In this document: positions 1-64,000 of the stretch, in pieces
Position numbering within the stretch: the stretch's first letter is position 1
How the letters are laid out: every line of letters begins with the position of its first letter
Origin: Chloroflexota bacterium
GTDB lineage: Bacteria > Chloroflexota > Limnocylindria > Limnocylindrales > CSP1-4
DNA: 64,000 nt
Direction: 5' to 3'
Assembly: GCA_040007635.1 (NCBI GenBank)
Contig: JBDTUR010000001.1
Location: forward strand, 9,205 to 73,204
Made by a program: the position numbers and the translations under genes
The notes under the pieces: generated by a model
What the model saw: the letters and a program-made list of their open reading frames with translations, nothing else
Databases searched by the model: none
Told to the model about the DNA's origin: nothing

Positions 1-593
1 AGTTATCGTCGCCGGTGAGCAGCGCGATCTGGCGCGGCAGACGCTCGAGCATGCGCCGCGTCAGCAGATAGAGCCGCGCGTCGAAACTGGCCTCTTTGAG
101 CGCCACCACCTGATCGATCGCGGCGATCTGGCGCAGCGTGTCCTCGCTGAAGATCACGCCACCCAGTGCGGGCTGGAGCTGGAAGGCGATCATCGGCAGG
201 CCCACCCCCGTTGCGACGGCTTCGTGGTAAGCGACCGGGATGGCCGGGTCGAGCGGCGTGCCCTGGTAAGCCGGGATGGGGAACATCAGCAAGCCCTGCG
301 CACCAGCGTCGCGGGCGCGCTTGCCCTCCTCCACGGCCTGCTCTGTGAAGCTCGCGCTGAGGCCGGCGATGACCGGGACGCTGCCCGCCTCTTCCACCGC
401 CACGCGCAAGACGGCCTCGCGCTCGTGTGGCCACAGATGCGGTCCCTCGCCGGTATCGGCATTGATCGCCAGGGCAACGGGTCCCTGCGGCAGGAGCCAC
501 TGCAGGTAGCGCCGGTACTGGCGCTCGTCGAATTTGCCGTTGGCGTCGAATGTGACGACGCAGGCGGGGATGATGCCATTCAGGTTGAGCGTC
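1..593 (-). CDS. Dihydrodipicolinate synthase/N-acetylneuraminate lyase (DapA) family aldolase. The 5' end and GTG start at 593 are in the window; the 3' end runs off the left edge.
   Basis: My own translation of the minus strand gives VTLNLNGIIPACVVTFDANGKFDERQYRRYLQWLLPQG...AINADTGEGPHLW...ALKEAS..., the DapA-family pattern (GIIPA.VTPF, TGE..L, KEAS active-site Lys region). AAGGAA sits 8 nt upstream of the GTG. The ORF track does not list it because it runs off the window. Confidence 0.6.
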
Positions 594-1614
594 ACTGGCC
601 ATTCCTTCGTGCGGTTGAGTCACGTAAAACGACTTGAGTTGGCAGGGTCTGGGGCGCGCCGTCCTCGCCGTTGAGCTTGCGCATCGCGTTTTCGAAGCCG
701 CGCCGGCCCATCTCGCGCAGCGGCAGACGCACGGTCGAGAGGTGCGGCGCGGAGAGGGCCGCGATCGAGATATCGTCGAAGCCGGCCACGCTGACGTCGT
801 CCGGGACCGCCCGGCCAAGCTCGGCCAGACGTGTCAGCGCGCCCAGCGCGAGGAGGTCGTTGGCGCAGCAAATGGCGCTGAACTCGACGCCGCGCGCGAG
901 CAGCTCATCGACGCCGACCGCGCCGCCGGCCCGGTCGAAGTCCGTGCTCACGATCAGCCGCTCATCGACCGTAAGGCGCGCGTCGGCCATGCCGCGGCGG
1001 TAGCCCGTGAGTCGCTCGCGCGCCACGAGCAGCGCCGACGGGCCGGCGAGAAACGCGATCCGCTCATGGCCCAACTCGACCAGCGCGGCCACCATGGCGG
1101 CGATGCCGGCAACGTTGTCCACGCCTACGTCGGGCGGACCGCCGGCGTGCGGCGACAGATGGACCACCGCGGAGCCGTTCTCGCGCATGCCCGCGACATG
1201 ACGCTCGAGCTCGAGGTTTGCCTCACCGTCGGCGATACCACTGCCCGCGAAGATCACGGCCGCCGCGCGGAGCGAGCGCAGCAGGCGCGCGTACGAGTTC
1301 TGGCGCGCCGGGTCGCGGTCCGACGAACAGGTGATCACGAGGTACCCGGCAGCGTTGGCCGCATCCTCAACGCCGCGCACGACCTCGTTGAAGTACGGGT
1401 CGGTGATGTCATGGACGATCACCCCCACGATCGGCACGGTGCTCTTCAATAGGCCGCGCGCCAGGGCGTTGGGCACGTAGTCAAGCTCGCGCGCGGCCGC
1501 CAGAACGCGCTCGCGGGTTGCGAGCGAAACCGGGTAGTCCGCCTCGCCCACGACGCGCGATGCCGTCGCGGTCGAGACCCCGGCGAGCTTGGCTACCTGG
1601 GTGATCGAAGCCAT
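592..1614 (-). CDS. LacI-family transcriptional repressor (alternative upstream start at 1668)
   Basis: N-terminal HTH MASITQVAKLAGVSTATASRVV plus a periplasmic-binding-protein-like sugar-binding core. The ATG at 1614 shares one nucleotide with the TGA of the upstream aldehyde dehydrogenase (TGATG). Confidence 0.85.
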   Translation of the reverse strand: MASITQVAKLAGVSTATASRVVGEADYPVSLATRERVLAAARELDYVPNALARGLLKSTVPIVGVIVHDITDPYFNEVVRGVEDAANAAGYLVITCSSDRDPARQNSYARLLRSLRAAAVIFAGSGIADGEANLELERHVAGMRENGSAVVHLSPHAGGPPDVGVDNVAGIAAMVAALVELGHERIAFLAGPSALLVARERLTGYRRGMADARLTVDERLIVSTDFDRAGGAVGVDELLARGVEFSAICCANDLLALGALTRLAELGRAVPDDVSVAGFDDISIAALSAPHLSTVRLPLREMGRRGFENAMRKLNGEDGAPQTLPTQVVLRDSTARRNGQ

Positions 1615-3098
1615 CAGTACGGCGGCCCGAACGACTTGGGCTCGTCGCGCACGGTGAGCCACTGCCACTGCGTGAAAGTGTCGTAGTTGGCCTCAGCGCC
1701 AAACCGGCCGCCGTTGCCACTCATGCCCATGCCACCAAACGGAATCGTGGCCTCGTCGTTGATCGTCTGGTCGTTGACATGGACCATGCCCGCGCGAATC
1801 TGCTGAGCGATAGCGAGGCCGCGCGAGATCGAGCGCGAGTAGACGCCCGCCGCGAGGCCATATTCGGACGCGTTGGCGAGCTCGATCGCTTCCTCGTCGG
1901 TGGCGAAGGTGACGACCGGTGCGACCGGCCCGAAGATCTCGTCGGTCCAGGCGGGCGCATCTAGGTGGACGTCCGACAGAACGGTCGGTCGGTAGAACAG
2001 GCCCTCGTAGGTCCCCCCTTCAACGAGCTTCGCACCGCCGGAGGCGAGGCTGCGCTTGACGATGTCATCGACGCGCTGCAATTGGCGCTCGTTGACGATT
2101 GGCCCGAGGTCGACGTCCGTGCGGTACGGATCGCCCGTGCGCAGCCGCTTGGCCTTCTGGGCGAGCAGGTCGACGTACTCGCCGGCGACGCTCTGGTGAA
2201 CGATGTGGCGGCCGGTCGCGAAGCACACCTGGCCCTGGAACTGGAAGCTGGCGTAGGCGCCCGCGCTGGCGGCCGCGGCCACGTCGGCGTCATCGAGCAC
2301 GATGAGCGGGTTGTTGCCGCCCAGCTCCAGGCTCACCTTCTTCAACAGGCCACCGGCCATGGCACCGACCATCCGCCCGACTTCCGTCGAGCCGGTGAAG
2401 CTGACCAGGTCGACGTTGGGATCGGTCACCAGCGCCTGCCCGGTGTCGGCGTCGCCGATGACGATTTGGAGCAGCCCGTCAGGCAGGCCCGCTTCCTTGA
2501 AGACGGCGGCGAACATGGCGCCGCCACAGACCGGCGTCTGGGGATCGGGCTTGAGGATGACCGCGTTGCCCAGGGCCAGCGCCGGGGCGACGACGCGCAT
2601 CCCCAAGACGCTGGGCGAGTTCCACGGCGTGATCGCGCCCACGACACCGACCGGTATGCGGCGGGTCATGGACAGGCGCTCCTGCTGGACGGTTGGCACG
2701 AGCGAGCCGTACGGCTGCCACGGCATCGCCGCTGCGGCCAGTGCCTCACCCGTGGTGAAGTTCTGCTCGTGGTGCATCTTGTTGTGGTGGGCACCGGTCT
2801 CGCGCATCGTCCACGTGCCGAACTCGGTCCGGTGTGCTTCGTAGATCTCCGCCGCGCGGCGCAGAACGGCCGATCGCTCCTGGTAGGAGGCCGCGGCCCA
2901 CGCCGGCTGCGCCGCCTTGGCCGCGGCCGCGGCACGGGCCACGTCCTGCGGTGTGGACATCTGTATGTCGAGCAGATGGCGACCGGTCGCCGGCTCGTTG
3001 ACGCGGTGCATCTCGCCCGTGCCCGTTTGCCAATCGGCCAGGAACGAGTCCAGCCAGCCGCCTTCCTGTGCCACTTGATCGGGCGCTGTCGCGACCAT
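1614..3098 (-). CDS. NAD(P)-dependent aldehyde dehydrogenase
   Basis: 494 aa with ALDH hallmarks (ELGGNNP, FQFQGQVCFATGR catalytic Cys region, GSTEVG). Confidence 0.9.
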   Translation of the reverse strand: MVATAPDQVAQEGGWLDSFLADWQTGTGEMHRVNEPATGRHLLDIQMSTPQDVARAAAAAKAAQPAWAAASYQERSAVLRRAAEIYEAHRTEFGTWTMRETGAHHNKMHHEQNFTTGEALAAAAMPWQPYGSLVPTVQQERLSMTRRIPVGVVGAITPWNSPSVLGMRVVAPALALGNAVILKPDPQTPVCGGAMFAAVFKEAGLPDGLLQIVIGDADTGQALVTDPNVDLVSFTGSTEVGRMVGAMAGGLLKKVSLELGGNNPLIVLDDADVAAAASAGAYASFQFQGQVCFATGRHIVHQSVAGEYVDLLAQKAKRLRTGDPYRTDVDLGPIVNERQLQRVDDIVKRSLASGGAKLVEGGTYEGLFYRPTVLSDVHLDAPAWTDEIFGPVAPVVTFATDEEAIELANASEYGLAAGVYSRSISRGLAIAQQIRAGMVHVNDQTINDEATIPFGGMGMSGNGGRFGAEANYDTFTQWQWLTVRDEPKSFGPPY

Positions 3099-3103
3099 CT
3101 TCG

Positions 3104-3595
3104 CTACTCCTTGTTGGGTGCCGTCGCGGCGAAGCGATCGGCATAAGTGCGCGGCACGTTGGGTTCCTGGGCGCGCTGGCCCGTGCCCGGATCGCGCCAG
3201 ACCGACCCGCGCGCGAGCACGGCATCGATATGGCCCTCATCCAGGTATTCGGGCACGAGCCATGACTTGACCTCGATGGCCATTTGGCCCGGGTAGCCGA
3301 TCAGCTCGCGTACGCGTTTGTCCGTGTAGTAACCGGCCACGATCGTGAGCTGCAGCGCAGCCAGGTTCGCCGGCTCATTCGCCAGCGCGTCGAGCCGACG
3401 CTGGACGTCACTGCCGAGGTCACTGCGCAGCGCCTCGTTCAAGGGATCGGCGAGATCCGGCCGCGCGCGCAGCACGAAGTCGATCCGATCGTCATTCACC
3501 ACCTCCGCGGCCGACGGCATGCCGTGCGCGGCCGGGATCAGCTGGTCCGCAATCGCTGCGAACGTGGCGCGCTGTTCGACGCTCAACTCGGTCAC
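3104..3595 (-). CDS. Gluconate 2-dehydrogenase subunit 3-like small subunit, partner of the GMC oxidoreductase
   Basis: The ORF frame 3104-3793 contains LSVEQRATFAAIADQLIPAAHGMPSAAEVV, typical of this small-subunit family. The GTG at 3595 overlaps the GMC stop (GTGA); the longer 229-aa ORF would overlap the GMC gene. Confidence 0.6.
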   Translation of the reverse strand: MTELSVEQRATFAAIADQLIPAAHGMPSAAEVVNDDRIDFVLRARPDLADPLNEALRSDLGSDVQRRLDALANEPANLAALQLTIVAGYYTDKRVRELIGYPGQMAIEVKSWLVPEYLDEGHIDAVLARGSVWRDPGTGQRAQEPNVPRTYADRFAATAPNKE

Positions 3596-5295
3596 GATGT
3601 TGTCTCCGCAGTTGGCCTGCGGGCCGCTGCTGCGCGCTCGCCCGCTGCCTCCCAGCTCGCGCTGGGGTGCATCGAGCTCCCTTGCTCCGGCACCTGCTGG
3701 TTGAGGCGCGTCTCGACCATGTGGTCGGCGGCGCGCAGCGCGATGGCAACGATCGTCGAGGTAGGGTTGACGCCCGACGAGGTGACGAAGCACGAGCCAT
3801 CTACGACGTACAGGTTGGGCACGTCGTGCGCCCGGTTCCAGCGGTCCAACACGCTGGTCTTGGGGTCATCGCCCATGCGCGCAGTGCCGAGCAGGTGCCA
3901 ACCGCTGTAGCGCATGAGTCGGTCGACCTCGATCTTGTATGCGCCCGCGGCGTCCATCGATTCCTTCGCCCGCTCGATGTGGAAATCGAGCATGCGCCGG
4001 GCGTTGTCGGCCATGGTGTAGTGGACTTCGGGCGCAGGGATGCCGGAGGAGTCGGTGACAGTGCTCGATAGCGTGATGTGGTTCTTCTCGTCGGGCAGGT
4101 CTTCGGCAAAGAGACCCCAGTTGGCGCCGTGGCCCAGCACTTGCTTGAGCGCGACGTGGTGGTCCGGGCCCCAGGTCTGCTCACCGGCGCGTGCCGGCAG
4201 GGCGGCGTTGACTGGACCGCCTGTTGGCGCAAGCCCCCAGCGCGCGCCGCGAACGAAGCCGCGCTTCTCGTCTGTCTCATAGAACTCGAGCGACTCGATC
4301 AGGTCACCGAACTGGCCCTGCCAGCTCATCAGCGGCTCTTCGAACAGGCCCGCGACGTTGGCAAACGGGTGCATCATCAACCGCTTCCCGACCAGACCGG
4401 AGGAATTCGCCAGTCCATCGGGGAAGCGTGGGCTGTCGCTCAGCAATAGCAGCCGCGGCGTCCCGATCGCATTGGCGGCAAGCACCACGACGCGCGCCGG
4501 CTCGAAGTGGCTGGCGCCATCGCGGTCGATCCACGTCGCGCCGGTGGCAAGACCGTCAGCGTTCGTCTCGATCCGGCTGACCCGGGCGTTGGTGACCAGG
4601 CGCGCGCCTTTGGCAATCGCCTTGGGCCAATGGGTCAGGTCCGTGGAGGCCTTCGCACCTTCGTTGCAACCGCTCTGACAGGTCGAACGCTGGACACACA
4701 CCCGACGGCCGTCGTACGGCGTCGAGTTGATCGAATTGAATTCGGGCCACCAGTGCCAGCCGAGCTTCGTGTGGGCACGCGCCAACTTGAGCCCCGCCGA
4801 CCCAATCGGCAGCGGTGGCATGGGCGGGTCTTCCGAGTCCTGCGGGTAGCCCGGATTGCCCGGCAGTGCGGACACGCCAAAATCGCGGTCTGTCCGGTAG
4901 AAGTAGGGCAGCAGGTCGAAGTAGTCGATCGGCCAGTCGTCGGCGACGCCGTCAAGGCTGCGCACCCGGAAATCTGATGGGAGGGCGCGCGGCCACGCCC
5001 CGGCAAAGATGATGGTCGAGCCGCCCACGGCGTTGTACATGAGTGGGCTGACCGGCGTGTCGTCCTCGACGATCGGGTAGTCCTGGGCGAGGCCGCGGAT
5101 GTTGGGGCTGGTGGCCCAACTCTTGCGCTGGTGCAGCTCCCAATCCAGCTTGTTGCCGGGGTAGTCGTCGCGGTTGAGCCAATCGCCCTGCTCGAGGCAG
5201 ACGACCTTGAAGCCAGCCTCAGACAGAGCCTTGGCGACTACGCCGCCAGAGGCGCCGGCACCGATGATCAGGACGTCTGCTGGTTCGACCGCCAA
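3592..5295 (-). CDS. GMC-family FAD oxidoreductase (glucose-methanol-choline type)
   Basis: N-terminal ADVLIIGAGASGGVVAKALSEAGFKVVCLEQG Rossmann motif and a 567-aa GMC-like length; C-terminal GMC signature region (HLLGTARMG). Confidence 0.9.
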   Translation of the reverse strand: MAVEPADVLIIGAGASGGVVAKALSEAGFKVVCLEQGDWLNRDDYPGNKLDWELHQRKSWATSPNIRGLAQDYPIVEDDTPVSPLMYNAVGGSTIIFAGAWPRALPSDFRVRSLDGVADDWPIDYFDLLPYFYRTDRDFGVSALPGNPGYPQDSEDPPMPPLPIGSAGLKLARAHTKLGWHWWPEFNSINSTPYDGRRVCVQRSTCQSGCNEGAKASTDLTHWPKAIAKGARLVTNARVSRIETNADGLATGATWIDRDGASHFEPARVVVLAANAIGTPRLLLLSDSPRFPDGLANSSGLVGKRLMMHPFANVAGLFEEPLMSWQGQFGDLIESLEFYETDEKRGFVRGARWGLAPTGGPVNAALPARAGEQTWGPDHHVALKQVLGHGANWGLFAEDLPDEKNHITLSSTVTDSSGIPAPEVHYTMADNARRMLDFHIERAKESMDAAGAYKIEVDRLMRYSGWHLLGTARMGDDPKTSVLDRWNRAHDVPNLYVVDGSCFVTSSGVNPTSTIVAIALRAADHMVETRLNQQVPEQGSSMHPSASWEAAGERAAAARRPTAETTS

Positions 5296-5439
5296 CCTCT
5301 TGCGAGCCTCCCGCGTTGGTCGCGCTTACGTCTGACTTAGGCGCGACTTTGGGACGGCGCCCTCCCTCATGAGTCGCCGTCCCTGATCGCCGCGCGGTCG
5401 GAAAGTAAAGGTTTTCTGTCCGCCGCGCAATACCCCCGC

Positions 5440-6240
5440 TCAGTTCGTTTCCGGGCCCTCGCTGACCGACCAGCCGCCGTCAACATCGAGCACTTGCCCG
5501 GTGATCATGCGCGCGTCGTCGCACAGCAGGAAAAGGGCCGCGCCGGTCAGGTCATTTGGCTGCAGGATGCCGTTTGCGAGCGGCTGGCGGACCTGGGCGT
5601 ACGCCAGAATCTGCGGATCCTGCTGGGCACGCTGGCTCATCGGCGTCGCGACCAGGCCCGGCGCGATGACGTTCACCCGAATGCCGTATGGCGCGTAATA
5701 GGCGGCCATGGCGCGCGAGAAAGATTCGATCGCGCCCTTGCTGGCGGCGTAACCGTGCGTGGCGAAATGGGTCGGCTCAGGATGTCGCGCGAGTGTGCTC
5801 GACATGTTGAGGAGCGCGCCCTTCTGGCCGTTTGCGGCGGGTTCCTGGGCGAGCATCTGTTTGATCGCCGCGCGGCATACGAGGAACTGGCTCGTGGCGT
5901 TGTTGGCCAGCGTCTGGTTCCAGCCGTCCAACGTCATCTCGTGCACCGGCCCATCGCCCAACCGGCGGCCGCTGATGCCCGCGACGTTGTAGACGCAGTC
6001 GAGCCGGCCAAACTTCCGCACGAGCTCGTCGATGACCGACTGGACGGCTCCCTCATGCGTGAGATCCGCCGCCCGGCCAGCGCAGGTGGCGCCGAGCTGA
6101 CGCAGGAGATCGTCGACATGCTCGGCCGTGCGCGACACGACGAAGACGCGCGCCCCTTCCTCGTGGAGTGCCAGGGCGGCGGCCGCGGCGATGCCGGTCG
6201 AGCCGGTGACGAGAACGGTGCGGCCGGCGAAGCGGCTCAC
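5440..6240 (-). CDS. SDR-family short-chain dehydrogenase/reductase
   Basis: TVLVTGSTGIAAAAAL cofactor motif and a YAASK catalytic motif; 266 aa. Confidence 0.9.
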   Translation of the reverse strand: MSRFAGRTVLVTGSTGIAAAAALALHEEGARVFVVSRTAEHVDDLLRQLGATCAGRAADLTHEGAVQSVIDELVRKFGRLDCVYNVAGISGRRLGDGPVHEMTLDGWNQTLANNATSQFLVCRAAIKQMLAQEPAANGQKGALLNMSSTLARHPEPTHFATHGYAASKGAIESFSRAMAAYYAPYGIRVNVIAPGLVATPMSQRAQQDPQILAYAQVRQPLANGILQPNDLTGAALFLLCDDARMITGQVLDVDGGWSVSEGPETN

Positions 6241-7553
6241 TGCGCGAGCGCCGGGGCGAGCGGCTCGAGCAGCGCCCCATCCTTCTGGATCCGGTCGCGC
6301 AGCTTTCCGATGTCCAGGGCGCGCGGCGTGGAGTTGCCGCTGGCCGCGAGGGCCGCGGCCGTTCCCGCCGCCTGACCCATCGCCATGCAGGTCGCCATCG
6401 AGCGCGCTGAAGCATGGGCGTCGTGTGTCGAGGAGAAGCAGCGCCCCGCCACCACGAGCGCGTCGAGGCCGGCCGGGAGTAGCGCGCGATACGGGATTCC
6501 GTAGACCGCGCCGTGGCCGCCGCTCGCGACGTATTGCCAGTCCGTCTCGCCACCCGGGCCGTGGTCCTCGATGGGTGCCCCGCAGAGCGCGATCTCGTCG
6601 TCGAAGCGACGCGCGCCCAGGACGTCTTCGCGCGTCAGCTGGTAGTCACCGATCACGCGCCGGCTCTCGCGCACGCCAATTGATGGGCTCGTCCCCACGA
6701 TGACGCTCGCCTCGAAGCCGGGCACCCGGTCGCGCAGGAAGCGGTGGTACTCACGAACCTGGCGGCGACCCTCGAGTTCCGCGTCGGTCAGCGCGACCGG
6801 GTCCGTCGCGTCGATGTTGGGGACGCGCGTCATGTGGACCATCACGATGCCCGCGAACGGGGTGCGGTGCCACGAGCCCTCGAGCCGCGGCAGCTGGTAC
6901 CCGCCGCTCACCGCCGCTTCGCGCATCAAGGCCCAGAGATCAGCCTTCTTTGTCTGGGCGGCGGCTTCGACGTCCACATTCGCGAGGCGGAATAGCGTCG
7001 ACAGACTCTGGACGCGGCCGGTCGTGCCGAAATCTTCGTACCGCGCCCCGGCGAGCGCGGCCACGTCCGCGTCGCCCGACGCGTCGACAACCACATCTGC
7101 GCCAATCCATCGTTCGCCGCCCTTGTTCCAGACGCGCACGGCCGTCACGCACCCCTCCTCGACGCGCACCCCCGTCGCCCACGTGTGGAGCAGCAGCTCA
7201 ACGCCCGCGTCCTGCGCGAGCCGCTCCCAGACGAGCTTGAGCGTTTCTTGGTCGTACGTGACGCCGGTGCCCGCGCCGTAGGTGTTGGGCCGCTCGAAGC
7301 AGACACCGGCGTCGGTCAGGCGTTGAACGACCTCCCAGCCCAGGCCGCCCACGACGCGCAGCGGCTCCGGCGTGGGCGTGTAGAACGCGTAGAACGTGTC
7401 GAGGACTGCGGTCGAGGTGCCGCCCATGAAGCCCAGCCGATCAATCAGCAACGTCCGTGCGCCCGACCTGGCGGCGCTGATGGCGGCCGATGATCCGGCC
7501 GAGCCCGCACCGACCACCACCACCTGGTAGCGGTCGCCAACCTGGCGACTCAT
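6237..7553 (-). CDS. FAD-dependent oxidoreductase
   Basis: N-terminal VVVVGAGSAGSSAAISAARSGARTLLIDR dinucleotide-binding motif; 438 aa. It overlaps its neighbours by 4 nt at both ends. Confidence 0.8.
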   Translation of the reverse strand: MSRQVGDRYQVVVVGAGSAGSSAAISAARSGARTLLIDRLGFMGGTSTAVLDTFYAFYTPTPEPLRVVGGLGWEVVQRLTDAGVCFERPNTYGAGTGVTYDQETLKLVWERLAQDAGVELLLHTWATGVRVEEGCVTAVRVWNKGGERWIGADVVVDASGDADVAALAGARYEDFGTTGRVQSLSTLFRLANVDVEAAAQTKKADLWALMREAAVSGGYQLPRLEGSWHRTPFAGIVMVHMTRVPNIDATDPVALTDAELEGRRQVREYHRFLRDRVPGFEASVIVGTSPSIGVRESRRVIGDYQLTREDVLGARRFDDEIALCGAPIEDHGPGGETDWQYVASGGHGAVYGIPYRALLPAGLDALVVAGRCFSSTHDAHASARSMATCMAMGQAAGTAAALAASGNSTPRALDIGKLRDRIQKDGALLEPLAPALAQ

Positions 7554-8497
7554 GCCGCGATCGGAGTGCGCAGCGCAAACGCCGCAGCCGCGTTGTCGAC
7601 CAGCATCCGCTGCGTCGCAGGCGCGCCGATGCGCTCCCTCAGGCGCGGCACGAAGTTGTCCATGAGGTAGCGCAGCCCGTACCCGCCGTTTACGTGCAGC
7701 GTGCTCGCTCGGCCGATGTCCAGGCCCAACAGAATCCGGTCGCCGTGCCCGGCCGCGCAGACGGCCTCGATGAGGTCGATCCGCACGCTGTCGGGGTGGT
7801 ATTTCGTCCGCCCTATCGTGTCGTAGACGAGCACTACGCCACGCTCGAGCAGATCGATATGGCGCACCGGATCGGGGTTGCGGTCCATGTGGGCCAGGAT
7901 GATCTGCTCAACGGGCAGGCCTTCGCCCACAAGCAAGTCGGTGATCTCGTCGGCACAGGTCGCGGCCTCCGTGTGGACGACAACAGCGACACCGGACTGC
8001 TGCGCGGCAGCCGCGGAACAGATGAGCCGGCGCCGCTCGTTGGGTGTGATCACATCTAGAGAAGCGCCGGCCTTGATGACTCCGGCTTTGGCTGAATCGA
8101 GGGGGGCGGATCGATCGATCCAGTCGGTCGGGTGCATGCCTTGGGTCAAGTCGGTCGCCATTCGCTCCAGGAGCAACTCGTCGGGCGCGGTCAGCACCCA
8201 GTGATCCGGCGGGTAATGCGCGTCGCGGTGGTAGCCGGTCGCGCCTATGACGTAGATGCCCGTCGCCTCAGAAACAGTCCGCATCGCCTCTGGCTGCCGA
8301 CCCAAACCAATCGGCGTCAGCTCCACGATCGTCGCCAAGCCGCTGCGCGCTCCATCGCGCATCTCCTGCGCCACTGCGGCCGGGTCCTCGATCTCCTCGC
8401 CGGCCAGGATGGGCGAGCGCAGGAAGAGATGGTCGTGGGCATCGGTGACGCCCATCTGCTCTGTGCCAATCAGCCCCGTGACGGTCATGACCGCCAT
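7550..8497 (-). CDS. Phosphotriesterase-family (PTE/aryldialkylphosphatase-like) amidohydrolase
   Basis: GVTDAHDHLFL metal-binding His motif near the N-terminus; 315 aa of TIM-barrel hydrolase-like sequence. Confidence 0.75.
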   Translation of the reverse strand: MAVMTVTGLIGTEQMGVTDAHDHLFLRSPILAGEEIEDPAAVAQEMRDGARSGLATIVELTPIGLGRQPEAMRTVSEATGIYVIGATGYHRDAHYPPDHWVLTAPDELLLERMATDLTQGMHPTDWIDRSAPLDSAKAGVIKAGASLDVITPNERRRLICSAAAAQQSGVAVVVHTEAATCADEITDLLVGEGLPVEQIILAHMDRNPDPVRHIDLLERGVVLVYDTIGRTKYHPDSVRIDLIEAVCAAGHGDRILLGLDIGRASTLHVNGGYGLRYLMDNFVPRLRERIGAPATQRMLVDNAAAAFALRTPIAA

Positions 8498-8502
8498 CGT
8501 CT

Positions 8503-9678
8503 CTAGTTCAGCATCTGGATCGGCGTGATGGCATTTAGGAAGCCGTCTGCGTTGCGCGCCTCTAGCAGCGCCGGCTGCGGCGGGCCCAACGTCAGTTCTT
8601 TCGCCTCAGTGACGGCTTGAACGCCCATGAGGTGGTAGGCAGCAGTCAGGGCCTCGCCGAGGTGGGTGCCGAACTGTTCGAGGGCCGCCACGTGCTCGGG
8701 CTTCTTGGGCCGCTCGACGCGGAATGACATGTGAGTGCCCGTGCCCGTTGGCTCGAGCTCGAACATCATCACCAGCTTGAACGGGATCAAAGGGTTGGTC
8801 GAACGCATGGTGATGTAGTCGTTCGGGCGGTAATCGAGGATCTCCTCGATCACCATCGCCTCGCCGTGCGCGCAATGGGTGACGGTCCCGGCGCCGCGTC
8901 GGCCGCCGTCGCCGGGCTGCTGCTCGATGCCCGTGGTGCCTGTCAGGCCCTGCCAACCAAGGCGTCTTCCGGGCGTCGTCAGGAAGTCCCAAACGACCTG
9001 CGGCGGTGCGTTGATCTGGAGCTCCATGTTGAACGCGGCGTCGGCTGGGCTGAAGTAGACGCGCTGCCGCGACTCCTCTTCCTGCCAGCGCTTTTCCAGG
9101 TCGAGCACCCAGATCGGCACTTCGCCAACGTGCTCGTACGCTTGGGAGTGGTGCGTCATCCCAAGCGCCGCCGGGTCAATACCGACCGCGCTGGTGAGCG
9201 TCGCAGTCAACGCCGCGTACGCAGGAACGCCAAGCGTCTCGACGATGTCGTTCTTCAACAGTCGATGGAGGACGATCACGTCTGAGCCAAGCAGCTCCTC
9301 GTGGCCCGCAACCTTCTGGCGGATGACGACGCCCCGGTGCGCGACGAACTTGAGGTTGAGCGTGGGAATCCGCATGCACGCGTTGCACTCGCACGAGGTG
9401 GCCGCGCGGACATCACGCCGACGGCGGCGGAAGCTGAAGTAGCAGCGCTCGATGGTGTCGAGCAGCGTCGAGCCATCGACTTTGTCAGCCGGCGCGAAGC
9501 AGAAGGCCGCGTCACCTTCAAGCTTGGCCAGCCGAAACGCCGGCCGCAGGCTCGTCACGACCGTGCCGATGAGGTCGGCGAGGATGTCCTGAGCGTGATC
9601 GATCTCGACCCCGGCCAGGTACTCGGTGTAGCCGGAGATGTCGGCGATTAGAAGAGTTACCTGCTCAAGCTGATTCAC
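8503..9678 (-). CDS. Fusion of a DUF2652-like (nucleotide-cyclase-like) N-terminal domain and an SRPBCC (polyketide-cyclase/START-like) C-terminal domain. An alternative start at 9744 would overlap the helicase gene.
   Basis: N-terminus LLIADISGYTEYL...CECNAC; the C-terminal half FNMELQINAPPQVVWDFLTTPGRRLGW is SRPBCC-like. The GTG at 9678 avoids the 26-nt overlap with the helicase gene. Confidence 0.5.
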   Translation of the reverse strand: MNQLEQVTLLIADISGYTEYLAGVEIDHAQDILADLIGTVVTSLRPAFRLAKLEGDAAFCFAPADKVDGSTLLDTIERCYFSFRRRRRDVRAATSCECNACMRIPTLNLKFVAHRGVVIRQKVAGHEELLGSDVIVLHRLLKNDIVETLGVPAYAALTATLTSAVGIDPAALGMTHHSQAYEHVGEVPIWVLDLEKRWQEEESRQRVYFSPADAAFNMELQINAPPQVVWDFLTTPGRRLGWQGLTGTTGIEQQPGDGGRRGAGTVTHCAHGEAMVIEEILDYRPNDYITMRSTNPLIPFKLVMMFELEPTGTGTHMSFRVERPKKPEHVAALEQFGTHLGEALTAAYHLMGVQAVTEAKELTLGPPQPALLEARNADGFLNAITPIQMLN

Positions 9679-9718
9679 GCTGATGGAATATTGCCACGCG
9701 GCGCTCCCGGCGCGCGAT

Positions 9719-12700
9719 CTAGGAAATGGCGCGCTCCGATCCAAACCGGCTGGGGCAGATCAGGCGGTAGTCACACCGCCCGCAGCGCCAGATGTCAGGC
9801 GTCGCGGTGAAATCACCGCCGCGAATGCGGCGCGCCTTTTCGATGAGCGACACACGGAACTCGTCGAGCTGTTGGGGTGTGCGCGTCGTCGACAGACTCA
9901 GGTCGTTTTCCGTGAAGTACAGCGTCAACTTGGTCGCGGCCGGCAAGGGTTGCTTTGTCTGGGGGTCAAGAACCGCGCCCATGGCCGTCGCGAGCGCGTA
10001 TGCGGAAAGCTGCTCGTCCTGATCGACCTCGGACTGCTTCTTCGACTTGCCGGTCTTGTAGTCGATGATCTCGATCGACCCGTCAGCATGGCGATCGATG
10101 CGGTCGATGATGCCGTACAGCAGCACCGGCGCCTCGCCATCGCCCGCCGGCAGCTCGAGCGTGAAGCCCTGTTCGAACCCGACCGCCTGAGCGATGTTCT
10201 TGACCTCGCGCTCATAGAAGCGACGTAGAGCCGGCTCCGCGCGCTTGGCGTAGTGCTCAGCCGCCTGCACGTCGGCATAGTTGCGCGGTTCCCAGGCCGC
10301 GTCGAAAGCCTGCTTCAGCTCTTCGTAGTCCGGCGGCGTGTCGCCTGCTGCGATCGCGTCGCGCCGCTTGCGCGCGTAAACCTCGAAGGCGCTATGGATC
10401 ACGTGGCCAAACTCAAAGTAGCCGGGCGTCGTGGCCACCGGTATGCGGTAGACCTTGTTGAACGCGTACTGGAGCGGGCAATCGCTGTACATGCGCAGCT
10501 GGCTGTGCGAGAAGGTCTGCGGCAGCGCCGTCATCTCGAGCAGTGTCTTGCCCGCTGGGGCGTGGCGCGACAGGACATTGAGCGTGATGGGGTCAAGCCC
10601 GTTGCGGCGCGCCTCGCTGGCCGCGCTGGCCGCCGCCTCAGCGACCTCCACTAGTTCCTGGGTGAGGCTGCGGCGGCCCTCAACGTCGTCCGGCGCCAGG
10701 CCCTCGAGCATGCCGATGATCTCGATCGCGCGGCGGCGTAGCGCGAAGCGGCGTTCGTGGGCGAGCGGCACGGGCATCAGCTTGAGCAGCTGGACTGTCG
10801 TCTCCGGCGTCGTCTCTAGCGCACCGCGACCCAGGTCGTCGACATCTGAAGTGGCCTTTTGGGCGCGTTGTTCGATGACGATGTCATCGGGCGTGGCCGG
10901 GCGCTCGTACTCATCCGATGAGACCGGCGCCAGCGTTGGGCCACCGCGCTCGATCTCCGCCACGAAACGGCTGGGCTGGATCTTGGAACCCGACGGCTGG
11001 AGGGCGCTGAGCAGCAACCGGCTCCGGGCGCGGGTCATCGCCACGAACAGCAAGCGTCGCTCTTCATCGATGGCGTAGTCCTCAGGCGGCTTCTGCTTGA
11101 GGAGCTCGATGGGCAACAGGCGCTGCTCATCGCGCGTGTCCGGGAACTGTTGCTCGACGAGCCGCGGGACGGCGACCGCCTCGTACTCGAGGCCCTTCGC
11201 CTGGTAGATCGTCATGAGCTGCACGCCTTCGACCTCAACGCGGCCCATCTGGTCGGATTCGATGTCGCCCCCAACCTGCTCGTACAGGTCGAGATAGGTG
11301 ACGAACTGGCCCAGGCTGTCGCGCGGATGAGCCGCTTGCCAGTCCGCCACGAAGCGCATCACACGAGCGAGGGCGAGCACGCTCCGCTGGGCGTCAGGCG
11401 TCTCAGCCGCGATCAGGTCGTGCAGCAGGTTGGTGCGGATCATGAAGTCCTCGAGCACGGCGAACGGCCCGTCGCGCTGCCCGCGCGGCACGAGGACATT
11501 GAGCAGGCTGAGCAGCCGCTCGAGCTTCACCCGAAGACGCGCGTCGAGCTGCTCACGGCGCCACACGGCGCGCTGCTCACGGCTACGGCGCTGGCGAACC
11601 GTCTCCGGCTCACGTTCGTCGAAATCGGCGTCGTTCCAGAGCGTCTGTCCAACCGCCGCGCGCAGGGGCGCGTCCTTGGCGAGTGCCGCTGTGGGCGGCT
11701 CGCTGACACTGATCTCGCCCTCGCGCAGGATGTCAGTCGCGGCCTGGTATACGGCACGCCCATCCCACGCGGCTGCATTGGCAACGCGCAGGATCTCTGC
11801 AGCGTCGAGCCGCCATGGGCCTGCCGACAACAGCCGGACGAACGACGCGTTGTCATCTGGGTTGGCGGCCACGCGTAGTGCCGCCACGACGTCGCGGACG
11901 TCGGGCACGTTGAAGAGGCCGGCGCCGCCCACGACGACGTACGGGATGTCCTGCTTGCGCAGCCGCTCAACGATCAGCTCGCGATGGCGGTGGCGCCGAT
12001 ACAGAACGGCGATGTCGCTCCAGCGGCGTGGGCTGGGCAGGCTCGCAAAGGTGTCCTTGATCCAACCGACGACCAGGTCCGCCTCATCCGCCTCGTCAGT
12101 GGCGTGGACTACCCGAACGGGATCGCCCGGTTCCTTGATGGGCGTCAGCGGACCGCTCTTGAGGCGTTTCTGGTTGCGCGCGATAAGGCGGCTCGCGGCG
12201 GAGAGGATGTGCCCTGTTGAGCGGCGGTTCTCGAGCAGCGGCTGGCTGATGACCTTCTGGGCCGGGCGGTCGGGATCCCATGTAGGCGCGAGCTCGAAGC
12301 GCTCCTCGAAACGGCTGAATGCCGCGTACGAAGCACCGCGGAAGCGATAGATGGACTGATCGTCATCGCCCACAACCACCACGTTGTCAGGCTTGTTCGG
12401 CCCACGCCCGACCAGCTCGAGCAGCAGGATCTGGGCCATGTTGGCGTCCTGGAATTCGTCCACAAGGACGTGGCGGAACTGGTCCTGGTAGCGGCGCAGG
12501 ATGTTGGGCCGCTCAGTCAGCAGTTGGATTGCCAGCGCCTGCTGCTCGCCGAAATCGAGCAGGCCGCGCTCACGCAGCGTGGCCTGATAGGTCGCGTAGG
12601 CCTCTGCTTCCTCCCGGACGCGGAGCACTTCGAGCGCCTCCGCGTCGCGGACGAACGTGGGCTGGAGGCCCCTCGCGAGGTTGAGCTGGTCGGGCGTCAT

Positions 12701-13462
12701 CTCGCTCGGCCAGAGCAGATCGCCAGTGCCGGACGCCTCACGCCGCGCTTCGCGAAACGCCGACTTGAGGGCCTTGTCTCGGCCCTCCTTGATCAGGTCA
12801 CGGCGGACGATGTTGATCTGCCACAGGGTCCCGCGCGACTCACGGTCACGCAGGTCCGCGACCGCCTTGTCGAACTCGCCCTCCCCGTGCGCAGCATCAA
12901 ACTCGGCGCGCTTGCGCTGGGCATAGGCCATGTATTCATCCGGCGTGACCAGCTCATCCTTGGCGCGACTGATGACATCGGCAAAGCGCGCCGCGCCATT
13001 CAGATCACGCGCCATTGGGTGGTACAGGAAGTGGGCGAAGTGCGGCCGCAGCTCACGCAGCAGCAGGCGCTGGCCCACCCCGTCGAGCACGTCGCTGCTG
13101 TCAGCGAGCCCGAGGTCCGCCCGATGGTCCGACAGGATGCGGTTGCCAAACGAATGGAAGTTGTGCACCCACAGCCGGCTCGCGGTTTCGAGCCCCAGGA
13201 GCTGCTCGAGCCGCTCGATCAACTCCGCCGCCGCGCGCACGTTGTACGTCAGAACAAGGACGTTCTCCGGCGCCAGGCCAGGCTGAGTGCCCAGCAGATG
13301 ACGCACGCGCTCGACCACGACCGTGGTCTTACCGGTGCCCGCGCCGGCAAGCACCATAAGCGGCCCGTCGCCCCATTCGACTGCGGCCCGCTGTTCGTCC
13401 GTCAGCTCAAACTTGCGACCCTCGATCGCAGATCCCCTCTCCGCAACCACCATCGCTGCCAA
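9719..13462 (-). CDS. ATP-dependent UvrD/PcrA/AddA-type DNA helicase fused to a C-terminal PD-(D/E)XK Cas4/AddB-like Fe-S nuclease domain
   Basis: Helicase motifs are present: AGAGTGKTT (I), VDEFQDAN (II), VVGDDDQSIYRFRGA (III) and FVAMTRARSRLLL (VI). The C-terminus carries YSDCPLQY...IIDRIDRH..IEIIDYKTGK...CGRCDYRLIC, a four-Cys Fe-S nuclease. 1247 aa. Confidence 0.85.
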   Translation of the reverse strand: MAAMVVAERGSAIEGRKFELTDEQRAAVEWGDGPLMVLAGAGTGKTTVVVERVRHLLGTQPGLAPENVLVLTYNVRAAAELIERLEQLLGLETASRLWVHNFHSFGNRILSDHRADLGLADSSDVLDGVGQRLLLRELRPHFAHFLYHPMARDLNGAARFADVISRAKDELVTPDEYMAYAQRKRAEFDAAHGEGEFDKAVADLRDRESRGTLWQINIVRRDLIKEGRDKALKSAFREARREASGTGDLLWPSEMTPDQLNLARGLQPTFVRDAEALEVLRVREEAEAYATYQATLRERGLLDFGEQQALAIQLLTERPNILRRYQDQFRHVLVDEFQDANMAQILLLELVGRGPNKPDNVVVVGDDDQSIYRFRGASYAAFSRFEERFELAPTWDPDRPAQKVISQPLLENRRSTGHILSAASRLIARNQKRLKSGPLTPIKEPGDPVRVVHATDEADEADLVVGWIKDTFASLPSPRRWSDIAVLYRRHRHRELIVERLRKQDIPYVVVGGAGLFNVPDVRDVVAALRVAANPDDNASFVRLLSAGPWRLDAAEILRVANAAAWDGRAVYQAATDILREGEISVSEPPTAALAKDAPLRAAVGQTLWNDADFDEREPETVRQRRSREQRAVWRREQLDARLRVKLERLLSLLNVLVPRGQRDGPFAVLEDFMIRTNLLHDLIAAETPDAQRSVLALARVMRFVADWQAAHPRDSLGQFVTYLDLYEQVGGDIESDQMGRVEVEGVQLMTIYQAKGLEYEAVAVPRLVEQQFPDTRDEQRLLPIELLKQKPPEDYAIDEERRLLFVAMTRARSRLLLSALQPSGSKIQPSRFVAEIERGGPTLAPVSSDEYERPATPDDIVIEQRAQKATSDVDDLGRGALETTPETTVQLLKLMPVPLAHERRFALRRRAIEIIGMLEGLAPDDVEGRRSLTQELVEVAEAAASAASEARRNGLDPITLNVLSRHAPAGKTLLEMTALPQTFSHSQLRMYSDCPLQYAFNKVYRIPVATTPGYFEFGHVIHSAFEVYARKRRDAIAAGDTPPDYEELKQAFDAAWEPRNYADVQAAEHYAKRAEPALRRFYEREVKNIAQAVGFEQGFTLELPAGDGEAPVLLYGIIDRIDRHADGSIEIIDYKTGKSKKQSEVDQDEQLSAYALATAMGAVLDPQTKQPLPAATKLTLYFTENDLSLSTTRTPQQLDEFRVSLIEKARRIRGGDFTATPDIWRCGRCDYRLICPSRFGSERAIS

Positions 13463-13464
13463 GG

Positions 13465-14163
13465 CTAAGACTTTGGCGTGCCACCTTGTGCGTCACGCGG
13501 TTTAAGGCTCAGCAGGACAACCCCATTGCCACCTGGGTCGCGTGCTGCGCTGAGTGCCGCCATGACTTGGCGCGTGGTCAGCGGGAACGCTGCTGCAACG
13601 ATGTCTCGAGCGGCGTTCATTGCCCGGCGGTTCGCGTGGGTCGCCGCGACCACAACGACCAACCGATCGACCGTTCCGTCGCGCTGCTTCAGTTCGAACG
13701 CACGCAACTGCGCCTGGCAATCGTGAAATCGGCTGACGAATTCGAGCGCGCAACGGCAACCGGGGAGTTCCAGCACTCCATCCCACGCGCGCAGGTCACC
13801 GGGAGCGTCTGATACAGGGACCTCGGGCCGGAACCGGTGATCAGCGGGCAGCCTAGCCCGGAGCCCGGTGATGAGCTGAACGGACGCGGCGTCGCGCAGC
13901 GCATCGCCGTCCGGGTATGCGCGTATCCGGGCCCGCAATCCCACTGCAGCCGCATGGCGCGCCAGCTGCTCAGATCGCGCACCCGGCGTGCGAGCTCGCT
14001 CCGTGTCGAGAATCGTCGATGGGGCGACACCGACTGCCCGGCCGACCCCGCGCAGCGTTAGCCCGGCACTCAGCCGAGCCGTACGGAGATCGGCGCCGAA
14101 TTCCTGAAGGTCGCGCTGCATCAGCCATGCCGCGCGCTCGAGGCGTCGCTCTCTATTTGCCAT
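13465..14163 (-). CDS. HTH (XRE-like) domain protein with an uncharacterised C-terminal domain, immediately upstream of the helicase-nuclease
   Basis: GLTLRGVGRAVGVAPSTILDTERAR helix-turn-helix. Its stop lies 2 nt from the helicase start. Confidence 0.55.
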   Translation of the reverse strand: MANRERRLERAAWLMQRDLQEFGADLRTARLSAGLTLRGVGRAVGVAPSTILDTERARTPGARSEQLARHAAAVGLRARIRAYPDGDALRDAASVQLITGLRARLPADHRFRPEVPVSDAPGDLRAWDGVLELPGCRCALEFVSRFHDCQAQLRAFELKQRDGTVDRLVVVVAATHANRRAMNAARDIVAAAFPLTTRQVMAALSAARDPGGNGVVLLSLKPRDAQGGTPKS

Positions 14164-14208
14164 CCGGACACTATGCGAATTCCGGCTTACCGGCCGCTTA
14201 GCGCGTTG

Positions 14209-14223
14209 TTCGCCACGGGCGAA
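14209..14223. promoter_or_regulatory. Inverted repeat TTCGCC-ACG-GGCGAA 45 bp upstream of the HTH gene start. Candidate operator.
   Basis: Perfect 6-bp arms with a 3-bp spacer, seen directly in the sequence. Confidence 0.3.
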
Positions 14224-14287
14224 ATAGCAGCCAACTTCGCCCTAACTTCGCCCTAACTTGGCGCCCAAAGTGTGTCCTGGCTGCCCA

Positions 14288-14310
14288 TTTGTTCGGCGCC
14301 CGCGAACAAA
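14288..14310. promoter_or_regulatory. Inverted repeat TTTGTTCG-GCGCCCG-CGAACAAA. Candidate operator (not an intrinsic terminator: no U-tract).
   Basis: 8-bp perfect arms. A tandem direct repeat AACTTCGCCCTA x2 lies at 14233-14256 in the same 245-bp intergenic region. Confidence 0.3.
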
Positions 14311-14407
14311 GAGGAAAGACTGAGGCCCTTCTTGGCCGCTACTTCGCTGCCAGCGAACAAACAGCCACGGGCTGAACAGGTTGGCGCGGACGGGGCTCCA
14401 AGCCGGG

Positions 14408-15206
14408 TCAGGAGGCGCGCGGCGCTACCGGGGCGTGGAACTGCTCGGCGCGGATGTTGGCCGCCGCGACGCCGGCCGCCAAAAGGACGCGCCGGCACGC
14501 CTCGATCATGTCCGGGTTGCCGCACAAGTACGCCGTCGAGTCGACAAGCGCGGGGTTGTCCAGAAGGAGTCGCTCAACCTGGGATTCGGCGCGGCCCACC
14601 GGGCCACTCCAACCTGAGTTGCGCCGCTCATGGGGCCGCGACACGGTCGGACGGTAGTCGATCGGCACGCCGCCAACCTGCCAGTCGCTGACGCGCGCCG
14701 CGTAGGCAAGCTCGGCGAACCACGAGACGCCATGGATCAGCACGTTGGGCGTGGTATCGCCGCGCGCGGACAAATCGTCGAGCATCGCCAGCAGCGGCGC
14801 CAGGCCTGTCCCGGTGCCGATCATTAGCCTGGGCCGCAGGTCAGCCGAATCCAGCACGAACAACCCACGGGCCGGCCCAACGTGCAGCCGCGCGCCCACG
14901 CGCAGCGCCCACAACATGTTTGAGAGTCGACCGTCGGGTAGGCGCCGGACAAACAGCTCGACCCGGGTCCCAGTTCGGTCGAGGGCGACGATCGAGTACG
15001 GCCGCTGAACCAACTTACCGTCGTGCTCGACGCCGAGCGACACGTACTGGCCGGGCTTGTACGCCCCGAGCGGCACATCGAGCACAAGGGCGAAGACGCC
15101 CAGCGTGCCCGTGACCTCGACGCGCGAGGCGAGCGTCGCGTTGGCAAGCACGGGATGCTGCCTGGATGCGACGCTGCGAGCCGGCAGCGAACGAAGCATG
15201 GTCATG
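14408..15206 (-). CDS. Ferredoxin-NADP+ reductase-type FAD/NAD(P)-binding oxidoreductase
   Basis: RPYSIV (FAD-binding RxYS motif) and GTGLAPLLAML (NAD(P)-binding). The ATG at 15206 overlaps the ferredoxin TGA (ATGA). Confidence 0.8.
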
Positions 15207-15498
15207 CCGCCGCTCCCGACAGCACCTCGGCCAGGACATCGCGCGCGGCACCCGCATCCCGGAACCAGGCCGCATCGATCCAGGCGTAGTCGGCCCACTT
15301 GGCGGGCAGGTCGGCCAAGGGATAGATCGCGTTGTTGGGACATACGGACAAGCACGAGCCGCACTCGATGCAGCCGTCGGGATCGATGTGGAACTTCCGA
15401 TCAATGCCCTCGACCGACGAGATGCAGTCGACCGGGCAGACCGCGACGCACGACTGATCCATGTGGTCGACGCACGGCTCGGCGATTACATAGGTCAT
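15202..15498 (-). CDS. 7Fe-type ferredoxin ([3Fe-4S][4Fe-4S], FdxA-like)
   Basis: MTYVIAEPCVDHMDQSCVAVCPVDCI...CIECGSCLSVCP, two Cys clusters; 98 aa. It lies inside a longer annotated ORF. Confidence 0.85.
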   Translation of the reverse strand: MTYVIAEPCVDHMDQSCVAVCPVDCISSVEGIDRKFHIDPDGCIECGSCLSVCPNNAIYPLADLPAKWADYAWIDAAWFRDAGAARDVLAEVLSGAAA

Positions 15499-16214
15499 GG
15501 CTGGAACTCCTGTGCTACGGGTACGGGTGCCTTGACGCGCGCTGCGGGACGAACCCCGCTGGCGAGGCTCAAAGTGATGCGGTAGACGAGCAGGAAGGCC
15601 ACGGCGACGGTGGCGATGGTGTAGGCCCAGAAAGCCCAGGCGGCGGGTGAGTCGGTGCCCGACATCAGGCCGTGTGCGGTCGCACCCACAAAGGCCAACA
15701 GCGTCGTGTAGTGGAGCAGTCGCCAGGCGCGCTGGCCAATCCGCCGGCGCACGCTGAACGACGCGTACACCGCGATCATCAGGTAGAAGGTGACCTGGCC
15801 GATGCCCACCCATTCAGGCCGGTACGGGCCGGCGAACGGGATGATCAGTTGGCGCACGGTCTGGGGCACGAAGGTGTCGAGCGCCAGCACGGCACCGTGC
15901 AACGCGGTCAGACCGATGGCGACCGCAGACAGATCCTGGTGCAGCGTGAAGGACACCACCCGGTGGGCGATCCGGTCGAGGATGCCAGTCGACAGCAGCA
16001 GCCCGTAGACCACTGATATGGCCAGCGCCCCGTACGCGAGGAAGCCCAGGACGCGCGTCGTGTACCAGGAGAGGCTGTCCTGATGCGCTGTCACCCAGTC
16101 AACGGCCAGGCCGGTGGCTGTGGGCGCGGTCGCGTAAAGGACCATCGTGACCGCGAGGCCGAACAACCCCCAGCGCAGCAGCCGCGTGCGCGGGCTCAGT
16201 CCTTGGTACTTCAT
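15495..16214 (-). CDS. Ferric-reductase-like transmembrane domain protein (di-heme b, MsrQ/FRD-type) without a fused FAD/NAD domain
   Basis: About six TM helices with conserved His in adjacent helices (HQDL...HGAVLALD; HYTTLLAFVGATAHGL). The ATG at 16214 overlaps the ApbE stop (ATGA). Confidence 0.65.
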   Translation of the reverse strand: MKYQGLSPRTRLLRWGLFGLAVTMVLYATAPTATGLAVDWVTAHQDSLSWYTTRVLGFLAYGALAISVVYGLLLSTGILDRIAHRVVSFTLHQDLSAVAIGLTALHGAVLALDTFVPQTVRQLIIPFAGPYRPEWVGIGQVTFYLMIAVYASFSVRRRIGQRAWRLLHYTTLLAFVGATAHGLMSGTDSPAAWAFWAYTIATVAVAFLLVYRITLSLASGVRPAARVKAPVPVAQEFQP

Positions 16215-17164
16215 GCCAGCCACGCCTCGACGCCGGGCAGGCTGACCACGCTGTTGTCCTCGAGCAGCAGGATCGCGGCCAGGGCGGCCGATCGAGCCAG
16301 AAAACCCAGCGCTTCGTGCGAGCCCAGGATGACGGCCGACTTGGCGATCATCTCCGCCTCACGCGCGCTAGGCGCGATCACAGTCGCCTGGACGACATCG
16401 GTTTGCGCCGGCTGACGGGTGCGCCGATCGATGAGATGGTGAGTCAGCCGACCATCCGCCAACTGCCAGTGATGGACGCTTGTGCCGGACGTCGCGACGC
16501 CGTAGCTCGCGGTCCACGAAGTGCCACCGCGCAACTTGAGCGTGGCAAGCGGTGGCGGCTCGACGCCTTCCGCCGCGAGTCGCGGATCCGCAATATCGAC
16601 CAGCCACTCGACGCCGCGGTCGGCGCGCAGGGCGATGTCGCCATCGGCGTCGACAACCACTCCCGGCCAGTGCGCCAGCAGGTCTGCCGCGCGGTCCGCG
16701 ATCCAACCTTTGGCCGTGCCATCGAGGTCGATGCGCACTCCTGGATCGCGCTCGACGATCGAGTCGCGCGCGGTGCCCAGTAGCTGCCACGTCCAACCAT
16801 TGGGTGTGGGCGAAGGCTCGAGGGCGGTCGCTGACTCGGCCGCGAGCCGCGCGTCGAGCAAGGTCGAGTCCACGACCCCGTCGGTGCGCTGCTGGGCCGT
16901 TTTGGCCCAGTGCAGCGCGGCGGCGAGTGTGGGCCTGACCGAAACGCGCGACTCGGCGGCCGAGTTCAGGTAGGAGAGATGGGATGCGTCGTTGAAGCGC
17001 GTCAGGCGCGCGGCCCAGGTCTCGACGCGCTGCACGGTGCGTCGCGCATCGATCTGTGCCTGCACAATGCGCTCGGGCTCCGCGGTGATGAAGACGCTGA
17101 GCGTCCCGCCCATCGACGGCGTTGAATGGGCCACGGTCTGGTAGTCGATTGCGTGCTCGTTCAT
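16211..17164 (-). CDS. apbE: FAD:protein FMN transferase (ApbE family flavin transferase)
   Basis: 317 aa of ApbE-like sequence, e.g. HSTPSMGGTLSV. Its start overlaps the stop of the upstream B2 gene (ATGA). Confidence 0.8.
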   Translation of the reverse strand: MNEHAIDYQTVAHSTPSMGGTLSVFITAEPERIVQAQIDARRTVQRVETWAARLTRFNDASHLSYLNSAAESRVSVRPTLAAALHWAKTAQQRTDGVVDSTLLDARLAAESATALEPSPTPNGWTWQLLGTARDSIVERDPGVRIDLDGTAKGWIADRAADLLAHWPGVVVDADGDIALRADRGVEWLVDIADPRLAAEGVEPPPLATLKLRGGTSWTASYGVATSGTSVHHWQLADGRLTHHLIDRRTRQPAQTDVVQATVIAPSAREAEMIAKSAVILGSHEALGFLARSAALAAILLLEDNSVVSLPGVEAWLA

Positions 17165-17745
17165 GGCCGCTTGCCTGACTGACGCGTGACAGGTTTGGGC
17201 GCGGCAGGGCGCGCCGCGGGCTGTGCTGCTTGGCCGCTGGGAGCGTTATGCGTAACGACGATCCGTGGCGTGGGGGCATTGGCGGCGATGACCTTCGCGC
17301 CTGGTGGCGCCGTCTCCCCGGGCTTGAGCTGGATGTACTGGGTCACATGCTGGACCGTCGTGGCGGGCACCTGTGCGACGGCATTGGGTTCAGCCGTAGG
17401 GTCGGATGCGCCGCTTTGGTCGGCGGTGGCGGCGAAGTCTGGCTGCACGAGTCCGACAGCCATGACACTCATCGCCGCCACCGCCCCGGCGCCGTAGACG
17501 AAGCGCATCGGCCGCGCATCGGGCTTGGACTGGCGGGAGTCCGTGCGCGCTGGTCGAGCGTCAGAAGGAGGGCGGGCCGCTGGGGCCGGCTGGGCTGAGC
17601 GCGCCATCTCGGCGGCCACCTCTCGCGCCAGGGCCATGATCATGTCGCGCGACACGCCGTCGGGCAGCTGCATGTCTGCAGGTTGCGCGGGCATGTTGCG
17701 TGCTGGCCGCGGCGGCAGCGGGGGGAGCGGACGATTGACTGGCAT
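17161..17745 (-). CDS. Pro/Ala-rich single-pass membrane protein, module B copy 2 (paralog of 18209-18934)
   Basis: Shared core MRFVYGAGAVAAMSVMAVGLVQPDF and YIQLKPGETAPPGAKVIAANAPTPRIV with its paralog. An SGAS motif follows the TM helix. The ATG shares the A of the A2 gene's TGA stop (TGATG, 1-nt overlap). Confidence 0.55.
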   Translation of the reverse strand: MPVNRPLPPLPPRPARNMPAQPADMQLPDGVSRDMIMALAREVAAEMARSAQPAPAARPPSDARPARTDSRQSKPDARPMRFVYGAGAVAAMSVMAVGLVQPDFAATADQSGASDPTAEPNAVAQVPATTVQHVTQYIQLKPGETAPPGAKVIAANAPTPRIVVTHNAPSGQAAQPAARPAAPKPVTRQSGKRP

Positions 17746-18080
17746 CAGTCGCCGCCTCGCTCGCCGCGATCGCCGCGATCGCCACGCTCGCCGTCACCTT
17801 GGCTGCGGGGCCGGCTGACTGTCGGCGCCGGCGTGGTGTTGTGGCGCGGCTTGTTGACGTGAACCACTGCCGGCTGCGGCGTGGGCTCGACGTAAACCTT
17901 GTCGATGACCGTCTTGGTCGTGTCAGGCGCTGCGGCCGCAGTCTGGTCACTGGCGGGTGTTGCGGCTGAGGTGTGAGCTGCCGTCGGCGCGGCAGAGAAG
18001 AGCCCACCCAGGTTCATTGCCAGGGCAAGGACGGCTGCCGCGCCGACACCACCGAGAAAGATTGCGAGCCGGTGAACCAT
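17745..18080 (-). CDS. Small signal-anchored protein with a collagen-like GDR/GER acidic tail, module A copy 2 (paralog of 18934-19422)
   Basis: Starts MVHRLAIFLGGVGAAAVLALA and has a GGAGG RBS 10 nt upstream of the ATG at 18080. The longer listed ORF (to 18155) has no RBS. Confidence 0.5.
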   Translation of the reverse strand: MVHRLAIFLGGVGAAAVLALAMNLGGLFSAAPTAAHTSAATPASDQTAAAAPDTTKTVIDKVYVEPTPQPAVVHVNKPRHNTTPAPTVSRPRSQGDGERGDRGDRGERGGD

Positions 18081-18208
18081 TTGCTTCGAGCCTCCGTTGT
18101 GCTTATCTGCTTCGGAGTCTGTCAGCGCGTTCTGTGGCCTCCATTTGCGACGCATTGGAGTTCGCTCACGCGGCGCAAGGCAGGCCCAGGGAGGACCCCG
18201 GGCAGGCC

Positions 18209-18934
18209 TTAGGGATGACCCGATTGACGCGTGGTGGGCTTGGGCGTGGGGCGAGGTGTGGGGCGCGGAGTCGCGGCTGGGCCCTGGGTGGGCCGGGGCG
18301 TGGTACTCACGCCACCGCCATTACCGCCGCCGCCATTTCCGCCGCCAGCGTTGCCGCCACCGCTGTGGGGCCGCGGCGTTGCCGTTGGGTCGGGGTTCGA
18401 TTGGTGGTTGCGCACGATGCGCGGCGGTGGCGCGCTCGCTGATATGACTGTCGCCCCGGGCGGTGCCGTCTGGCCGGGCTTGAGATAGACGTAGCGGATC
18501 ACGTGACGCACCTTGCCGCCGCGCCCACCCCCGCTGGTGCCGGTGGCATCGGGTTGGGCAGCGTCGGTGCCATCAGGCAGGAGCGCGATCGCACCCGGAT
18601 CGTCTGTTGGGTTGAAGCTTTCATCGGTTGGGCCCGGATCGGCGGTCGAGGTCCAGTCGGGTTGCACGAGGCCCACGGCCATGATGCTCATTGCCGCAAC
18701 CGCGCCTGCGCCGTAGACCACGCGCATTGGCCGTGGATCGGGCCGATTGGCGGGACGGCGTGCGGGCCCCCCAGCGCTGCCGGCGGTGGCCGGACGATGC
18801 TCGATCCCCGCGCGTGGCCGCGAGGCGCGCGGGACGTCAGCCGCGACCGCCTCCGCCTCTTCGCCGCGCCGTGGCGGCAGCGGCCGGCCAGACGTCGCCG
18901 ATCTTCGCCCGGAATCAGGCTCTTGAGCGGCCAT
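18209..18934 (-). CDS. Pro/Ala/Gly-rich single-pass membrane protein, module B copy 1
   Basis: About 45% identity over the core with 17161-17745 (MRVVYGAGAVAAMSIMAVGLVQPDW; YVYLKPGQTAPPGATVISASAPPPRIV). Confidence 0.55.
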   Translation of the reverse strand: MAAQEPDSGRRSATSGRPLPPRRGEEAEAVAADVPRASRPRAGIEHRPATAGSAGGPARRPANRPDPRPMRVVYGAGAVAAMSIMAVGLVQPDWTSTADPGPTDESFNPTDDPGAIALLPDGTDAAQPDATGTSGGGRGGKVRHVIRYVYLKPGQTAPPGATVISASAPPPRIVRNHQSNPDPTATPRPHSGGGNAGGGNGGGGNGGGVSTTPRPTQGPAATPRPTPRPTPKPTTRQSGHP

Positions 18935-19422
18935 CAGTCGTCGCCCGGCTCATGGCCGCCATCGTCGGACCCGCCATCGTGGGACCCGCCGTCGTGGGAC
19001 CCGCCGTCGTCCGAGTGCTCGCCGCCATCATGCTCGTCCTCGCCCCCGGCCTGGCCGTCATCACCGCCCACGTTGCCACCGCCGCCGTTGCGCGTCGGGC
19101 GGGGCGTGTCACTGGGCTGGTTGCCTTTGTCGCCTGCGGGCTTGTCGGTACGCACGACCACCGGCTTGCTCGGCGGCAGGACATAGATCGTGTCGACCTT
19201 CTTGACGGACGGCGCGGCCTGGTCCGTGCCCAGATCGGTCACCAGGGCCAGGGGATCAGTGGGCGCAACCTGCGCCAGCTGATCGGCGCCGGTTACATCA
19301 TTCGCGACAGGCACGAACGCGTCTGGAGTGGTTGGCGGCGCTGACCCATTCAGTGTCAGCGCCAGGGCGAGAACACCGGCCGCGCCGGCGCCGCCCATCA
19401 GCAATGCAAGTCGGTGAACCAC
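18934..19422 (-). CDS. Small signal-anchored protein with a Gly/Asp/His-rich tail (DGGSHDGGSHDGG), module A copy 1
   Basis: GTG start with a GGAGGAG RBS. N-terminus MVHRLALLMGGAGAAGVLALA and motif KKVDTIYVLPPSKPVVVRTDKP are shared with copy 2. Its TGA stop shares one nucleotide with the ATG of the next gene (TGATG). Confidence 0.55.
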   Translation of the reverse strand: MVHRLALLMGGAGAAGVLALALTLNGSAPPTTPDAFVPVANDVTGADQLAQVAPTDPLALVTDLGTDQAAPSVKKVDTIYVLPPSKPVVVRTDKPAGDKGNQPSDTPRPTRNGGGGNVGGDDGQAGGEDEHDGGEHSDDGGSHDGGSHDGGSDDGGHEPGDD

Positions 19423-19496
19423 GGCTGCTCCTCCTCTTGAAAGATCACGGCTGAGGCGCAGTCTGGGCGGCCCGTCTGTGGCGAGTTTTAGGTGAG

Positions 19497-19527
19497 CATT
19501 TGAATTCCCAAAGGAAGGCCATTTGAA
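19497..19527. promoter_or_regulatory. Direct repeat CATTTGAA (19497-19504 and 19520-19527) in the lower-GC divergent promoter region between the A/B operon and the response-regulator gene. Candidate OmpR-family binding site.
   Basis: Two exact 8-mers 23 bp apart centre to centre. Confidence 0.3.
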
Positions 19528-19556
19528 CCTTGCGCAGCGCGGCTGGCGATGCCTAT

Positions 19557-20243
19557 ATGGAAGCCATGAAGCGAGTCCTGCTCGTCGAAGACCAAGAGCG
19601 CATGGCCGACGCCGTGCGGCGCGTGCTCGTGGCTGAGCGCTACACGGTTGACGTCGCCGCCGACGGCGAGACCGCGCTCGAACTGAGCCGGCAGCACAGC
19701 TACGACGTCGTGCTGCTGGATCGAATGCTGCCGGGGATCAGCGGCGAGCAGGTGCTGCGCACCATGCGCCGGCGCGGCAACTCGACGCCCGTGCTCATGG
19801 TCACGGCCCTTTCCGCACTCGACCACCGCGTCGAGGGACTGGACGCCGGCGCCGACGACTATTTGCCCAAGCCCTTCGCGTTCAGCGAGCTGCTCGCACG
19901 CCTGCGCGCCCTCACCCGTCGCAGCCCAGAACTCGTGGCCGAGCGGCTTGCGGCGGGCACGATCGAGCTCGATCCAGATCGCCACCAGGTGACAGTGGGC
20001 GAGCGGAGCGAGCTGCTGTCGGCGCGCGAATACGCACTGCTGGGCTATCTCATACGCCACGCCGGCCAGGTGGTGACGCGCCAGCAGATCCTCGACTCGG
20101 TCTGGGGCGCGGAGCCTGACGTGTATTCGAACGTCGTCGACCTGTACATCCATTACCTGCGGCGCAAGCTGGGCGCGCTGGGCCAGAACAAGGCGTTACG
20201 CACCGTGCGCGGAGTCGGTTATGCGCTTCAACCGGGCGGCTAA
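19557..20243 (+). CDS. OmpR-family two-component response regulator
   Basis: Receiver domain (VLLVEDQ...D...LLDRMLPG...PVLMVTA...K) plus a winged-helix trans_reg_C domain (GYALQ terminus). Confidence 0.9.
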   Translation: MEAMKRVLLVEDQERMADAVRRVLVAERYTVDVAADGETALELSRQHSYDVVLLDRMLPGISGEQVLRTMRRRGNSTPVLMVTALSALDHRVEGLDAGADDYLPKPFAFSELLARLRALTRRSPELVAERLAAGTIELDPDRHQVTVGERSELLSAREYALLGYLIRHAGQVVTRQQILDSVWGAEPDVYSNVVDLYIHYLRRKLGALGQNKALRTVRGVGYALQPGG

Positions 20244-21750
20244 ACCACTCGTTACGGCGGTGACGCCATCGGACCGCCTGGTCCGACGAACATCGCGCGG
20301 CCTGGCCTTCGTCACGCTCGCATTGATCGCCGCTCTGCTGGCCGGGGTGGGCCTGGTCACGGCGGCGGTCGCGATTGGCATGACCAACGAGAACATCGAC
20401 CGCACGTTGGAGCAAGCCGCTTCCGTCCGACTGGGCGAGATCGAGACACTGCTCCAGCAGGAGACCGACCAAGAGGGACAACCGAGTCAGACGTCCAGTC
20501 CCGAAAACGAAAACGGATCTGAAGATGGCGCGACCTCCCAAGAAGGCGAAGGCGTACCGGGCGCGACGTCGGAAGTGACGCCGGTGCCCACCCCTGCCCC
20601 GACGGCCACACCCATGCCGTCCGGCCTTGGTCTGGTTGATAGCGACGAAGCGCAGCTCGAATCCTTCCAGACCTTCTACCTGGTGCTCGACACCAACGGC
20701 AACGTGCTCTCCAATCCGCAGCAGATCAGGCTCGCCGGACTGCCCGACGCCGCCGCGGCGGAAGCAGCAAGGCGCGGTGACGATCTGCGCACGGTGACCG
20801 TGGGCGGCATCCATATCCGCCTGCTCACCCGGCGCGTCATGAACACGAGGAGCGAGGTTGTCGCTCTGCTCCAGACCGGGTTCCTGCTGACGCAGCACGA
20901 CCAGCAAACGAACACGATCCTGATCACGATCGCACTGGTCAGCCTGATCGGACTGCTGGGTGCCGCGGTGGTGACGCTGGTGGTCACGACGCGCGCCATG
21001 GGACCAATTCGCTCAGCCTTCAATGCTGAGCGACGCTTCGTCGCGTCGGCGTCGCACGAGCTACGGACACCCGTCGCCGTCGTCCGCGCATCGGCCGAAA
21101 TACTGCAGCGCGAAGGCCTGGTACAGCCCGACGGCCAACGCCTCGTCGCGGACATCGTGTCCGAATCTGACCGGCTGGGGCGGCTGGTGGGCGACCTGCT
21201 GGCGCTCGCATCCGCCGATGCCGGCGCAATCGTGGTGAAACCAGAGGAGATCGAGATGCGCGGCTTCGTCGCCGAACTGGCGCGGCGCGCGGAGGCGATC
21301 GCGACCGAGCGCGGTGTCAAGCTGGAGCTCGTCCAGGAGCGCGCGTCCGGGGCCGATCGCGCTCTCCTCGTGCGCGCCGATCCCGACCGCATGACCCAGC
21401 TGTTGCTGATCTTCATCGACAACGCGATCGACCACTCCCCGGCCGGCGGCACGATCCGCCTGTCTGTGGCGCCACTCAACGAGGGTCGCCAGCCGCAGAT
21501 CTGCGTGGGCGTCGCGGACCAGGGGCCGGGCGTGCCAATGCACGAGCGACTGCGCATCTTCGAGCCATTCGCGCGCCTCGCCGGCCGGCGCCGCGAGACG
21601 GGCAATACCGGCCTGGGCCTGGCCATCGCCCGCGTCCTCGCCGCGCGTCAGGACGCGACGCTCCACGTTGACGACGCCACCGGCGGCGGCGCGGTGTTCA
21701 GTGTCTGGCTGCCGCGCCGGAGCGCTACCGGAGCCGCGGCCAACAACTGA
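20221..21750 (+). CDS. Sensor histidine kinase (two TM segments, periplasmic sensor with an acidic Pro/Thr low-complexity insert, HisKA + HATPase_c)
   Basis: H-box SASHELRTPVAVV, N/G boxes, C-terminal GGAVFSVWLP. Overlaps the regulator gene by 23 nt. Confidence 0.9.
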   Translation: MRFNRAAKPLVTAVTPSDRLVRRTSRGLAFVTLALIAALLAGVGLVTAAVAIGMTNENIDRTLEQAASVRLGEIETLLQQETDQEGQPSQTSSPENENGSEDGATSQEGEGVPGATSEVTPVPTPAPTATPMPSGLGLVDSDEAQLESFQTFYLVLDTNGNVLSNPQQIRLAGLPDAAAAEAARRGDDLRTVTVGGIHIRLLTRRVMNTRSEVVALLQTGFLLTQHDQQTNTILITIALVSLIGLLGAAVVTLVVTTRAMGPIRSAFNAERRFVASASHELRTPVAVVRASAEILQREGLVQPDGQRLVADIVSESDRLGRLVGDLLALASADAGAIVVKPEEIEMRGFVAELARRAEAIATERGVKLELVQERASGADRALLVRADPDRMTQLLLIFIDNAIDHSPAGGTIRLSVAPLNEGRQPQICVGVADQGPGVPMHERLRIFEPFARLAGRRRETGNTGLGLAIARVLAARQDATLHVDDATGGGAVFSVWLPRRSATGAAANN

Positions 21751-21799
21751 TCGGGCGTGGGCCGTGCGTACTCAGCGGCGTTTGTAACAATGCTGATCA

Positions 21800-22972
21800 A
21801 TGAACGCTGCGATGAATGCCACCCTGCGCGTGTCGGCCAAGGCCGAACGCTTCACTGAATCGGTCATCCGCGACATGACCCGGCTCGCGCTCCAGCACGG
21901 CGCGGTCAACCTCGCTCAGGGCTTCCCGGACTTCGCCTGTCCGCAGGAGTTGAAGGACGCGGCCGCCGCGGCGATCCAGGGGGACATCAATCAATATGCG
22001 ATCACATGGGGAGCGCGCGATTTTCGCGAGGCGATCTGCGCCAAGACTGAGCGGTTCTACCCCGGTTGGAAGGTTGACCCACAGACCGACTTGACGGTCA
22101 CCTGCGGCGCGACTGAGGGCATGATCGCGGCCATGCTGGCGCTGCTCGACCCGGGCGACGAAATCGTCGTGTTTGAGCCCTTCTACGAGAACTACGGGCC
22201 CGACGCGATCCTGTCAGGCGCCGTACCCAGGTACGTGACGCTGCACGAACCCGACTGGCACATCGACGAGGCTGAGCTGCGCGCAGCGTTCGGTCCGCGC
22301 ACCCGGGGCATCGTGCTCAATTCGCCGCATAACCCAACCGGCAAGGTCTTCACGCGGCCTGAGCTCGAGCTGATCGCCGGGCTCTGCGTCGAGCACGACG
22401 CGCTGGTCTTCACGGACGACATCTACGAGCACATCATCTACGCTGGGACCCACATCCCAATGGCGACGCTGCCCGGGATGGCCGTGCGCACCGTGGCCAT
22501 CAACTCGCTCTCCAAGACGTACTCGGTCACCGGCTGGCGCGTCGGCTGGGTGATCGCACCTGCACCGTTGACGAGTGCGATTCGCAAGGTGCACGACTTC
22601 CTTACGGTTGGCGCCGCGGCACCGCTGCAGGCCGCTGGCGCCGTGGCGCTGAACCTGCCTGACTCGTACTACCAATCGCTCGCGGCCGGCTACCTGGAGC
22701 GGCGCGACACGCTTATGAGCGCCTTGGACGGCGCCGGCTTCCGGACATACGTGCCCAACGGCGCGTACTACGTGATGACCGACATCAGAGGCCTGACCGA
22801 ACAGGACGATGTCACCTTCGCCAAGGCGATGACGGCGAGCCCCGGCGTGGCCACCGTCCCGGGCTCGTCGTTCTACTCGCGACCGGAGCTCGGACGCACC
22901 AAGGTTCGCTTTGCCTTCCCCAAGAAGCATGAAACGCTCGTTGCAGCCGCGGAACGCCTGGCGGCTTTGTAG
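21800..22972 (+). CDS. PLP-dependent class I/II aminotransferase (AspAT/kynurenine-AT-like)
   Basis: NLAQGFPDF, SLSKTYSVTGWRVGW (PLP-Lys region); 390 aa. Confidence 0.85.
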   Translation: MNAAMNATLRVSAKAERFTESVIRDMTRLALQHGAVNLAQGFPDFACPQELKDAAAAAIQGDINQYAITWGARDFREAICAKTERFYPGWKVDPQTDLTVTCGATEGMIAAMLALLDPGDEIVVFEPFYENYGPDAILSGAVPRYVTLHEPDWHIDEAELRAAFGPRTRGIVLNSPHNPTGKVFTRPELELIAGLCVEHDALVFTDDIYEHIIYAGTHIPMATLPGMAVRTVAINSLSKTYSVTGWRVGWVIAPAPLTSAIRKVHDFLTVGAAAPLQAAGAVALNLPDSYYQSLAAGYLERRDTLMSALDGAGFRTYVPNGAYYVMTDIRGLTEQDDVTFAKAMTASPGVATVPGSSFYSRPELGRTKVRFAFPKKHETLVAAAERLAAL

Positions 22973-23319
22973 CGCGGGGCCCGGCCAAACGGCCTGAATG
23001 TAGTGTGCTCCTGAAAGGTCCCTTAAGTACTATTCGACGGCGCACCAACGCCACTGATGCAATAATCCTGTGGCGCAATCGCGCACCATCGAAGAGGAAA
23101 ATCGAACAAGCTCGCCGCCCCAGCGGCAGCAGTCGTCAGCTCAACGGCCATTTTTCGGCCCGTTGCTGAACCTCTTGAGTCCCACCCCGCCGTGCGGGTC
23201 TCGGACGTGTGTCTCTTGGCCGCTTAATCGCGCCTGACTGCTGTTAACCGGACGGCCCAATTGCCGGACTCCGCGTGTAATGCCGAGTCGCGCCTAGGCC
23301 GGCTACCGAGGAGGCAGCA

Positions 23320-24015
23320 GTGCCATCTGCCAATCCGGCTGTGGGGGTAAAGCCGATCATCAGCGCGTCCGCCGTCCATCGGCGTGTACGCAACACGTTC
23401 CTGGCTGCGGGCCTGAGCCTGGGGCTCTTGCTACCGGCTGGGTTGTTCGTGGCGACCGGAGTCGCCGCGCACGTCCCGTCTGGTGGCGGGAACGATTGCA
23501 GTCGCTGGACCAGCACCACCCAGCCGCCTGACTACATCCGCGTCTATCGCAACAAGACGGGCCGGATCGAACGAGTGCCGTTCCGCAAGTACGTGGTAAC
23601 CGTCCTGGGCCGCGAGTGGCCGGGATACCTACCGCATGCCCTCATCGCCGCGGGAGCCGTGGCGGCAAAGCAGTACGCGTGGTATCACGCGCTGAGCCCA
23701 CGTCACATGCGCGACGGTCGCTGCTTCGATGTCCGTGACGGCATCCAGGATCAGCTCTACCGGCCCGCCAGCGCCCGCGTCCGCCAGGACCACTTCGATG
23801 CGGTCGCTCTGACTTGGGGTGTAACGCTGAGTAAGAGTGGCCGCTTCTTCATGACGGGCTACCGCGCAGGCCACAAGGGTCGCTGCGGCAGCGACGCAAA
23901 CGGCTGGAAGCTATTCGCCCGTACGGGCACGCGCTGCGCGTACGGCGGCAAGGACTTCATGCAAATCCTGCGCATCTATTACGGGCCCGACCTGGGCATT
24001 CACCGCCGCCGCTAA
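23320..24015 (+). CDS. SpoIID/LytB-domain-like secreted protein
   Basis: N-terminal TM/signal; C-terminal ...RCAYGGKDFMQILRIYYGP resembles the conserved SpoIID/LytB terminus. GTG start with a GGAGG RBS. Confidence 0.45.
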   Translation: MPSANPAVGVKPIISASAVHRRVRNTFLAAGLSLGLLLPAGLFVATGVAAHVPSGGGNDCSRWTSTTQPPDYIRVYRNKTGRIERVPFRKYVVTVLGREWPGYLPHALIAAGAVAAKQYAWYHALSPRHMRDGRCFDVRDGIQDQLYRPASARVRQDHFDAVALTWGVTLSKSGRFFMTGYRAGHKGRCGSDANGWKLFARTGTRCAYGGKDFMQILRIYYGPDLGIHRRR

Positions 24016-24136
24016 CTCCGGCCAACCCGACGCGGCAGACATCTCGTCTGCCGCGTCTTTTCATATGGAATTCGCTCTCCTCGGTGTACCCGCTGGGACC
24101 TGAAAATACCGACCTGCGTCACATCGAGGTGAGGGA

Positions 24137-24864
24137 ATGGCCCGTATCGTCCGCGGCGCTCTGATCCAGGCAACCTGGACGGGCGACAAGGAATCGATGA
24201 TCCAGAAGCACGAGCAGTACGCCCACCAGGCGGCCAAGGACGGCGCCCAGGTGATGCTGTTCCAGGAGCTCTTCCACGGGCCCTACTTCTGCCAGGTCCA
24301 GGATCCGCAGTACTACTCGTACACGGAGCTGATCCCCGACGGGCCAATCACCACTCTGCCGTCGATGCAAACTGGGGTGTGACCCTCCGCAAGCACGACG
24401 AGTTCTTCATGACCGGCTACCGACGCGGTAGCAGGGCCCGCTGCGGCGCCGATTCAACCGGTTACAAGCTCTTCGCCCTGAGCGCCAAGCGCTGCGCCAA
24501 CAAGGGCTACAACTTCCGCGAGATCCTGCGCGTCTACTACGGCCCGGGCCTCCAGCTGGTCGAGGGCAGTTCGGCCGGGTCGTCGACTTCTGCCGCACAG
24601 GCGCCCAGCGCGCAGTCGCCGGCGGCGGAGCCGTTGACACAGCAAGCGACGACGCCGGCCGTCGACCCGCAACCAGCTCAGCAGGCGCCTGGCGAGCCGC
24701 GCATGTTCGCCTTCCCACCGGCAGATCGCCCAGCGCGCGCCGGCGCCACAAGCGTGTTGGTGGCGCGCGCTCCAGGGCGGTCGCGCAAAACCACGAGACT
24801 CGGCGCCGCGTTCAGCGTCTGGCTGCCTCGGCGTCCAGGGGACGAGGCGCCGGCGAGCGCTTGA
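24137..24864 (+). pseudogene. Mosaic gene remnant made of three fragments, frame-shifted between the first two. Fragment 1 is the 5' 70 codons of the nitrilase gene (about 97% nt identity to 28743-28903). Fragment 2 is a diverged copy of the SpoIID-like C-terminal domain. Fragment 3 is a histidine-kinase C-terminus-like segment (VLVAR...AAFSVWLPRR).
   Basis: My own nucleotide comparison of 24194-24354 vs 28743-28903 (5 mismatches in about 160 nt). Protein similarity of 24379-24560 to 23830-24000. HATPase_c-like ending at 24750-24840 resembling 21660-21720. Confidence 0.55.
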
Positions 24865-27067
24865 CCGGCCGGGTCGCGGGAGCGCCGGCTTCGAGGCGCT
24901 CGATCAGGCCATCGGCGCCCATCGCCGCGAAGAGCGCCTGGGCCTCTGCGCGCCCATCGGCCGCGTCCTTGTCCCGGTCGCCCAGCAACCGCGCACGTTC
25001 CAGCAGCGTCAGCGCCAGGTCGAAGCGCAGGTCGGCCGCGCGCCAATCGTCGATCACACGCCGGTAGAGGCGGGCCGATTCGTCGAAGCTGCCGTCGAGC
25101 GCCAATGCGCCGGCGTCTATCGCGCGGCGCGACTTGTCGACCCAGTTGGCGGCCGCCGCATTGTGGAGGAACCAATCGCGATCCTGGTTTACCGCATCGG
25201 CATCGCCCATCAGCAACGCAACGTGTGCGGCGAGCACAGTGGCAATGCCTCCCGCGCGGGGGTATGCCTCGGCTGACTGGACGGCCAGCCGCCGGGCGTC
25301 GGCCAGCCGGCCTTCGGCCAGGGCAATGCACGCATGAATGTAGTGCAGCGTGGCGGCGTCCTGCGCCGAGCTCGAGCTGGCGACCTGGCTCTCGAGGGGC
25401 GCCATCCGCTCGCGTGCGCCGGCGCGATCGCCGCGCAAGGCCAGGACGATGGCCGCGTGACCGCGCACGAAAGCGCCGAGGGAGCCGGAGCCCTCGATCG
25501 CACCGGCCTCGAGCCGCACGACCTCGTCCAGGTCACCGATCAGCTGCGCGGCGTGGGCGGCGTTGCCGGCCATGCTCCCGCGAGCAATGCCGTACTGGCG
25601 GCTGATGGCAATGCCCGCTTGGGCAATCTCGAGCGACTGGTACGGATCCTCGATGATCAGGTAGCCGCTGAGGTTGAAGCGAGCACGCAATCGTGAGAAC
25701 AGCTCATCCTCCTGATCGGCCATGTGCATCGCGCCGGTCAGCAACGCGACTGCCTCACGGAATCGACCAAGCATGTTGAGCGCCCAGGACTTGGTGATGA
25801 TCAGCTGCAGCGTCGGCCCGCGAATCTGGAGCCGCTCGGCGGTCTCAAGAGCATGCGCCACAGCTGTCGCCGCAGGTTCGCCTTCGCCGCGAAACAGGTG
25901 CCCGCGCGCAAGTTGACCGTTGAGGGCAATACCGGCCCGGCTCTCTTCCGACGGCAGGCTGGCCAAAGCCGCGCCGAGCATGGTCATTGCCTCGTCGATG
26001 CGTGAAATCTCGAGCAGCCATGAGCCCAGCTGCGCCGTGATCTCGCCGGCCTGATCGAGGTCGCTGCGCTGCTCCTGCCATGCCTTGGCCGCGGCCAGGT
26101 TGGCCAGCGCCACCTCGACGTTGCCGGCATTCCAGGCGGCTTGACCGGCCCGGACACGGAGGTCGTTCAGATCCTGCTCCTCGAAGGTGACCGCCATGGC
26201 CTGCTCGTAGTAGGTCAGCGCCTGGTCGTGCGAATGAAGCCGCACGGCGCGGTCGGCAGCGGCCCGCAGGGCAACGCGCGCCTGGGCGGCAACCGCCGCC
26301 CCTTCCTCTCCCTCCGGTGCGGCCTGGAACGCCTCCAGGTAGTGACTGGCCAGCATGCCGGCCAACTCGTCGTCGCCCAGCGTGTCGAAATAGCGCGCGG
26401 CCGCCAGGTGGCGGCTGCGCCGCTCACGCTTGGACAGCATGGCGTATGCGATCTCGCGAATGAGGCCCTGCTTGAAGTGGTGCTGACCTCGCTCCGGTGA
26501 GCGCGGATCAGACTCCAACGCGAGGAGCTCCTTGTGCGCCAGGGCGCGCAGCCGGGGCTCGACTTCCTGGGCCGACTTGCCCGTCAGGGCGGCCAACGCG
26601 GTGATCGGGAAGACCTGACCCAGCACGGCCGCGTCCTGGAGAAGAGCGCGGTCGTCGGCGTCGAGCGCGTCGAGGCGCGAGGAAATGAGCGCCCTCAGGG
26701 TTGGTGGCACATCGAGCGCGGGCAGGTCGCCGTGCAGCTCGTAGACGTCGCCCTGCCGTACGAGGTGGCCGCCGTCGGCCAGGGCGCGGACCATCTCGAC
26801 CGCATACAGCGGCACACCCGCGGCGCGCTCGATGATGCGCGCCAGGTCCTCCTGGGCAAGTGCCGGCACAAGTCCGCGGAGCATCTCGCCCATGGCATCC
26901 TCAGCCAGCGGCTCGAGGTGAAGGGCAACCAGCGCGCGGCGGCCCATGCCGAAGTTCGGCCGGCGCTCGAGCAGTTCCGGCCGGGCGAGAGTCACGATCA
27001 GGATCGGCTGGTCGCGCGTCCATTCGAGCAGGTGCTCGATGAAGTCGAGCATCCGTTGTCGGCCCAC
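24812..27067 (-). CDS. C-terminal part (AAA ATPase remainder + TPR-like repeats) of a frameshifted adenylate cyclase-ATPase gene
   Basis: Begins ...LDFIEHLLEWTRDQPILIVTLARPELLERR, the expected continuation of the upstream ORF's FEDLQWAD. Long alpha-helical repeat region. Confidence 0.7.
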   Translation of the reverse strand: MGRQRMLDFIEHLLEWTRDQPILIVTLARPELLERRPNFGMGRRALVALHLEPLAEDAMGEMLRGLVPALAQEDLARIIERAAGVPLYAVEMVRALADGGHLVRQGDVYELHGDLPALDVPPTLRALISSRLDALDADDRALLQDAAVLGQVFPITALAALTGKSAQEVEPRLRALAHKELLALESDPRSPERGQHHFKQGLIREIAYAMLSKRERRSRHLAAARYFDTLGDDELAGMLASHYLEAFQAAPEGEEGAAVAAQARVALRAAADRAVRLHSHDQALTYYEQAMAVTFEEQDLNDLRVRAGQAAWNAGNVEVALANLAAAKAWQEQRSDLDQAGEITAQLGSWLLEISRIDEAMTMLGAALASLPSEESRAGIALNGQLARGHLFRGEGEPAATAVAHALETAERLQIRGPTLQLIITKSWALNMLGRFREAVALLTGAMHMADQEDELFSRLRARFNLSGYLIIEDPYQSLEIAQAGIAISRQYGIARGSMAGNAAHAAQLIGDLDEVVRLEAGAIEGSGSLGAFVRGHAAIVLALRGDRAGARERMAPLESQVASSSSAQDAATLHYIHACIALAEGRLADARRLAVQSAEAYPRAGGIATVLAAHVALLMGDADAVNQDRDWFLHNAAAANWVDKSRRAIDAGALALDGSFDESARLYRRVIDDWRAADLRFDLALTLLERARLLGDRDKDAADGRAEAQALFAAMGADGLIERLEAGAPATRPVKRSPAPRPLDAEAARR

Positions 27068-28374
27068 TGAAGGTCCTCGAAGGCAAGCACCGTCGGGCCC
27101 TTGTCGGCGATGCGTTCGAAGAACGTTCGCCAGGCACTGAACAACTGCTCGCGCGCACCCCAGTCGGCCTCGTCGATGCCGAGCAGGACGCCCAGGGCCG
27201 GCTCCAGCCAGCGCCGCTCCTGCGCATCGGGGACGAAGTCGTCCAGCGTCTTGCGCAGCTTTTCGCGGGTCGAGGCCTCGTCTTCGCCCTCGGTGATGTG
27301 GGCCCGGCGGCGGACCATCTCGCCCAGTGCCCAGAAACTGACTCCCTCGCCGTAGGACGGCGAGCGACCCTGGTGCCAGTAGTAGAGCTCGGGGCCGGCC
27401 AGCCCGTCGAGGTACTTCTCCAACTCCCAGATCAGGCGGCTCTTGCCCATGCCCGCCTGGCCCGTGATCGCGACCATGCGCAGCTTGTGCTCACGCTCGG
27501 CGGCATGGAGCTGGTCCTTCAGCAGGTGCAGCTCCTCGTCGCGGCCGACAAACGGCGGCTCCAGACCTTCCTCGCGCCCCGCACCGCCTACGCGGGCAAC
27601 GACGCGCAGCGCGCGCCAGGCGGCAACCGGCGCCTGCTTGCCCTTGAGCAGCTGCTCACCCGCCGGTTCGTAGGCGATCGCCGCTCTGGTCGCCTGTTGG
27701 GTCGTTTCACCGACCAGCACCACGCCCGGCGGAGCGATCGACTGGAGCCGCGACGCGGTGTTGACCAGGTCGCCTGCAACCATCCCCTCGCCGGTCAGGC
27801 CGACAGTCACGGCCGCCTCGCCCGAGTGGACGGCGGCGCGCAACTCGATCGGTGCGCCGCTCAGGCGCAGCTCCCGGACTCGGCTGACCAGCTCCAGCGC
27901 GGCGCGCACGGCACGCTCGGCGTCGTCCTCGTGGGCGAGCGGAGCGCCCCAGACCGCCATCACCGCATCGCCGATGAACTTCTCGATCGTGCCGGCGTAG
28001 CCCGCGATCACCTCGCGCGCAACGTTGAAGTACTCCGACAGCAGCTCGCGCACCTGCTCCGGATCGTGTTGTTCGGACAGGGTCGTGAAGCCGACCAGGT
28101 CGGCGAACAGGACCGACACGTAGCGCCGCTCGGCGGCCGGGCCGGCGGGTGTCGCGGCCGCGGTCGGCCGGCGGCCGGCGTCGCCGCCAGCTGCTGCCGT
28201 TGCGGACGCGGCTGTGGGCGCTGAGGCAAAGGCAAAACCGCACTCCGCGCAGAACTTGGGGCTACCCTCGTAGGGCGTCGCGCAGTTGGGGCAGTTCACG
28301 GCCAGGCCAAGTCCGCACTCGGCGCAGAACTTCGCGCCGGCGAGCGTTGCGGAGCCGCAGCGAGGACAGGCCAA
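26998..28374 (-). CDS. N-terminal part of the same gene: double zinc ribbon + class III adenylate/guanylate cyclase + P-loop NTPase start
   Basis: CPRCGS..CAECG..CPNCAT..CAECG zinc ribbons; cyclase catalytic region VSVLFADLVGFT...FIGDAVMAVWG; Walker A GQAGMGKS. The frame breaks near 27045-27065. Confidence 0.75.
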   Translation of the reverse strand: MACPRCGSATLAGAKFCAECGLGLAVNCPNCATPYEGSPKFCAECGFAFASAPTAASATAAAGGDAGRRPTAAATPAGPAAERRYVSVLFADLVGFTTLSEQHDPEQVRELLSEYFNVAREVIAGYAGTIEKFIGDAVMAVWGAPLAHEDDAERAVRAALELVSRVRELRLSGAPIELRAAVHSGEAAVTVGLTGEGMVAGDLVNTASRLQSIAPPGVVLVGETTQQATRAAIAYEPAGEQLLKGKQAPVAAWRALRVVARVGGAGREEGLEPPFVGRDEELHLLKDQLHAAEREHKLRMVAITGQAGMGKSRLIWELEKYLDGLAGPELYYWHQGRSPSYGEGVSFWALGEMVRRRAHITEGEDEASTREKLRKTLDDFVPDAQERRWLEPALGVLLGIDEADWGAREQLFSAWRTFFERIADKGPTVLAFEDLQWADNGCSTSSSTCSNGRATSRS

Positions 28375-28685
28375 TTCTCACTCCAAGTGACGGGACTCAA
28401 CGGTCAGCGTACTACTCCACCCGCGCACGACCGCGTCGGTGATACGCCCTGCCAAGCAACTTCTCGCCTCCGGGACGCTAGCCCGTCGACCACGCTACCG
28501 AGACTGACGCAGGCGGGGCCTGCCCAGCCGGCAGCGCCTCAGCCAGGTGCTCCGCGGGCGATAGATTGCCCCACTGGTCGATCGCTGGGCCGCCAGTACC
28601 CCGTTAGACGCGGTGCTACATCAAGCGCCCGTTGTACGCTGTGAGCGCACTACCCAGTCATCCCCCAGTTGCCGAGGTAACTCAG

Positions 28686-29537
28686 ATGGCCCGAAACGTT
28701 CGTGGCGCGCTGCTCCAGGCGGAGTGGACCGGCGACAAAGAGTCGATGATCCAGAAGCACGAGCAGTACGCCCACCAGGCGGCCAAAGATGGCGCGCAGG
28801 TGATGCTGTTCCAGGAGCTCTTCTACGGGCCCTACTTCTGCCAGGTCCAGGATCCGCAGTACTACTCGTACACGGAGCTGATCCCCGACGGGCCGACCAC
28901 CAAGCGCATGCAGGACCTGGCCAAGCAGACGGGCATGGTCCTCATTGTCCCGATGTATGAAGAGGACGAGCACGCGGCGGGCATCTACTACAACACCGCC
29001 GCGGTGATCGACGCCGACGGCAAGTACCTGGGCAAGTACCGCAAGACCCACATCCCGCACGTCAAGGGCTTCTGGGAGAAGTTCTACTTCCGTCCCGGCA
29101 ACCTGGGCTATCCGGTGTTCGAGACCGCTGTCGGCCGAGTCGGTGTCTACATCTGCTACGACCGACACTTCCCGGAGGGCGCCCGCGCGCTGGGGCTCAA
29201 CGGCGCAGAGATGGTGTTCATCCCCTCGGCCACCTCGCGCGGCCTGTCGGAATACCTGTGGCGCGTCGAGCAGGTCTCACACGCCCTGGCGAACGGCTAC
29301 TTCGTGGGCACGATCAACCGTGTCGGCATCGAAAAGGAATTGGGCGACGACGACTTCTACGGCCAGTCGTACTTCGTCGATCCGCGCGGCCAGTTCATCG
29401 GTGATGTGGGTGATCCGCACAACGAGGAGCTGCTCGTGCGCGACATGGACCTGGACATGATCCACGAGGTCCGTAACACCTGGCAGTTCTACCGCGATCG
29501 CCGGCCGGACGCATACGGCGACCTAGTCCGACCCTAA
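28686..29537 (+). CDS. Nitrilase-superfamily carbon-nitrogen hydrolase, beta-ureidopropionase / N-carbamoyl-amidohydrolase-like
   Basis: Catalytic triad context (E in FQELF, K in YRKTH, C in VYICYD). ATG at 28686 (MARNVRGALLQ); the listed ORF start at 28632 is an upstream extension. Confidence 0.85.
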   Translation: MARNVRGALLQAEWTGDKESMIQKHEQYAHQAAKDGAQVMLFQELFYGPYFCQVQDPQYYSYTELIPDGPTTKRMQDLAKQTGMVLIVPMYEEDEHAAGIYYNTAAVIDADGKYLGKYRKTHIPHVKGFWEKFYFRPGNLGYPVFETAVGRVGVYICYDRHFPEGARALGLNGAEMVFIPSATSRGLSEYLWRVEQVSHALANGYFVGTINRVGIEKELGDDDFYGQSYFVDPRGQFIGDVGDPHNEELLVRDMDLDMIHEVRNTWQFYRDRRPDAYGDLVRP

Positions 29538-29560
29538 ACCGCCCCAGCACGATCATCGCC

Positions 29561-29941
29561 ATGAACCTGACCCGGGTCAGCCTCTACTACGTCGTCGCTT
29601 ATCTGGCGGTCGCCGGCCTGTCGCTGCTGCTCGTTCCGAACTTTGCGCTGAACCTGCTGCTCTCGAATGACGCCGATGCCTACGGCGACGTGTTCCCGCG
29701 CTTCGTCGGCATGACCCTGATCGGCCTCGACATCCTGGTCTTCCAGATCGTCCGGCTGCGCCTCGAGCAGCTCTACCAGACCACGTTGTTGGTTCGGATC
29801 TTCTTCCTCGCGGTGTTGGCCGCGCTGTTCGTGCGGAGTCACGACCCGTTCTTCCTGGTCGTGGTCGCGATCATCGCGGTCGGAGTGGCGATGACGGGTT
29901 ACGCGTATATGCGGGAGCGGCGCGGGGGAGTTGGCGGCTGA
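29561..29941 (+). CDS. Small integral membrane protein (about 4 TM), hypothetical
   Basis: Hydrophobic helices; the opposite-strand ORF 29534-29965 is D/E/R-rich and looks spurious. Confidence 0.45.
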   Translation: MNLTRVSLYYVVAYLAVAGLSLLLVPNFALNLLLSNDADAYGDVFPRFVGMTLIGLDILVFQIVRLRLEQLYQTTLLVRIFFLAVLAALFVRSHDPFFLVVVAIIAVGVAMTGYAYMRERRGGVGG

Positions 29942-30128
29942 TCGGCAAAACTTGCGGCCGTGCATACCTGATTTCTACTTCAAATGGAGACCTCCACGGG
30001 CCTGGTTCGGACGGGGCAGCGGCAGACGGCCAAGCCAGGCTCTCAACACCCGAATCGCCGTACCGATCTGCCCACTGGCGGCCGATTACGCCCGATAAGC
30101 CGACGTAGACCGCGGACGAAGGGCATGT

Positions 30129-30998
30129 GTGTCTACTTCAATTGGAATGTCGCCACGCAAGTTCACAGTCGCACCCTCTTCGACCATTGAGGATGCCGTC
30201 CGGCGGCTATGGATCTCGATGGGCATTCGGATCCGCGATGCCCGCCTTGGCCGCAAGTGGTCCGTGCCAGAGCTCGCTCGGCGGGCAGGGATTTCTCGCG
30301 CCGCCACATATCTGATCGAAGCCGGTCAGCCGACTTCGGTAGAGGCAGTCACGCGTGTCGCGAGCGCACTCGGCTTGCGCTTGGATTTCGAGCTAACCGA
30401 CACCCGCCGGCGCGCCGAGCCAAGCCCCTCGCTGACGGCGGACGTGGTTCACTCGGCGATGGGCGAATTGGAGGCAAGCCACTTCAGGAGCGTGGGGCTG
30501 CCTGTGGGTATCGACGAGCCCTATCAGCACTACCAGTTCGCCGGCCGAGCGGACGTGGTCGCGTGGGATCTCGACAAGGCGGCCCTGCTTCACCTCGAGA
30601 ACCGAACGCGTTTCCCAAACGTCCAGGAGTCGATCGGCACATTCAACGCGAAGCGCGCCTACCTCGGTGATGCACTGGCGACGCGGCTGGGTGTGCGTCG
30701 CTGGCGCAGCGAAACCCACGTCATGGTCGGCGCCTGGACGGCCGAAGTCCTGCACGCACTGCGCCTGCGCGCGGAGACCTTTCGATCCGTCTGTCCCGAT
30801 CCGCCAACTGCGTTCGAGGGCTGGTGGCACGGCACTCCACCGGAGAACGCCAGGGTCTCGATTTTGGTCGTCTTGGACCCGCTGGCGGGTCGGCGTCAGC
30901 GACCCTTCATCGGGCTCGATGAGGCGATCGCCACGGCCCGGCCGCGCTACCGCGGTTATGCCGATGCCGCGCATGTCCTGGTGCGGGGGCACGGCTAA
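30129..30998 (+). CDS. XRE-family HTH protein with an uncharacterised C-terminal domain
   Basis: HTH IRDARLGRKWSVPELARRAGISRAATYLIEAGQ; C-terminal region with ...RADVVAWDLDKAALLHLENRTR. Confidence 0.55.
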   Translation: MSTSIGMSPRKFTVAPSSTIEDAVRRLWISMGIRIRDARLGRKWSVPELARRAGISRAATYLIEAGQPTSVEAVTRVASALGLRLDFELTDTRRRAEPSPSLTADVVHSAMGELEASHFRSVGLPVGIDEPYQHYQFAGRADVVAWDLDKAALLHLENRTRFPNVQESIGTFNAKRAYLGDALATRLGVRRWRSETHVMVGAWTAEVLHALRLRAETFRSVCPDPPTAFEGWWHGTPPENARVSILVVLDPLAGRRQRPFIGLDEAIATARPRYRGYADAAHVLVRGHG

Positions 30999-31007
30999 CA
31001 TCGCCGC

Positions 31008-32198
31008 ATGGCCGTGACCTCTATTCGCCGTGTTGATCGTCTGCGCAACTCCATCGCGCCGTTCCTGGGCTTCTTCACGGGTCCCTACGCGACGCTCGAG
31101 AAGGATCCCGACGTCGCCAACTTCGCCGTTGGCAATCCCCAGGAGTTGGCGATGCCGGCCTACGTCAGGGCCGTGCGCGACCAACTCGAGCCGCGCCACA
31201 AGGACTGGTTCGCTTACAAGCTGTCCGAGCCAAACGCGCAGCGTGTCGTGGCCAACTCCATGTCAAAGCTGACCGGCCTCGAGTGGGACCCAGCCGACGT
31301 GAACATGACCAACGGCGGTTTCGCCGCCATCGCGGTGGCGCTGCGCACCCTGCTCGAGCCCGCTGACGAGGCGATCTTCCTCTCGCCGCCGTGGTTCTTC
31401 TACGAGCAGCTCATCCTCGCGGCCGACGGCGTGCCGGTCCGCGTCCGTTTCGATATGCCCGAGTGCAAGCTGGACCTGGCACGCATCGAGGCGGCCATCA
31501 CGCCGAGCACGCGGGTCGTGCTGCTCAACTCGCCGCACAATCCGAGCGGCCGAGTGGTGCCACTCGATGAGCTGAGGGGCCTCGCAGACATGCTGGCCAG
31601 CGCCTCGCGCCGGATCGGCCACGACATTTACCTGCTGAGCGACGAGCCCTACCGGCGGATCGTCTTCGATGGCCGCGAATACCACTCACCGGCCGAGGTC
31701 TACCCGGCCACCGTGGTCACCTATTCGTATGGCAAGCAGCTGCTGGCGCCGGGCATGCGCATTGGCTACCTGACGTGGCCCCCAACAATGCCCGATCGCG
31801 ACCGTCTGCGCGAGGACACATTCGTGCAGCAGCTGGGCGCCGGATTCTCCTTCCCGAACGCCGACCTGCAGCATGCCGTCGAACATCTCGAGCCGCTATG
31901 CATCGACATCCGGGCGCTTGAGCGACGCCGCGCGCGTCTCGTGGGCAAGCTGCGTGGCATGGGCTACCAGGCCACCTGGCCCGAGGGCACGTTCTACGTG
32001 ATGGCGACCTCGCCGCTGCCTGACGACGAGGCGTTCGCGCGGATCCTCAATAGCCACAAGGTGCTGGTCCTGCCGGGCACGATCGTGGAGACGCCCGGCT
32101 GGTTCCGCATCAGCCTCACGGCCTCTGATGAGATGGTCGAGCGCGGCATCCCCGGCTTTGCCGCAGCTTTCGAGGAAGCGCGACGCACCACGGCTTGA
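31008..32198 (+). CDS. PLP-dependent class I/II aminotransferase
   Basis: LNSPHNPSG, TYSYGKQLLAPGMRIGY (Lys region); 396 aa. Confidence 0.85.
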   Translation: MAVTSIRRVDRLRNSIAPFLGFFTGPYATLEKDPDVANFAVGNPQELAMPAYVRAVRDQLEPRHKDWFAYKLSEPNAQRVVANSMSKLTGLEWDPADVNMTNGGFAAIAVALRTLLEPADEAIFLSPPWFFYEQLILAADGVPVRVRFDMPECKLDLARIEAAITPSTRVVLLNSPHNPSGRVVPLDELRGLADMLASASRRIGHDIYLLSDEPYRRIVFDGREYHSPAEVYPATVVTYSYGKQLLAPGMRIGYLTWPPTMPDRDRLREDTFVQQLGAGFSFPNADLQHAVEHLEPLCIDIRALERRRARLVGKLRGMGYQATWPEGTFYVMATSPLPDDEAFARILNSHKVLVLPGTIVETPGWFRISLTASDEMVERGIPGFAAAFEEARRTTA

Positions 32199-32199
32199 G

Positions 32200-32766
32200 C
32201 TAGACCAGCTGGCAGATAACCGTGACCGCGATCTGGGCGCCGTCGCGTGCGTCGGCTTCGAGGTCCAGCGTCGCGTCCAAATCCGACAGGTCCAGAAAGG
32301 CATTCCCGTCGCCTTCCCCGCTGCCCGGGTCGATGGTGTAGCTGACACCACCATTCGGGCCGCCCAGACTGATCTTCGCCTCGAAGTCATCACTCGCGTC
32401 GTCGATCGCCACAGCGGCATCGCGCAACACCAGGTCTAGCGCGACGAAGCCATCAGGCGCGGCGTTGCTGGCGTAGTTAACGCTGAACCTGTTCTGCTCG
32501 GGCTGGCTGCGACATGCGCCCGGTGCCACGGCGCGATACGAGCCGTCGTGCGGCCCGCCCGTGATGACGATCTCGATCTCAGCTGACGGACCCGTTGGCT
32601 GGGGTGCATCGTTCGCGGAAGGTTGGGTGCTGGTCGCGCTGGGTTGGGCACTGGTGGTCGGCCCACCGCTGTGGATCGGGCTGGGCGTGGCCTGCGGCGG
32701 AACGTAACCGCCGTTGCAGGCAACTGCGGCGATGGCCACGCCGATCAAGGTGAGGGGACGTTTCAT
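32200..32766 (-). CDS. Secreted lipoprotein, hypothetical
   Basis: MKRPLTLIGVAIAAVAC lipobox (Cys+1 then NGG) and a Pro/Ser/Thr linker. ATG at 32766; the longer listed ORF extends upstream without supporting signals. Confidence 0.55.
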   Translation of the reverse strand: MKRPLTLIGVAIAAVACNGGYVPPQATPSPIHSGGPTTSAQPSATSTQPSANDAPQPTGPSAEIEIVITGGPHDGSYRAVAPGACRSQPEQNRFSVNYASNAAPDGFVALDLVLRDAAVAIDDASDDFEAKISLGGPNGGVSYTIDPGSGEGDGNAFLDLSDLDATLDLEADARDGAQIAVTVICQLV

Positions 32767-32880
32767 AGCTTCTAGGATCGCCCCATTTCCAACGACGCGT
32801 GATTCCCTCGCGGCCGGCGGCCTCAGGGCGCGGCGTATCCTTCCGCCTTCTCCTAAGCGAGCAGAGGGGCACCACGCGGA

Positions 32881-33891
32881 ATGGACTTCGGATTCACGCT
32901 CAAGCCCGATCACACGATCGAGCGAACGATTGCGCTGACTCAGCAGGCCGAGCAAGGCGGCTTCAGCCACGGCTGGCTGTTCGACTCGCACGTCCTGTGG
33001 AAGGATCCCTACCCGCTCATGACTGTTATGGCGCTCAACAGCACGCGCCTCCGGCTGGGGACGTGCGTCACCAACCCGGCGACGCGCGAACCAAGCGTGA
33101 CCGCCAGCGCCCTCGCGACGCTCAATGAGATCAGTGGCGGTCGCATGGACCTGGGCATTGGCCGCGGCGATTCAGCGCGGCGCGTGATGGGCAAGCCGCC
33201 CACGACGCTGGCCCGCCTTGAGGCCGCGACCAACGAGATCCGCGACCTGGTCGAGGGCCGCACCGTCACCGAGGACGGCACGGAGATGCACTTCACCTGG
33301 ACGCGGCGCGACAAGCTGCCCGTCTGGATCGCCGGCTATGGGCCAAAGGCGCTCGAGCTGACCGCCCGCGTTGCCGATGGGGTGATCCTCCAGCTGGCCG
33401 ATGTGGATCTCATTCGCTGGTTCGTCGGCCAGCTACGCGACTACGCCAGTGCGGCCGGCCGCGACCCGCGCCAGATCAAGGTCATGGCCGCCGCGCCCGC
33501 ACACATTGGCGCCCTCACCGATTGCCGCGACCGCGTGCGCTGGTTCCCCGCCCTCGTGAGCAACCACGTCGTGGACCTCGTGAGCAAGTACGACCCGGCC
33601 GACCTACCGCCCGGGCTGACCGCCTACGCCAGGAATCGCGCCGGCTATGACTACCTCCACCATGCCGAAGTAGGCTCCGACAACGCTGGCTTTGTGACCG
33701 ACGACGTGGTCGACCGCTTCTGCGTCATCGGCTCGGTCGACCAGCACCTCGCCAAGCTCACGGCGCTGGCTGATGCGGGCGTCGACCAATTCAACATCTA
33801 CCTCATGAACGGCGACGAGGAAGCCACGCTCGCCACGTACGCGCGCGACATCGTGCCGCGCATGAGCGGGGTCGCGGCCGCGCACTCCTGA
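32881..33891 (+). CDS. LLM-class (luciferase-like) flavin-dependent oxidoreductase, possibly F420-dependent
   Basis: TIM-barrel LLM pattern (GFSHGWLFDSHVLW..., LGIGRGDS); 336 aa. Confidence 0.75.
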   Translation: MDFGFTLKPDHTIERTIALTQQAEQGGFSHGWLFDSHVLWKDPYPLMTVMALNSTRLRLGTCVTNPATREPSVTASALATLNEISGGRMDLGIGRGDSARRVMGKPPTTLARLEAATNEIRDLVEGRTVTEDGTEMHFTWTRRDKLPVWIAGYGPKALELTARVADGVILQLADVDLIRWFVGQLRDYASAAGRDPRQIKVMAAAPAHIGALTDCRDRVRWFPALVSNHVVDLVSKYDPADLPPGLTAYARNRAGYDYLHHAEVGSDNAGFVTDDVVDRFCVIGSVDQHLAKLTALADAGVDQFNIYLMNGDEEATLATYARDIVPRMSGVAAAHS

Positions 33892-34025
33892 ATCGCGTCT
33901 TTAGGTCGCCCGCCGTAAGGTCGTCATTGGCCCCCGAAACGATATGGGCGTGGCATTCGTCGTAATCAGTTAGGAAGGTTGACCGGCCCGTTTGGGTTGG
34001 TCCAAGGGGCGTCGCACCTATACTT

Positions 34026-34943
34026 TTGGCGCCCCAGCCTTGTCCCTATGCGCATGAGAAACACGTCTTGATTTGTCCTAATTGCGGGCGGCGCAACTCA
34101 GCCGGCGCCACCTTCTGCAGCCGCTGCCACCAGCGACTGCCGCTTGCCAACAAGCTCAACGGCAACCAGCGCCGCGTGGTGATGGTCGAGCCGCGCGGCG
34201 GTGGCGGCAGCGGCGCGGTGGTGCTCGGCGTGGCCCTTCTGGCAGGCTTCCTGTTCATCGGCGGGGCGGCCGCCATCTACCTGTCAAATCCACCCGGAAC
34301 GGCCAATCCGACCGATATCGCCTACGCCTCGGGCTCGCCCACGCTGCCGCCATTCGTCCAGCCGACAGCCACGCCCAGCCCTACTCCCACGCCCACCTTC
34401 ATCCTGCTGCCGTCGGATTCACCTGCGTCCTTTTCGCCGCTGCCCACCGACACGACCGGCTTCCCCACGCCGCTGCCGACCCCCCAGCCGACTCCCCAGC
34501 GCACCCCACCGCCGACCGGTGGACCACCCACCGCGACACCCCGGCCGACTCCAGTTCCAACGCCCAAGCCTGTGGTGGCCAAGTTCACCTTCAGCGTCAA
34601 CGGCTTCGACGTCCAATTCACCGACCAGTCGAAGGGCGGACCCACTCAATGGCTGTGGGACTTTGGCGATGGCAGTCCTCAGGCAACGGAGCAAAACCCT
34701 CAGCATTCGTATGCCGCGGGCGAATACAGGAGCTATACGGTCAAGCTGATCGTTACCGGGCCTGGCGGCACGAGTACCTGGACGAGGAAGGTGACCTTCC
34801 AGCCGCCAGCCACGCCAACGCCGACGCCCACTCAAACCCTCGTGCCGTCGCCGACGCCGACGCCGACGTCGCCGACGCTGAGCGAGGCTCCGATAGTGCC
34901 GCCTCCGCCCGTTCAAGGTTCCCTGCAGAACCAGACGCCCTAA
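34026..34943 (+). CDS. Membrane protein: cytoplasmic zinc ribbon, one TM, Pro/Thr-rich linker, extracellular PKD domain
   Basis: CPNCGRR..CSRCHQRL; hydrophobic segment VVLGVALLAGFLFIGGAAAI; PKD signature WLWDFGDGS...QNPQHSY. Start codon uncertain (TTG listed). Confidence 0.55.
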   Translation: MAPQPCPYAHEKHVLICPNCGRRNSAGATFCSRCHQRLPLANKLNGNQRRVVMVEPRGGGGSGAVVLGVALLAGFLFIGGAAAIYLSNPPGTANPTDIAYASGSPTLPPFVQPTATPSPTPTPTFILLPSDSPASFSPLPTDTTGFPTPLPTPQPTPQRTPPPTGGPPTATPRPTPVPTPKPVVAKFTFSVNGFDVQFTDQSKGGPTQWLWDFGDGSPQATEQNPQHSYAAGEYRSYTVKLIVTGPGGTSTWTRKVTFQPPATPTPTPTQTLVPSPTPTPTSPTLSEAPIVPPPPVQGSLQNQTP

Positions 34944-34967
34944 CGGCGGTCCCTCGCGCGTCTACCA

Positions 34968-35804
34968 TTGACGCAAGTGGCTGACTTCGTCATCTGTCCG
35001 CGCTGTAGAGGACAGAACCCTGCCGACGCCGTCTTCTGCAACCGCTGCGGCGTGCGCCTGCTCAGCTCGGGCGTCACCTACCGGAATCGGCCCGAGAATG
35101 GCTCGAGCGGCATCGGCCAGCTGGTGCTTGGGTTGGGCGTGTTGATCCTGGCCGGGCTGGTGCTCGGTGGCGGGGCCATCCTGCTTCTCGGCAGCGCTCC
35201 CCGCCCCACGCCCACGCACGTCGCCGGCCTACCGTCCGGTTCACTGCTGCCTACGCTCTCGACGCCCTTCCCCTCGTCGGTGGCCACGCCGACGCTGCTG
35301 GTGACATTCCCGGCGACCTTCCCCTCGAGCCTTCCGCCTACACCGACTCCCTCGCTCGCGCCCACGCTGTCGCCCACCCCTACCCCCCAGCCTACCCCCG
35401 CTCCGACGCCGGTCGACTGCGCCGTGGCCAGCATCGGCCTGGACGTGAAGGAGCTCGTGCTTGGCTACGGGCATGACACAGCGCGTGGGCCAATAGGCAA
35501 GGTGTGGTGCATCCGGGACATAACCTTCCATCCTGCCTTCAACCCCGGCGTCAGCACGGGCTACGGCACGGCGAAGCTCATGCGCGGCACCAAGCTGCTG
35601 GCCCCGTACACGTGCACGACCTCCAGCTGCGGCGACGGACCGTTCGCATTCTCACCGCCGATGCGCATCAAGATCGGAACCACGCTGAGCTACCAGTTCA
35701 CGTGCCAGGACAGCACCGACACGCTCGAGGACGACTGCACCGACGCATACGCCGACGGCATGACGATCACCATCCACTACGAGGCCATCGACGGTCCGCC
35801 GTAA
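34968..35804 (+). CDS. Membrane protein: cytoplasmic zinc ribbon, one TM, Pro/Thr-rich linker, Cys-rich extracellular domain. Paralogous architecture to 34026-34943.
   Basis: CPRCRGQ..CNRCGV; TM LVLGLGVLILAGLVLGGGAILLL; the C-terminal domain has 8 Cys. Confidence 0.55.
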   Translation: MTQVADFVICPRCRGQNPADAVFCNRCGVRLLSSGVTYRNRPENGSSGIGQLVLGLGVLILAGLVLGGGAILLLGSAPRPTPTHVAGLPSGSLLPTLSTPFPSSVATPTLLVTFPATFPSSLPPTPTPSLAPTLSPTPTPQPTPAPTPVDCAVASIGLDVKELVLGYGHDTARGPIGKVWCIRDITFHPAFNPGVSTGYGTAKLMRGTKLLAPYTCTTSSCGDGPFAFSPPMRIKIGTTLSYQFTCQDSTDTLEDDCTDAYADGMTITIHYEAIDGPP

Positions 35805-35813
35805 CATTCGGCC

Positions 35814-37214
35814 ATGAGATTTCTGATTACCAACGGCATCGTCGTGAACGCGAACGGCTCGACTGAGGCAGACGTCCTGATCGACGGTGAAAAGGTCATG
35901 GCGGTTGGTCGGGGCCTTGCTGGATCTGCTTTGGCGGCTGGAGTCGAGCAGACGATCGACGCGACCGGCAAGTACGTCATACCCGGCGCGATCGACGTCC
36001 ATACGCACATGGAGCTGCCCTTCGGCGGCACCTTCGCCAAGGACACGTTCGAGAGCGGCACGCGCGCGGCGGCATTTGGTGGCACCACGACCATCATCGA
36101 TTTCGCCGTCCAGTCCAAGGGCAAGTCGCTTCGCGAAGGCCTCGATGCCTGGCACGCCAAGGCTCAGGGCAACGCCACAACGGACTACGGCTTCCACATG
36201 ATCATGAGTGACGTCACCGATGCCTCGCTGGCTGAGATGGATCAGCTGGTCAACGAGGGTGTCACCGACTTCAAGCTCTTCACGGCCTACCCGGGCGTCT
36301 TCTACAGCGACGACGGGTCGATCTTCCGTGCCATGCAGCAGACCGACAAGAACGGCGGGCTGATCATGATGCACGCCGAGAACGGCATGGCCATCGACGT
36401 GGTCGCCGCGCAGCTGGCCGAGTCGGGCAAGACGGACCCGTACTGGCACGGCGTGGCGCGCTACCCGGTCTTCGAGGGCGAGGCGACCAACCGCGTCATC
36501 CGCCTGGCTGAGGCCGCGAACGTGCCCGTGTATATCGTCCACCTGTCCGCGCGCGACGCTCTGGACCAGGTTCGCGCGGCACGCGACCGCGGCTCAATGG
36601 CCTTTGCCGAGACGTGCCCGCAGTACCTATTCCTGTCGCTCGACGACATGGGTAATGGCTTCAATGGCGCGAAGTTCGTGTGCTCGCCGCCGTTGCGCCC
36701 CAAGGACCACTGGGAATCGCTCTGGCAGGGGCTGGTCAAGGACGATCTGCAGCTCGTGGCGACCGACCATTGTCCGTTCGACTTCGAGACCCAGAAGCAG
36801 CTCGGAGTGGGCGACTTCCGCAAGGTGCCCAACGGGCTGCCCGGCGTCGAGGACCGGGTCGACCTGCTGCACGATGGCGGCGTCGTGGGCGGCCGCATCA
36901 CGAAGGAGCGTTGGGTCGAGATCGTGTCTGCCGCGCCGGCGCGCATGTTCGGCCTGGCCGGAGTCAAGGGTGTCGTCGGCCCTGGAGCCGACGCCGACCT
37001 CGTCATCTACGACCCCACACGCAAGCACACCATCAGCGCCAAGTCGCACCACATGGACGTCGACTACTCGTGCTACGAGGGTCGGGCTGTCGTGGGCGGC
37101 TCTGACATCGTCATGTCGCGCGGCCGGGTGATCGTCGAGAAGGGCGACTGGAAGGGCGAAAAAGGGTGGGGCAAGTTCCTCAAGCGCAAGACCGCGCGCG
37201 AGTACCTGACCTAA
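35814..37214 (+). CDS. Dihydropyrimidinase / D-hydantoinase (cyclic amidohydrolase)
   Basis: AIDVHTHMELPFGG metal-ligand motif and a carboxylated-Lys region typical of hydantoinases; 466 aa. Confidence 0.9.
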   Translation: MRFLITNGIVVNANGSTEADVLIDGEKVMAVGRGLAGSALAAGVEQTIDATGKYVIPGAIDVHTHMELPFGGTFAKDTFESGTRAAAFGGTTTIIDFAVQSKGKSLREGLDAWHAKAQGNATTDYGFHMIMSDVTDASLAEMDQLVNEGVTDFKLFTAYPGVFYSDDGSIFRAMQQTDKNGGLIMMHAENGMAIDVVAAQLAESGKTDPYWHGVARYPVFEGEATNRVIRLAEAANVPVYIVHLSARDALDQVRAARDRGSMAFAETCPQYLFLSLDDMGNGFNGAKFVCSPPLRPKDHWESLWQGLVKDDLQLVATDHCPFDFETQKQLGVGDFRKVPNGLPGVEDRVDLLHDGGVVGGRITKERWVEIVSAAPARMFGLAGVKGVVGPGADADLVIYDPTRKHTISAKSHHMDVDYSCYEGRAVVGGSDIVMSRGRVIVEKGDWKGEKGWGKFLKRKTAREYLT

Positions 37215-37273
37215 GCGCCTGCTCTGGTTTGCGCGCTTTGCGCGCTTGGCGGTCAGGTACTTCGATACCCGGG

Positions 37274-39472
37274 TTAGCGCTCGAAACGGCCCATGTCGGG
37301 TGCGCTGCCGCGATAGCCGTCCGTCACGCCACTGACGATGCGGCCGCGATCGATGGCCGGCGAGTCGCTCGACAGCCGGTAGTCATGGTTCGCCGGATCG
37401 GTGAAGCTGGGATTCCCGGTGAGGCCGTGCACTTCCTTGCCGGTCCAGGAGCGGAACGTGTCGAGGCTCGTTGTGCCGCCGATGCCAACCACGGTGGCGA
37501 CATAGCCCGAGCCACTGTTGTAGACCAGGTTGTAGTCGATCACGACTGAGGCAGGCAGCGGCCAGGTCTCGATGCCATAGGCCTTGCCGCTCGTGACCCA
37601 GATGATGTTGTTGACGATCTGCAGGCCATCGATCGAGGCGCCCCAGCCGCCCTTGTTATGGGAGATGTCGAAGACGAAGACCTGCAGGTCGTGGAAGGTG
37701 TTGTTGGCCACGATGGTGTTCGAGGCACAGCGCAGGATCATGCCCTTCGAGACATCGACGGTCGTCGCACCATAGATGACGTTGCGCGTGAAGCGGCCGT
37801 TGTTGCACGGCGTCTTGTTGGCGTCCGTGCCTGATTCGAGCACGGTGCGGTTGTCCCAGATCGTGTTGTCGGTGATGGTCCAGTTGCTGGCACCAAAGAC
37901 GCTGAAGGCGCCGCCGTCGTAGCCGTAGTCGTAGCTGACCGCCCGGTTGCCCCAGATCGAGTTGCCGCGGACGGTCACGCTGCCGGTGGTCATGACCAGC
38001 GCGATGCCTTCGCCGCCGGCATCGTCGTCCGCGATGTCCGCGGTGTTGACGATCATCTTGTCGTTGTGGTGGACCAGGTTGTCGGTCACGAGCGTGCCCT
38101 GGCCGGCGCGACCGACGTAGATGCCGACCGCGTTGTGGGACACCTCGTTGCCATCGATGGTGACATAGGTCGAGCTGAACGAACGCACGCCCCAGACCTT
38201 GTTGGCGGTGATCAGGTTGTCGCTGATGTCGATGTATGAGCTGCTCTCGGCAGTGATGCCGGCGCTGTTGTAAGCCGGCCCTGAGCTGCCGCGGATGGTC
38301 AGGCCGGTGACGCGCACGTAGGCCGCGCCGACGATCTTGATCGTGTACTGCGCCACACCATAGCCGTCGACAACGGGCTTCTCGCTGCCGTACGCGGTGA
38401 AGGTGATCGGTGCCGCGGCGGTGCCTGAGCGGCGCATCACGAACGAGCCGTAGGTGCCCGCGCGCAGATAGACGGTCGCTCCGGCGGGCACCGTGTCAGC
38501 TGCCTTCTGGAGTGTCTTCCAGGGTGCCGCCAGGGTGCCCGGATTGGCGTCACTGCCAGTCGGCGCCACGTAATAGGGGTTGCTGCCTGGCGGCGCTGTT
38601 GGGTTCGGCGGAGACGTGGGCGATGGCGTCGGTGGCTGCGTGGGCGATGGCGTCGGCGCGGGTGGCTGGGTGGGCGCGGGAGAGCTGGTCGCGGCGGCCT
38701 GATACTGGTCAAAGGCGACCACGAATGGACCGCCCTTCGCCGCTGTTGATGCATATGTGATCAGGGCCACCGCGCCGGATCTCTGAAGTGCCGGCTTGCT
38801 ATCGGTGGAACTGTACGACCAAGTAGGCGGCTCGGGCGAGGATGACGGCCACGACCGTATTTGAATACCCGTCGGCGCCGAACCCGTGACGCGCACCCGC
38901 AGGTTCCATTGGGTGCCGATGGTTACTCGGTCGGTAATTGGCGAAGGGCTACCGATCTTCACGTCGCTTCCAGCAACGTATTTGCTCGCCCAGACCTCGG
39001 CGGCACCACCGGGCCGTATCCGTAGCCATGCGCGATATGCGTTACCTGTTGACGGAGCACGGCGTGCAACAGCAACGATCGAAACGGAGCCCTGAGTCGG
39101 CAGCTTGGAGAGCCGAAAACTCAATAGGAGCTCGACGTCACGTTGGTTGATCGAGCCCAGCGTGGCAGATCGACTCGCGCCCGATCTGGGCAGCGTCATC
39201 CGGCCCGCGCCGGCCGACACGCCGTAATCCTGCGCTGGCCCAGGTGTCATGTAGCTGCCGCCCACTTTTGCCGCGCCCCAACCGTTGATCGTTGTGCGAG
39301 CAAAATCGTCATAGGCGTAGGCAGACGATGACGCCGCGATCGGATCGGCGGTCACGACGGTCGTCAGCGAGAGCCCGCCCACTAGCGCGAGCCCAAGAAT
39401 AAGGATCAGCGAGGAGCGCTTCCGGGTATTGCCTCTAGGCGTCCGGGCCGCGGCTCCATCAGATACCGGCAC
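37274..39472 (-). CDS. Secreted protein: signal peptide, one copy of the unassigned about-210-aa domain, Pro/Thr linker, right-handed parallel beta-helix (pectin-lyase-fold) region
   Basis: N-terminal TM/signal; DDFARTTINGWGAAKVGGSY...AYRAWLRIRPGG...TGIQIRSWP...FVVAFDQY matches the repeated domain. The beta-helix repeat region is Asn/Gly/Ile-rich (e.g. NNIIWVTSG). Confidence 0.75.
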   Translation of the reverse strand: MPVSDGAAARTPRGNTRKRSSLILILGLALVGGLSLTTVVTADPIAASSSAYAYDDFARTTINGWGAAKVGGSYMTPGPAQDYGVSAGAGRMTLPRSGASRSATLGSINQRDVELLLSFRLSKLPTQGSVSIVAVARRAPSTGNAYRAWLRIRPGGAAEVWASKYVAGSDVKIGSPSPITDRVTIGTQWNLRVRVTGSAPTGIQIRSWPSSSPEPPTWSYSSTDSKPALQRSGAVALITYASTAAKGGPFVVAFDQYQAAATSSPAPTQPPAPTPSPTQPPTPSPTSPPNPTAPPGSNPYYVAPTGSDANPGTLAAPWKTLQKAADTVPAGATVYLRAGTYGSFVMRRSGTAAAPITFTAYGSEKPVVDGYGVAQYTIKIVGAAYVRVTGLTIRGSSGPAYNSAGITAESSSYIDISDNLITANKVWGVRSFSSTYVTIDGNEVSHNAVGIYVGRAGQGTLVTDNLVHHNDKMIVNTADIADDDAGGEGIALVMTTGSVTVRGNSIWGNRAVSYDYGYDGGAFSVFGASNWTITDNTIWDNRTVLESGTDANKTPCNNGRFTRNVIYGATTVDVSKGMILRCASNTIVANNTFHDLQVFVFDISHNKGGWGASIDGLQIVNNIIWVTSGKAYGIETWPLPASVVIDYNLVYNSGSGYVATVVGIGGTTSLDTFRSWTGKEVHGLTGNPSFTDPANHDYRLSSDSPAIDRGRIVSGVTDGYRGSAPDMGRFER

Positions 39473-39755
39473 AATCGTCCCTCTAGGTTCGCCGTCGCAC
39501 GGCGGCTATGGGCCGATCACTGTGATAGCTCGGCAGTACGCTTATAGCCTCTGCACCGCATCGGGACACGACTCCCAAATGGGCTACGGCGGATAGCCGA
39601 ATCTGCCACCGTTGATCACCCCTCACCGCCACGCTGGGGCGCGGCGACGCAGGCACCTTACCATAGCCAACCACCCCTATCCCGACTGCACGACACAGGG
39701 GTGGTGGCCCTTTCGCACCAGCCGCTCGACTGGCGCTTTGTCTGTCGTGGTCAGC

Positions 39756-41174
39756 TCAAGTGGGCCGGCGTCGGAAGGCGCCTGGGCCGAACGCGATTGA
39801 CTGAATGCCCAGCGTTCGGTAGGCGATGATCACGAGCACCACGTTCGCAAGCGTCAGGCTGGCCACGGCTCCAAGGGCGGCCCCGACCGTATCGAGCGTG
39901 GGAATCAAAACACCAGAAACTGTCAGGTTAATCAGCGCCCCGGCCGTGATCGCCAACGCAGCTCGACGTTGATGACCGGTCATTACCAGCAGGGTCGCCA
40001 CCGTCCCGGTTGCCGCATTCACCAACTGGCCGACAGTCAGGATTGCCAAGGCGGCGTTTGCACCGGCGAATTCTCCACCGAAGAATAGGTCCAATATCTG
40101 CCGACCGGCCGCGAGATAGGCGAATGCGAGCGGAAGCGCCGCGAGGAGGGCGCCGCGAGCACCAAGCGTGACGAGATGCTGCAGTTGCTGGCGCTCGCCC
40201 GCTGCCCAAAGACGGGCAGCCATCGGCCCGATCGCGGCGGAGACTGCGGCCAGTGGGAAAGCAACCAAGAGCGCTCCGCGCTGCGCGACGGCATATAGCC
40301 CTGCGGCCTCTGATCCGCTCATCGCACCCAGCAGGGCTACGCCGATTTGGCTGTTCAGAACACTGGAGCCGCTAAGGAAGCCGAGGGAGATGGCGGACAT
40401 AAGCCATGGGCGCGTTGCGTATGCCGGTCGGGCCTCCCGGACCTCTCGCGGTGTGCGCACCCACAGCAGAGCGACGCTGACCAGGCATGCGACGGCAATG
40501 CTCAGGCTGTAGAAGAACACGGCGCCTGCAGGGTCGATGGCGGCGCCCGCCGCTGCCACAACAACAACCAGTGCCAGCAGAACCGCTGGCCTGAGTATGT
40601 ACTCTGGAGCTTGTCCCAGGAGGATGTCGTGCAATCCCATCAAGCCGCCCTGGACAATCCTGCCCAGTGCCAGGAAAGGGAGGCCTACGACACCCAACCA
40701 GAACGCGATAAGGCCAGTTGACGGCGTGCCGCCAGCAACGATCCAGGCTGCGACAACCGTGCCGAGCGCCAGGACAACCGAGAGAATTAGCACCATTTGC
40801 TGGGCGCGCAGGAGGAGACCATGGGCCAGCCCGTATACGGCTGTACTGCTGTAGACGGCTATGTCTCGGATGACCAGCCTGTCGATGCCTAACACGGCCG
40901 GAATACCCAGCAGCGTTACGGTCGCGATCACGAACGAATAGACCCCGAATCCGGCGGCGCCCATCATCTGGGCCAGCAAGATCGTGGTCACGGTCGTAAT
41001 GGCGACGTTGGCGAGGTTGAGCGCGAGGCCACCAATTGCGTTGCGGGCAAGTAGCCGCGACGCGCCGCGCTCACTCCGGCGAGGGATCCCCTCGGCCTCT
41101 ATCGGCTCCAAGGTTTGACCGACTTCAAGGGGACTTCGCCTCCACTGGCCCCCGTGACACGGGGCAACACCCAC
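39756..41174 (-). CDS. Wzx-type oligosaccharide/polysaccharide flippase (MOP/MATE superfamily)
   Basis: About 12 predicted TM helices and a polysaccharide-biosynthesis-protein-like length. The exact start is uncertain. Confidence 0.7.
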   Translation of the reverse strand: MGVAPCHGGQWRRSPLEVGQTLEPIEAEGIPRRSERGASRLLARNAIGGLALNLANVAITTVTTILLAQMMGAAGFGVYSFVIATVTLLGIPAVLGIDRLVIRDIAVYSSTAVYGLAHGLLLRAQQMVLILSVVLALGTVVAAWIVAGGTPSTGLIAFWLGVVGLPFLALGRIVQGGLMGLHDILLGQAPEYILRPAVLLALVVVVAAAGAAIDPAGAVFFYSLSIAVACLVSVALLWVRTPREVREARPAYATRPWLMSAISLGFLSGSSVLNSQIGVALLGAMSGSEAAGLYAVAQRGALLVAFPLAAVSAAIGPMAARLWAAGERQQLQHLVTLGARGALLAALPLAFAYLAAGRQILDLFFGGEFAGANAALAILTVGQLVNAATGTVATLLVMTGHQRRAALAITAGALINLTVSGVLIPTLDTVGAALGAVASLTLANVVLVIIAYRTLGIQSIAFGPGAFRRRPT

Positions 41175-41289
41175 CGGCCCGCATTTCCTGGTCCTACTCT
41201 GGAAGGCGAGAGCTGGTGGCCGGATTATCGCCCAATAACTAGGCGAACGGACCGGACCCGGCCCAGGGGGTCAGCGCCCGACTAGAGTG

Positions 41290-41640
41290 GCGGCGCAATC
41301 TACAGGTCGTCGAAGCCGAGAATGACCGGCGCGTTGGATAGGCCGGCGTCGACGTAAAGGCGCAGGCCGGCTTCGCCGGCGGCCTGGAGGACCGAGGTCG
41401 TCCTGGTCGCCGTGAATTGCCAGCCTGCTGGTTCCGGCGGGCCGTCAGCCCAGGCCCGGACTCGAATCGTCTGTGGATTAGAGCCGACCACCTGGGCGCG
41501 CAGCCATAGCCAACCGTTCGCGGTGTAGCTGGGCCGGCACCGTGACCGCGGGGCCGAGCGACGACTCGACGTCGTTAACGACCACTCCGGCGCGCACCTG
41601 AACCGCAGCGCTGGGGTCGATGATCACGGCGACTTGACGA
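41290..41640 (-). pseudogene. Truncated, frameshifted remnant of the C-terminal half of the repeated about-210-aa domain, immediately after the stop of the 1790-aa gene
   Basis: Frame a reads ...VIIDPSAAVQVRAGVVVNDVESSLGPAVTVP. Frame c continues ...YTANGWLWLRAQVVGSNPQTIRVRAWADGPPEPAGWQFTAT...GLRLYVDAGLSNAPVILGFDDL*. There is no N-terminal half, no start and no signal peptide. Confidence 0.55.
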
Positions 41641-44600
41641 GGAAATCGTCGAAGTTGAACGTCACCGGTGCGTTGGACAGGCCGCCGCTGACGTAGAGGC
41701 GGAGGCCAACCCCGCCGGCGATTTGGACGGCGGCGTTCGAGTTGGTGGCGCTGTACTGCCAGGAGACTGGCTCGGCTGAGCCGTCGAGCCATGCCTTGAC
41801 GCGGATAGTGGTCGGATTGGTGCCGGAAATCTCGGCGCGCAGCCAAAGCCAGGCATTGGCGGTGTAGGTCAAGCCGGGCACGGTGGCCAGCGCTCCCATA
41901 GCCGACTCGGTGCTGTTCACCACCACCCCGGCCCCAACCTGGATGGTGCCGTTGGGCAAAATGACGAGCTTGGGCCGGTAGGCATTGTTGGCGTTGCGCC
42001 GTGCCTCGCCATAGATGAACAGGTTGCCCGCGCTGGGCAGTTTGTTTACGCGCACCCGGAAGCGGATGTCAACGCTGGTAACCGAGACGGCGTTCAGCAA
42101 TGCGGCGAGGTTTGCGCCGGAGGACGGCGCGACTATGGTGCCGACGCCCGAGCCAACGCCGAAATTGGAACTCGCGCCGTATAGGCCATAGGCGCCGCCG
42201 ATGTTGGCGCTTGCCCAGCCGCCAGTAACCGTGCGGTCGAAGCTGTCGCTGACGTAGGTGGTGAACGTGGGCGGGCTGACGCTGACGAGCTTGGTCTCGC
42301 TGTCCGTGCCGCCGGCGTTCGTCGCCGTAAGCGTCACACTGTAACTTCCAGCACTTGCGTAGGTATGGGCCGGGTTCTGCTGGCTGGAGCTGCCACCGTC
42401 GCCGAAGTCCCAGCTCCAGCCCGTGGGCGACCCAGTGGAGCTATCGCTGAAGTTGACGGTCAGCGTGCCGGGCTGCTGGACCTGGCTGAAATTGGCTACG
42501 GGGAGGGCGACGACCATGACCGTCTTCATTTGGCTGCCGGACCCACCGCCGTTAGTCGCAGTTAGCTTGACGGTGTAGTTGCCGCCACCGGCATAGATGT
42601 GGGACGGGTGCTGCACGCTCGAGCTGGCGCCGTCGCCAAAATCCCAGATCCAGGACGTGGGCGAGCCACTCGACACATCAGTGAACATCACCGCCAAAGT
42701 GTTCGCCTGCTGGGCGAACGAGAAATCGGCAACCGGCGGTATGGGTAGCACCGTCACACTCTTCGTTTCACTGTCCGAGCCGCCCAAGTTGCTGGCGGTG
42801 AGCGTGACGGTATAGTCTCCCGGCGCGACATAGGTATGCGTCGGGTTCCGCTCGGTCGAGCTACCGCCGTCGCCAAAGTCCCAGTTCCACGAGGCGGGCG
42901 ACCCGATGCTGGCGTCATGGAAGTTGGCCGTCAGCGTGCCTGCCTGCTGGGCAGAGGTAAAGTCAGCGAACGGCGGTGGCGGCGGGATGACAACACTCAC
43001 AGACTTGTTCACGCTGGTCGAGCCACCCGCGTTACTCGCATTGAGGGTGACGTTGTAGTTGCCGGACAGCAGGTACACATGGCTCGGGTTCTGCTGCGTC
43101 GAACTTGCGCCATCGCCAAAGTCCCAGTTCCACGACGTGGGCGAGCCGGTTGAAGCGTCGGTGAAGTTCACGGTCGTACCGCCGGACTGCTGGGCAAACG
43201 TGAAATCGGCAACCGGCGCGGGGAGCGAGACAGTAACCGTTTTGGTGACGGTGCCAGGGCCACCGGAGTTGGCCGCGGTGAGCGAAACGCTGTGACTACC
43301 GGACGCCGCGTACGTGTGCGACGGGTTCTGCAGAGTCGAGCTTGTGCCGTCGCCAAAGTTCCAGCCCCAAGAGGTGGGCACGCCGGTAGAGGTGTCGGTG
43401 AAGTTGACCGTCAGCGTGCCGGGCTGTTGCGCGAACGAGAAGTTGGCTACGGGAGTAGCCGGCGCCACGGTTACCGCCATGGTCGCGGTGCTTGAGCCGC
43501 CGGCATTGCTGGCCGTTAACGTAACCGTATAAGCACCCGTTGCGGCGTAGGTGTGCGACGGGTTCTGCAGAGTCGAGCTTGTGCCGTCACCAAAGTTCCA
43601 GTTCCAGCCAGCGGGCGAGTTAGTCGATGTGTCGGAGAAGTTCACCGTCAGCGTCGCAGGCACCTGGCTCGAAGCGAAACTCGCGGTGGGTCGCGTGATT
43701 GGTGCTCCGCCGGTTGAACGCACGAGGTAGTCGTCGAAATTGACGGTAAAAGGCACGTTGGTCGCGCTCGTGTAGAAACGAAGGCCCACTGTCCCGGCCG
43801 TCCGAACGGCCGCGTTGGAGTTGGTTACGGCGTACTGCCAGCTGGCGGGTTCAGCCGCGCCGTCCGCCCAGACCTTCATTCGAATGGTCGTAGGGCTGGC
43901 TCCGGAGACCTCGGCGCGCATGCGCAACCAGGTGTTCGGAGCGTAGGTCAGGCCGGGGATTGTCATTGCGTTCGCAACCGACGATTCGCTGCCATTGACC
44001 ATCACGCCCACGTGGGCCTGGACGGCGCCTGCCGGCGTGATCATGATCTTGGGCCGATACGCGTTGCCGCCGTTGCGCCTCGTCTCCGCGTAGATATAAA
44101 GATTGTCGCCCACAGGAAGCTTGCGTGCCCGGACGCGAACGTTCATGTCCAGGTCACGCGTCTGGACGTCGCCCAGAAGCGCAGAACCGGCGTTGCCCTT
44201 GATGGACAACAGCATCGCCGCCATCCCGCCACCGACGCTATAGGCGACGGGCGTGGGCTCAAGGTAGTAGGGACCGCCGACGTCGGCCATGCCCCAGTGG
44301 TCGCCGATCGTCCTCTCGAAGCTGTCTGCGGCAAGAACCGTGCCCGGCGCCAGTGGATTGACCGTGACAGTCTTGGTGATGCTCTGCGAGCCAGAGTCGC
44401 TGGTCACCGTGACGGTCGCGTCATAGGTGCCAGCCCCGTAAGTCCAGCTGGGATTCTGGAGCGAGGACGTGCCTCCGTCCCCGAAGGTCCACGACCAAGC
44501 ATAGGGAGAACCGCTCGAATTATCCGCGAAATCGATAGTCAAAGTGCCGACTTTCTGGCTCCAGTTGAAGTCGGCCGCTGGCAGCACTGGCGGCCCACCG

Positions 44601-46996
44601 GCGAAGGAGTTGGATGTAAGTGACGACGTCTCGCCGTTACTCCTGGTTTGGGTCGCCGCGATTCGGGTGCCTGGCGCGAGGGTTTCGGAGAAGGGCACCG
44701 TCCAGGCACCGCCGTTCACGACCGCGGAGCCAAGAAACGCGACTGGCAGGCCGGAGCTGCTGATGGATCGTGACGCCTTAAAGACTTCGACGGTGGACCC
44801 GTTGACGCCGCTGCCCGAGGCCTGCGTGGTCGAGGCCGAGATGATGATCGGCAACGGCGGCAAGCCGTTGGCACCGGTTGAGGGATTGTTCGGGTCTGGG
44901 GCGAGATAAATCGCCGGGCCGCTGGTATCAGTGATGACGTTACGGCTAATGGTGATATTGCGATCATTGAAGTCGATCAGGCCAATGCCGCCCAGTCCGG
45001 CATTTCGGAAGATGTTGCGTTCGACGGTATTGAACTTTGCGCTGAACTGCAGAAAGATACCCCAGCGGCTCATGGGTGCTGCCTCGCCGTACGGAGACTC
45101 GCCGACAGTATTGCCACGGATTACGTTTCCCGTGGAGTTGCTCATCATGATGGCCAGGCCGTTGTAAAAAGCACTAACGTAGTTACTTTCAATAATGTTG
45201 TCGCTAACACCGTCGACGAGATTGATGCCCTCGCCGTTGTCGTAGCTGGGGAGGTAGCGCGCCGAACGGAACTCTGGGTCATAGTGGCCGTCCTGGCGAA
45301 AGCCGACCCAATTGCCGATGACGTGGTTATCCCTGATCTCCCATGCAGGATCCGGTTGCCCGGTGTTGTAGTTCCAGCCATGGGACAATTCGATGCCGTT
45401 GGTGCCGGTGGAGCCGATGATGTTGCGCTCGTTTGCGCCGGAGCCACCTATCAGCGAGTGCTTTGGACCGAAGTCGGTGTCGATACCGATCTGGCACAGT
45501 GCGCCCACGGCAATGGTCGTGCCGTTGGGCCGAATACAGACGAGATTGTTCTGCCAGACGTTGTAGTCTGTACCAGGTCCATACTGATACAGCGCCTTTG
45601 CGTAGTTACCCACAACGTTCCGGTCGGCTAATGCCGGCGTGCCGATGTAATTGTGGTTCGCGCCGCCAGCCACCTGAACGCCAGAGCTTTTCTCCAGCCG
45701 AGGTGGTAGCGAGTTATCGGCACGAAATCCAACGAAGTTACCCACAATGTGATTGTTCGTGGATGTGGCACCCACCATCCAGATGCCGCGGAACGCGCTG
45801 TTGACAATCAGCCCCCTGATCGTGTTGTTTGGCCTAGGCACATACAACACGTACTCCATGCTGCTCTGGCCAGTGCCTCGGAGCTCAACGCCTGGTACAG
45901 CATTGGTCCCGAACGTCGAGGTGTTCACGTGGCTGCCTGGCTGGGAGTAGCCGTCGATCACCATGCTCGTCTGCGAGGTGCCGACCAAAGGTAGCTCGGA
46001 CCCCAGCTGGATAAGCACCGGCGCCTGGCCCGGCAGGTTGAAGGTGATCGTCTGCTGGCCCGGGTTCTGGTTGGCTTCCTCGATCGCCGCGCGCAGCGTG
46101 CATGCTCCCTGGGCATTGGCGCAGATCCCGTCTCCGAGAGTGACGTCGCCTGAATCGGCCGCGCTTGTGACGATGAAGGTGTGAGGGGCCTCGAGAGCCG
46201 CGTCGGTCGGTACGAACCCGTCGCCGATACTGGCTTTGAAGCCGGCGTCAATGCCACGTGCGACTGGGCGCGTGCTCGCCTCTCTGCCCTGGCTGGCGAG
46301 CAATGCCTGAATGTCGACGATGTCGATGCAACCGTCTGCGTTGGCGTCGGCGCCCAGGTTGGCACCGGCCAAGGCGCAGGAAGCACTGGCTCCGCGTGTC
46401 CGGTACCAGGCCGCCTGAGCGATGTCGAGGTCCTCAGGCGAGATGACACCCTTGCCGAAGAGATCCCGGACTGGGCTTGCGGTACGAGCCGGGGCCGGTC
46501 GTGCTCTGCCGTCCGGGGCAGCGCTCGATGCGCCCTCACCGCTGACATCGAGCGTGGCGACCATGTTGGTGTCCGCGAGCGCCACCCGCCGCCCGTTGGA
46601 GTCTGCCGCCGCGTCGACGAGGATGCGCATGCGCAGCGAACCGGAAACGCGCGGGAAGATCACCAGACGCAGGACGGTCTTACCACTCTTCGAGCGCAGG
46701 CCGTAAGCACCAAACGCATAGCCGTACGGCACCGGAACGGGCGTGAGTACCTCGCCTGGACCTACGGGTGCGACACCAACCAGGTCTCCGGTGTCCTCGT
46801 CGATCAGGACACGGCCGTCGACGGCAGCCACGTTTCCCGGCAGCGTGAGCGTGACCGCGGTTGACTGGCCAGGCGTCACGTTGGTCGGCACCGCGATCAG
46901 CACGGGCTTGCCAACTGCCGACGGCACCGACGCTGACAAGAGCGACGACGCCGCCAGAACTGCCGTCGCGACGGCCGTTATGAGTGTCCGCAGCAC
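41624..46996 (-). CDS. Giant secreted surface protein (1790 aa). Order: signal peptide, Ig-like N-domain, dockerin-like Ca-loop, right-handed beta-helix, PKD, novel domain copy, 6 tandem PKD, novel domain copy.
   Basis: [19 protein letters not shown] loop; beta-helix repeats (NHIVGNFVGF, NRNVVGNY ...); PKD signatures (W.WDFGDG...QNPSHTY) x7; novel-domain copies at about 43718-44335 and 41630-42265. Confidence 0.8.
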   Translation of the reverse strand: MLRTLITAVATAVLAASSLLSASVPSAVGKPVLIAVPTNVTPGQSTAVTLTLPGNVAAVDGRVLIDEDTGDLVGVAPVGPGEVLTPVPVPYGYAFGAYGLRSKSGKTVLRLVIFPRVSGSLRMRILVDAAADSNGRRVALADTNMVATLDVSGEGASSAAPDGRARPAPARTASPVRDLFGKGVISPEDLDIAQAAWYRTRGASASCALAGANLGADANADGCIDIVDIQALLASQGREASTRPVARGIDAGFKASIGDGFVPTDAALEAPHTFIVTSAADSGDVTLGDGICANAQGACTLRAAIEEANQNPGQQTITFNLPGQAPVLIQLGSELPLVGTSQTSMVIDGYSQPGSHVNTSTFGTNAVPGVELRGTGQSSMEYVLYVPRPNNTIRGLIVNSAFRGIWMVGATSTNNHIVGNFVGFRADNSLPPRLEKSSGVQVAGGANHNYIGTPALADRNVVGNYAKALYQYGPGTDYNVWQNNLVCIRPNGTTIAVGALCQIGIDTDFGPKHSLIGGSGANERNIIGSTGTNGIELSHGWNYNTGQPDPAWEIRDNHVIGNWVGFRQDGHYDPEFRSARYLPSYDNGEGINLVDGVSDNIIESNYVSAFYNGLAIMMSNSTGNVIRGNTVGESPYGEAAPMSRWGIFLQFSAKFNTVERNIFRNAGLGGIGLIDFNDRNITISRNVITDTSGPAIYLAPDPNNPSTGANGLPPLPIIISASTTQASGSGVNGSTVEVFKASRSISSSGLPVAFLGSAVVNGGAWTVPFSETLAPGTRIAATQTRSNGETSSLTSNSFAGGPPVLPAADFNWSQKVGTLTIDFADNSSGSPYAWSWTFGDGGTSSLQNPSWTYGAGTYDATVTVTSDSGSQSITKTVTVNPLAPGTVLAADSFERTIGDHWGMADVGGPYYLEPTPVAYSVGGGMAAMLLSIKGNAGSALLGDVQTRDLDMNVRVRARKLPVGDNLYIYAETRRNGGNAYRPKIMITPAGAVQAHVGVMVNGSESSVANAMTIPGLTYAPNTWLRMRAEVSGASPTTIRMKVWADGAAEPASWQYAVTNSNAAVRTAGTVGLRFYTSATNVPFTVNFDDYLVRSTGGAPITRPTASFASSQVPATLTVNFSDTSTNSPAGWNWNFGDGTSSTLQNPSHTYAATGAYTVTLTASNAGGSSTATMAVTVAPATPVANFSFAQQPGTLTVNFTDTSTGVPTSWGWNFGDGTSSTLQNPSHTYAASGSHSVSLTAANSGGPGTVTKTVTVSLPAPVADFTFAQQSGGTTVNFTDASTGSPTSWNWDFGDGASSTQQNPSHVYLLSGNYNVTLNASNAGGSTSVNKSVSVVIPPPPPFADFTSAQQAGTLTANFHDASIGSPASWNWDFGDGGSSTERNPTHTYVAPGDYTVTLTASNLGGSDSETKSVTVLPIPPVADFSFAQQANTLAVMFTDVSSGSPTSWIWDFGDGASSSVQHPSHIYAGGGNYTVKLTATNGGGSGSQMKTVMVVALPVANFSQVQQPGTLTVNFSDSSTGSPTGWSWDFGDGGSSSQQNPAHTYASAGSYSVTLTATNAGGTDSETKLVSVSPPTFTTYVSDSFDRTVTGGWASANIGGAYGLYGASSNFGVGSGVGTIVAPSSGANLAALLNAVSVTSVDIRFRVRVNKLPSAGNLFIYGEARRNANNAYRPKLVILPNGTIQVGAGVVVNSTESAMGALATVPGLTYTANAWLWLRAEISGTNPTTIRVKAWLDGSAEPVSWQYSATNSNAAVQIAGGVGLRLYVSGGLSNAPVTFNFDDFLVKSP
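42272..43687. repeat. Six tandem, highly similar PKD-domain coding repeats (about 240-bp period) inside the 1790-aa gene
   Basis: Protein repeats at residues 1104-1575. They also show up as repeated shadow ORFs on the plus strand (VELAPSPKSQ...). Confidence 0.75.
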
Positions 46997-47080
46997 TCCA
47001 GAAGCCCCTCTCTCTGCGCAGATGGACGAGTCTACGCCGCTCCCGCCAGAGAACCTACCTACTAACTATGACCCCGGTTT

Positions 47081-50000
47081 CTACAGCCCCTTGACCAAGA
47101 AGTCATCGAACTTGAACGTGACAGGTGAGTTGCTGACTGCACCCCCCAAGTAAACTCGGAAGCCTACGGCACCCGCCGTTTGCAGGGCGGCGCTTGAGTT
47201 GGTCGCGGTGAACTGCCACGACGTGGGTTCAGGCGAGCCGTCGGCCCAGGCCTTGACACGAATCGTCGTTGGATTCGTGCCTGTCACCTGGGTGTGCACC
47301 CAGATGAAGCTGTCGGCGATCTGGGTTAGCCCGGGCACCACCACTGAACCGAAACCAGTCTCGGAGTTGCTGACCAGCATGCTGGCCGAAACGCTCACCG
47401 TCCCGTTGGCGTTGAGGATGAGACGCGGGCGGTACTCGTTGTTGCCATTCTGCCTGGACACCGCGTAGACGTAGTAGCTGCCGCCGGCGGCAACCTTGTC
47501 CACCTGTACCCGGAACGTGATGTCGAGGTCGAGCTGGGAGACGCCGCCCAGGATGGCCGCGCGACCGGCTCCGGCGTTCGGCAGGACAATGCTGCCCATG
47601 CCGCCGGCCACACTGAAGTTGGCCGTGTTGCCGGTCAGGGTGTAGCTGCCGCCGGTGTCGGCCGTGCCCCAGCCGCCGTTGACGGTCCGGCCAAATGCAT
47701 CCGCGGCGTAAGTAGGCGGTCCCGTCGGAACAACGGTGACCCACTTGGTCGTGCTGGTTGCGCCACCCGCGTTGGTAGCCGTCAGCTGGACTGTGTACGT
47801 GCCAGCCGCGGCGTAAGTCTTGCTGGGGTTCTGCAGCGTGGATGTGGTGCTGTCCCCGAAGTCCCAGCTCCAGCCTGTGGGGCCGCCGCTGGACGCATCG
47901 GCGAAGTCAACGGTCAACGTGTTTGGCACCTGTTGCCACGTGAAGTCAGCCGTCGGTGGCGGTGGCAATCCGGCGCCCGGATCGCCGAAAACCTCATAGT
48001 CGTCGAAGGTGAAGGTAACCGGAGCATTGTTGACGGCGGATGCCACGAAGACGCGCAATCCAACCGAGCCGGACGTCTGCAACGCGGCCGCCGAGTTGGT
48101 GGCTGTGTATTGCCATGCTGCCGGCTCCGCGTCGCCGTCCGCCCAGGCCTTGACTCGGATCGTGGTTGGGCTGGTGCCCACCACCTCGGCGCGAACCCAG
48201 ACATAGCCACCGACCGTCTGCATCAGACCGGGCACGACCACGGCTGATCCGATCGCAGATTCGCTGTTGTTGACCACTGAGCTGGCCTGAACCGAAACGG
48301 TGCCATTGGCGTTCATGACGATGCGCGGGCGATACTCGCTCGTGCCATTGCGCCGGGTGACGGCGTAGACGAAGTAGGCACCACCAGAGGCCACCTTGTC
48401 GACGCGAACGCGGAAGGTGAGGTGGACGTTCTGCTGGTTGACGTTGCCCAAGACGACAGAGCGAGAATTGCCGGCCGAGTTCACGACGATGCTTCCAGCG
48501 CCCGACCCCACGCTGTAATTCGACAAAGTGCCACTGGCGGCATACGGGCCACCCGTGTCAGCGGTCCCCCAGCCATTGCTGACCGTCCGCTCGAAGGAAT
48601 CTGAGGCGTAAACCGGGGCCGGCAAGAGCGGCGCAACCGTCACCGTGTGGGTCTCGCCATCGGCGCCGCCCAAATTGGCGACCGTAAGGCTGACCAGATA
48701 GTCACCCGCCGCGGCATAGGTGTGAGACGGGTTCTGGTCAGTGGAGGTGGCGCCGTCGCCGAAGTCCCAACTCCAACTGTCAATCGATCCGGTAGACGTG
48801 TCACTGAAGGCCACGTCGAGCGTGTTGACGGCTTGGCTCGATGTGAAACTGGCTACGGGCGTTGTGGGCGCCGGGTACTTCGCAACAAAGTCGTCGAAAC
48901 CAAACGTGACCGGGGCGGTAGTGGCGGCGGAACCGACAAAGCTCCTTAGCCCAAGAGCGCCAGGCACCTGGAGGCTGGCTGTAGAGTCGGTCCCGGTATA
49001 GTTCCAGGCTGCCGGCTCGGCGGTGCCGTCCGCCCAAGCCTTGACCCGGATTGTCGTGGGGTTCTGACCAGTCACCTGGGCACGCACACGGATGTACGTG
49101 TTCGCTATCTGCGCCAGACCGGGCACGGTGACGGTCGAGCCGATCGCGGTTTCGACACCGTTGACTTCCGCACTGGCATGCGCCTGAACGGTTCCGGTCT
49201 GAGTGAGCAGGATCCGGGGACGATACTCGTTGCTGCCGTTGCGCCGGACAACTGCATACACGAGATAGCTGCCGCCGGCTGCGATCTTGTCGACCTTGAC
49301 TCGGAAACTGATATCGACGTCGTCCTCGGAAATGCCATCGAGGATTGCCGAGCGCGTGTTGCCTGCCGCGGGCACAATCATGTCGCCCACGCCCTGGCTC
49401 GTGTTGTAGTTGCCGGCGGTCACCTGCAGCGAATACGCGCCGCCCACGTCGGCATCGCCCCAACCACTGCCAAGGCTGCGGCTGAACGAGTCGGCCGCGA
49501 ACAGGCCGCCCGGCGGTAGCGGTGGCGGCACCGACACGCTTATCTGCTTGGCCTCGGAATCCGAGCCGCCCTGGTTGGTGGCTGTAAGCGTCACGGTGTA
49601 CGTGCCGGCTGCGGCGTAAGTGTGGGCGGGGTTTTGCTGCGAAGACGTGGGCGTGCCGTCACCAAAGTTCCAGCTCCGCGAAGTCACGACAGCGGTCGAG
49701 GCGTCGGTGAAGTCGACTATCGTGCTGTAGGCCCGCTGTCCCCATGCGAAGTCCGCCACGGGCGGTTGTGGCGGTGACGCAGCAGAAACCAGAACGTTCT
49801 GGGTCAGCTCTGACGTGTTGTCGTTAGTAGCGATCTGAAGGGCCGTGACACGATCACCGGCCGCGAGCGCGGAGACGGGCAGCTGCCATGCACCGCCGGA
49901 GACGACCGCCGAACCGAGATATTCGGTCGGCAAGCCTACGAGCCCGGCAGCGCGATCGGCGCGGTATACCTCAACCGTGGCGCCCTCGATGCCGGTGCCG

Positions 50001-52180
50001 CTGATCCAGACCGTCGTTGCCGAGGCGATGACCGGACGGGCCAACAGCACATTGGCGCCAGTGGTTGGATCGTTGGCGTATGGCTGTAGGTGGATCGGTT
50101 TGGCCGATGAGTTGGTGATGATGTTGTGCGTAATTCGCACCCAACGCACGTTAGGTTCGATCAGGCCGATGCCATAGGAGGTCGTGTTGCGGATCGCGTT
50201 CCCCTCAATCACGTTACTTTTCGTCGCATTTCTCACGACTATGCCGTAGCGCCCTACCGGTGCCGCCTGGCCCAACGGCGACTGGCCAACAATGTTGCCC
50301 CGAACGACGTTGCCTGTCGAATTGCCTGACAGAATCTGGATGCCGTCCCAGACCGAGGACACATAGTTGCCTTCGATTAGGTTGTAGCTCGAACCGTCGT
50401 AGCAGTTGATTCCGTTGCCGTTGTCGCCCGAACCGGGACTACTCTGGGCCGAGCGGAAGGCGGCATCGTACGCGCCGTCGTGTCGGAAGCCGACCCAGTT
50501 GCCGAGCAGTTCGTTGTGGCTTACGGCCCAAGTATCGTCAGTCTGCCCCGGGGAGCCAGCCGGATTCCAGCCGTGTGACAGCTCGATACCATTGAGCGTG
50601 GTCCGTCCGATGATATTTCCTTCGTTCGGTCCCAAACCGCCCGTAATGTTGTATTGCGGTCCGGAGTTGTGGTCCACAGCCGTGCTGCACAGCGCATTGT
50701 TATCTGCAACCCCGTCGGGTCGCATGCAGAAGAGGTTGTTCTGGATGACGTTGTACTGCGTCCCAGCACCGTATAAATGGACGCCCTGACCGGCGCGGCC
50801 GATCACATTCCGGTCGGCCAGCGCGGGTGTGCCAATTATGTTGTGATTCGAACCTGTATTCAGCAAGATATCGTACGCGGCACTGTTAGTCGCTGTCGTA
50901 CCGTTCGGACTGAATCCAAACCAGTTGCCGATTATTTGGTTGTTCTGGGCATCGGTGCCATCGATGATGATCGGTCGGTAGAAAGTCCTGAAAGCAAGCC
51001 CGCGGATGACGTTGTTTGCGCTCGTGATGCGGAACGGATTGTTGACTGACTTGGTGGTCCCGGGACCTACCACGGCGATATTCAGGACCGCGTTCGAGCC
51101 GTAAGCCGCAGTGTTTACCGAACTGCCAGGCTGCGTGTAACCATCGATCTGGATGCCGCCGTTGCGATTCTGGACGATCGGCAGGGGTGAGGTGCCAACA
51201 GTGATGGTCTGCAGGCCACCCGGCGCGATCTGGAATTCGATTCGCGCCGGACCATGAACCCAGTTGGCCTCGGTGATTGCCGCACGCAAGGTACAACGAC
51301 CTTGGCTGTCGGCGCAGATTCCGTTACCCGGGCTGGTATCGGCCGTGTCCGCCGTGTTGTTCACGGTAAAAATCGGACCGGCGAAGGCAGCGGGGGCGTT
51401 TAGGCTCGAGGGGCGCTCAACGGCACCTGTGGTCGCGGCCGGGATGAGATGTTGCGCCGAGCTGACTCGGGCTCCTTGAGCGGCCACGAGAGCCTGGATG
51501 TCGACGATGTCGACGCATCCGTCGCCGTTCGCGTCAGCATACGCGGCGAGGTCAGCGCCACACGCCTCGTCACGCTCACGGGCCAGCTCCCAGCCCGCGC
51601 GCACGATGTCCAGATCCTTCGGGCTAATCCGGTTCTCGCCGAACAACCCACGCGTTTCTACCGCCGCGCGAAGTGGGACGGGTCGCGGGGTCGCTTGTGC
51701 TGCAGGGACGAACCTTGTATCGCCCGCGACATTCAGGTTGGCCACGGCGGCCAGCGACCTTGTCGTCAGGCGGCGGCCATTCGTGTCGGACGCCGAATCA
51801 ATGACCATGCGCACTTCCACCGCGCCGGCGACGTGCGGCGTCATCAGCACGCGCAGCACGGTCTGGCCCGCAGACGACTTCAGCCCATAAGCACCGAAGG
51901 CTGCGCCGCCAGGGATCTCGACCGGCGTGAGCGAAGTGCCGCCGTCTTTGGGCGCGACGGCGAGCAGCTCAGCCGCGCCGGAGTCGAATAGGATCCGGCC
52001 GTCCACCGCGGCGGCGTTCTTGGGCAACCGGAACTCCAGAGCGGTACTCGTATCCAACTCGACACGAGTTGGAGCCGCGACGGTGAGCGTCCTCGTCTGG
52101 GTGTTCTCAGCTGCCAGGCTCCCCATCGGAAACAGTGCGGTCAACGCGACCGTGACCGAGGCGATGACAAATCGGGACAT
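47081..52180 (-). CDS. Giant secreted surface protein (1699 aa). Order: signal peptide, Ig-like domain, dockerin-like loop, beta-helix, then three [PKD + novel domain] units.
   Basis: [18 protein letters not shown] loop; PKD x3; three copies of the GWG.AD.GG.Y ... [20 protein letters not shown] ... F.FDDF domain. Confidence 0.8.
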
Positions 52181-52384
52181 TTGGTAAACCCCTGATACCG
52201 TGGGTGATCCGCGCAGCAGCGCCGCAAGACGGCTGGAGGGACCCCCTCCTCGACTAGAGGCATCGTCTGCCCCGCCCGAACGAAAGTCAAGGCAGGCAGG
52301 GGTACTTTGGCACTACTGAAAGGTTTGGCGTTGGCTGGCGGCAACGGTTACCGCTCCGAACCCGGCCTAACCTCACACTAGGGC

Positions 52385-53443
52385 TTAGGCGGCGGGAAAG
52401 ATGCCGAAGACCGCACTCAACCCGTAGGGCTCTAGCAGGATCTGTGCGACCAATTGCCGCGTCCTAAGGTCATAGCAGCCAACGTGGGTCCCGAAGTCGC
52501 GCTTCAGGCCGCGCAGGACCCAGCCCACGTTCTCACGGAACTTGGTTGGCCGTATGCGTGAAAACCCAACCCACGCGTGGTCGCCGTCGATCAGCAGGCC
52601 GCGCGCCCAACCGAGCAGCATGTCAGGAGGATGCGCGCTGGTAAGATCGATGACCTCGACGACCTTGAGGCTCACGATGTCGGCGATTACCAACTGTCCG
52701 TTGACCGTCGTGAAATAGGCGCGTCCGTCCGCAACGATACCGTCGTGCAATCGCTCCAGGCCGATGTCGATCCGCCTCGATGGATCGACGAGCGAAATAG
52801 CGTCTCGTTGCTCAAAGCGCGTGGCCCATGGCTCGTTGCCGATGTAGAAAACGTGGTTGGGGTGGGCATAGTGTGGCTTCGTGGTCTTCACTCGCCGATA
52901 GTCGACGTCGCGCGAGAATCGTGCCCAGGGATCCTCGCCCAGTACATTCCAGTTATGTACGACTTCGCCGGCCCGGGTTACCTCGACAACACTGTCCAGA
53001 CCGGTATTGGCAACCAGCAGGTTTCCCTCTGGCGTGGGCCGGACGTGGTGAACGTCATTGAACATCGGCAGCGAAACATAGGCCAGTCTCTCGAACGAGG
53101 GCAGCCTATAGACCATCACTTCTGTCTGGGTACATATATAGAGACGATCGCCGTCGAGTGTGCCCGACTTGAATAGGATCGCGGGCTGCTCCTCCGCGGT
53201 AGCCTCGGGTGGTGACACATACTCCACGGCCGTTCTCGCCTGGCCCGTTGTCGTGTCCAGTTCGAGAATGATCGCCTTCTGGTATTCATACCAGCCGCCA
53301 CCCATGCCTACTGACATTGGACGCAGCGTTCTTTGCTGGCCGCCGGCAACATAAAGTCGGCGAGCGGGGGGATGCTCAAGCTCGGCCGGAAGTTGGGTAG
53401 AAGCCGCGGCAGCTTGCCCTACCGGCGTCGTTTCTAGGGCCAT
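52385..53443 (-). CDS. Hypothetical protein, possibly beta-propeller (NHL/SMP-30-like repeats), no signal peptide
   Basis: Repetitive strand-like segments (LLVANTGLDSVVEV, LVIADIVSLKVVEV); 352 aa. Confidence 0.4.
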   Translation of the reverse strand: MALETTPVGQAAAASTQLPAELEHPPARRLYVAGGQQRTLRPMSVGMGGGWYEYQKAIILELDTTTGQARTAVEYVSPPEATAEEQPAILFKSGTLDGDRLYICTQTEVMVYRLPSFERLAYVSLPMFNDVHHVRPTPEGNLLVANTGLDSVVEVTRAGEVVHNWNVLGEDPWARFSRDVDYRRVKTTKPHYAHPNHVFYIGNEPWATRFEQRDAISLVDPSRRIDIGLERLHDGIVADGRAYFTTVNGQLVIADIVSLKVVEVIDLTSAHPPDMLLGWARGLLIDGDHAWVGFSRIRPTKFRENVGWVLRGLKRDFGTHVGCYDLRTRQLVAQILLEPYGLSAVFGIFPAA

Positions 53444-53464
53444 GGTCTTCTAAGCTCGGTTAAT

Positions 53465-54403
53465 TCAAGGCTGGTCTGTAGTTGCCGCAAGCAGCCCGCT
53501 GAAAGCGAACTCGTAGGGCGAACCGACGGTCCTGAGACCCGCGAGGGCGGAGAGGCCCACCGATCCGCTGCCCTGCAGGCTGCCGGTCCAGTCGATCACC
53601 GCGAAGTGCCAATAACTCGGCTCCTCCTGACCATCCTCCCACGTTCGCACGCGAACCAAGGTGGGATCGCTTCCAGTTGCCTGGGCTCTCAGCCAGATCA
53701 GCTTACCCGGGGTGACCCTCACGTCAGGGGCAAGCACCTCCCTGCCTAGCGACTGTGATCCGCCTGCCAACAGCAAGCCCACGTGGGCAAATACGGCGCC
53801 ACCGGCATCGATGCGGATCCTGGGCCGGTAAGCCAGTCCCGCGACGGTCGACCTCAGCAGTGCGTACACAAACAAAGATCCTTCGCCCTGTGGCAGCTCA
53901 TCGACTCTGACCCCGAACTTGATGTCGACGTCGCGCGCCGACACGGTGGGCAAGACGACGCTCCCCGTAGCGCCGGCGATCGGCAAGGTAACTAGCCCGT
54001 TGCCCGTTTCAACCCCGAAGCGTTCTACGCCGACGCTGGTCGAGTACTCTCCGCCAACCTCAGCCGCACCCCAACCATCATCAACGGCTCGCGAGAAAGT
54101 ATCGCTCGCGATGACGACAGACGGCCCCACAACGATGGGCGACCCCTGTGGGTGTGTGTCGGGCGTCCGCGCCGCCGGTGACACCGGTCCCGGGGCGGGC
54201 GTCCGCGGTGCGGCAAACGTCGCAGGATCCAGCCAAGCGGGCGCGAGAGCAGAGACAACGAGCAGGGTTACCAGCACGATCGACTTGTCTGACCAGGGCA
54301 GCGTTCTGACGCGCCGCATGGGAGCCGCACTATGACGGCGGGCGCGCATTAACAGGTCCGGCCCGTGGGATGGCGGCTGCTCCGAGTCTCCTGACGTACC
54401 CAA
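53465..54403 (-). CDS. Membrane-anchored protein carrying a single copy of the novel about-210-aa domain
   Basis: TM SIVLVTLLVVSALAPAWL, then DTFSRAVDDGWGAAEVGGEY...AYRPRIRIDAGG...TLVRVRTWEDGQEEPSYWHF. Confidence 0.6.
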   Translation of the reverse strand: MGTSGDSEQPPSHGPDLLMRARRHSAAPMRRVRTLPWSDKSIVLVTLLVVSALAPAWLDPATFAAPRTPAPGPVSPAARTPDTHPQGSPIVVGPSVVIASDTFSRAVDDGWGAAEVGGEYSTSVGVERFGVETGNGLVTLPIAGATGSVVLPTVSARDVDIKFGVRVDELPQGEGSLFVYALLRSTVAGLAYRPRIRIDAGGAVFAHVGLLLAGGSQSLGREVLAPDVRVTPGKLIWLRAQATGSDPTLVRVRTWEDGQEEPSYWHFAVIDWTGSLQGSGSVGLSALAGLRTVGSPYEFAFSGLLAATTDQP

Positions 54404-54529
54404 GGCCAGCTAGAGTCCTTTCCTGCCGTGGCGAATCGCCATGCTACGGGAGCGGACGTGGGCCGTCGATGGGACTATGCGCGGGTAGCAGCCGCCCTGT
54501 GTAACAAAGCAACGCGGACGCCCGCAAAA

Positions 54530-57500
54530 TCACGGCGTCGTCACGACGAAATCGTCGAAGCTGACCGTAATCGGCCAGTTGGCGATGCTGTCCACATAAG
54601 CACGCACGCCGACCGCGCCGGCAGTCTGGAGCACAGCAACCGAGTTGGTTGCGGTGAACTGCCACGCGCTCGGCTCGGTCTGACCGTCCGCCCAAACGCG
54701 GAGCCTAATCGTGGTCGGGCTGGCGCCGGTGATCTCAGCGCGTAGCCACAGCCAGGAATTGGCGCTGTAGGTCAGGCCGGGCACGACGACCGCTGGCGCG
54801 ATTGACGACTCTGACCCATTGACTACGGCGCCGGCATGGACCATTACGCTGCCGTTGGAGTTGATGATCAGCTTGGGCCGGTAGGCGCTGTTAGCGTTGC
54901 CCCGCACCTCGCCGTAGACGTACAGCTGGTGACCAGTGCTGGGCAGCTTGTTGGCGCGCACTCGGAAGAGCACCTTGACGTCCCTGGCGCTGGCGTTGTT
55001 GAGCCGCGTGGCTCGGGTTGTCCCGCCGCTGGGTAGCACGATGTTGCCCACCCCCGCGCCAACGCTGAAGTTGGTTGCCGTGCCGTCAAGTGTGTAGGCG
55101 CCGCCCAGAGTGGCTGAACCCCATCCGTTGGAGACGGTGCGCGTGAAGGAGTCGTTCGCAATGGCGGCGGACGACGGCTGCTGCACACCGACGGTCTTGG
55201 TGACGCTGTTCGAGCCACCGCCGTTGCCTGCCGTAAGGGTGACGCCGTATGTTCCCGGAGCAGCGTACGAATGCGACGGATTCCGAGTCGTTGAGGAGGC
55301 GCCGTCGCCGAAATCCCAGTTCCACGAGGTCGGCGAATTGGTCGAGGCGTCATCGAAGTTGACGCTCAGCGTGCCCTGCTGCTGGCTGAACGCAAAGTCG
55401 GCCACCGGCGGCGGTGGTGACCCACTACTGGCCGTTGCCCAGACCGGCGCCGAGGGTATCGATTCGTTCCCAGCACCGTCGAGGGCGGTTACAACATAGC
55501 GATATTCGGTCCCGTTCAGCGCCGTGGTGTCGACGAAGCTCGGCTGACCCAGCAGAGCACCGTTGAGTGGACCGGTCGTGGTGACTGCCCCGCGCGAGTC
55601 GTGGCACGCTTTGCTGCCCGTGTCGGTGAACGTCTTGCCCGCCTGGGGCATCCACTGCCAGTCATATGCAGCAGATCGCAGCGTCAACTTGAGCACGCCA
55701 TAGGAATCGTCGTTTCGAACCTCGCTGTTGGCAGTCGGCGTGCCCATTGAAGCGTGGCTCTCGCCACCCGTGCCCACGACGAATTGGCGGATACCTCGGA
55801 CGGTATCAAGCGCGCCGAGATAAGTCTGCGGCGCGAAGCGTTCGTAATTGTGTGTATGGCCTGTGAGCACCAGGTCCGCGCTGCCCTCGTAGAGCGCCTT
55901 GAACAGCGGCCGCACATACTCGCTCGGCGTGTGGGACGTCCCCGAAGTGAAGAGGGGCTCGTGCCAGATGGCCAAGGTGCAGGTATTGGTATGACTTGCA
56001 AGCTGGACTCTCAGCCACTGTTCCTGTGCCGATCCGGCATAGCAGCCGCCAACGTACGAGCACTCGCTGTTGAGTACCAAGACGAGCCACGAGCCCAACT
56101 GAAAGCTGTAGTAGCCCTTGTCACGGTCGCCGGCAATCGCGCCGAAGTAGTCGAAGTAACCGGCGGCCCCTGGGGTGTTGTACTCGTGATTGCCGATCGT
56201 CGGAAACGTGCGCGCCCAGTGGCGCCCCCAGGATGGCTGATAACACTGCCGGAACTCGTTGAGCGCGCCGTTGTCATAGACGTTGTCGCCGCTTGTCCAC
56301 ACCCAACCGGTGACATTGTCGAGCAGCTGCGCAGTGGCCTCATCGCCCGCTGTGCCGCAGCCCGCGATGTCTCCCGCGCCAGTGAAGGTCTGCGGGGAGA
56401 CGCTGGGCACCCCATCTCGATAGACTCGGTATCCGGCCGCGCCGGCAACCGGTTGCCATGACAGTTGGATCTGACCGTCCCCAGGAGTCGCCGTAAGCCC
56501 AAGCGGGCTCCCCGGCGGCGCCAACGGTGGGTCGACTGTCATCGTCCGCGTCACCTCGTCCGAGCCGGCGCCGTTCGACGCGACCAGCGTGACGAGGTAA
56601 GTCCCCGATGTGGCGTACGTATGCGTGGCGTTCTGAGAGCTCGAAGCCTGGCCATCGCCGAAGTCCCACGACCACGATGTGGGTCCGCCGGTGGAGGTGT
56701 CGGCAAACCGAAGCTCGCGCGACCAGGGCAGCTGCGCATGGTCGAAGTCCGCCGTCGGCGCAACTGGAGGACTTGATTGCGGTGGCGTTGCCAGGTAGTC
56801 GTCGAAGCCGAAAGTGACTGGCGCGTTGGTGGCACTGCTGCTGTTGTAGGCGCGAAGTCCGACGCTGCCCGACGACTGCAGCGCCGCGGACGAGTCGGCG
56901 GCGACGAACGTCCAGCCAACCGGTTCAGGTTGTCCATCGGGCCACACCCGACTGCGAATCGTGGTCGGATTGGTGCCCTCGAACTGTGCGCGGAACCAGT
57001 ACCACGTGTTGGCGCTGTGGGACAACCCTGGGATTTGCGTCCAGTTGCCAAATCCGGTGCCTGCACCGTTCAGCACGCGCTGCGCACGCAAGCTGATACT
57101 GCGGTCCGACGCAAAGAGGATCTGAGCGCTGTATTCGGAATTGCTGGCCAGGTGTCGCCGAGCAACCACGTATCCGATCTGCCCGGCTCCCGTAGCGATC
57201 TTGGACGTTCGGACACGTACGACCACATCCACGTCCAGGGCTGACACGGCTTCCAACGTTGCCGCCCTCGCGGCTCCGGCTGTCGGCAGAGCGACCAGGC
57301 CTGTCGACCCATCGGCCGAAAAGCTCGACGATCCGGCGTGGGTGTAGCTGCCGCCGACGTCGGCGGTACCCCAACCGCCGCTCGCGACCCGCGAGTAACT
57401 GTCAGCAGCGAATGTGACACCGGTGGACGCCTGGCCGCCAGTGGCCGGCGGCCCGGTTACCAAGGCCTGCGCGGCGGTCGCCGGCAAGCCAAGACCCAGA

Positions 57501-57616
57501 ACGACTGCGATCGCTATGGCCTGAAAGACCCGGGTCGTCCGGATTGCCTGGCTCCTCAACCCCGTCTCCCTATCAACCTGGCGTGGGGATGCCGATGGTA
57601 TCTCCTCCGATGGCAA
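54530..57616 (-). CDS. Secreted multidomain protein (about 1000 aa). Order: novel domain, PKD, Fn3, purple-acid-phosphatase-like metallophosphoesterase, Fn3-like, PKD, novel domain.
   Basis: Metallophos motifs GDNVYDNG, GNHEY, GHTHNYERF; Fn3 (LSWQPVAGAAGYRVYRDG); PKD x2; two novel-domain copies. The true start is probably downstream of 57616 (signal VFQAIAIAVVLGLGLPATAAQA). Confidence 0.75.
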   Translation of the reverse strand: MPSEEIPSASPRQVDRETGLRSQAIRTTRVFQAIAIAVVLGLGLPATAAQALVTGPPATGGQASTGVTFAADSYSRVASGGWGTADVGGSYTHAGSSSFSADGSTGLVALPTAGAARAATLEAVSALDVDVVVRVRTSKIATGAGQIGYVVARRHLASNSEYSAQILFASDRSISLRAQRVLNGAGTGFGNWTQIPGLSHSANTWYWFRAQFEGTNPTTIRSRVWPDGQPEPVGWTFVAADSSAALQSSGSVGLRAYNSSSATNAPVTFGFDDYLATPPQSSPPVAPTADFDHAQLPWSRELRFADTSTGGPTSWSWDFGDGQASSSQNATHTYATSGTYLVTLVASNGAGSDEVTRTMTVDPPLAPPGSPLGLTATPGDGQIQLSWQPVAGAAGYRVYRDGVPSVSPQTFTGAGDIAGCGTAGDEATAQLLDNVTGWVWTSGDNVYDNGALNEFRQCYQPSWGRHWARTFPTIGNHEYNTPGAAGYFDYFGAIAGDRDKGYYSFQLGSWLVLVLNSECSYVGGCYAGSAQEQWLRVQLASHTNTCTLAIWHEPLFTSGTSHTPSEYVRPLFKALYEGSADLVLTGHTHNYERFAPQTYLGALDTVRGIRQFVVGTGGESHASMGTPTANSEVRNDDSYGVLKLTLRSAAYDWQWMPQAGKTFTDTGSKACHDSRGAVTTTGPLNGALLGQPSFVDTTALNGTEYRYVVTALDGAGNESIPSAPVWATASSGSPPPPVADFAFSQQQGTLSVNFDDASTNSPTSWNWDFGDGASSTTRNPSHSYAAPGTYGVTLTAGNGGGSNSVTKTVGVQQPSSAAIANDSFTRTVSNGWGSATLGGAYTLDGTATNFSVGAGVGNIVLPSGGTTRATRLNNASARDVKVLFRVRANKLPSTGHQLYVYGEVRGNANSAYRPKLIINSNGSVMVHAGAVVNGSESSIAPAVVVPGLTYSANSWLWLRAEITGASPTTIRLRVWADGQTEPSAWQFTATNSVAVLQTAGAVGVRAYVDSIANWPITVSFDDFVVTTP

Positions 57617-57829
57617 ATCCGTCCTATGCGGACCCCCGCTTGCGCAAGTTGGGGTGATTGATGGCTAAGGGCCGCACGAGCACCCGCTGAAGGGTTGACA
57701 GTTGGCAACGGCGACCGCTGGGCGTGAAGAATGGCGGGGCCTCTCGCCTCGACAGTGCCACCCAATGGCGCTAGCCTCCCGGCTCGTTGGGACTACCCTG
57801 CGCCGTAAGTCAACCAACCAGGGACCGAC

Positions 57830-58864
57830 ATGACCACTCTCATCCGAGCCAAGGCGCCTCTACGCATCAGCTTTGCCGGCGGCGGCACGGATGTTTCACC
57901 TTTTCCCCAGATGGAAGGCGGCTGTGTGCTCAGCTCCACCATCGATCGTTACGCATGGGGCACTCTCCGGCCACGCAGCGACGGTCAGATCCGCATCGAA
58001 TCGCTCGACTTTGGCGTCTCCCTCAGTTATGGCTCGCGCGAGGCGCTGACCTACGACGGCCAGATGGATCTGCCCAAGGCAGCAATCAAGCGCCTCGCGG
58101 GCGATCACCAGGGCGGTTACGACCTGTTTCTTCATACGGACGCGCCGCCTGGATCGGGCCTCGGCTCATCGTCGGCGATGATGGTCGCTTTGGTTGGCCT
58201 ACTCAAGGATTTCCACGGACTCCCGTTGACCGACTATGAAGTCGCCGAACTGGCGTACGCCATCGAGCGGGTCGACCTGGGGATCCAAGGCGGTATGCAG
58301 GATCAGTACGCGGCGGCGTTCGGCGGCTTCAATTTCATCGAGTTCCTGAGCGACCGCGTCGTCGTCAATTCGCTCAAGATCAGTCCCGACATCGCCAACG
58401 AGCTCGAGTACAACATGTTGCTCTGTGACACGGGGCGGGTGCGACTGTCCGCGCACATCATCGAGGATCAGGTGCGTCGCTACGAGGACCGCGACGCTGA
58501 CACCATCTCCGCGTTGCGCGACCTTAAGGCGCTGACGACAGAGATGAAGAACGCGCTGCTGCGCCGGAATCTGGACGAATTCGGGGCACTACTAGACCTT
58601 GAGTGGCAGCACAAGAAGCGGATGTCGAACCGAATCTCGAGCCCGGAGCTGGACGAGCTGTATGACATCGCCCGACGCGAGGGTGCGCTGGGCGGCAAAA
58701 TCACCGGCGCTGGCGGCGGGGGCTACATGCTCCTGTATTGCCGCTTCGACCGCAAGCACGCCGTGGCGCAGAGGCTACGCAGCCTGGGCTGCGAGATCCA
58801 GAAGGTGGCGCTCGAACCCCTGGGACTCCAGACATGGCGCGTCAACGGAGCCGATGGCGACTGA
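57830..58864 (+). CDS. hddA: GHMP-family sugar kinase, D-glycero-alpha-D-manno-heptose 7-phosphate kinase (HddA-like)
   Basis: LRISFAGGGTD and PPGSGLGSSSAMMVAL GHMP motifs. Sits with gmhA/gmhB/hddC. Confidence 0.75.
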   Translation: MTTLIRAKAPLRISFAGGGTDVSPFPQMEGGCVLSSTIDRYAWGTLRPRSDGQIRIESLDFGVSLSYGSREALTYDGQMDLPKAAIKRLAGDHQGGYDLFLHTDAPPGSGLGSSSAMMVALVGLLKDFHGLPLTDYEVAELAYAIERVDLGIQGGMQDQYAAAFGGFNFIEFLSDRVVVNSLKISPDIANELEYNMLLCDTGRVRLSAHIIEDQVRRYEDRDADTISALRDLKALTTEMKNALLRRNLDEFGALLDLEWQHKKRMSNRISSPELDELYDIARREGALGGKITGAGGGGYMLLYCRFDRKHAVAQRLRSLGCEIQKVALEPLGLQTWRVNGADGD

Positions 58865-59450
58865 CAAGCCCGGCCGGCGGGCGGTCTTCCTCGACCGCGA
58901 TGGGGTCATAAACCACAAGCCGCCCGATGGTGCATACGTTCGCTCGTGGTCCGAGTTCAGATTCCTGCCCGGTGCCCTCACGGCGCTGGCGGAGCTCCAC
59001 GCCAGCGGGGCTACTCTGCTGCTGGTGACAAATCAGCGCGGAGTCGCGCGCGGCCTGATCCGGCCTACCGATCTTGCGAAAATCCATGCCCAACTGGTCG
59101 CCGAACTGGCCGCCGTGGAGGTGCAGCTGGGCGGCATCTACGTCTGTCCCCACGATGCCGGCGAATGCGACTGCCGCAAGCCGGACGTGGGCCTCTTCCT
59201 GCGCGCCCAGCGCGAGCATCCCTGGATCTCTTTTCCGAACTCCGACCTGATCGGCGACTCGTTGACGGACCTAGAGGCCGGGCGGCGACTGGGCATGCGC
59301 TTATGGCTTGTGGGCGACAACGAGCATGCCGCTGCTACCGAACGCGACGCGCAAGCACGGGCCTACATCCTGGAGGGACGCGCACCGTCGCTGCTCGAGC
59401 TCGTTCGCCACGGCGGCCTGCTGTATGGCGCGGAAGGCAGCGGCCGATGA
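58854..59450 (+). CDS. gmhB: D,D-heptose 1,7-bisphosphate phosphatase (HAD superfamily, GmhB)
   Basis: AVFLDRDGVIN HAD motif I; CxC...C zinc site (CPHDAGECDCRKP). ATG at 58854 overlaps the hddA 3' end. Confidence 0.8.
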   Translation: MATDKPGRRAVFLDRDGVINHKPPDGAYVRSWSEFRFLPGALTALAELHASGATLLLVTNQRGVARGLIRPTDLAKIHAQLVAELAAVEVQLGGIYVCPHDAGECDCRKPDVGLFLRAQREHPWISFPNSDLIGDSLTDLEAGRRLGMRLWLVGDNEHAAATERDAQARAYILEGRAPSLLELVRHGGLLYGAEGSGR

Positions 59451-60610
59451 TCGGCAGGGACGGACGCAGGCGCAGCGTTGTCGTCGTCGGCTCGGGTACG
59501 CATTTCCTAAGCGGCATCAGCATCTACTCCGTGCGCCTGGCAAACGCCCTTGTCGAGCGCAACCGAGTGGGCCTGATCACCATGCGTCGCCTCATCCCGG
59601 CCAGGCTGTATCCGGGTTGGAAGCGGGTCGGGGCCGACCTGACCAAGTTGGACCGCGACCAGCGCGTGGCTGTCTTCGACGGCATCGATTGGTACTGGCT
59701 GCCGAGCATGCTGCGGGGGGCCTGGTTTCTGCTGGGTAGGCGACCGGACGTTGTCATCTTCGAGTGGTGGACCGGCACCGTCCTGCACAGCTATGTCGCG
59801 CTGGCCCTGCTGGCCAGGCTGTGGCGCGCCAAGGTCATTGTCGAGTTCCACGAGATCATTGCGACAGAGGAGCTGCGCATCGCGCCAGCTCGGCGCTACG
59901 TGCGGGCGGTGACGCCCATCATGATGCGTCTGGCTCATGCCTTCGCCGTCCACTCGGACTTTGACCGGCAGCTCGCCATCGATACATGGTCGGTGGGCAA
60001 CCGTCCGCTGGCTGTGCTGCCCCACGGCCCGCACGACCACTACCAGAGCGATGCCACGCGTCTGGAACGTTTGCGTGAAGCGCCCGACGAGACATTCAAC
60101 TTGCTCTTCTTCGGCGTCATCCGCCCCTACAAAGGCCTGGAGGACCTGGTGCGGGCCTTCGAGGCCATTCCGGAAGGTGAGATCGGGCGTTACTGGCTCA
60201 CGGTTGTCGGCGAGACATGGGAGGGCTGGGCACTGCCCTCGGAGTTGATCGCGCGTAGTCCTCGACGAGACCGCATCACGCTGATCAACCGCTACGTGAC
60301 CGACGCCGAGCTGCACGGTTATCTCAGGGGCTCAGACGCGGTCGTGCTGCCGTATCTGCGTTCCTCGCTCAGTGGGCCGCTCCACGTGGCCATGGGCTAT
60401 GGGCTGCCAATCGTCATGACGGACGTTGGCGGCAATGCCGAGGCTGCCAATGGCTACGAGGGGATCACGCTCGTTCCACCTGGCCAGCCCATGGCGCTCA
60501 TGGAAGCCATCAAGCGAGTGCCTGCGCTCGCTGGCAGGCGATTCGCACATCCCCACACGTGGGCACAGACGGCGGACGCGTATGAACGGCTGATTGAGCA
60601 GCTCGACTAA
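59447..60610 (+). CDS. Glycosyltransferase family 4 (retaining GT-B)
   Basis: C-terminal GT4 EX7E-like region (LPYLRSSLSGPLHVAMGYGLPIV). ATGA overlap with gmhB. Confidence 0.75.
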   Translation: MIGRDGRRRSVVVVGSGTHFLSGISIYSVRLANALVERNRVGLITMRRLIPARLYPGWKRVGADLTKLDRDQRVAVFDGIDWYWLPSMLRGAWFLLGRRPDVVIFEWWTGTVLHSYVALALLARLWRAKVIVEFHEIIATEELRIAPARRYVRAVTPIMMRLAHAFAVHSDFDRQLAIDTWSVGNRPLAVLPHGPHDHYQSDATRLERLREAPDETFNLLFFGVIRPYKGLEDLVRAFEAIPEGEIGRYWLTVVGETWEGWALPSELIARSPRRDRITLINRYVTDAELHGYLRGSDAVVLPYLRSSLSGPLHVAMGYGLPIVMTDVGGNAEAANGYEGITLVPPGQPMALMEAIKRVPALAGRRFAHPHTWAQTADAYERLIEQLD

Positions 60611-60691
60611 GGGTCAGTACACTTCGAGAGTGAGCAAGACCGAACGGATCACGGTTGGCACTGGCGAGAAAAGGGCGTCGGTAACGGCCGG

Positions 60692-61312
60692 GTGACGTCG
60701 ACGAGCGGCGAAGCCAGAGCTGACCTCGCCGAACACTTCCGCCGGCAGATCGAGGCAAGCGTCCAGGCGAAGAGTGCCCTGCTCGAGGACCTGGGCGAAT
60801 GTGTCGCCGTCGCCAGCGAACTGATCGACGCTTACCGCAGCGGACACGCCTTGCTCCTATTCGGCAACGGCGGCAGCGCCGCGGATGCACAGCACATCGC
60901 CGCCGAGTTCCTGGGTCACTTCTACCTCGAACGCCCGGGGGTGGCGGCCCACGCCCTGACGGTCAACACTTCGGCGCTAACTGCGATCTCGAATGACTAC
61001 TCCTTCGATGCCGTTTTCGCACGTCAGCTGGTGGCGATTGGCCGCGCCGGTGACGTGGCTGTAGGCATCTCGACCAGCGGCAACGCGGCCAACGTCATCG
61101 AGGGGCTGCGCGCAGCTCGCCGAGCGCGCATGGTCACTGTCGCGATGACCGGTGCTGACGGCGGCCGGGCGAAGGAAGAGGCGGACCACTGGGTGCGAGT
61201 TCCGTCGAACGACGTGGCCCGCATCCAGGAGAGCCACATCATGATCGGCCACATCTGGAGCGAGTTGGTCGAGGCCGCACTCTTCGGTCCCGAAAAAAGA
61301 CGCTCCGGCTAG
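60692..61312 (+). CDS. gmhA: D-sedoheptulose 7-phosphate isomerase (SIS domain, GmhA)
   Basis: LLFGNGGSAADAQHIAAEF..., SIS fold; 206 aa. Confidence 0.85.
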   Translation: MTSTSGEARADLAEHFRRQIEASVQAKSALLEDLGECVAVASELIDAYRSGHALLLFGNGGSAADAQHIAAEFLGHFYLERPGVAAHALTVNTSALTAISNDYSFDAVFARQLVAIGRAGDVAVGISTSGNAANVIEGLRAARRARMVTVAMTGADGGRAKEEADHWVRVPSNDVARIQESHIMIGHIWSELVEAALFGPEKRRSG

Positions 61313-62028
61313 CTCCGGGCTGCGACGCGCAGCAGTGGGCCGGGCGAGCGGTGAAGGCGCAGGTAGTCCTCTGGTACTCCGATGTCGACGAAAGCACCTT
61401 GGAAGGCCACCCCGTGAAGCCCGTGGCCGACCAGGGAGGGGAAAATCTCACGCTCGAGCGAAACCGGTCGATCGGGAGCGATGAGATCAAGGATCGTCCG
61501 TTCGAGCACGTATATCCCGCCGTTTATCATCGACCCTGCGTCTGCGTCGGCGGTCTTTTCGGAGAATTCCTCGATTCGCTCCCCTTCTCCCAGCCTTACG
61601 GTCCCGTAGCGCCTGGCGTTATCGACGCGAGCGAGAGCGATGGTCGCCATCGCCCCGCTGCCAACGTGGGAATGCACAGCCAGCCCTATGTCGATGTCAA
61701 AGAACGAATCGCCGTTCATAACCAACCAGCGATCACCGCTCAGGAGCGGCTCGGCGAACTTGATCGCCCCTGCGGTACCGCGCGCCTCCGGTTCCTGCGA
61801 GTAGCGCAGCTCCAGGCCCATTGATTCACCGCGTCCGAAGTGGGTCATCACGAGTTCTCCCAAATGCCCGGTGCAGAGCACGACCTTGCGATACCCCTGG
61901 CCTCGGAGTTGGATGAGCAGGTACTCGAGGAATGGGCGGCCCGCAATCTCGACCATGGGCTTGGGCAGGTCGCGTACCAAAGGGCCAAGGCGAGTGCCCA
62001 GGCCTCCGGCTAGGATGACCGCGTGCAC
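61309..62028 (-). CDS. hddC: Sugar-1-phosphate nucleotidyltransferase, D-glycero-alpha-D-manno-heptose 1-phosphate guanylyltransferase (HddC-like)
   Basis: MHAVILAGGLGTRLGPLVRDLPKPMV nucleotidyltransferase signature; 239 aa, no C-terminal isomerase domain. Confidence 0.75.
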   Translation of the reverse strand: MHAVILAGGLGTRLGPLVRDLPKPMVEIAGRPFLEYLLIQLRGQGYRKVVLCTGHLGELVMTHFGRGESMGLELRYSQEPEARGTAGAIKFAEPLLSGDRWLVMNGDSFFDIDIGLAVHSHVGSGAMATIALARVDNARRYGTVRLGEGERIEEFSEKTADADAGSMINGGIYVLERTILDLIAPDRPVSLEREIFPSLVGHGLHGVAFQGAFVDIGVPEDYLRLHRSPGPLLRVAARS

Positions 62029-62165
62029 TGCTGTCCTCCCAATGGTCCAACTCCGGCCAATGATTCTCCGTCCGCTGGCGTCATTGTGGCGCTCGTCGCG
62101 ATGCGCCGCGGCGAGCCGAGGGCAGGCGTGTCAGGGCGCTGACGGCGGACTGGCCGAATGAACAC

Positions 62166-63272
62166 ATGATCATGCCTACAGGGGTGCGGCTCCTCTTGGT
62201 CGCGCCCAACGCATTTCCGGTGATGGGCGGCCTGGAAACGCACCTCAACGAGGTGGCGCCGCGTATAGCGAGGGCCGGATTCGAAGTCACCATCCTGACC
62301 ACCGATCGGACCGGCCTGCTCCCAACGGCGGAGCTCCGCGATGGAGTCCGCATTGAGCGTGTGCGGGCCTACCCGTCGCGAAGTGACTACTACTTCGCCC
62401 CGGCCATTTACCGTCGAATAAGGCAGGGAAAATGGGACCTTCTCCACTGCCATGCATATCAGACGCTGGTCCCGCCACTGGCCATGCTCGCAGCAGCGCG
62501 GTCTGGCATTCCTTTCGTGGTGACGTTTCACAGTGGTGGTCACGGCTCACGACTTCGCAACCGCTTTCGTTCCACCCAGCTTCGACTGTTGAGCCCACTC
62601 CTCAGGCACGCCCGTCGTCTAATCGCGGTATCTGAGTTCGAAGCCTCGACCCTGCCTGCGAGACTGGGGGTCCCGGCGAGCAGATTCGTGATCATTCCCA
62701 ACGGCGCAGAGATCGAGTTGCCGGCCGATCAGCCGGCGCCTGCGGAGGATCCGGGCCTCGTCTTGTCGGTCGGTCGACTGGAACGGTACAAGGGCCATCA
62801 TCTGGTCATTGCCGCGTTACCGCACGTCCTCGCAGACATCCCGGACATTCATCTCCTGATCGTCGGCAGCGGGCCGTACGAGGCCGAGCTGCGGCGCTTG
62901 GCCGAATCGTATGAGGTGGCCGACCGCGTTGAGATACGCAGCATTCCACCCACAGATAGATCGGGCATGGCGTCAACGGTGGCACGCGCGGGTTTGGTCA
63001 CGTTGCTCAGCGCCTACGAAGGAAACCCCGTCTCGGTTATGGAGGCGCTCGCCCTGCGTCGTCGAGTTCTGGTCGCTGACACCTCAGGGTTGAGCGAGCT
63101 AGGCAGGCGTGGACTGGCTCACGTGATACCGCTTGACAGCTCGCCGACGGCAATCGCTCGCGCCATCGTGGAGCAACTGCGCTCGCCCGCTCCGGCAGAT
63201 TTCAGATTGCCGACCTGGGATGGTTGCGCCGCGAAGCTCGTCGAACTGTACAGGGACGTATTGACGGGCTGA
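62166..63272 (+). CDS. Glycosyltransferase family 4
   Basis: LLLVAPNAFPVMGGLETHLNEV N-terminal GT4 pattern; 368 aa. Confidence 0.75.
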   Translation: MIMPTGVRLLLVAPNAFPVMGGLETHLNEVAPRIARAGFEVTILTTDRTGLLPTAELRDGVRIERVRAYPSRSDYYFAPAIYRRIRQGKWDLLHCHAYQTLVPPLAMLAAARSGIPFVVTFHSGGHGSRLRNRFRSTQLRLLSPLLRHARRLIAVSEFEASTLPARLGVPASRFVIIPNGAEIELPADQPAPAEDPGLVLSVGRLERYKGHHLVIAALPHVLADIPDIHLLIVGSGPYEAELRRLAESYEVADRVEIRSIPPTDRSGMASTVARAGLVTLLSAYEGNPVSVMEALALRRRVLVADTSGLSELGRRGLAHVIPLDSSPTAIARAIVEQLRSPAPADFRLPTWDGCAAKLVELYRDVLTG

Positions 63273-64000
63273 TGCGCATCCTGATGCTCTCAGACATGTA
63301 CCCGCCGTATATCGGTGGAGTGGAGCAGCACGTGCGCAACCTCAGCCGAGGCCTGACCCAGCGTGGTCATGCCGTGACAGTGGTTTCGATGCATCACCCG
63401 GAGCGCGCCGAGGTCGCGGACGAGGACGGGGTCCGCGTTCACCGTCTGCGCAGCACGGCATGGCGGGCCACCTCGCTGCTCGGCATGGGTGGTCGTCCCT
63501 ATTCCCCTCCCTTGCCGGATCCGGCGGTCATGCGGTCGCTGCGCCGCATCATCAAAGCCGATCGGCCAGAGATCATCCACGCCCATAACTGGATGGTGGA
63601 TTCGGTCGTGCCGCTGAAGGCTTGGAGCAAAGCAAGGTTGGTCTTGACGCTTCATGGCTACGACATGACCTGCGCGAAACGAAGCCTGATGTACTACTCC
63701 CGCGAATGCACGGGGCCGGGGTTTTCGAAGTGCCTCAGGTGCGCCGCTTCAAACTACGGTGCGGCCAAGGGGATGACGATCACTATCGGGAACTGGCTGA
63801 CGCGCGGCGGACGACGGTCGGCCGTTGACATGTTCCTCCCCGTTAGCCATGCGGTTGCGGTCGGCAATGATCTTGAACGCCTCCGCCTCCCATTTCAGGT
63901 CCTGCCCAACTTCGTACCCGACGACGTGGCACAGGCCAGCGCGCCGTCGGATTACGGGTCGCTGCTTCCGGAGGGGCCTTTCTGCCTGTTTGTCGGAGCG
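63272..64000 (+). CDS. Glycosyltransferase family 4. The 5' end is in the window; the 3' end runs off the right edge.
   Basis: My own translation gives MRILMLSDMYPPYIGGVEQHVRNLSRGLTQRGHAVTVVS... The ATG overlaps the previous stop (CTGATG). The ORF track does not list it because it runs off the window. Confidence 0.7.
   Translation, partial: MRILMLSDMYPPYIGGVEQHVRNLSRGLTQRGHAVTVVSMHHPERAEVADEDGVRVHRLRSTAWRATSLLGMGGRPYSPPLPDPAVMRSLRRIIKADRPEIIHAHNWMVDSVVPLKAWSKARLVLTLHGYDMTCAKRSLMYYSRECTGPGFSKCLRCAASNYGAAKGMTITIGNWLTRGGRRSAVDMFLPVSHAVAVGNDLERLRLPFQVLPNFVPDDVAQASAPSDYGSLLPEGPFCLFVGA

Follow-up and report, generated by a model that had tools for sequence, protein, structure and literature searches.

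A conserved ApbE–ferric-reductase-domain gene cluster of Chloroflexota predicted to encode a transmembrane electron-export module

The locus raises the question of what an ApbE-family protein (FAD:protein FMN transferase family) does when it is encoded with a ferric-reductase-type membrane protein, a ferredoxin, a ferredoxin reductase and two pairs of small membrane proteins. The window, a single stretch of 64,000 nucleotides, belongs to a metagenome-assembled genome of Candidatus Limnocylindrales (Chloroflexota). All eight open reading frames of the initial annotation were confirmed on the minus strand with their coordinates unchanged: A1 (19422–18934, 162 aa), B1 (18934–18209, 241 aa), A2 (18080–17745, 111 aa), B2 (17745–17161, 194 aa), ApbE (17164–16211, 317 aa), the six-TM, MsrQ/NOX-type ferric-reductase-domain (FRD) protein (16214–15495, 239 aa), a 7Fe (3Fe-4S + 4Fe-4S) FdxA-type ferredoxin (15498–15202, 98 aa) and FNR, a ferredoxin/flavodoxin-NAD(P)+ reductase-type flavoprotein with FAD_binding_6 and NAD_binding_1 domains (15205–14408, 265 aa). 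The GTG start of A1 was assigned from the open reading frame and the ribosome-binding site GAGGAGGAG upstream; the ATG of A2 is preceded by GGAGG and agrees with the N-terminus MVHRLA of its homologues.

Read from the sequence, the A1/B1 and A2/B2 junctions are TGATG overlaps of 1 nt, and the B2/ApbE, ApbE/FRD, FRD/ferredoxin and ferredoxin/FNR junctions are ATGA overlaps of 4 nt. The A/B overlaps hinge on long starts for the B proteins, for which NCBI calls shorter products (172 aa for B1 and 170 aa for B2); the long starts are supported by the (P)LPPR motif that distant B homologues keep at the N-terminus. The spacer of 128 nt between B1 and A2 was searched for a terminator-like hairpin and contained none. 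The arrangement thus upholds the prediction of a translationally coupled and probably co-transcribed eight-gene operon. Its probable end is a terminator-like hairpin with a T-run about 35 nt past the FNR stop (14374–14362, minus strand), a consensus match only, such hairpins being no more numerous in total than in shuffled sequence.

The conserved core comprises four genes (A, B, ApbE and FRD) rather than eight. Of the 46 Limnocylindria-type genome loci whose flanks were complete, all contained B and 44 contained A, and both stood beside ApbE-FRD in every metagenomic context checked, confirming the expected co-occurrence; A and B, the former known from 62 loci, were seen only in this company. 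Nearly every locus had ApbE and FRD side by side and translationally coupled. Other Chloroflexota classes carry analogous small TM proteins at the ApbE-FRD pair, as do loci with an ApbE of just ~35% identity, and the adjacency persists from 90% down to that identity despite changed gene order. Dozens of species-level genomes share the arrangement, which rules out a fortuitous grouping. What follows FRD in the other classes is a gene either for a NapC/NirT multihaem cytochrome c or for a Haem_bd protein (E ~1e-37) with a membrane anchor, which supports an outward direction of electron flow. No MsrP-type gene and no metal transporter recurred in the neighbourhood, and in view of the latter the electron acceptor is a guess.

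The FRD protein matched Pfam Ferric_reduct with E=1.1e-4 and 22.7 bits, under the Pfam cut-off of 28 bits. The paired haem-ligating histidines anticipated in the initial annotation were nevertheless found: H92/H106 (H-x13-H in TM3) and H168/H181 (H-x12-H in TM5) were invariant in 23 homologues, a NOX-type pattern as would be expected for two b-haems, one inner and one outer. An AF2 model with six helices was of low confidence (pLDDT 65); its top Foldseek matches were STEAP1/2, SpNOX and NOX5 (probability 0.97–1.0). The charge distribution puts both termini on the inside, together with the TM2-3 and TM4-5 loops. The outer-loop motif HGLM[SAT]G[TS]D was invariant. It contains T/S187, the sole clade-specific invariant hydroxyl, which lies on the outer side, where a cytoplasmic enzyme could not reach it; no cytoplasmic Ser or Thr of FRD was invariant across classes.

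The ferredoxin (Fer4, E=4.6e-10; best NCBIfam match FdxA_Actino, E=7.6e-27) has its cysteines in the 7Fe FdxA pattern (C9, C17, C21/C43, C46, C49, C53). Together with FNR it would provide a plausible cytoplasmic NAD(P)H input to the stand-alone FRD, as in the three-polypeptide NOX/FRE-type reductase proposed at the outset, but the two genes are not part of the core. They were linked to the cluster in 16 of the 46 full-flank loci, in two independent arrangements, eight times after FRD and eight times after the kinase gene of the neighbouring two-component system; in the other 30 no ferredoxin-FNR pair was present within 8 kb, so the electron donor may vary by genome or be encoded elsewhere. At one locus the after-kinase position held pyruvate:ferredoxin oxidoreductase genes, which indicates electron input at the level of ferredoxin.

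The A and B proteins are pairs of paralogues (A1/A2, 36% identity, E=3e-7; B1/B2, 53%, E=5e-34). TM and charge analysis predicted bitopic proteins, N-terminus in and C-terminus out, in agreement with the extracytoplasmic segments assumed previously. In A1 an N-terminal signal anchor at residues 6–24 (TM KD19=1.97, flank charges +2/-1) is followed by a brief conserved core, VDTIYVLPPSKPVVV, and the protein closes with an acidic Gly/His/Asp tail (D 16%, E 15%, G 13%, R 12%, H 6%) whose last residues are GDD; A1 matched no Pfam or NCBIfam family. The Pro/Arg-rich N-terminus of B1 is cytoplasmic and leads into a conserved TM segment VVYGAGAVAAMSIMAVGLV, a conserved core VRHVIRYVYLKPGQTAPPGATVI..PPPRIV and a Pro-rich tail. 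Neither the A nor the B sequences contain Cys, a cofactor motif or a predicted fold, and the AF2 model of B2 showed no globular fold. B1 ends in TRQSGHP and B2 in TRQSGKRP, and T[RH]QSG[KRH]P closes ~78 of 82 Limnocylindria B proteins. In other classes the ends are ..SS[RK], ..SSK(P) or ..GS, so that B keeps a Ser among its four terminal residues across classes, in a tail that is otherwise hypervariable.

ApbE was well supported as a family member (Pfam E=1.6e-38, 133 bits), with the catalytic-His motif THHLID, retained as HH[LI][IL]D in nearly all relatives. Alignment to T. pallidum Ftp (4xdt) placed Glu271 and Lys275 at the Asp and Thr of the Mg site, a substitution that might alter the chemistry. 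Signal peptide, lipobox and TM segment were absent from the window protein and ~75 orthologues, and likewise from 149 of the 150 nearest cluster representatives. ApbE is therefore predicted to be cytoplasmic throughout the clade, which makes it an unlikely agent of the extracytoplasmic flavinylation first ascribed to it. One locus, L063, had two A-B-FRD sets, one of them an A-B-FRD-Fdx-FNR set without an ApbE of its own, and a single ApbE, which therefore behaves as an enzyme and not as a stoichiometric subunit.

Divergent from the operon lie genes for an OmpR-family response regulator (19530–20243, plus strand; Response_reg and Trans_reg_C), whose true start is probably the ATG at ~19566 (MKRVLLVED), and a sensor histidine kinase with an extracytoplasmic loop (20221–21750, plus strand; HisKA and HATPase_c). 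Both resemble RppA/RppB and heavy-metal two-component systems; the best NCBIfam match of the response regulator was RppA, at 231 bits and thus below the 250-bit cut-off, and a heavy-metal response regulator family came next. The pair is conserved, alongside 36 of the 46 full-flank loci, while nine kept A-B-ApbE-FRD with the two-component system absent. The direct repeat CATTTGAA reported for the shared promoter is real, with two copies (19497–19504 and 19520–19527) in the intergenic region 19423–19565 and three in the window against 0.62 expected, but conservation does not extend to the orthologous loci. These have CTTTGAGAAC.CTCA in common at the same place.

We propose, with a probability of roughly 45%, that the locus encodes a Chloroflexota-specific transmembrane electron-export module under two-component control, with ApbE as a cytoplasmic maturation factor. 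Electrons would pass from NAD(P)H through the FAD of FNR to the 7Fe ferredoxin, which would dock on the basic cytoplasmic face of FRD, and would then cross the membrane via the two b-haems to an acceptor at the outer face. As integral partners of FRD, A and B would pack their conserved small-residue TM helices onto it, while their cores, short and extended, would pair with each other or with the conserved FRD outer loops. For the substrate cation, of which Fe(III) or another metal is the likeliest candidate, the acidic/His tail of A would probably serve as the binding site. ApbE would act catalytically, placing FMN on a non-canonical site of a cluster protein, preferably the cytoplasmic face of FRD; this is the weakest step of the scheme. 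A flavin there could stand in for the FAD that NOX proteins carry in their dehydrogenase domains, or for the E. coli MsrQ FMN, and the superfamily offers precedents for cytoplasm-facing flavins in the MsrQ FMN, held by R77/R78, and in the STEAP FAD (PMC12525009).

In the scheme put forward initially, an extracellular ApbE flavinylates the SGAS sequence of B2, which then takes electrons from the outer haem. The sequence (ADQSGAS) does lie directly outside the TM helix, B always adjoins ApbE, and ApbE can accept as substrate a short flavin tag located in an unstructured region (PMC12052999). Nevertheless, apart from the missing export signals, SGAS or TGAT occurs there in just 4 of 82 B proteins and not in B1, its Asp is one position out of register with the consensus D-x-x-[ST]-G-A-[ST], and the same four residues occur in 5–10% of unrelated ORFs in these loci, a background frequency in a Ser/Gly/Ala-rich proteome. 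The sequence is not a conserved site, and we regard the scheme as highly improbable. Alternatively, a cytoplasmic ApbE could modify the C-terminal Ser of B before the unfolded Pro-rich part is exported, leaving a tethered FMN (a 'flavin on a leash') to relay outer-haem electrons without FAD export. The cross-class conservation of this Ser in a hypervariable tail and the B stop/ApbE start overlap favour the idea, as do the preference of flavin tags for protein termini (PMC12052999) and the lack of a predicted fold in B, which would permit post-translational export. The terminal motif is unlike the consensus, however, its conservation could equally mark a binding determinant, and no flavinylated chain is known to be exported; we consider this route rather unlikely.

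It is also rather doubtful that ApbE is no transferase but a cytoplasmic FAD-binding or FAD-hydrolysing partner of FRD, either providing FMN for a site that binds it non-covalently, as MsrQ does, or helping assembly as a subunit that is redox-inert. The closest relative with a solved structure, T. pallidum Ftp, is also an FAD pyrophosphatase, and the search for D-x-x-[ST]-G-A-[ST] yielded no conserved site in any cluster protein; the coupling of ApbE to FRD and the Thr-to-Lys change at the Mg ligand in Limnocylindria point the same way. Against this stand the retained catalytic His motif, the L063 set without its own ApbE, and the presence of all four haem His in FRD, with which an MsrQ-type flavin pocket, replacing the inner haem, is not expected. 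A canonical FMN_bind target encoded elsewhere, FRD being linked by shared regulation or pathway only, is unlikely as well; the genome was viewed through 64 kb only, and cytoplasmic ApbEs with remote targets are known, such as that of the Klebsiella fumarate reductase system (PMC12052999), but the deep ApbE-FRD adjacency would be hard to explain and favours a direct functional link. Finally, the module might generate superoxide in the manner of NOX or, like MsrQ, donate electrons to a periplasmic repair enzyme encoded elsewhere, with A and B modulating the neighbouring kinase instead of acting as redox partners. NOX and MsrQ share the fold family, the two-component system is conserved beside the operon, and small bitopic proteins are frequent kinase modulators. 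The nine loci lacking that system, the want of a recurrent MsrP-type gene and the haem proteins directly after FRD in other classes make this improbable.

An electron-export module with a cytoplasmic ApbE resembles several known systems in part. The 'MsrQ-like' flavinylation-associated clusters (Meheust et al. 2021, eLife, PMC8238504; Huang et al. 2024, PMC11334425) likewise place apbE beside a PF01794-type six-TM cytochrome with predicted haem sites, with NAD(P)H as the proposed cytoplasmic donor and outward transfer, possibly iron reduction, as the proposed function. Their ApbE is secreted or lipidated, however, and acts on an extracytosolic FMN_bind substrate, whereas the present ApbE has no signal peptide and the cluster encodes no FMN_bind, DUF2271 or DUF3570 protein; their NAD-binding domain is usually fused to the cytochrome, in contrast to the separate FNR and 7Fe ferredoxin here, and A and B are additional. 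Genes lacking a signal peptide were removed in the 2021 survey (PMC8238504), a filter that would have excluded this cluster type. E. coli MsrQ and the flavin reductase Fre (PMC12525009) similarly combine a stand-alone FRD-superfamily membrane protein with a separate cytoplasmic FNR-superfamily NAD(P)H flavoprotein, and the TM4-5 loop motif is similar (R..G..W..LH). MsrQ has one haem and a non-covalent cytoplasm-facing FMN, with Arg replacing the inner TM3 His, and passes electrons to the molybdoenzyme MsrP (PMC12525009); here all four His are present, MsrP is lacking, and ferredoxin and ApbE are interposed.

SpNOX, NOX5 and the STEAP metalloreductases, the best structural matches, share the H-x13-H/H-x12-H spacing in TM3/TM5 and the inside-to-outside flow, but in NOX and STEAP the FAD/NADPH domains are part of the same chain and come from other Pfam families (FAD_binding_8/NAD_binding_6, or an F420-type domain), and nothing at the present locus points to O2 as the acceptor. 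The Klebsiella pneumoniae ApbE (PMC12052999) also lacks a signal peptide and acts in the cytoplasm, the location predicted here; it flavinylates a soluble fumarate reductase whose FMN_bind domain and canonical motif have no counterpart in the cluster. The Listeria extracellular electron transfer locus FmnB-PplA-Ndh2-EetAB (PMC9973259) likewise pairs an ApbE-type enzyme with membrane electron export in one operon of a single-membrane bacterium, but FmnB is extracytosolic and requires a dedicated flavin exporter, and the membrane is crossed by quinone rather than a di-haem cytochrome. The initial view that the combination was undescribed holds only in part, since the cluster varies the 'MsrQ-like' clusters (PMC8238504) and the split Fre-MsrQ 'two-component NOX-like' idea. 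The locus is most likely a variant of these known clusters for outward electron transfer, and not the extracellular flavinylation system first proposed.

The operon was read from the minus strand as eight head-to-tail ORFs running from 19422 to 14408, namely A1, B1, A2, B2, ApbE, the six-helix ferric-reductase-domain protein FRD, a ferredoxin (Fdx) and FNR, where A and B denote two pairs of small paralogous membrane proteins. The sequence contained TGATG overlaps at A1/B1 and A2/B2 and ATGA overlaps at all four junctions from B2 to FNR, leaving a single gap of 128 nt between B1 and A2; a terminator-like hairpin was located 3′ of FNR and none within the operon. Pfam and NCBIfam supported the assignment of ApbE, a ferric-reductase transmembrane domain, a 7Fe FdxA-type ferredoxin and a FAD_binding_6/NAD_binding_1 reductase, and returned no family match for A or B. 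The eight-gene anatomy proposed in the initial annotation was thus borne out, and the gene arrangement is clearly non-random. NCBI calls for the B genes start further downstream than the long forms used here, which overlap the A stop codons; the long forms are favored because a (P)LPPR motif 5′ of the B transmembrane helix is kept in distant B homologues. A hypothetical protein from a Chloroflexota MAG matched B2 with 100% identity, and the nearest FRD relatives were named Chloroflexota or Candidatus Limnocylindrales.

The conservation of the operon was assessed by scanning FRD relatives with one genome per species (375 stretches), taking the best 80 loci, and mapping the window proteins onto all locus ORFs by phmmer followed by iterated profiles for A and B. 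Forty-six Limnocylindria-type loci had 8 kb of sequence on both flanks; of these, all contained B and 44 contained A, ApbE was cleanly detected in 44 and frame-broken in the other two, and the regulator and kinase were divergently adjacent in 36. The expectation that A and B accompany ApbE and FRD in related genomes was therefore upheld. Fdx and FNR were less constant: the pair came after FRD in 8 loci and, in another 8, after the kinase on the opposite strand, and was absent within 8 kb in 30. Each metagenomic context consulted for a divergent FRD or B protein had the same gene order. In other Chloroflexota classes, where identity fell to 37–46% for FRD and to about 35% for ApbE, two small bitopic ORFs still lay beside ApbE and FRD, one with an acidic/His tail ending in DD and the other with a basic, Ser-containing C-terminus. 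From the locus counts, the metagenomic contexts and the loci of other classes, the conserved unit is A-B-ApbE-FRD, usually under a two-component system, with Fdx-FNR as a common but non-obligatory addition. Wherever the surroundings of a relative were inspected, the four-gene arrangement was found; these relatives are a minority of the thousands of members of the ApbE subfamily in metagenomes.

Two copies of A-B-(ApbE)-FRD occurred in several genomes, often one with and one without a two-component system (two sets in L063; L041; and the locus pairs L027/L028, L026/L057, L018/L021 and L031/L036). The only recurrent extras near the module were a protein of about 1,000 residues and one with a peptidyl-tRNA-hydrolase-like N-terminus, both unannotated, which we take by eye to be of housekeeping type. 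A literature search for this cluster in Limnocylindria returned nothing. Three database proteins of 464–729 residues from public metagenome calls (P0267, P0280 and P0313) had the appearance of B-ApbE-FRD fusions of the Rosetta-stone kind and were rejected as such, since the B, ApbE and FRD pieces were joined by out-of-frame filler. They are frameshifted chimeras, arising from assemblies of high-G+C DNA with many indels, and domain-fusion analyses could be misled by them.

FRD matched PF01794 (Ferric_reduct) with 22.7 bits (E = 1.1e-4), below the gathering cut-off of 28 bits, and many close FRD homologues carry a precomputed match to the same family. Five His were invariant in an alignment of 23 homologues (58–90% identity), and pairs spaced as in NOX-type proteins, H92-x13-H106 in TM3 and H168-x12-H181 in TM5, were invariant in all 23 sequences; the paired haem-ligating His on which the proposed reductase depended were accordingly present. 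Hydropathy and charge placed the N- and C-termini on the cytoplasmic side, along with the Arg-rich TM4-5 loop, and a motif H-G-L-M-[SAT]-G-[TS]-D, invariant throughout the clade, lies in the outer loop directly after the outer TM5 His. The AF2 model contained the expected six membrane-length helices and two short ones at low confidence (pLDDT 65) owing to the shallow alignment, and was used solely for family-level fold matching; on that basis the top Foldseek matches were STEAP1, STEAP2, SpNOX and NOX5 (probability 0.97–1.0, TM about 0.47–0.50). The chain ends about 25 residues past TM6 and has no dehydrogenase domain on the same polypeptide. By its sequence, FRD is classed as a two-haem, NOX-like member of its superfamily with an MsrQ-like TM4-5 loop.

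The ApbE protein was recognized by PF02424 with 133.2 bits (cut-off 25.6; E = 1.6e-38) and had PDB relatives 4xdt and 4ifu (E about 2e-10). Its THHLID motif, which holds the equivalent of the catalytic His (H257 in V. cholerae), aligned with yhHiID of T. pallidum Ftp, was invariant in four orthologues and was kept in most of the best 150 representatives. The Asp/Thr Mg2+ ligands (DADALAT in the alignment with T. pallidum Ftp) were not conserved, the corresponding sequence being EAEMIAK (Glu271, Lys275); the E..K variant is common in the signal-peptide-less ApbE clade, and E..T occurs in some other classes. The ApbE ORF is not extendable upstream, and its start, MNEHAIDYQTVAHSTPSMGG, leads directly into the MGG/MGT motif that the family conserves at its N-terminus. 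Hydropathy revealed no hydrophobic segment at the N-terminus in the window or in about 75 orthologous loci, nor in 149 of the 150 best ApbE cluster representatives, down to about 35% identity. As judged from these N-termini, ApbE here belongs to a large signal-peptide-less subfamily, and the extracytosolic enzyme envisaged in the initial annotation, which would typically carry a signal peptide or lipobox, was not supported.

The consensus flavinylation target is D-x-x-[ST]-G-A-[ST] (PMC12052999). No FMN_bind, DUF2271 or DUF3570 Pfam domain was found in the cluster, and D..[ST]GA[ST] was not conserved in A, B, ApbE, FRD, Fdx, FNR, the response regulator or the histidine kinase across 84 loci. 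B2 had been proposed to be flavinylated outside the cell at an SGAS sequence. The DQSGAS of B2 was present in only 4 of 82 B proteins, with its Asp out of register relative to the consensus, a frequency close to that of the four-residue pattern in unrelated ORFs of the same loci. With the site at background frequency, SGAS was rejected as a flavinylation site, and the proposed extracellular flavinylation of B2 is not supported.

A and B each have one transmembrane segment (KD19 about 2.0) and are Cys-free, and their positive N-flanks and acidic C-flanks argue for an N-in/C-out orientation. Three parts of B are the most conserved: a transmembrane helix rich in small residues (YGAGAVAA.SVMAVGLV), a 45-residue Pro-containing core (VRHV..YV.LKPGQTAPPGA.VI..AP.PR.VV), and a C-terminal motif, which is T[RH]QSG[KRH]P in Limnocylindria and ..SS[RK] in other classes. 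AF2 predicted no fold for B2 beyond an N-terminal helix, the conserved core being extended; this core, modelled at fair local confidence without secondary structure, would be consistent with a segment that depends on a partner for folding. A and B are tentatively taken to be integral partners of FRD. Over its last 35 residues, A contains 16% Asp, 15% Glu, 13% Gly, 12% Arg and 6% His, and the tail terminates in DD in nearly all cases. The B profile also picked up A ORFs (E 1e-4 to 1e-16), which points to distant paralogy between A and B, with the membrane anchor perhaps making up most of the shared part. In the A-like proteins of two distant loci (L086:4235-4681 and L087:4105-4599), a segment of about 50 residues, ..YSV....VYKVTFSSG.IVYVS..G.I.., looked PepSY-like by eye; this identity was not confirmed, as the segment gave no PF03413 or other Pfam match at E≤1 and had no PDB relative.

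What ApbE does in this module was weighed among several readings. One is that a large signal-peptide-less clade of ApbE carries out non-canonical flavinylation, in the cytoplasm, of a component of the membrane cytochrome module, either FRD or the C-terminal Ser of B before its export; we consider this possible, with a probability of about 0.2. Attachment of FMN to the cytoplasmic face of FRD ranks highest, at modest probability, and would have precedents in the superfamily in the FAD of the NOX dehydrogenase, the FAD of STEAP and the FMN of MsrQ, but FRD has no cytoplasmic Ser/Thr that is invariant across classes. Alternatively, ApbE may modify the conserved C-terminal Ser of B before export; the C-termini of B contain Ser in Limnocylindria and in other classes, and B has no predicted fold. 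Cytoplasmic flavinylation, if correct, would mean that some ApbE substrates form a new class lacking the [ST]GA[ST] motif, and would allow a single-membrane bacterium to build a flavin-cytochrome electron conduit without FAD export.

ApbE may instead be an FAD-binding or FAD-hydrolysing partner that transfers no FMN to protein. Locus L063 holds two A-B-FRD sets, the first without its own ApbE, and a single ApbE in all, an arrangement that points to a catalytic role for ApbE and not to that of a stoichiometric subunit. It is also possible that a canonical ApbE substrate is encoded elsewhere in the genome.

The ferredoxin has the Cx7Cx3CP ... CxxCxxCx3CP cysteine pattern of 7Fe FdxA, as read from its translation, and scored 93.7 bits against FdxA_Actino, under the 125-bit equivalog cut-off, so that it is of the FdxA type and not of that exact orthologue group. 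In the context of the metagenome protein P0198 (JGI 3300047160, a 20.9-kb contig), POR_N/PFOR_II/POR, CBS, and TPP_enzyme_C plus Fer4 genes follow the histidine kinase; in this one locus, pyruvate:ferredoxin oxidoreductase genes thus occupy the position of Fdx and FNR in other loci. The occurrence of Fdx-FNR at two independent positions, with PFOR at the second, argues for ferredoxin-level reducing power as the input in at least some genomes. For the genome of the window, a NOX-like chain is plausible.

On the output side, a membrane-anchored Haem_bd protein (PF14376, CxxCH, E about 1e-37) is encoded after FRD in L075, L081 and L084, all of other classes; L073 has a similar, unscored ORF, and L080:8561-9196 encodes a multihaem cytochrome c of the NapC/NirT type that contains five CxxCH motifs. 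These genes support outward electron transfer to extracytoplasmic redox partners. In Limnocylindria, the Haem_bd and NapC/NirT genes are absent, and A and B stand alone. The Haem_bd protein of L075 carries an acidic tail of the same kind as A, and a nearby protein in L079 ends in a run of about 24 Asp. If such tails bind cations or minerals, a metal such as Fe(III) would be the most likely acceptor; no recurrent neighbor that would name the acceptor, such as a metal transporter or MsrP, was found in the neighborhoods.

The OmpR-type regulator and the histidine kinase are transcribed divergently from the operon. The top NCBIfam match of the regulator was RppA, at 231 bits against a cut-off of 250, followed by the heavy-metal CopR/CzcR/SilR family, and that of the kinase was RppB, with a score far under the cut-off; these matches would be compatible with redox or metal sensing and prove neither. 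The CATTTGAA direct repeat reported in the shared promoter region is real in the window, but it is not conserved, and it was rejected as the regulator-binding site because orthologous promoters lack it and share another element. This element, CTTTGAGAAC.CTCA(T/C), lies about 100 nt upstream of A, is common to many orthologous loci (L001–L060) and has internal dyad symmetry (TGAGA..TCTCA); it is a candidate for a promoter or for the site bound by the regulator. In the window, the element takes a longer, altered form at about 19495–19515, within which the CATTTGAA duplication lies. A sigma-70 consensus scan found no promoter-like site, this consensus being uninformative for the phylum.

Other features were observed in the same stretch. 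An HTH_31 gene (13465–14163, minus strand), whose third-position G+C is atypically low (0.69, compared with about 0.83), separates FNR from an AddA-like helicase-nuclease (9719–13462); it is probably an insertion, since the helicase directly follows FNR in L001 and L003. Two plus-strand ORFs, 24137–24382 (81 aa) and 28632–29537 (301 aa), share the near-identical start MAR.VRGAL.QA.WTGDKESMIQKHEQYAHQA and flank the zinc-ribbon/adenylate-cyclase/AAA_16 gene or genes at 24812–28374, which looks like a partial duplication. The G+C content of the window is about 65–70% and is lowest (0.60–0.63) in a stretch with three very long minus-strand ORFs, 41624–46996 (1790 aa), 47081–52180 (1699 aa) and 54530–57616 (1028 aa), which probably encode giant surface proteins. 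A Polysacc_synt/MatE flippase-like gene (39756–41174) and a Beta_helix/NosD protein (37274–39472) lie beside them, and ELAPSPKSQ, repeated in short alternative-frame ORFs of this stretch, hints at internal repeats.

At present, flavinylation by ApbE is regarded mostly as a modification outside the cytosol with one short consensus site. The operon is a clean and conserved case of an orphan apbE that lends itself to experiment, and its remaining interest lies in this conserved orphan, where a cytoplasmic ApbE is linked to a predicted di-haem membrane protein and to two small proteins of no known family. Identifying the substrate of this ApbE would either broaden the recognition rules of the family or reveal a non-transferase role, and would moreover give a function to a membrane redox module that is widespread in the Chloroflexota. 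These bacteria are abundant in soil and freshwater, and to our knowledge few studies have addressed their metal reduction or the redox chemistry of their envelope.

Compared with known systems, the module is not MsrPQ, because no MsrP gene is present in the operon or recurs nearby and FRD keeps all four His, including the inner His92; in E. coli MsrQ, which has a single haem, Arg takes the place of the inner TM3 His and a cytoplasm-facing FMN is found instead (PMC12525009). Nor is it NOX proper, since the FAD/NADPH domain is not fused to FRD and the reductase is the separate FAD_binding_6/NAD_binding_1 protein. For the 'MsrQ-like' clusters, the operational definition of Meheust et al. (2021) asks for a PF01794 gene in a cluster with ApbE, FMN_bind, DUF2271 or DUF3570, and for a signal peptide or lipidation site on one or more of these; the present module has the PF01794 gene beside ApbE but falls outside that definition, since it lacks the signal peptide and has no FMN_bind, DUF2271 or DUF3570 protein. 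ApbEs without signal peptides were filtered out of the main genomic survey, which noted that orphan apbE genomes are still unexplained (PMC8238504). In its manner of working, the module resembles the flavinylation-associated 'MsrQ-like' clusters of that survey and the split Fre-MsrQ system.

Follow-up and report, generated by a model that had tools for sequence, protein, structure and literature searches.

The window analysed here is a 64,000-nt stretch of Limnocylindria (Chloroflexota) DNA, in which four minus-strand ORFs, A1, B1, A2 and B2, lie at the coordinates given for them by the first-pass annotation. These are real genes, representing a tandem duplication of a two-gene module, and the A-B pair leads a conserved operon of about eight genes that also encode an ApbE-family protein, a ferric-reductase-like protein, a ferredoxin, an FNR-like reductase and a two-component system:

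19530..21750, plus strand: OmpR-family response regulator (19530-20243) and sensor histidine kinase (20221-21750), divergently transcribed
18934..19422, minus strand: A1, 162 aa; GTG start with ribosome-binding site (SD) GAGGAGGAG upstream; predicted single-pass protein, MVHRLA followed by a Gly/Ala-rich TM segment
18209..18934, minus strand: B1, 241 aa; start overlapping the A1 stop as TGATG; predicted single-pass protein
18081..18208, minus strand: spacer between B1 and A2, with the ribosome-binding site of A2; the sole non-overlapping junction in the operon
17745..18080, minus strand: A2, 111 aa, paralogue of A1; starts MVHRLA, with GGAGG 10 nt before the ATG
17161..17745, minus strand: B2, 194 aa, paralogue of B1; TGATG overlap with the A2 stop and ATGA overlap with the ApbE start
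16211..17164, minus strand: ApbE-family protein (FAD:protein FMN transferase homologue; Pfam PF02424, E 1.6e-38); in its longest form, the ORF begins at the B2 stop
15495..16223, minus strand: ferric-reductase-like (MsrQ/YedZ-like) six-TM protein; probable start M4 at 16214
15202..15498, minus strand: FdxA-type ferredoxin (Pfam Fer4; NCBIfam FdxA_Actino, E 1.6e-26); ATGA overlap with the upstream stop
14408..15205, minus strand: FNR-like FAD/NAD(P)H oxidoreductase (Pfam FAD_binding_6, NAD_binding_1)

That each A stop overlaps the following B start, as had been claimed in the first-pass annotation, is seen at both junctions, where one base is shared (GAC TGA TG), and the TGATG overlap recurs in every junction read, distant relatives included, which supports the translational linkage of A and B via overlapping stop and start codons. 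From B2 through ApbE, the ferric-reductase-like gene and the ferredoxin to the FNR-like gene, each gene is joined to the next by an ATGA overlap; the likely start of the FNR-like gene (15205) falls in the ferredoxin stop, its longest ORF extending to 15364, and terminator-like hairpins at 14314-14374 lie just downstream of it. A 23-nt imperfect direct repeat is found at 18179-18221, by the B1-A2 spacer. The PF01794 match of the window's ferric-reductase-like protein is below the gathering score (E 1e-4); many of its relatives have precomputed PF01794 matches and names of the “predicted ferric reductase/YedZ” kind, and 30 orthologues share its His pairs H95/H109 and H171/H184, in a pattern that would be expected for two b hemes. 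The best NCBIfam matches of the response regulator are to RppA (231 bits, the cut-off being 250) and to heavy-metal response regulators, all below cut-off.

The MVHRLA anchor, the quoted motifs, the B TM segment and the low-complexity tails listed in the first-pass annotation were all found in the sequences. A1 has the conserved core KKVDTIYVLPPSKPVVVRTDKP and an expanded acidic Asp/Gly/His tail, while A2 has the core VIDKVYVEPTPQPAVVHVNKP and the mixed-charge tail GDGERGDRGDRGERGGD, the least acidic one seen in the A family. B1 consists of a Pro/Arg-rich N-region, NRPDPRPMR with the TM segment, the core VRHVIRYVYLKPGQTAPPGATVI, GGN and PRPT repeats and a C-terminal TTRQSGHP, and B2 of an N-terminal MPVNRPLPPLPPRP with an amphipathic helix, KPDARPMR with the TM segment, the core VQHVTQYIQLKPGETAPPGAKVI and a C-terminal VTRQSGKRP. 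The B1 product in the NCBI record is shorter (172 aa; P0058), but KPD.RP, further upstream, shows conservation as a protein motif, and the long N-region is kept in L001, the closest relative.

A and B are two previously undescribed small membrane-protein families. No Pfam or NCBIfam family was matched by A1, B1 or B2 at E <= 1 (A2 gave noise matches only), neither family matches any solved structure, and the precomputed Pfam field is empty for all of the homologues retrieved by a word-index search (167/167 for B and 99/99 for A). Homology searches, which had been proposed along with the first-pass annotation, recovered about 100 or more homologues per family with the cores conserved, so that the outcome named there as refuting, i.e., no core and no homologues, did not occur; an exhaustive HMM search among 1.84 billion proteins yielded 213 B cluster representatives. 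Both families appear restricted to Limnocylindria-type Chloroflexota.

In both families, basic residues precede the Gly/Ala-rich hydrophobic segment, and from this charge distribution the proteins are predicted to be single-pass, with the N-terminus inside and the conserved segments outside. In AF2 runs with family alignments (monomers only), residues 2-24 of A2 are predicted to form a TM helix and residues 61-90 an extended core (pLDDT about 80); in B2, a predicted helix spans 33-51, the TM segment 80-99 and an extended core 131-160 (pLDDT 74-85). Helices are confined to TM or N-terminal segments; the conserved cores, modelled without secondary structure at pLDDT 74-85, are therefore read as segments needing a partner. 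The predicted cytoplasmic amphipathic helix is conserved in the window-clade B proteins, and linker lengths vary in the families. The tails are complementary in charge, that of A being acidic and Gly/Asp-rich (net charge of the final 15 residues always -2 to -12, 92 members) and that of B basic (always +1 to +5 over the same length), and B ends in a T-x-x-S-G motif that shows no deviation among 18 sequences; across 67 sequences, S and G never vary, and T and Q are present at 90% or more. The low-complexity tails noted in the first-pass annotation are thus there, but the acidic Gly/Asp tail is a family-wide trait rather than a peculiarity of A1, and the “collagen-like” tail of A2 has to be abandoned as a superficial likeness: there are only four G-X-Y triplets (G-[DE]-R), the L001 orthologue reads GEREPGDGGERGGD, and the tail coincides with a 9-nt slippage repeat.

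BLASTP identity is 36% between A1 and A2 (E 3e-7) and 53% over 118 aa between B1 and B2 (E 5e-34), or 44% over 107 globally aligned codons and 54% over 171 codons, respectively, of which the previously given “about 45%” is a fair average; by these E-values, the likeness between the copies is far beyond chance. With L001 as the reference, dN/dS is 0.23-0.38 for all four genes (A1 0.38, A2 0.28, B1 0.23), by which measure purifying selection acts on each of them. The duplication is old, for B1 and B2 belong to different clades, both of which include orthologues from related genomes, and the A1-B1-A2-B2 order is also present in L001; the proposal of an old tandem duplication, maintained by selection, of membrane-anchored proteins whose cores are conserved and whose low-complexity tails diverge thus holds. 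B1 and B2 use different codons for Q-S-G. At the DNA level, the tails map to tandem repeats that keep the reading frame (A1, 15 nt x3.7, 18956-19011; A2, 9 nt x4.6, 17753-17793; B1, 15 nt x3.3, 18310-18358), and the ancient duplication in this genome was probably followed by divergence mainly in the tails through slippage of such short repeats, leaving what would be two versions of an outer module.

Whether the module is single or duplicated in related genomes, and whether it always adjoins apbE, can be seen from 33 related loci, all of them Chloroflexota MAG records and many named Limnocylindria/-ales. ApbE is downstream of B in 29 of the 33, the ferric-reductase-like gene being present as well in 28 of those 29, and in 26/33 loci ApbE, the ferric-reductase-like gene, the response regulator and the kinase are all found; a ferredoxin comes next in most loci, an FNR-like gene is seen in about ten of the 33, and an A gene was recovered beside B in 29/32 scan loci. 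Extra A-B pairs occur in L009, L010, L011, L018 and L021, inside the same cluster and without extra kinases, in addition to the A1-B1-A2-B2 arrangement of L001. In L018, ApbE is missing from the second set, which is made up of A-B, the ferric-reductase-like gene, a ferredoxin and an FNR-like gene, while L027 has an orphan A-B pair without redox genes, its B frameshifted near the C-terminus. The A-B-ApbE order is fixed, whereas the two-component system varies in place and orientation by clade (divergent upstream versus downstream). Neither this larger operon nor the C-terminal T-x-x-S-G of B figured in the first-pass annotation.

The ApbE-family protein shows no signal peptide, lipobox, TM segment or hydrophobic N-terminus, either in the window or in the orthologues read, and its metal-site motif is altered, reading REAEMIAK where T. 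pallidum Ftp has TDADALAT. The D-x-x-[S/T]-G-A-[S/T] motif of ApbE substrates (PMC12052999) was found nowhere in the 64-kb window by a six-frame regex, nor is it conserved in 32 loci, and the cluster holds no FMN_bind (PF04205) gene or motif. A and B accordingly lack the motif of canonical ApbE substrates, and they were rejected as FMN_bind domain proteins, with no PF04205 match and no compact ~120-aa globular fold in the AF2 models. With no export signal on ApbE and the conserved segments of A/B predicted to face outward, how the two would be linked has no ready explanation, which counts against the reading preferred below.

The closest described counterparts seem to be the MsrQ-like flavinylation clusters of Actinobacteria, which combine apbE, a PF01794 protein and an FMN-binding gene (Meheust et al. 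2021, eLife, PMC8238504). The present Limnocylindria operon is like them in having apbE beside a PF01794 di-heme membrane protein (two His pairs) and an NAD(P)H-binding module, as well as small membrane-anchored proteins encoded next to apbE (PMC8238504); it differs in having no secreted or lipidated ApbE, no FMN_bind protein and no flavinylation motif, in the NAD(P)H module being split into the FdxA ferredoxin and the FNR-like protein instead of being fused, and in families A and B standing in for the FMN-binding protein. Since clusters were retained in that survey only if one of four target genes had a predicted signal peptide or lipidation site (PMC8238504), the present cluster type may have been filtered out of it. 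FMN-binding proteins of the NqrC, RnfG and PplA type share with A and B an N-terminal membrane anchor, a C-terminal part outside (predicted for A/B) and a gene beside apbE, but A and B have no Pfam match, predicted globular fold or flavinylation motif, and the conserved region of B is only ~35 residues against the ~120 of FMN-bind1.

Likenesses of layout extend further afield. TonB-type proteins have a short cytoplasmic N-terminus, a single TM segment and a long proline-rich extended segment outside, which A and B are predicted to resemble (short N-terminus inside, one TM, proline-rich segment outside), yet these have no TonB C-terminal domain, their motifs are unrelated, and no ExbB/ExbD genes are present in the conserved cluster read among related loci. 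An analogy for how A and B might work is offered by p22phox, which is small, membrane-bound and proline-rich in its tail and partners a heme protein of the ferric reductase superfamily (NOX2, in cytochrome b558). It differs in being eukaryotic, in having that tail in the cytosol and in showing no sequence relationship to A and B.

We tentatively prefer, at somewhat less than even confidence and going by gene order, a reading in which A and B are paired outer-face subunits of a ferredoxin-fed membrane electron-transfer system. Electrons would pass from NAD(P)H to the FNR-like flavoprotein, on to the FdxA ferredoxin and from there to the pair of hemes in the ferric-reductase-like membrane protein, with the ApbE-family protein, also encoded, presumably on the cytoplasmic side. 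Translational coupling would make A and B together, and they may pair with each other via their Gly/Ala-rich TM helices and extended, proline-flanked conserved segments, forming an outward-facing accessory module of this Limnocylindria system; in the operon, A-B has the position held by the membrane-anchored FMN-binding protein in the MsrQ-like clusters. The acidic Gly/Asp(/His) tail of A would most plausibly capture a cation, e.g., Fe(III) or Cu(II), or pair with the basic tail of B; the conserved His of the A core, however, is not invariant (Arg in the window's A1), which counts against metal capture. The orphan pair in L027 and the equally conserved two-component system, which leaves room for a sensory role, count against the subunit reading itself. 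An elaborated form, which we deem unlikely, is that A-B is a new outward module of two largely unstructured, tethered partners with complementary tails, which at the exit of a bacterial, ferredoxin-driven transmembrane reductase of NOX/FRE-like kind would stand in for the flavinylated FMN-binding protein and either offer the outer heme a metal cation or carry a cofactor attached in a non-canonical way, with the signal-less ApbE (Glu/Lys for the Asp/Thr of Ftp in TDADALAT) repurposed in the cytoplasm.

The sensory role could take the form of A and B being accessory sensor or modulator proteins of the OmpR-type two-component system, i.e., single-pass partners of the kinase rather than reductase subunits. 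Small single-pass accessory proteins are common beside kinases, the regulator and kinase adjoin in 26/33 loci, and the conserved amphipathic helix of the window-clade B proteins would suit such a contact; it is nevertheless ApbE and the reductase genes, and not the regulator and kinase, to which A/B are chained by translation, and the mobility of the two-component system around a fixed A-B-ApbE order, together with the extra A-B copies that come without extra kinases, makes this distinctly improbable. Still more doubtful seems a role for B (or A) as a non-canonical ApbE substrate, with FMN on the invariant Thr/Ser of the C-terminal T-x-Q-S-G and B acting as a minimal flavin-tagged electron carrier in place of an FMN-binding domain protein. 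ApbE accepts short terminal peptide tags (PMC12052999), the motif is at the extreme C-terminus of a protein whose stop overlaps the ApbE start and which directly precedes ApbE in 29/33 loci, neither the cluster nor the rest of the window encodes a canonical substrate, and the altered metal-site motif might mean altered specificity. T-x-x-S-G, however, does not fit the canonical motif, no Ser/Thr following S-G at the modified position, and many loci with a single copy have K, R, A, Q, V, I or S in place of the Thr of PPGAT; a cytoplasmic ApbE would, moreover, have to modify a C-terminus predicted to be threaded out during synthesis, and the second L018 set does without ApbE altogether.

A very doubtful option is that A and B are envelope or cell-wall spacers, proline-rich rods sharing only a promoter with the redox genes: the Pro/Thr/Ala-rich extended regions without a globular fold, the variable linkers, the repeat-driven tails and the orphan pair in L027 agree with it, but the class-wide tight coupling to the same redox genes via stop/start overlaps does not, and selection on terminal motifs and on cores that are short but conserved suggests binding to specific partners. 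Practically negligible, and refuted by conservation, is the view of the ORFs as non-functional frames of high-GC DNA, which the GC content of about 69%, the many overlapping spurious ORFs and the low-complexity composition might suggest, as against homologues that keep the cores and termini in dozens of genomes, dN/dS values of 0.23-0.38, ribosome-binding sites before A1 and A2, and conserved stop/start overlaps.

ApbE-associated transmembrane electron-transfer systems have so far been catalogued mostly via recognisable FMN-binding substrates and secreted ApbE, whereas this operon keeps ApbE and a ferric-reductase-like cytochrome with no recognisable flavinylation substrate, an apparently cytoplasmic ApbE, and always A and B instead. 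If A and B are outer subunits, they would represent a new way for Limnocylindria to accomplish the final step in exporting electrons, or in reducing or taking up metal, give a testable role to two new protein families, and provide a natural case of an ApbE homologue without a canonical target nearby. Limnocylindria are known here only from metagenome-assembled genomes, several of which come from fen and peat-bog samples.

The first-pass annotation had proposed a tandemly duplicated module of two genes for low-complexity membrane proteins at 17161-19422, and this holds, with four genes found on the minus strand.

Genes of the duplicated A-B module (positions in the window)
18934-19422, minus strand, A1, 162 aa
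18209-18934, minus strand, B1, 241 aa
17745-18080, minus strand, A2, 111 aa (counted from MVHRLA)
17161-17745, minus strand, B2, 194 aa

In both pairs the A stop and the next B start overlap, as had been read before, having one base in common (GAC-TGA-TG); a ribosome-binding site (GAGGAGGAG) lies 5' of the A1 GTG start, and GGAGG precedes the A2 ATG. The copies are plainly related (A1 vs. A2: 36% identity, E 3e-7; B1 vs. B2: 53% identity, E 5e-34, spanning the transmembrane (TM) helix and the core), with global codon alignments giving 44% and 54% identity, respectively. The duplication had also been called old, and a distance tree agrees: B1 and B2 of the window fall within separate clades, each with orthologues from other genomes, so that the duplication predates those species. 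Most of the related loci have a single A-B pair, two or three being seen in L001 (the closest relative, whose arrangement of pairs is that of the window), L009, L010, L011, L018 and L021, and the duplications in the remaining clades look independent. The low-complexity tails are underlain by in-frame tandem repeats of 9 and 15 nt, which suggests that they grow and shrink through slippage; the likeness to collagen previously ascribed to the A2 tail is superficial. An imperfect direct repeat of 23 nt (×1.9; 18179-18221) is also present at the B1 stop and within the B1-A2 spacer. All in all, the earlier description and its interpretation were essentially right, though incomplete.

A word-indexed search returned 167 homologues of B, and an HMM search run exhaustively over 1.84 billion proteins gave 213 cluster representatives; 99 homologues were found for A; with conserved cores throughout these families and dN/dS values of 0.23-0.38 relative to L001 (A1 0.38, B1 0.23, A2 0.28, B2 0.33), the chance that the four open reading frames are spurious is practically negligible, and they are to be regarded as genes. 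Nearly all homologues are named “hypothetical protein”, a few having unrelated automatic names, and none of them has a Pfam domain; the window itself belongs to a Chloroflexota MAG (locus tags ABI725_00135, ABI725_00145 and ABI725_00150). A1, A2, B1 and B2 had no meaningful match in Pfam or NCBIfam, profile searches of both families against all PDB sequences found nothing for B and no more than noise for A, and a literature search retrieved no paper on the operon and none mentioning Limnocylindria together with ApbE. Both families are unannotated and, within the reach of these searches, confined to one class of Chloroflexota.

Members of A begin with M-x-S-I-H-R or MVHR, followed by a hydrophobic helix rich in Gly/Ala, a linker rich in Ala/Thr/Gln, one or two strand-like motifs flanked by proline, (E)TIYVNPxPTPxVIxVTQTAPP and PPVIHVVVP, and a C-terminal Gly/Asp tail of the GGDDGG[GS]DD type. 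All 92 members examined have an acidic tail (net charge of the last 15 residues −2 to −12); the DGGSH repeats of the window A1 are an expanded form of it, and A2 (GDR/GER) is its least acidic variant. B starts with an N-region that is rich in Pro/Arg and varies between members; KPDARPMR and a helix rich in Gly/Ala follow, and beyond a linker come the core V-x-[HR]-x-I-x-Y-V-x-L-x-P-G-Q-T-A-P-P-G-A-x-V-I...AP-x-P and a basic C-terminus, [KR]-T-x-Q-S-G-[KHR]-(VV)P, with a tail charge of +1 to +5 in every case. In this last motif T, S and G are invariant among 18 sequences, and among 67 sequences S and G are invariant, with T and Q kept in at least 90%; the Q-S-G codons differ between B1 and B2, which places the conservation at the protein level.

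Judging by the charge distribution, both proteins are predicted to keep the N-terminus inside and to expose the C-terminal part on the outside. AlphaFold2 monomer models made with family alignments contained no globular fold, only the TM helices and, in B2, an amphipathic helix at the N-terminus; the conserved cores were extended and without secondary structure at a pLDDT of 74-85, which we read as typical of segments that would fold only against a partner. Cysteine is nearly absent from both families. Despite the “YV” and “QTAPP” strings common to A and B, paralogy of the two cannot be claimed, as only the Arg-plus-TM segment aligns in a profile-profile comparison (probability 75%).

The related loci (32 from a one-genome-per-species scan and L033 from a contig look-up) are all Chloroflexota MAG records, many of them named Limnocylindria or Limnocylindrales, and 29 of the 32 scan loci yielded an A gene beside B. 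The adjacency of the module to apbE, raised before as a question, was found in the relatives too, an ApbE homologue lying downstream of B at 29 of 33 loci, accompanied by a ferric-reductase-like membrane protein at 28 and, in addition, by an OmpR-type response regulator and a histidine kinase at 26. A FdxA-type ferredoxin is usually next in the cluster, and a FNR-like FAD/NAD(P) protein occurs at about ten loci. Within the window, ATGA overlaps join B2 to ApbE, the reductase to the ferredoxin and the ferredoxin to the FNR-like gene (at 15205), the ApbE and reductase reading frames overlap by 13 nt as called, and two terminator-like hairpins (14314-14374, minus strand; 35-95 nt 3' of the FNR-like stop), whose count is not above that in shuffled sequence, are consistent with an operon end. 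In L018 a second set, which lacks ApbE, comprises A-B, the reductase, the ferredoxin and the FNR-like gene, and L027 (9660-10444) has an orphan A-B pair followed by neither ApbE nor reductase, with a methyltransferase-like reading frame on the opposite strand; B of this pair has a one-base frameshift immediately ahead of the C-terminal motif (IIARTTQSGTVIP in the +1 frame), which marks it as a pseudogene unless the assembly is at fault. The two-component system is upstream and divergent in the window's clade, and downstream and co-directional in other clades. The window's kinase (20221-21750, plus strand) has a predicted outside loop with an acidic Ser/Glu/Gly/Pro/Thr-rich low-complexity stretch (ETDQEGQPSQTSSPENENGSEDGATSQEGEG...), the low complexity of which recalls the outside regions of A and B.

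In known MsrQ-like flavinylation clusters, apbE is combined with genes for a PF01794 protein and for an FMN-binding protein that is secreted or anchored (PMC8238504), the latter being modified at D-x-x-[S/T]-G-A-[S/T] (PMC12052999). The operon described here is a variant of this type, in which, however, the donor is split into a separate ferredoxin and FNR, ApbE is without a signal, and A/B occur where those systems have the FMN-binding protein. No FMN_bind gene was found here, and the canonical motif is neither present in any of the six frames of the 64-kb window nor conserved across the loci. The ApbE homologues of the window and of the relatives read have no signal peptide, lipobox or TM helix, and should therefore be cytoplasmic, whereas A and B should have their conserved parts outside. 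Where T. pallidum Ftp has TDADALAT, which we take to hold the Mg-binding Asp and Thr, the window homologue (16211-17164, minus strand) has REAEMIAK, the Glu and Lys of which are retained, as “AE..AK”, by 90% or more of 28 orthologues. These features suggest an ApbE that is cytoplasmic and possibly altered in its mechanism; no canonical substrate was found nearby.

Both motif and compartment speak against B being a non-canonical ApbE substrate, which we deem decidedly unlikely; the Thr of PPGAT was rejected as a flavinylation site, as many loci with a single copy have K, R, A, Q, V, I or S instead, which shows that it is not an essential one. The FNR-like protein was considered in the same respect, having N-x-G-W-[ST]-G-A-T-G-R in L021 (about 6330), L018, L009 and L010, and NSGWSGPVGR at about residue 250 in the window, yet the exact D-x-x-T-G-A-T occurs only in L021 and is not conserved; the match is probably coincidental, if worth noting given the cytoplasmic ApbE. 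That A and B are accessory proteins of the neighbouring kinase is unlikely, and that they are unrelated envelope spacer proteins has, in our opinion, at most a slim chance. What gene order and sequence features make plausible, although we hold it tentatively, is that A and B face outward as the accessory module of a transmembrane reductase fed by ferredoxin. Electrons would pass from the FNR-like protein via FdxA to a di-heme membrane protein (the reductase retains four histidines spaced as expected for two b hemes), with A and B as co-translated partners taking the place held by the FMN-binding protein in related systems. A would pair with B, as the strict A-then-B order, small-residue-rich TM helices, extended conserved segments and complementary tail charges suggest, and probably with the reductase as well. 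A cationic substrate would most plausibly be bound at the acidic Gly/Asp(/His) tail of A, and there are two weak hints that this substrate is a metal: the membrane protein is a member of the ferric-reductase family, and the nearest named relatives of the regulator, all below the cut-off, are RppA and heavy-metal regulators.

As for the reductase per se, the 120 matches listed for it comprised only close Limnocylindria relatives and give no view of what takes the place of A/B in other phyla. Proteins of the distant clade have a proline-rich low-complexity N-terminal extension of ~130-280 aa, without which the window protein (242 aa) is found.

Extended ferric-reductase-like proteins (positions in the respective related locus)
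4773-5849, L006
15700-17034, L009
10877-12391, L012
11356-12591, L017

“PGA[TA]SGG”, conserved at the reductase C-terminus in distant loci and absent from the window protein, was set aside as a protein motif, since it immediately precedes or overlaps the ferredoxin start and may thus encode the ferredoxin ribosome-binding site.

Follow-up and report, generated by a model that had tools for sequence, protein, structure and literature searches.

Positions 24016-24870 of the 64,000-nt Chloroflexota stretch analysed here (the window) probably form the left-hand seam where some 4.4 kb of DNA (~24346/24354 to 28742), originating in a diverged form of this locus, was inserted. The parts of this block are 67-79% identical to their native versions or to L089, the closest relative, and the backbone around them is about 91% identical to L089, which is without the insertion. 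The seam holds three unequal pieces: the original 5' end of a nitrilase gene, stranded in its ancestral place, a foreign SpoIID-like 3' fragment, and the tail of a foreign histidine kinase that is attached to an inserted regulator. The intact nitrilase on the far side of the block has a foreign start.

Ancestral arrangement of the locus

Five related loci were set against the window as the frame of comparison. Adjacency of a SpoIID-like gene and a downstream nitrilase gene was seen in L001, L006, L016, L088, L089, L090-L092 and L095. Window positions 21800-24353 align contiguously with L089 8482-11009 at 90.8% identity, spanning the aminotransferase gene, the SpoIID-like gene, the spacer and the nitrilase up to nt 217, where the alignment ends exactly. 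Both flanks of the block are equally near to L089 (90.3-90.8%).

The native histidine kinase (20221-21750, + strand, 509 aa; Pfam HisKA and HATPase_c) retains its own complete tail and is 90.6% identical to L089 up to 21719. The aminotransferase gene lies directly 3' of it, the same as in the regulator-less loci L090-L092, and the kinase-aminotransferase junction of the window is collinear with that of L090. The native SpoIID-like gene (23320-24015, + strand, 231 aa; Pfam PF08486) is 91% identical at the amino acid level to P0146 of L089, and the terminator scan found a terminator-like hairpin 3' of it at 24029-24057. The native SpoIID-nitrilase spacer (24016-24136, + strand) holds the original nitrilase upstream region; its part from 24079/24085 to 24136 aligns with the spacers of L001, L006, L090 and L089.

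Kinase and regulator are convergent with a 53-nt overlap in L088, L089 and L095, and the same overlap is found again in the window. The ancestral order in this group of Candidatus Limnocylindrales (Chloroflexota) would have been response regulator and histidine kinase in forward orientation, a regulator in reverse orientation, in some cases the aminotransferase gene, and then the SpoIID-like and nitrilase genes, again forward. The recipient backbone would already have lost the regulator from this ancestral site, like L090-L092. Compared with L089, L095 and L088, the regulator now lies on the other side of the SpoIID-like gene.

The nitrilase stub and the chimeric nitrilase

The original nitrilase 5' end (24137-24353, + strand; nt 1 to 209-217 of the gene) is severed from the remainder of the gene and is of native type throughout. 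It matches L089 at 56 of 57 positions (98%) over nt 1-57 and at 149/160 over nt 58-217, and L090 likewise at 56/57 over nt 1-57. The native nitrilase upstream region and the start codon are intact ahead of it. The original prediction had taken this piece for a copy of the neighbouring nitrilase; the contiguous alignment of 21800-24353 with L089 puts it in the ancestral position, and the stub is the nitrilase's own start and no copy.

It is the intact gene, and not the remnant, that is the chimera. This nitrilase-family (CN_hydrolase) gene (28686-29537, + strand, 283 aa; Pfam 2e-64), annotated as a nitrilase-related C-N hydrolase, is 94% identical in amino acids to L001. By the states of relatives, the first 57 nt of this now-functional nitrilase (28686-28742, + strand) are of foreign type: 45 of 57 positions (79%) agree with L089 and with L090, and 52/57 and 53/57 (91-93%) with L088 and L007. 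Foreign-type diagnostic sites occupy nt 9-39, possibly extending to nt 57, the sequence is native-type from nt 102 at the latest, and the right crossover falls in the interval nt 39-102. Positions 28743-28902 (+ strand; repeat family D1) are a second native-type copy of nt 58-217, the duplicated target, and match L089 at 151/160.

In a self-blastn comparison the stub matched 28686-28902 at 91% over 217 nt (E 5e-85). The two copies agree at 44/57 positions (77%) in nt 1-57 and at 154/160 (96.3%) in nt 58-217 (24194-24353 against 28743-28902), nt 140-209 form an exact 70-nt repeat, and 5' of the ATG the copies are hardly alignable. These values bear out earlier estimates of about 75% for the first 57 nt and about 97% for 24194-24354 against 28743-28903, but the gene-conversion-like exchange then proposed does not follow, as the step in identity comes from the foreign 57 nt of the intact copy and the 57 nt of the stub are native.

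Three changes are specific to the stub, and two of them are non-synonymous (Y47H and T71I) at residues that are otherwise invariant. The stub opens ORF1 (24137-24382, + strand, from the ORF list and its translation), whose 81 residues comprise 72 from the nitrilase and 9 out-of-frame. Its TGA stop (24380-24382) overlaps the GTG start of the following ORF2 in the sequence GTGA. The exact ORF1 protein was absent from a collection of 15 billion proteins. Enzymes of the nitrilase superfamily have a complete alpha-beta-beta-alpha fold with a Glu-Lys-Cys catalytic triad. ORF1 lacks the Lys- and Cys-bearing parts, since only positions 3-64 of the 256 in the Pfam CN_hydrolase profile (PF00795) are matched.

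The left junction and the inserted block

At the illegitimate junction (24343-24357, + strand, placed by alignment), nitrilase nt 209-217 are joined to a SpoIID-like 3' fragment. The microhomology is at minimum ACCAC, which is common to the window's own nitrilase and SpoIID sequences, and extends up to CCGACCACCA (10 nt) if the donor was L093-like. The fragment (24358 to about 24672, + strand, from alignments) is diverged, belongs to a long-tailed clade and carries part of its Pro/Ala/Ser-rich C-terminal tail in a reading frame that differs from that of the nitrilase part. Self-blastn aligned 24403-24551 with 23845-23993 at 72% over 150 nt (E 1.6e-15), and the translation of 24358-24552 is 58.5% identical to the adjacent SpoIID-like gene over 65 residues. 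Over the same interval the fragment shares 80% of its nucleotides with L093 and 67% with the adjacent gene, and the two are supported by 41 and 16 sites respectively (p = 0.001). Bootstrapping placed L093 closest in 89.5% of replicates; in no replicate did the adjacent gene take that place. In amino acids the fragment is 61% identical to P0162 over 111 residues. It is also 76% identical to L088.

The following stretch (24673-24800, + strand) is either more SpoIID tail or decayed kinase 3' sequence and holds the second novel junction. A similarity search gave no significant matches for it; weak gapped similarity alone connects it to kinase 3' regions, back to ~24766 or 24681. Beyond it comes a histidine kinase 3' end of 21 codons (24801-24864, + strand, ending in ...GAAFSVWLPRRPGDEAPASA before the stop codon), joined through the 53-nt convergent overlap to the 3' end of the regulator; because the two genes overlap in this way, the kinase tail travels with the regulator. 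Within the window, 24801-24833 matches 21687-21719 at 28 of 33 nt (E 4e-4), which is weak alone, the next chance matches having E values of 0.02-0.06. Homology is instead established through the kinase 3' ends of relatives: 51/64 positions of 24801-24864 agree with L089, 49/64 with L090 and 48/64 with L088, and only 42/64 with the window's own kinase.

The regulator itself (24812-28374, - strand; zinc-ribbon, class III cyclase, AAA_16 and TPR regions by Pfam) is of a diverged lineage and is split by one frameshift at ~27052-27079. Together with the kinase tail it is 71.4% identical in nucleotides to L089, while both flanks are 90-91% identical. The regulators next to the kinase in L089, L095 and L088 share 66-71% of its amino acids, and it was placed outside the clade of the L088 and L089 regulators. 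The new spacer between the regulator and the nitrilase (28375-28685) is homologous by parts: 28375-28437 to the L088 regulator upstream region and 28625-28685 to the L088 nitrilase upstream region. Sequence comparison detected no homologue for the 187 nt between them (28438-28624).

The SpoIID-like and kinase pieces had been recognized in the original prediction, though with another derivation. Positions 24379-24560 had been described as a roughly 55%-identical paralog of the C-terminal domain of the adjacent SpoIID-like gene; the similarity is real, at the amino acid identity given above, but descent from that gene is contradicted by the bootstraps. Of 24750-24864, which had been matched to the kinase C-terminus, the portion from 24801 is homologous to kinase ends and the 'VLVAR' portion 5' of 24800 is significantly similar to nothing; the upstream kinase named as its source is a poorer match than L089. 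The frameshift in the large regulatory gene said to adjoin the locus was confirmed, but this gene is no bystander and belongs to the inserted block.

ORF2 (24379-24864, + strand, 161 aa), annotated as the hypothetical protein ABI725_00180, runs through the SpoIID fragment, a Pro/Ala-rich stretch and the kinase tail. It had no Pfam match at E <= 0.01, and thus no PF08486, HisKA or HATPase_c, and all it holds is SpoIID sequence from beyond the C-terminal end of that domain and the final 21 kinase codons. Among 5.8 billion clustered proteins, this architecture had no counterpart in another genome or metagenome, the sole other match to ORF2 being a normal SpoIID-like protein. ORF2 is an accidental open frame.

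Origin of the block and proposed mechanism

The block would have entered as one contiguous piece made up of a long-tailed SpoIID 3' end, the kinase tail, the regulator, the spacer and the first ~57 nt of a nitrilase. Its right end would have been set by homologous recombination within the conserved nitrilase (nt 39 to 102) and its left end by illegitimate joining to nitrilase nt 209-217 through 5-10 nt of microhomology. Since the crossover precedes the illegitimate join along the gene, nitrilase nt 58-217 occur twice. The original nitrilase 5' end and the native spacer would thereby have been stranded as an 81-codon stub, and the working nitrilase, now divergent to the regulator, would have had both its start and its upstream region replaced by foreign sequence. 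Stub, SpoIID fragment and kinase tail would all be inert leftovers. As nt 58-217 are native-type in both copies and 96.3% alike, and L089 is without the insertion, the event is younger than the split from L089.

Judging by sequence, the block most likely came from another lineage of Limnocylindrales; a paralogous locus elsewhere in this genome would be a less likely source. The donor arrangement, with a SpoIID-like gene, a kinase tail, a reversed regulator and a nitrilase in succession, was found in no lineage, and the best matches to parts of the block reach only 65-80%. The two inner junctions of the block may or may not have been present in the donor already. Candidate mechanisms would be homology-facilitated illegitimate recombination across two sister chromosomes, microhomology-mediated template switching, or two successive recombinations. 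One such extra assumption is needed because 160 nt were duplicated and the classical product is a deletion.

Insertion of a mobile element (an insertion sequence or an integrative element) was considered and rejected. No tRNA gene was found in the window and no flanking inverted repeats beyond chance, there was no integrase or transposase among the ORFs scanned against Pfam, and the regulator is the only gene that the block encodes. Nothing here thus suggests a mobile element; the duplication, moreover, consists of 160-217 nt of coding sequence.

Alternative explanations

Internal rearrangement of native DNA, in which the neighbouring sequence (SpoIID 3' end, spacer and nitrilase 5' end) was duplicated in tandem or as a segment, the regulator and kinase tail relocated, and the redundant pieces diverged at length while gene conversion kept nitrilase nt 58-217 alike, is an unlikely account of the seam; it is essentially the model of the original prediction. 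Counterparts of all pieces do lie within 4.5 kb, the regulator is only 1-4 kb away in relatives, the observed succession of SpoIID-like gene, spacer, nitrilase 5' end, SpoIID 3' end and, further on, nitrilase fits a tandem duplication from the SpoIID 3' end to nitrilase nt 217, and relatives could have shed the structure again through the 217-nt direct repeats. Yet the event postdates the L089 split (91% for the backbone, 96% for the copies), and identity falls to 67-72% between the SpoIID fragment, which groups with L093, and the adjacent gene, and to just 71% between the regulator and that of L089. The divergent 57 nt of the functional copy carry the states of L088, L007 and L094 and not random decay, and at least three more events would be needed, namely that the regulator moved, that its old site was deleted and that conversion was confined to nt 58-217. 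The phylogenetic placement of the fragments would by itself already leave such a rearrangement strained. A chimeric assembly, fusing a population with a plain SpoIID-nitrilase arrangement and one with a regulator-nitrilase arrangement through the conserved nitrilase 5' region, is quite unlikely. The window comes from a metagenome-assembled genome, and the exact 70-nt repeat and the 86-94% conservation of the gene among lineages invite joins in an assembly graph. Logan contig L086 (run SRR26386577), which may come from the genome bin's own reads, is 100% identical to 24316-27985 and covers the nitrilase-SpoIID junction, the region of the SpoIID and kinase tails and the regulator frameshift, but does not bridge the 160-nt repeat. 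It begins 30 nt inside the exact repeat, as expected for a branch at k=31, so the Logan assembly did not resolve the repeat. The nitrilase-SpoIID junction is nevertheless present in both assemblies, and a k-mer graph would not join there because only 5-10 nt are shared. A right crossover produced by the assembler would still leave native-type nitrilase and foreign-type SpoIID sequence on one molecule at the left junction, and the equal closeness of both flanks to L089 also speaks against a fusion.

Two readings would give the leftovers a role. An early stage of gene birth, in which the stranded promoter drives ORF1 and, through the GTGA overlap, a new ORF2 protein that combines a SpoIID C-terminal module and the kinase tail across a Pro/Ala-rich linker, with the transcript continuing antisense into the regulator as regulatory read-through, is very unlikely. 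That the two frames, coupled at GTGA and expressed from the orphaned nitrilase promoter, are a working new gene pair yielding a chimeric protein or a regulatory peptide deserves hardly any credence. The nitrilase upstream region and start codon are intact, the ORF1 stop overlaps the ORF2 start, and ORF2 is open over 161 codons and was called a gene by NCBI; against this stand the unmatched architecture and ORF1 sequence in the two protein collections, the small share of the CN_hydrolase profile in ORF1 and the domainless ORF2, the changes Y47H and T71I, and a G+C content of 66-70%, at which long accidental ORFs are common.

Our preferred reading, a foreign block with a left seam, retains part of what was originally proposed. 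The alignments (self-blastn and pairwise) found all three similarities real, and the mosaic does contain nitrilase, SpoIID-like and histidine-kinase pieces, but they are not copies of the neighbouring genes. Segmental duplication is unlikely, as greatest similarity to a neighbour holds only for nitrilase nt 58-217. Comparison with orthologous loci recovered the ancestral SpoIID-nitrilase adjacency and with it the scar, though not its reading as three copies. Illegitimate recombination at a recombinationally active locus agrees with the left join at 5-10 nt of microhomology, and the view that the region is not a functional gene also stands, no sign of function having been found for the fragments.

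Relation to known systems

Tandem duplication followed by random loss is the classical route of gene-order change. The present locus resembles it in having fragments at its boundaries and a regulator that switched sides of the SpoIID-like gene, but differs in that the SpoIID fragment is flanked by the nitrilase stub on one side and the kinase tail on the other, with would-be duplicates that are 25-30% diverged.

Homology-facilitated illegitimate recombination is known from Acinetobacter, Streptococcus pneumoniae, Pseudomonas stutzeri and E. coli conjugation, and in the experiments homology at one end was combined with 3-10 bp of microhomology at the other, often with duplication of the homologous target (PMC3240628). 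Diverged DNA, one homologous end (the nitrilase), one illegitimate end (5-10 nt) and no mobile-element machinery are features shared with our locus. The classical product, however, deletes recipient DNA similar in size to the insert (~1 kb each), whereas here the insert is ~4.4 kb, 160 nt of the target are duplicated and the event is read from sequence. A circularised fragment with one-ended homology, entering by a single crossover, would similarly leave a direct duplication flanking the insert. In the E. coli experiments, 56 of 60 Lac- clones gave a PCR product diagnostic of a lacZ duplication, and the 14 duplications sequenced were 109-950 bp long (PMC3240628), a range that includes the 160-217 nt seen here. 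In that case the left copy would turn donor-type past the crossover, whereas here it is native-type over its full length, so that this route either requires conversion afterwards or is inapplicable. Such a crossover predicts a reciprocal mosaic with a donor-type stub past the crossover, and 6 differences were seen against ~21 expected.

Orphan fragments also arise by successive module displacement at the Rhs and type VI secretion effector-immunity loci of Vibrio cholerae (PMC5361080). There too, the fragments beside a new module are foreign alleles by phylogeny and not duplicates, and recombination at conserved anchors has been proposed. Those loci, in contrast, retain immunity genes that are functional and selected and leave orphaned 3' regions, whereas the leftovers here show no sign of function and the stranded piece of the target is a 5' end.

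Implications

The scar is a tidy but ordinary case of genome evolution. For annotation, a single frameshifted gene accounts for both regulator ORFs, each being one half of it, and ABI725_00180 is accidental. The locus also carries a methodological warning, in that apparent copies of neighbouring genes can be foreign alleles. It offers a legible natural example of a gene of ~3.6 kb that was moved between diverged versions of a locus without a mobile element, in an uncultivated soil and freshwater lineage of Chloroflexota and in an event that can be dated relative to a sister genome. Because the upstream region of the nitrilase was replaced, its regulation is probably unlike that of its relatives.

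Organization of the locus

The patchwork at 24016-24870 (plus strand) lies among genes that were assigned with Pfam. Upstream, all on the plus strand, are a response regulator (about 19530-20243), a histidine kinase (20221-21750), a class I/II aminotransferase (21800-22972) and a SpoIID-like gene (23320-24015). Downstream are a minus-strand regulator with zinc-ribbon, class III cyclase, AAA_16 and TPR domains, present as two overlapping ORFs (26998-28374 and 24812-27067), then a plus-strand carbon-nitrogen hydrolase ("nitrilase") gene (28686-29537) and a second plus-strand aminotransferase (31005-32180). The patchwork holds ORF1 (24137-24382) and ORF2 (24379-24864), the latter identical to NCBI MEP7377956.1, "hypothetical protein ABI725_00180", from an 86-kb contig of a Chloroflexota metagenome-assembled genome. 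Exact-protein look-ups for the nitrilase and ORF2 returned no recorded contig.

Related loci were gathered by scanning genome and metagenome collections and by context look-ups; the nearest relatives found are Candidatus Limnocylindrales bins, and five kinds of locus were seen. In the closest relative, L089 (GCA_039934395.1; backbone about 91% identical to the window in nucleotides), and in L095 the order is response regulator, kinase, reversed regulator, aminotransferase, SpoIID and nitrilase. L088 has this order without the aminotransferase, and L090-L092 have it without the regulator. Contigs L001, L006 and L016 start within SpoIID and continue into nitrilase, while L094, and probably L005, carry a reversed PLP decarboxylase between the two. 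The regulator is thus present at its usual site between kinase and aminotransferase in L089 and L095, and absent from it in L090-L092 and the window. None of the contexts of the related proteins P0004, P0005, P0006, P0146, P0154, P0162 and P0236 has a regulator between SpoIID and nitrilase.

The window aligns with L089 at two levels of identity. The upstream genes through the kinase (16826-21719 against L089 4-4905) are 90.6% identical, the nitrilase and its downstream sequence (28686-29720 against 10793-11829) 90.3%, and the second aminotransferase (31021-32345 against 16367-17691) 89.2%; the kinase tail and regulator (24801-28373 against 4873-8419) reach 71.4%. From the start of the aminotransferase, window 21800-24353 aligns unbroken with L089 8482-11009 (90.8%) through SpoIID and the spacer and into nitrilase to exactly nt 217, numbered from its ATG, which makes this nitrilase stub (24137-24353) with its spacer the original 5' end of the gene at its original site. 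The spacer ahead of the stub also matches L001, L006 and L090. The kinase-aminotransferase junction is collinear with that of the regulator-less L090, and therefore the backbone had lost the regulator at its old site.

A second variable spot (29540-31020) separates nitrilase from the next aminotransferase. In the window the gap is about 1.1-1.5 kb and holds a helix-turn-helix (HTH_31/HTH_3) ORF (30129-30998); L089 has a 1436-aa cyclase-nSTAND-WD40 gene there (11645-16366), L090 a luciferase-like oxidoreductase (11530-13000), and in L001 (1475-1482) and L088 the gap is nearly empty. In L091 (6578-7425) gene calling splits the nitrilase into two ORFs of 169 and 108 aa, probably through a frameshift or assembly error, while the near-identical L090 and L092 have an intact 283-aa gene.

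Composition of the patchwork and the proposed inserted block

Self-blastn of 23900-25000 against the window recovered matches to all three genes from which the original prediction had assembled this remnant. The longest joins the stub to the intact nitrilase copy (28686-28902; 91% over 217 nt), and pairwise alignment bore out the two levels of identity proposed for it, about 75% and then about 97%: 44/57 over nt 1-57 and 154/160 over nt 58-217. Over nt 1-57 the stub agrees with L089 and L090 at 56/57 positions, and the intact copy agrees with L089 at 45/57, L088 at 52/57, L007 at 53/57 and L094 at 51/57; its states at nt 28 and 36-39, which are diagnostic, are those of L088, L007 and L094. From nt 58 to nt 217 each copy shows 93-95% identity with L089 and L090 and about 87% with L088 (stub, 149/160 to L089 and 150/160 to L090; intact copy, 151/160 to L089 and 140/160 to L088). 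The intact copy is thus foreign in type at nt 1-57 and native at nt 58-217, and the functional nitrilase is a chimera that switches type between nt 39 and 102, where the crossover lies. Three changes are private to the stub, and two of these (Y47H, T71I) are non-synonymous, at residues that are otherwise invariant.

The SpoIID-like match, 24403-24551 against 23845-23993, is 72% over 150 nt (E 1.6e-15), and protein identity, put at about 55%, came to 58.5% over 65 residues. The nitrilase and SpoIID parts lie in different frames, as had been noticed, with the ORF1 TGA overlapping the ORF2 GTG. The adjacent SpoIID gene is itself 91% identical to L089, and the fragment (24358-24552; 195 nt) is closer to other lineages than to this neighbor: 80% to L093 and 75% to L088, against 67%. 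L093 was its nearest neighbor in 89.5% of bootstraps, and the adjacent gene and L089 in none; 41 sites are common to the fragment and L093 and not the adjacent gene, against 16 the opposite way (p = 0.001). Similarity runs on to about 24672, into the Pro/Ala/Ser-rich tail of long-tailed members of the family, with 61% amino acid identity to the SpoIID-like protein P0162 over 111 residues. Such tails range in the family from none (231 aa; window and L089) to about 160 residues (394-436 aa) and are unalignable across clades (window 23320-24015, L088 4510-5364, L093 3307-4494, P0123-P0242).

The kinase-tail match (24801-24833 against 21687-21719; 28/33 nt, E 4e-4) stands little above the chance hits of the same search, and chance is ruled out by the kinase ends of L088, L089 and L090, which show real homology. 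Over 24801-24864 identity is 51/64 to L089, 49/64 to L090 and 48/64 to L088, against 42/64 to the window's own kinase end, and the terminal peptide ...FSVWLPRRPGDEAPASA resembles ...FSVWLPRRPRTGAPASA of L089 and ...RRAPSEAPASS of L088, not the window's ...RRSATGAAANN (each followed by the stop). Kinase and regulator converge, with an overlap of exactly 53 nt between their 3' ends in L088 (9269-9321), L089 (4884-4936) and L095 (11254-11306); the ends of ORF2 (24864) and of the window's regulator (24812) give 53 nt again (24812-24864). The kinase tail is thus the stretch that overlaps the last 17 codons of the regulator, plus a few more. This antiparallel coding overlap, unusually long and conserved, occurs in every lineage with both genes. 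The last nine codons of the window's own kinase have drifted (21720-21750; SATGAAANN against PRTGAPASA in L089 4906-4936), consistent with release from a double coding constraint after regulator loss. L090 (8190-8220), also without the regulator, keeps PRTDAPASV.

The merged regulator (24812-28374, minus strand; roughly 1186 aa) falls outside the L088+L089 clade; its protein identity to the kinase-adjacent regulators is 66% for L089, 69% for L095 and 71% for L088. Kinase-adjacent regulators are 66-72% identical between lineages and their flanking genes much closer; given also its patchy presence, the regulator therefore evolves fast or is exchanged. As predicted, it is frameshifted, once, at about 27052-27079 (...QWADNG | MLDFIEHLL...) in the NTPase region, giving 458-aa and 751-aa ORFs that are otherwise intact, and the C-terminal half has its own NCBI annotation as a hypothetical protein. 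The same frameshift is present in the Logan contig L086, which makes the regulator a probable recent pseudogene. At its 5' end a 38-nt direct repeat (28225-28262 and 28300-28337; 79%, spacing 75 nt) corresponds to the halves of a double zinc ribbon.

In each part that could be tested, namely nitrilase nt 1-57, the SpoIID fragment, the regulator and the kinase tail, the block inserted at about 24354-28742 would thus come from another lineage. Its G+C content (69.5%, against 65.7% for the window) is uninformative because regulators of all lineages are at 69-71%. The original prediction of a recombination scar stands; its derivation by segmental duplication of the neighboring genes does not, as the intact nitrilase begins with 57 nt of foreign type and the SpoIID fragment is foreign as well. 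The ortholog comparison places the stub in the ancestral position and assigns the pieces of the block to other lineages.

Junctions and mechanism

At the left junction nitrilase reads ...GGGCCGACCACCAAG, L093, the closest SpoIID relative, ...CGACCCGACCACCACCGT, and the window ...GGGCCAATCACCACTCTGCCGTC. Comparison of the three places the join within a microhomology of ACCAC at minimum and up to CCGACCACCA with two substitutions. Within the block, the SpoIID and kinase tails meet somewhere in 24673-24800. Homology to L088 extends through the regulator upstream region up to 28437 and resumes at 28625 in the nitrilase upstream region, so that the junction of these two regions lies in the 187 nt 28438-28624. 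Homologues of 24673-24800 and 28438-28624 were sought and none found.

It is possible, though unlikely, that the assembly fused two populations across the conserved nitrilase region. L086 (run SRR26386577) is identical to 24316-27985, left junction included, but it begins 30 nt inside an exact 70-nt repeat and so leaves the duplication unspanned, and its reads may be those of the bin itself. The left junction, however, shares 5-10 bases, on which a k-mer graph could not have joined it, and is a real mosaic even under a chimera of populations.

Four steps would make up the simplest account compatible with every level of identity. A diverged version of the same locus would have supplied a block that entered a backbone with the arrangement of L090 and the sequence type of L089; the block's right end would have crossed over homologously within nitrilase, and its left end would have joined nitrilase nt 209-217 through microhomology. 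Because the left join lies downstream of the crossover, nt 58-217 would have been duplicated. The succession SpoIID fragment, kinase tail, regulator, nitrilase may already have existed in the donor, or it may have been put together only in the course of the recombination.

Both defining joints are like those of homology-facilitated illegitimate recombination, with one homologous end and 3-10 bp of microhomology at the other (PMC3240628). That process deletes target sequence, whereas the event in the window duplicates it. Substrates with one-ended homology give mostly duplications of 109-950 bp via a circularised intermediate (PMC3240628), but a Campbell-type single crossover with a circularised donor predicts a reciprocal mosaic, with donor-type sequence in the stub beyond the crossover, and none is seen. 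Three other routes were therefore considered and are ranked equal: sister-chromosome bridging, microhomology-mediated template switching with homologous return, and two-step recombination, in which homologous replacement would be followed by a second one-ended recombination restoring the native SpoIID gene. Simple tandem duplication of the SpoIID 3' end, spacer and nitrilase nt 1-217 is rejected because the SpoIID fragment and the start of the intact copy (nt 1-57) belong to other lineages, and several variants of larger tandem duplication with reciprocal loss need extra events to set the SpoIID fragment between stub and kinase tail. Relocation of the genome's own regulator is contradicted by its 71% identity to that of L089, against 91% for the backbone. 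Against a mobile element, there are no tRNA genes, flanking inverted repeats or, among Pfam-scanned ORFs, transposases or integrases. As to structured RNA in the spacers, no Rfam family reached threshold anywhere in 19000-32500.

Implications

Recombination scars of this general type are known; this one occupies a new place, and its history can be read unusually well. Gene fragments that flank newly acquired modules at type VI secretion and Rhs loci have likewise been interpreted as foreign alleles (PMC5361080). In the long-tailed SpoIID clade a minus-strand PLP-dependent decarboxylase fills the SpoIID-nitrilase spacer (L094 4906-6348, L005 1706-1882), convergent with SpoIID and divergent from nitrilase. 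The window's regulator is oriented in the same way, and genes may thus land in this spacer recurrently.

The remnant had been called non-functional, and its ORFs agree. ORF1 (81 aa) covers only positions 3-64 of the 256 of the CN_hydrolase profile and is absent from the protein collection. ORF2 (161 aa) has no domain by Pfam, and its only other match in a collection of 5.8 billion clusters is an ordinary SpoIID-like protein that aligns with the SpoIID part, so its architecture is unshared. We take both to be inert. The event has likely deprived the nitrilase of its native upstream region; a new 311-nt spacer now separates the gene from the divergently oriented regulator. A likely consequence is that any activity left in the old nitrilase promoter region would now be directed into the scar and antisense to the regulator.
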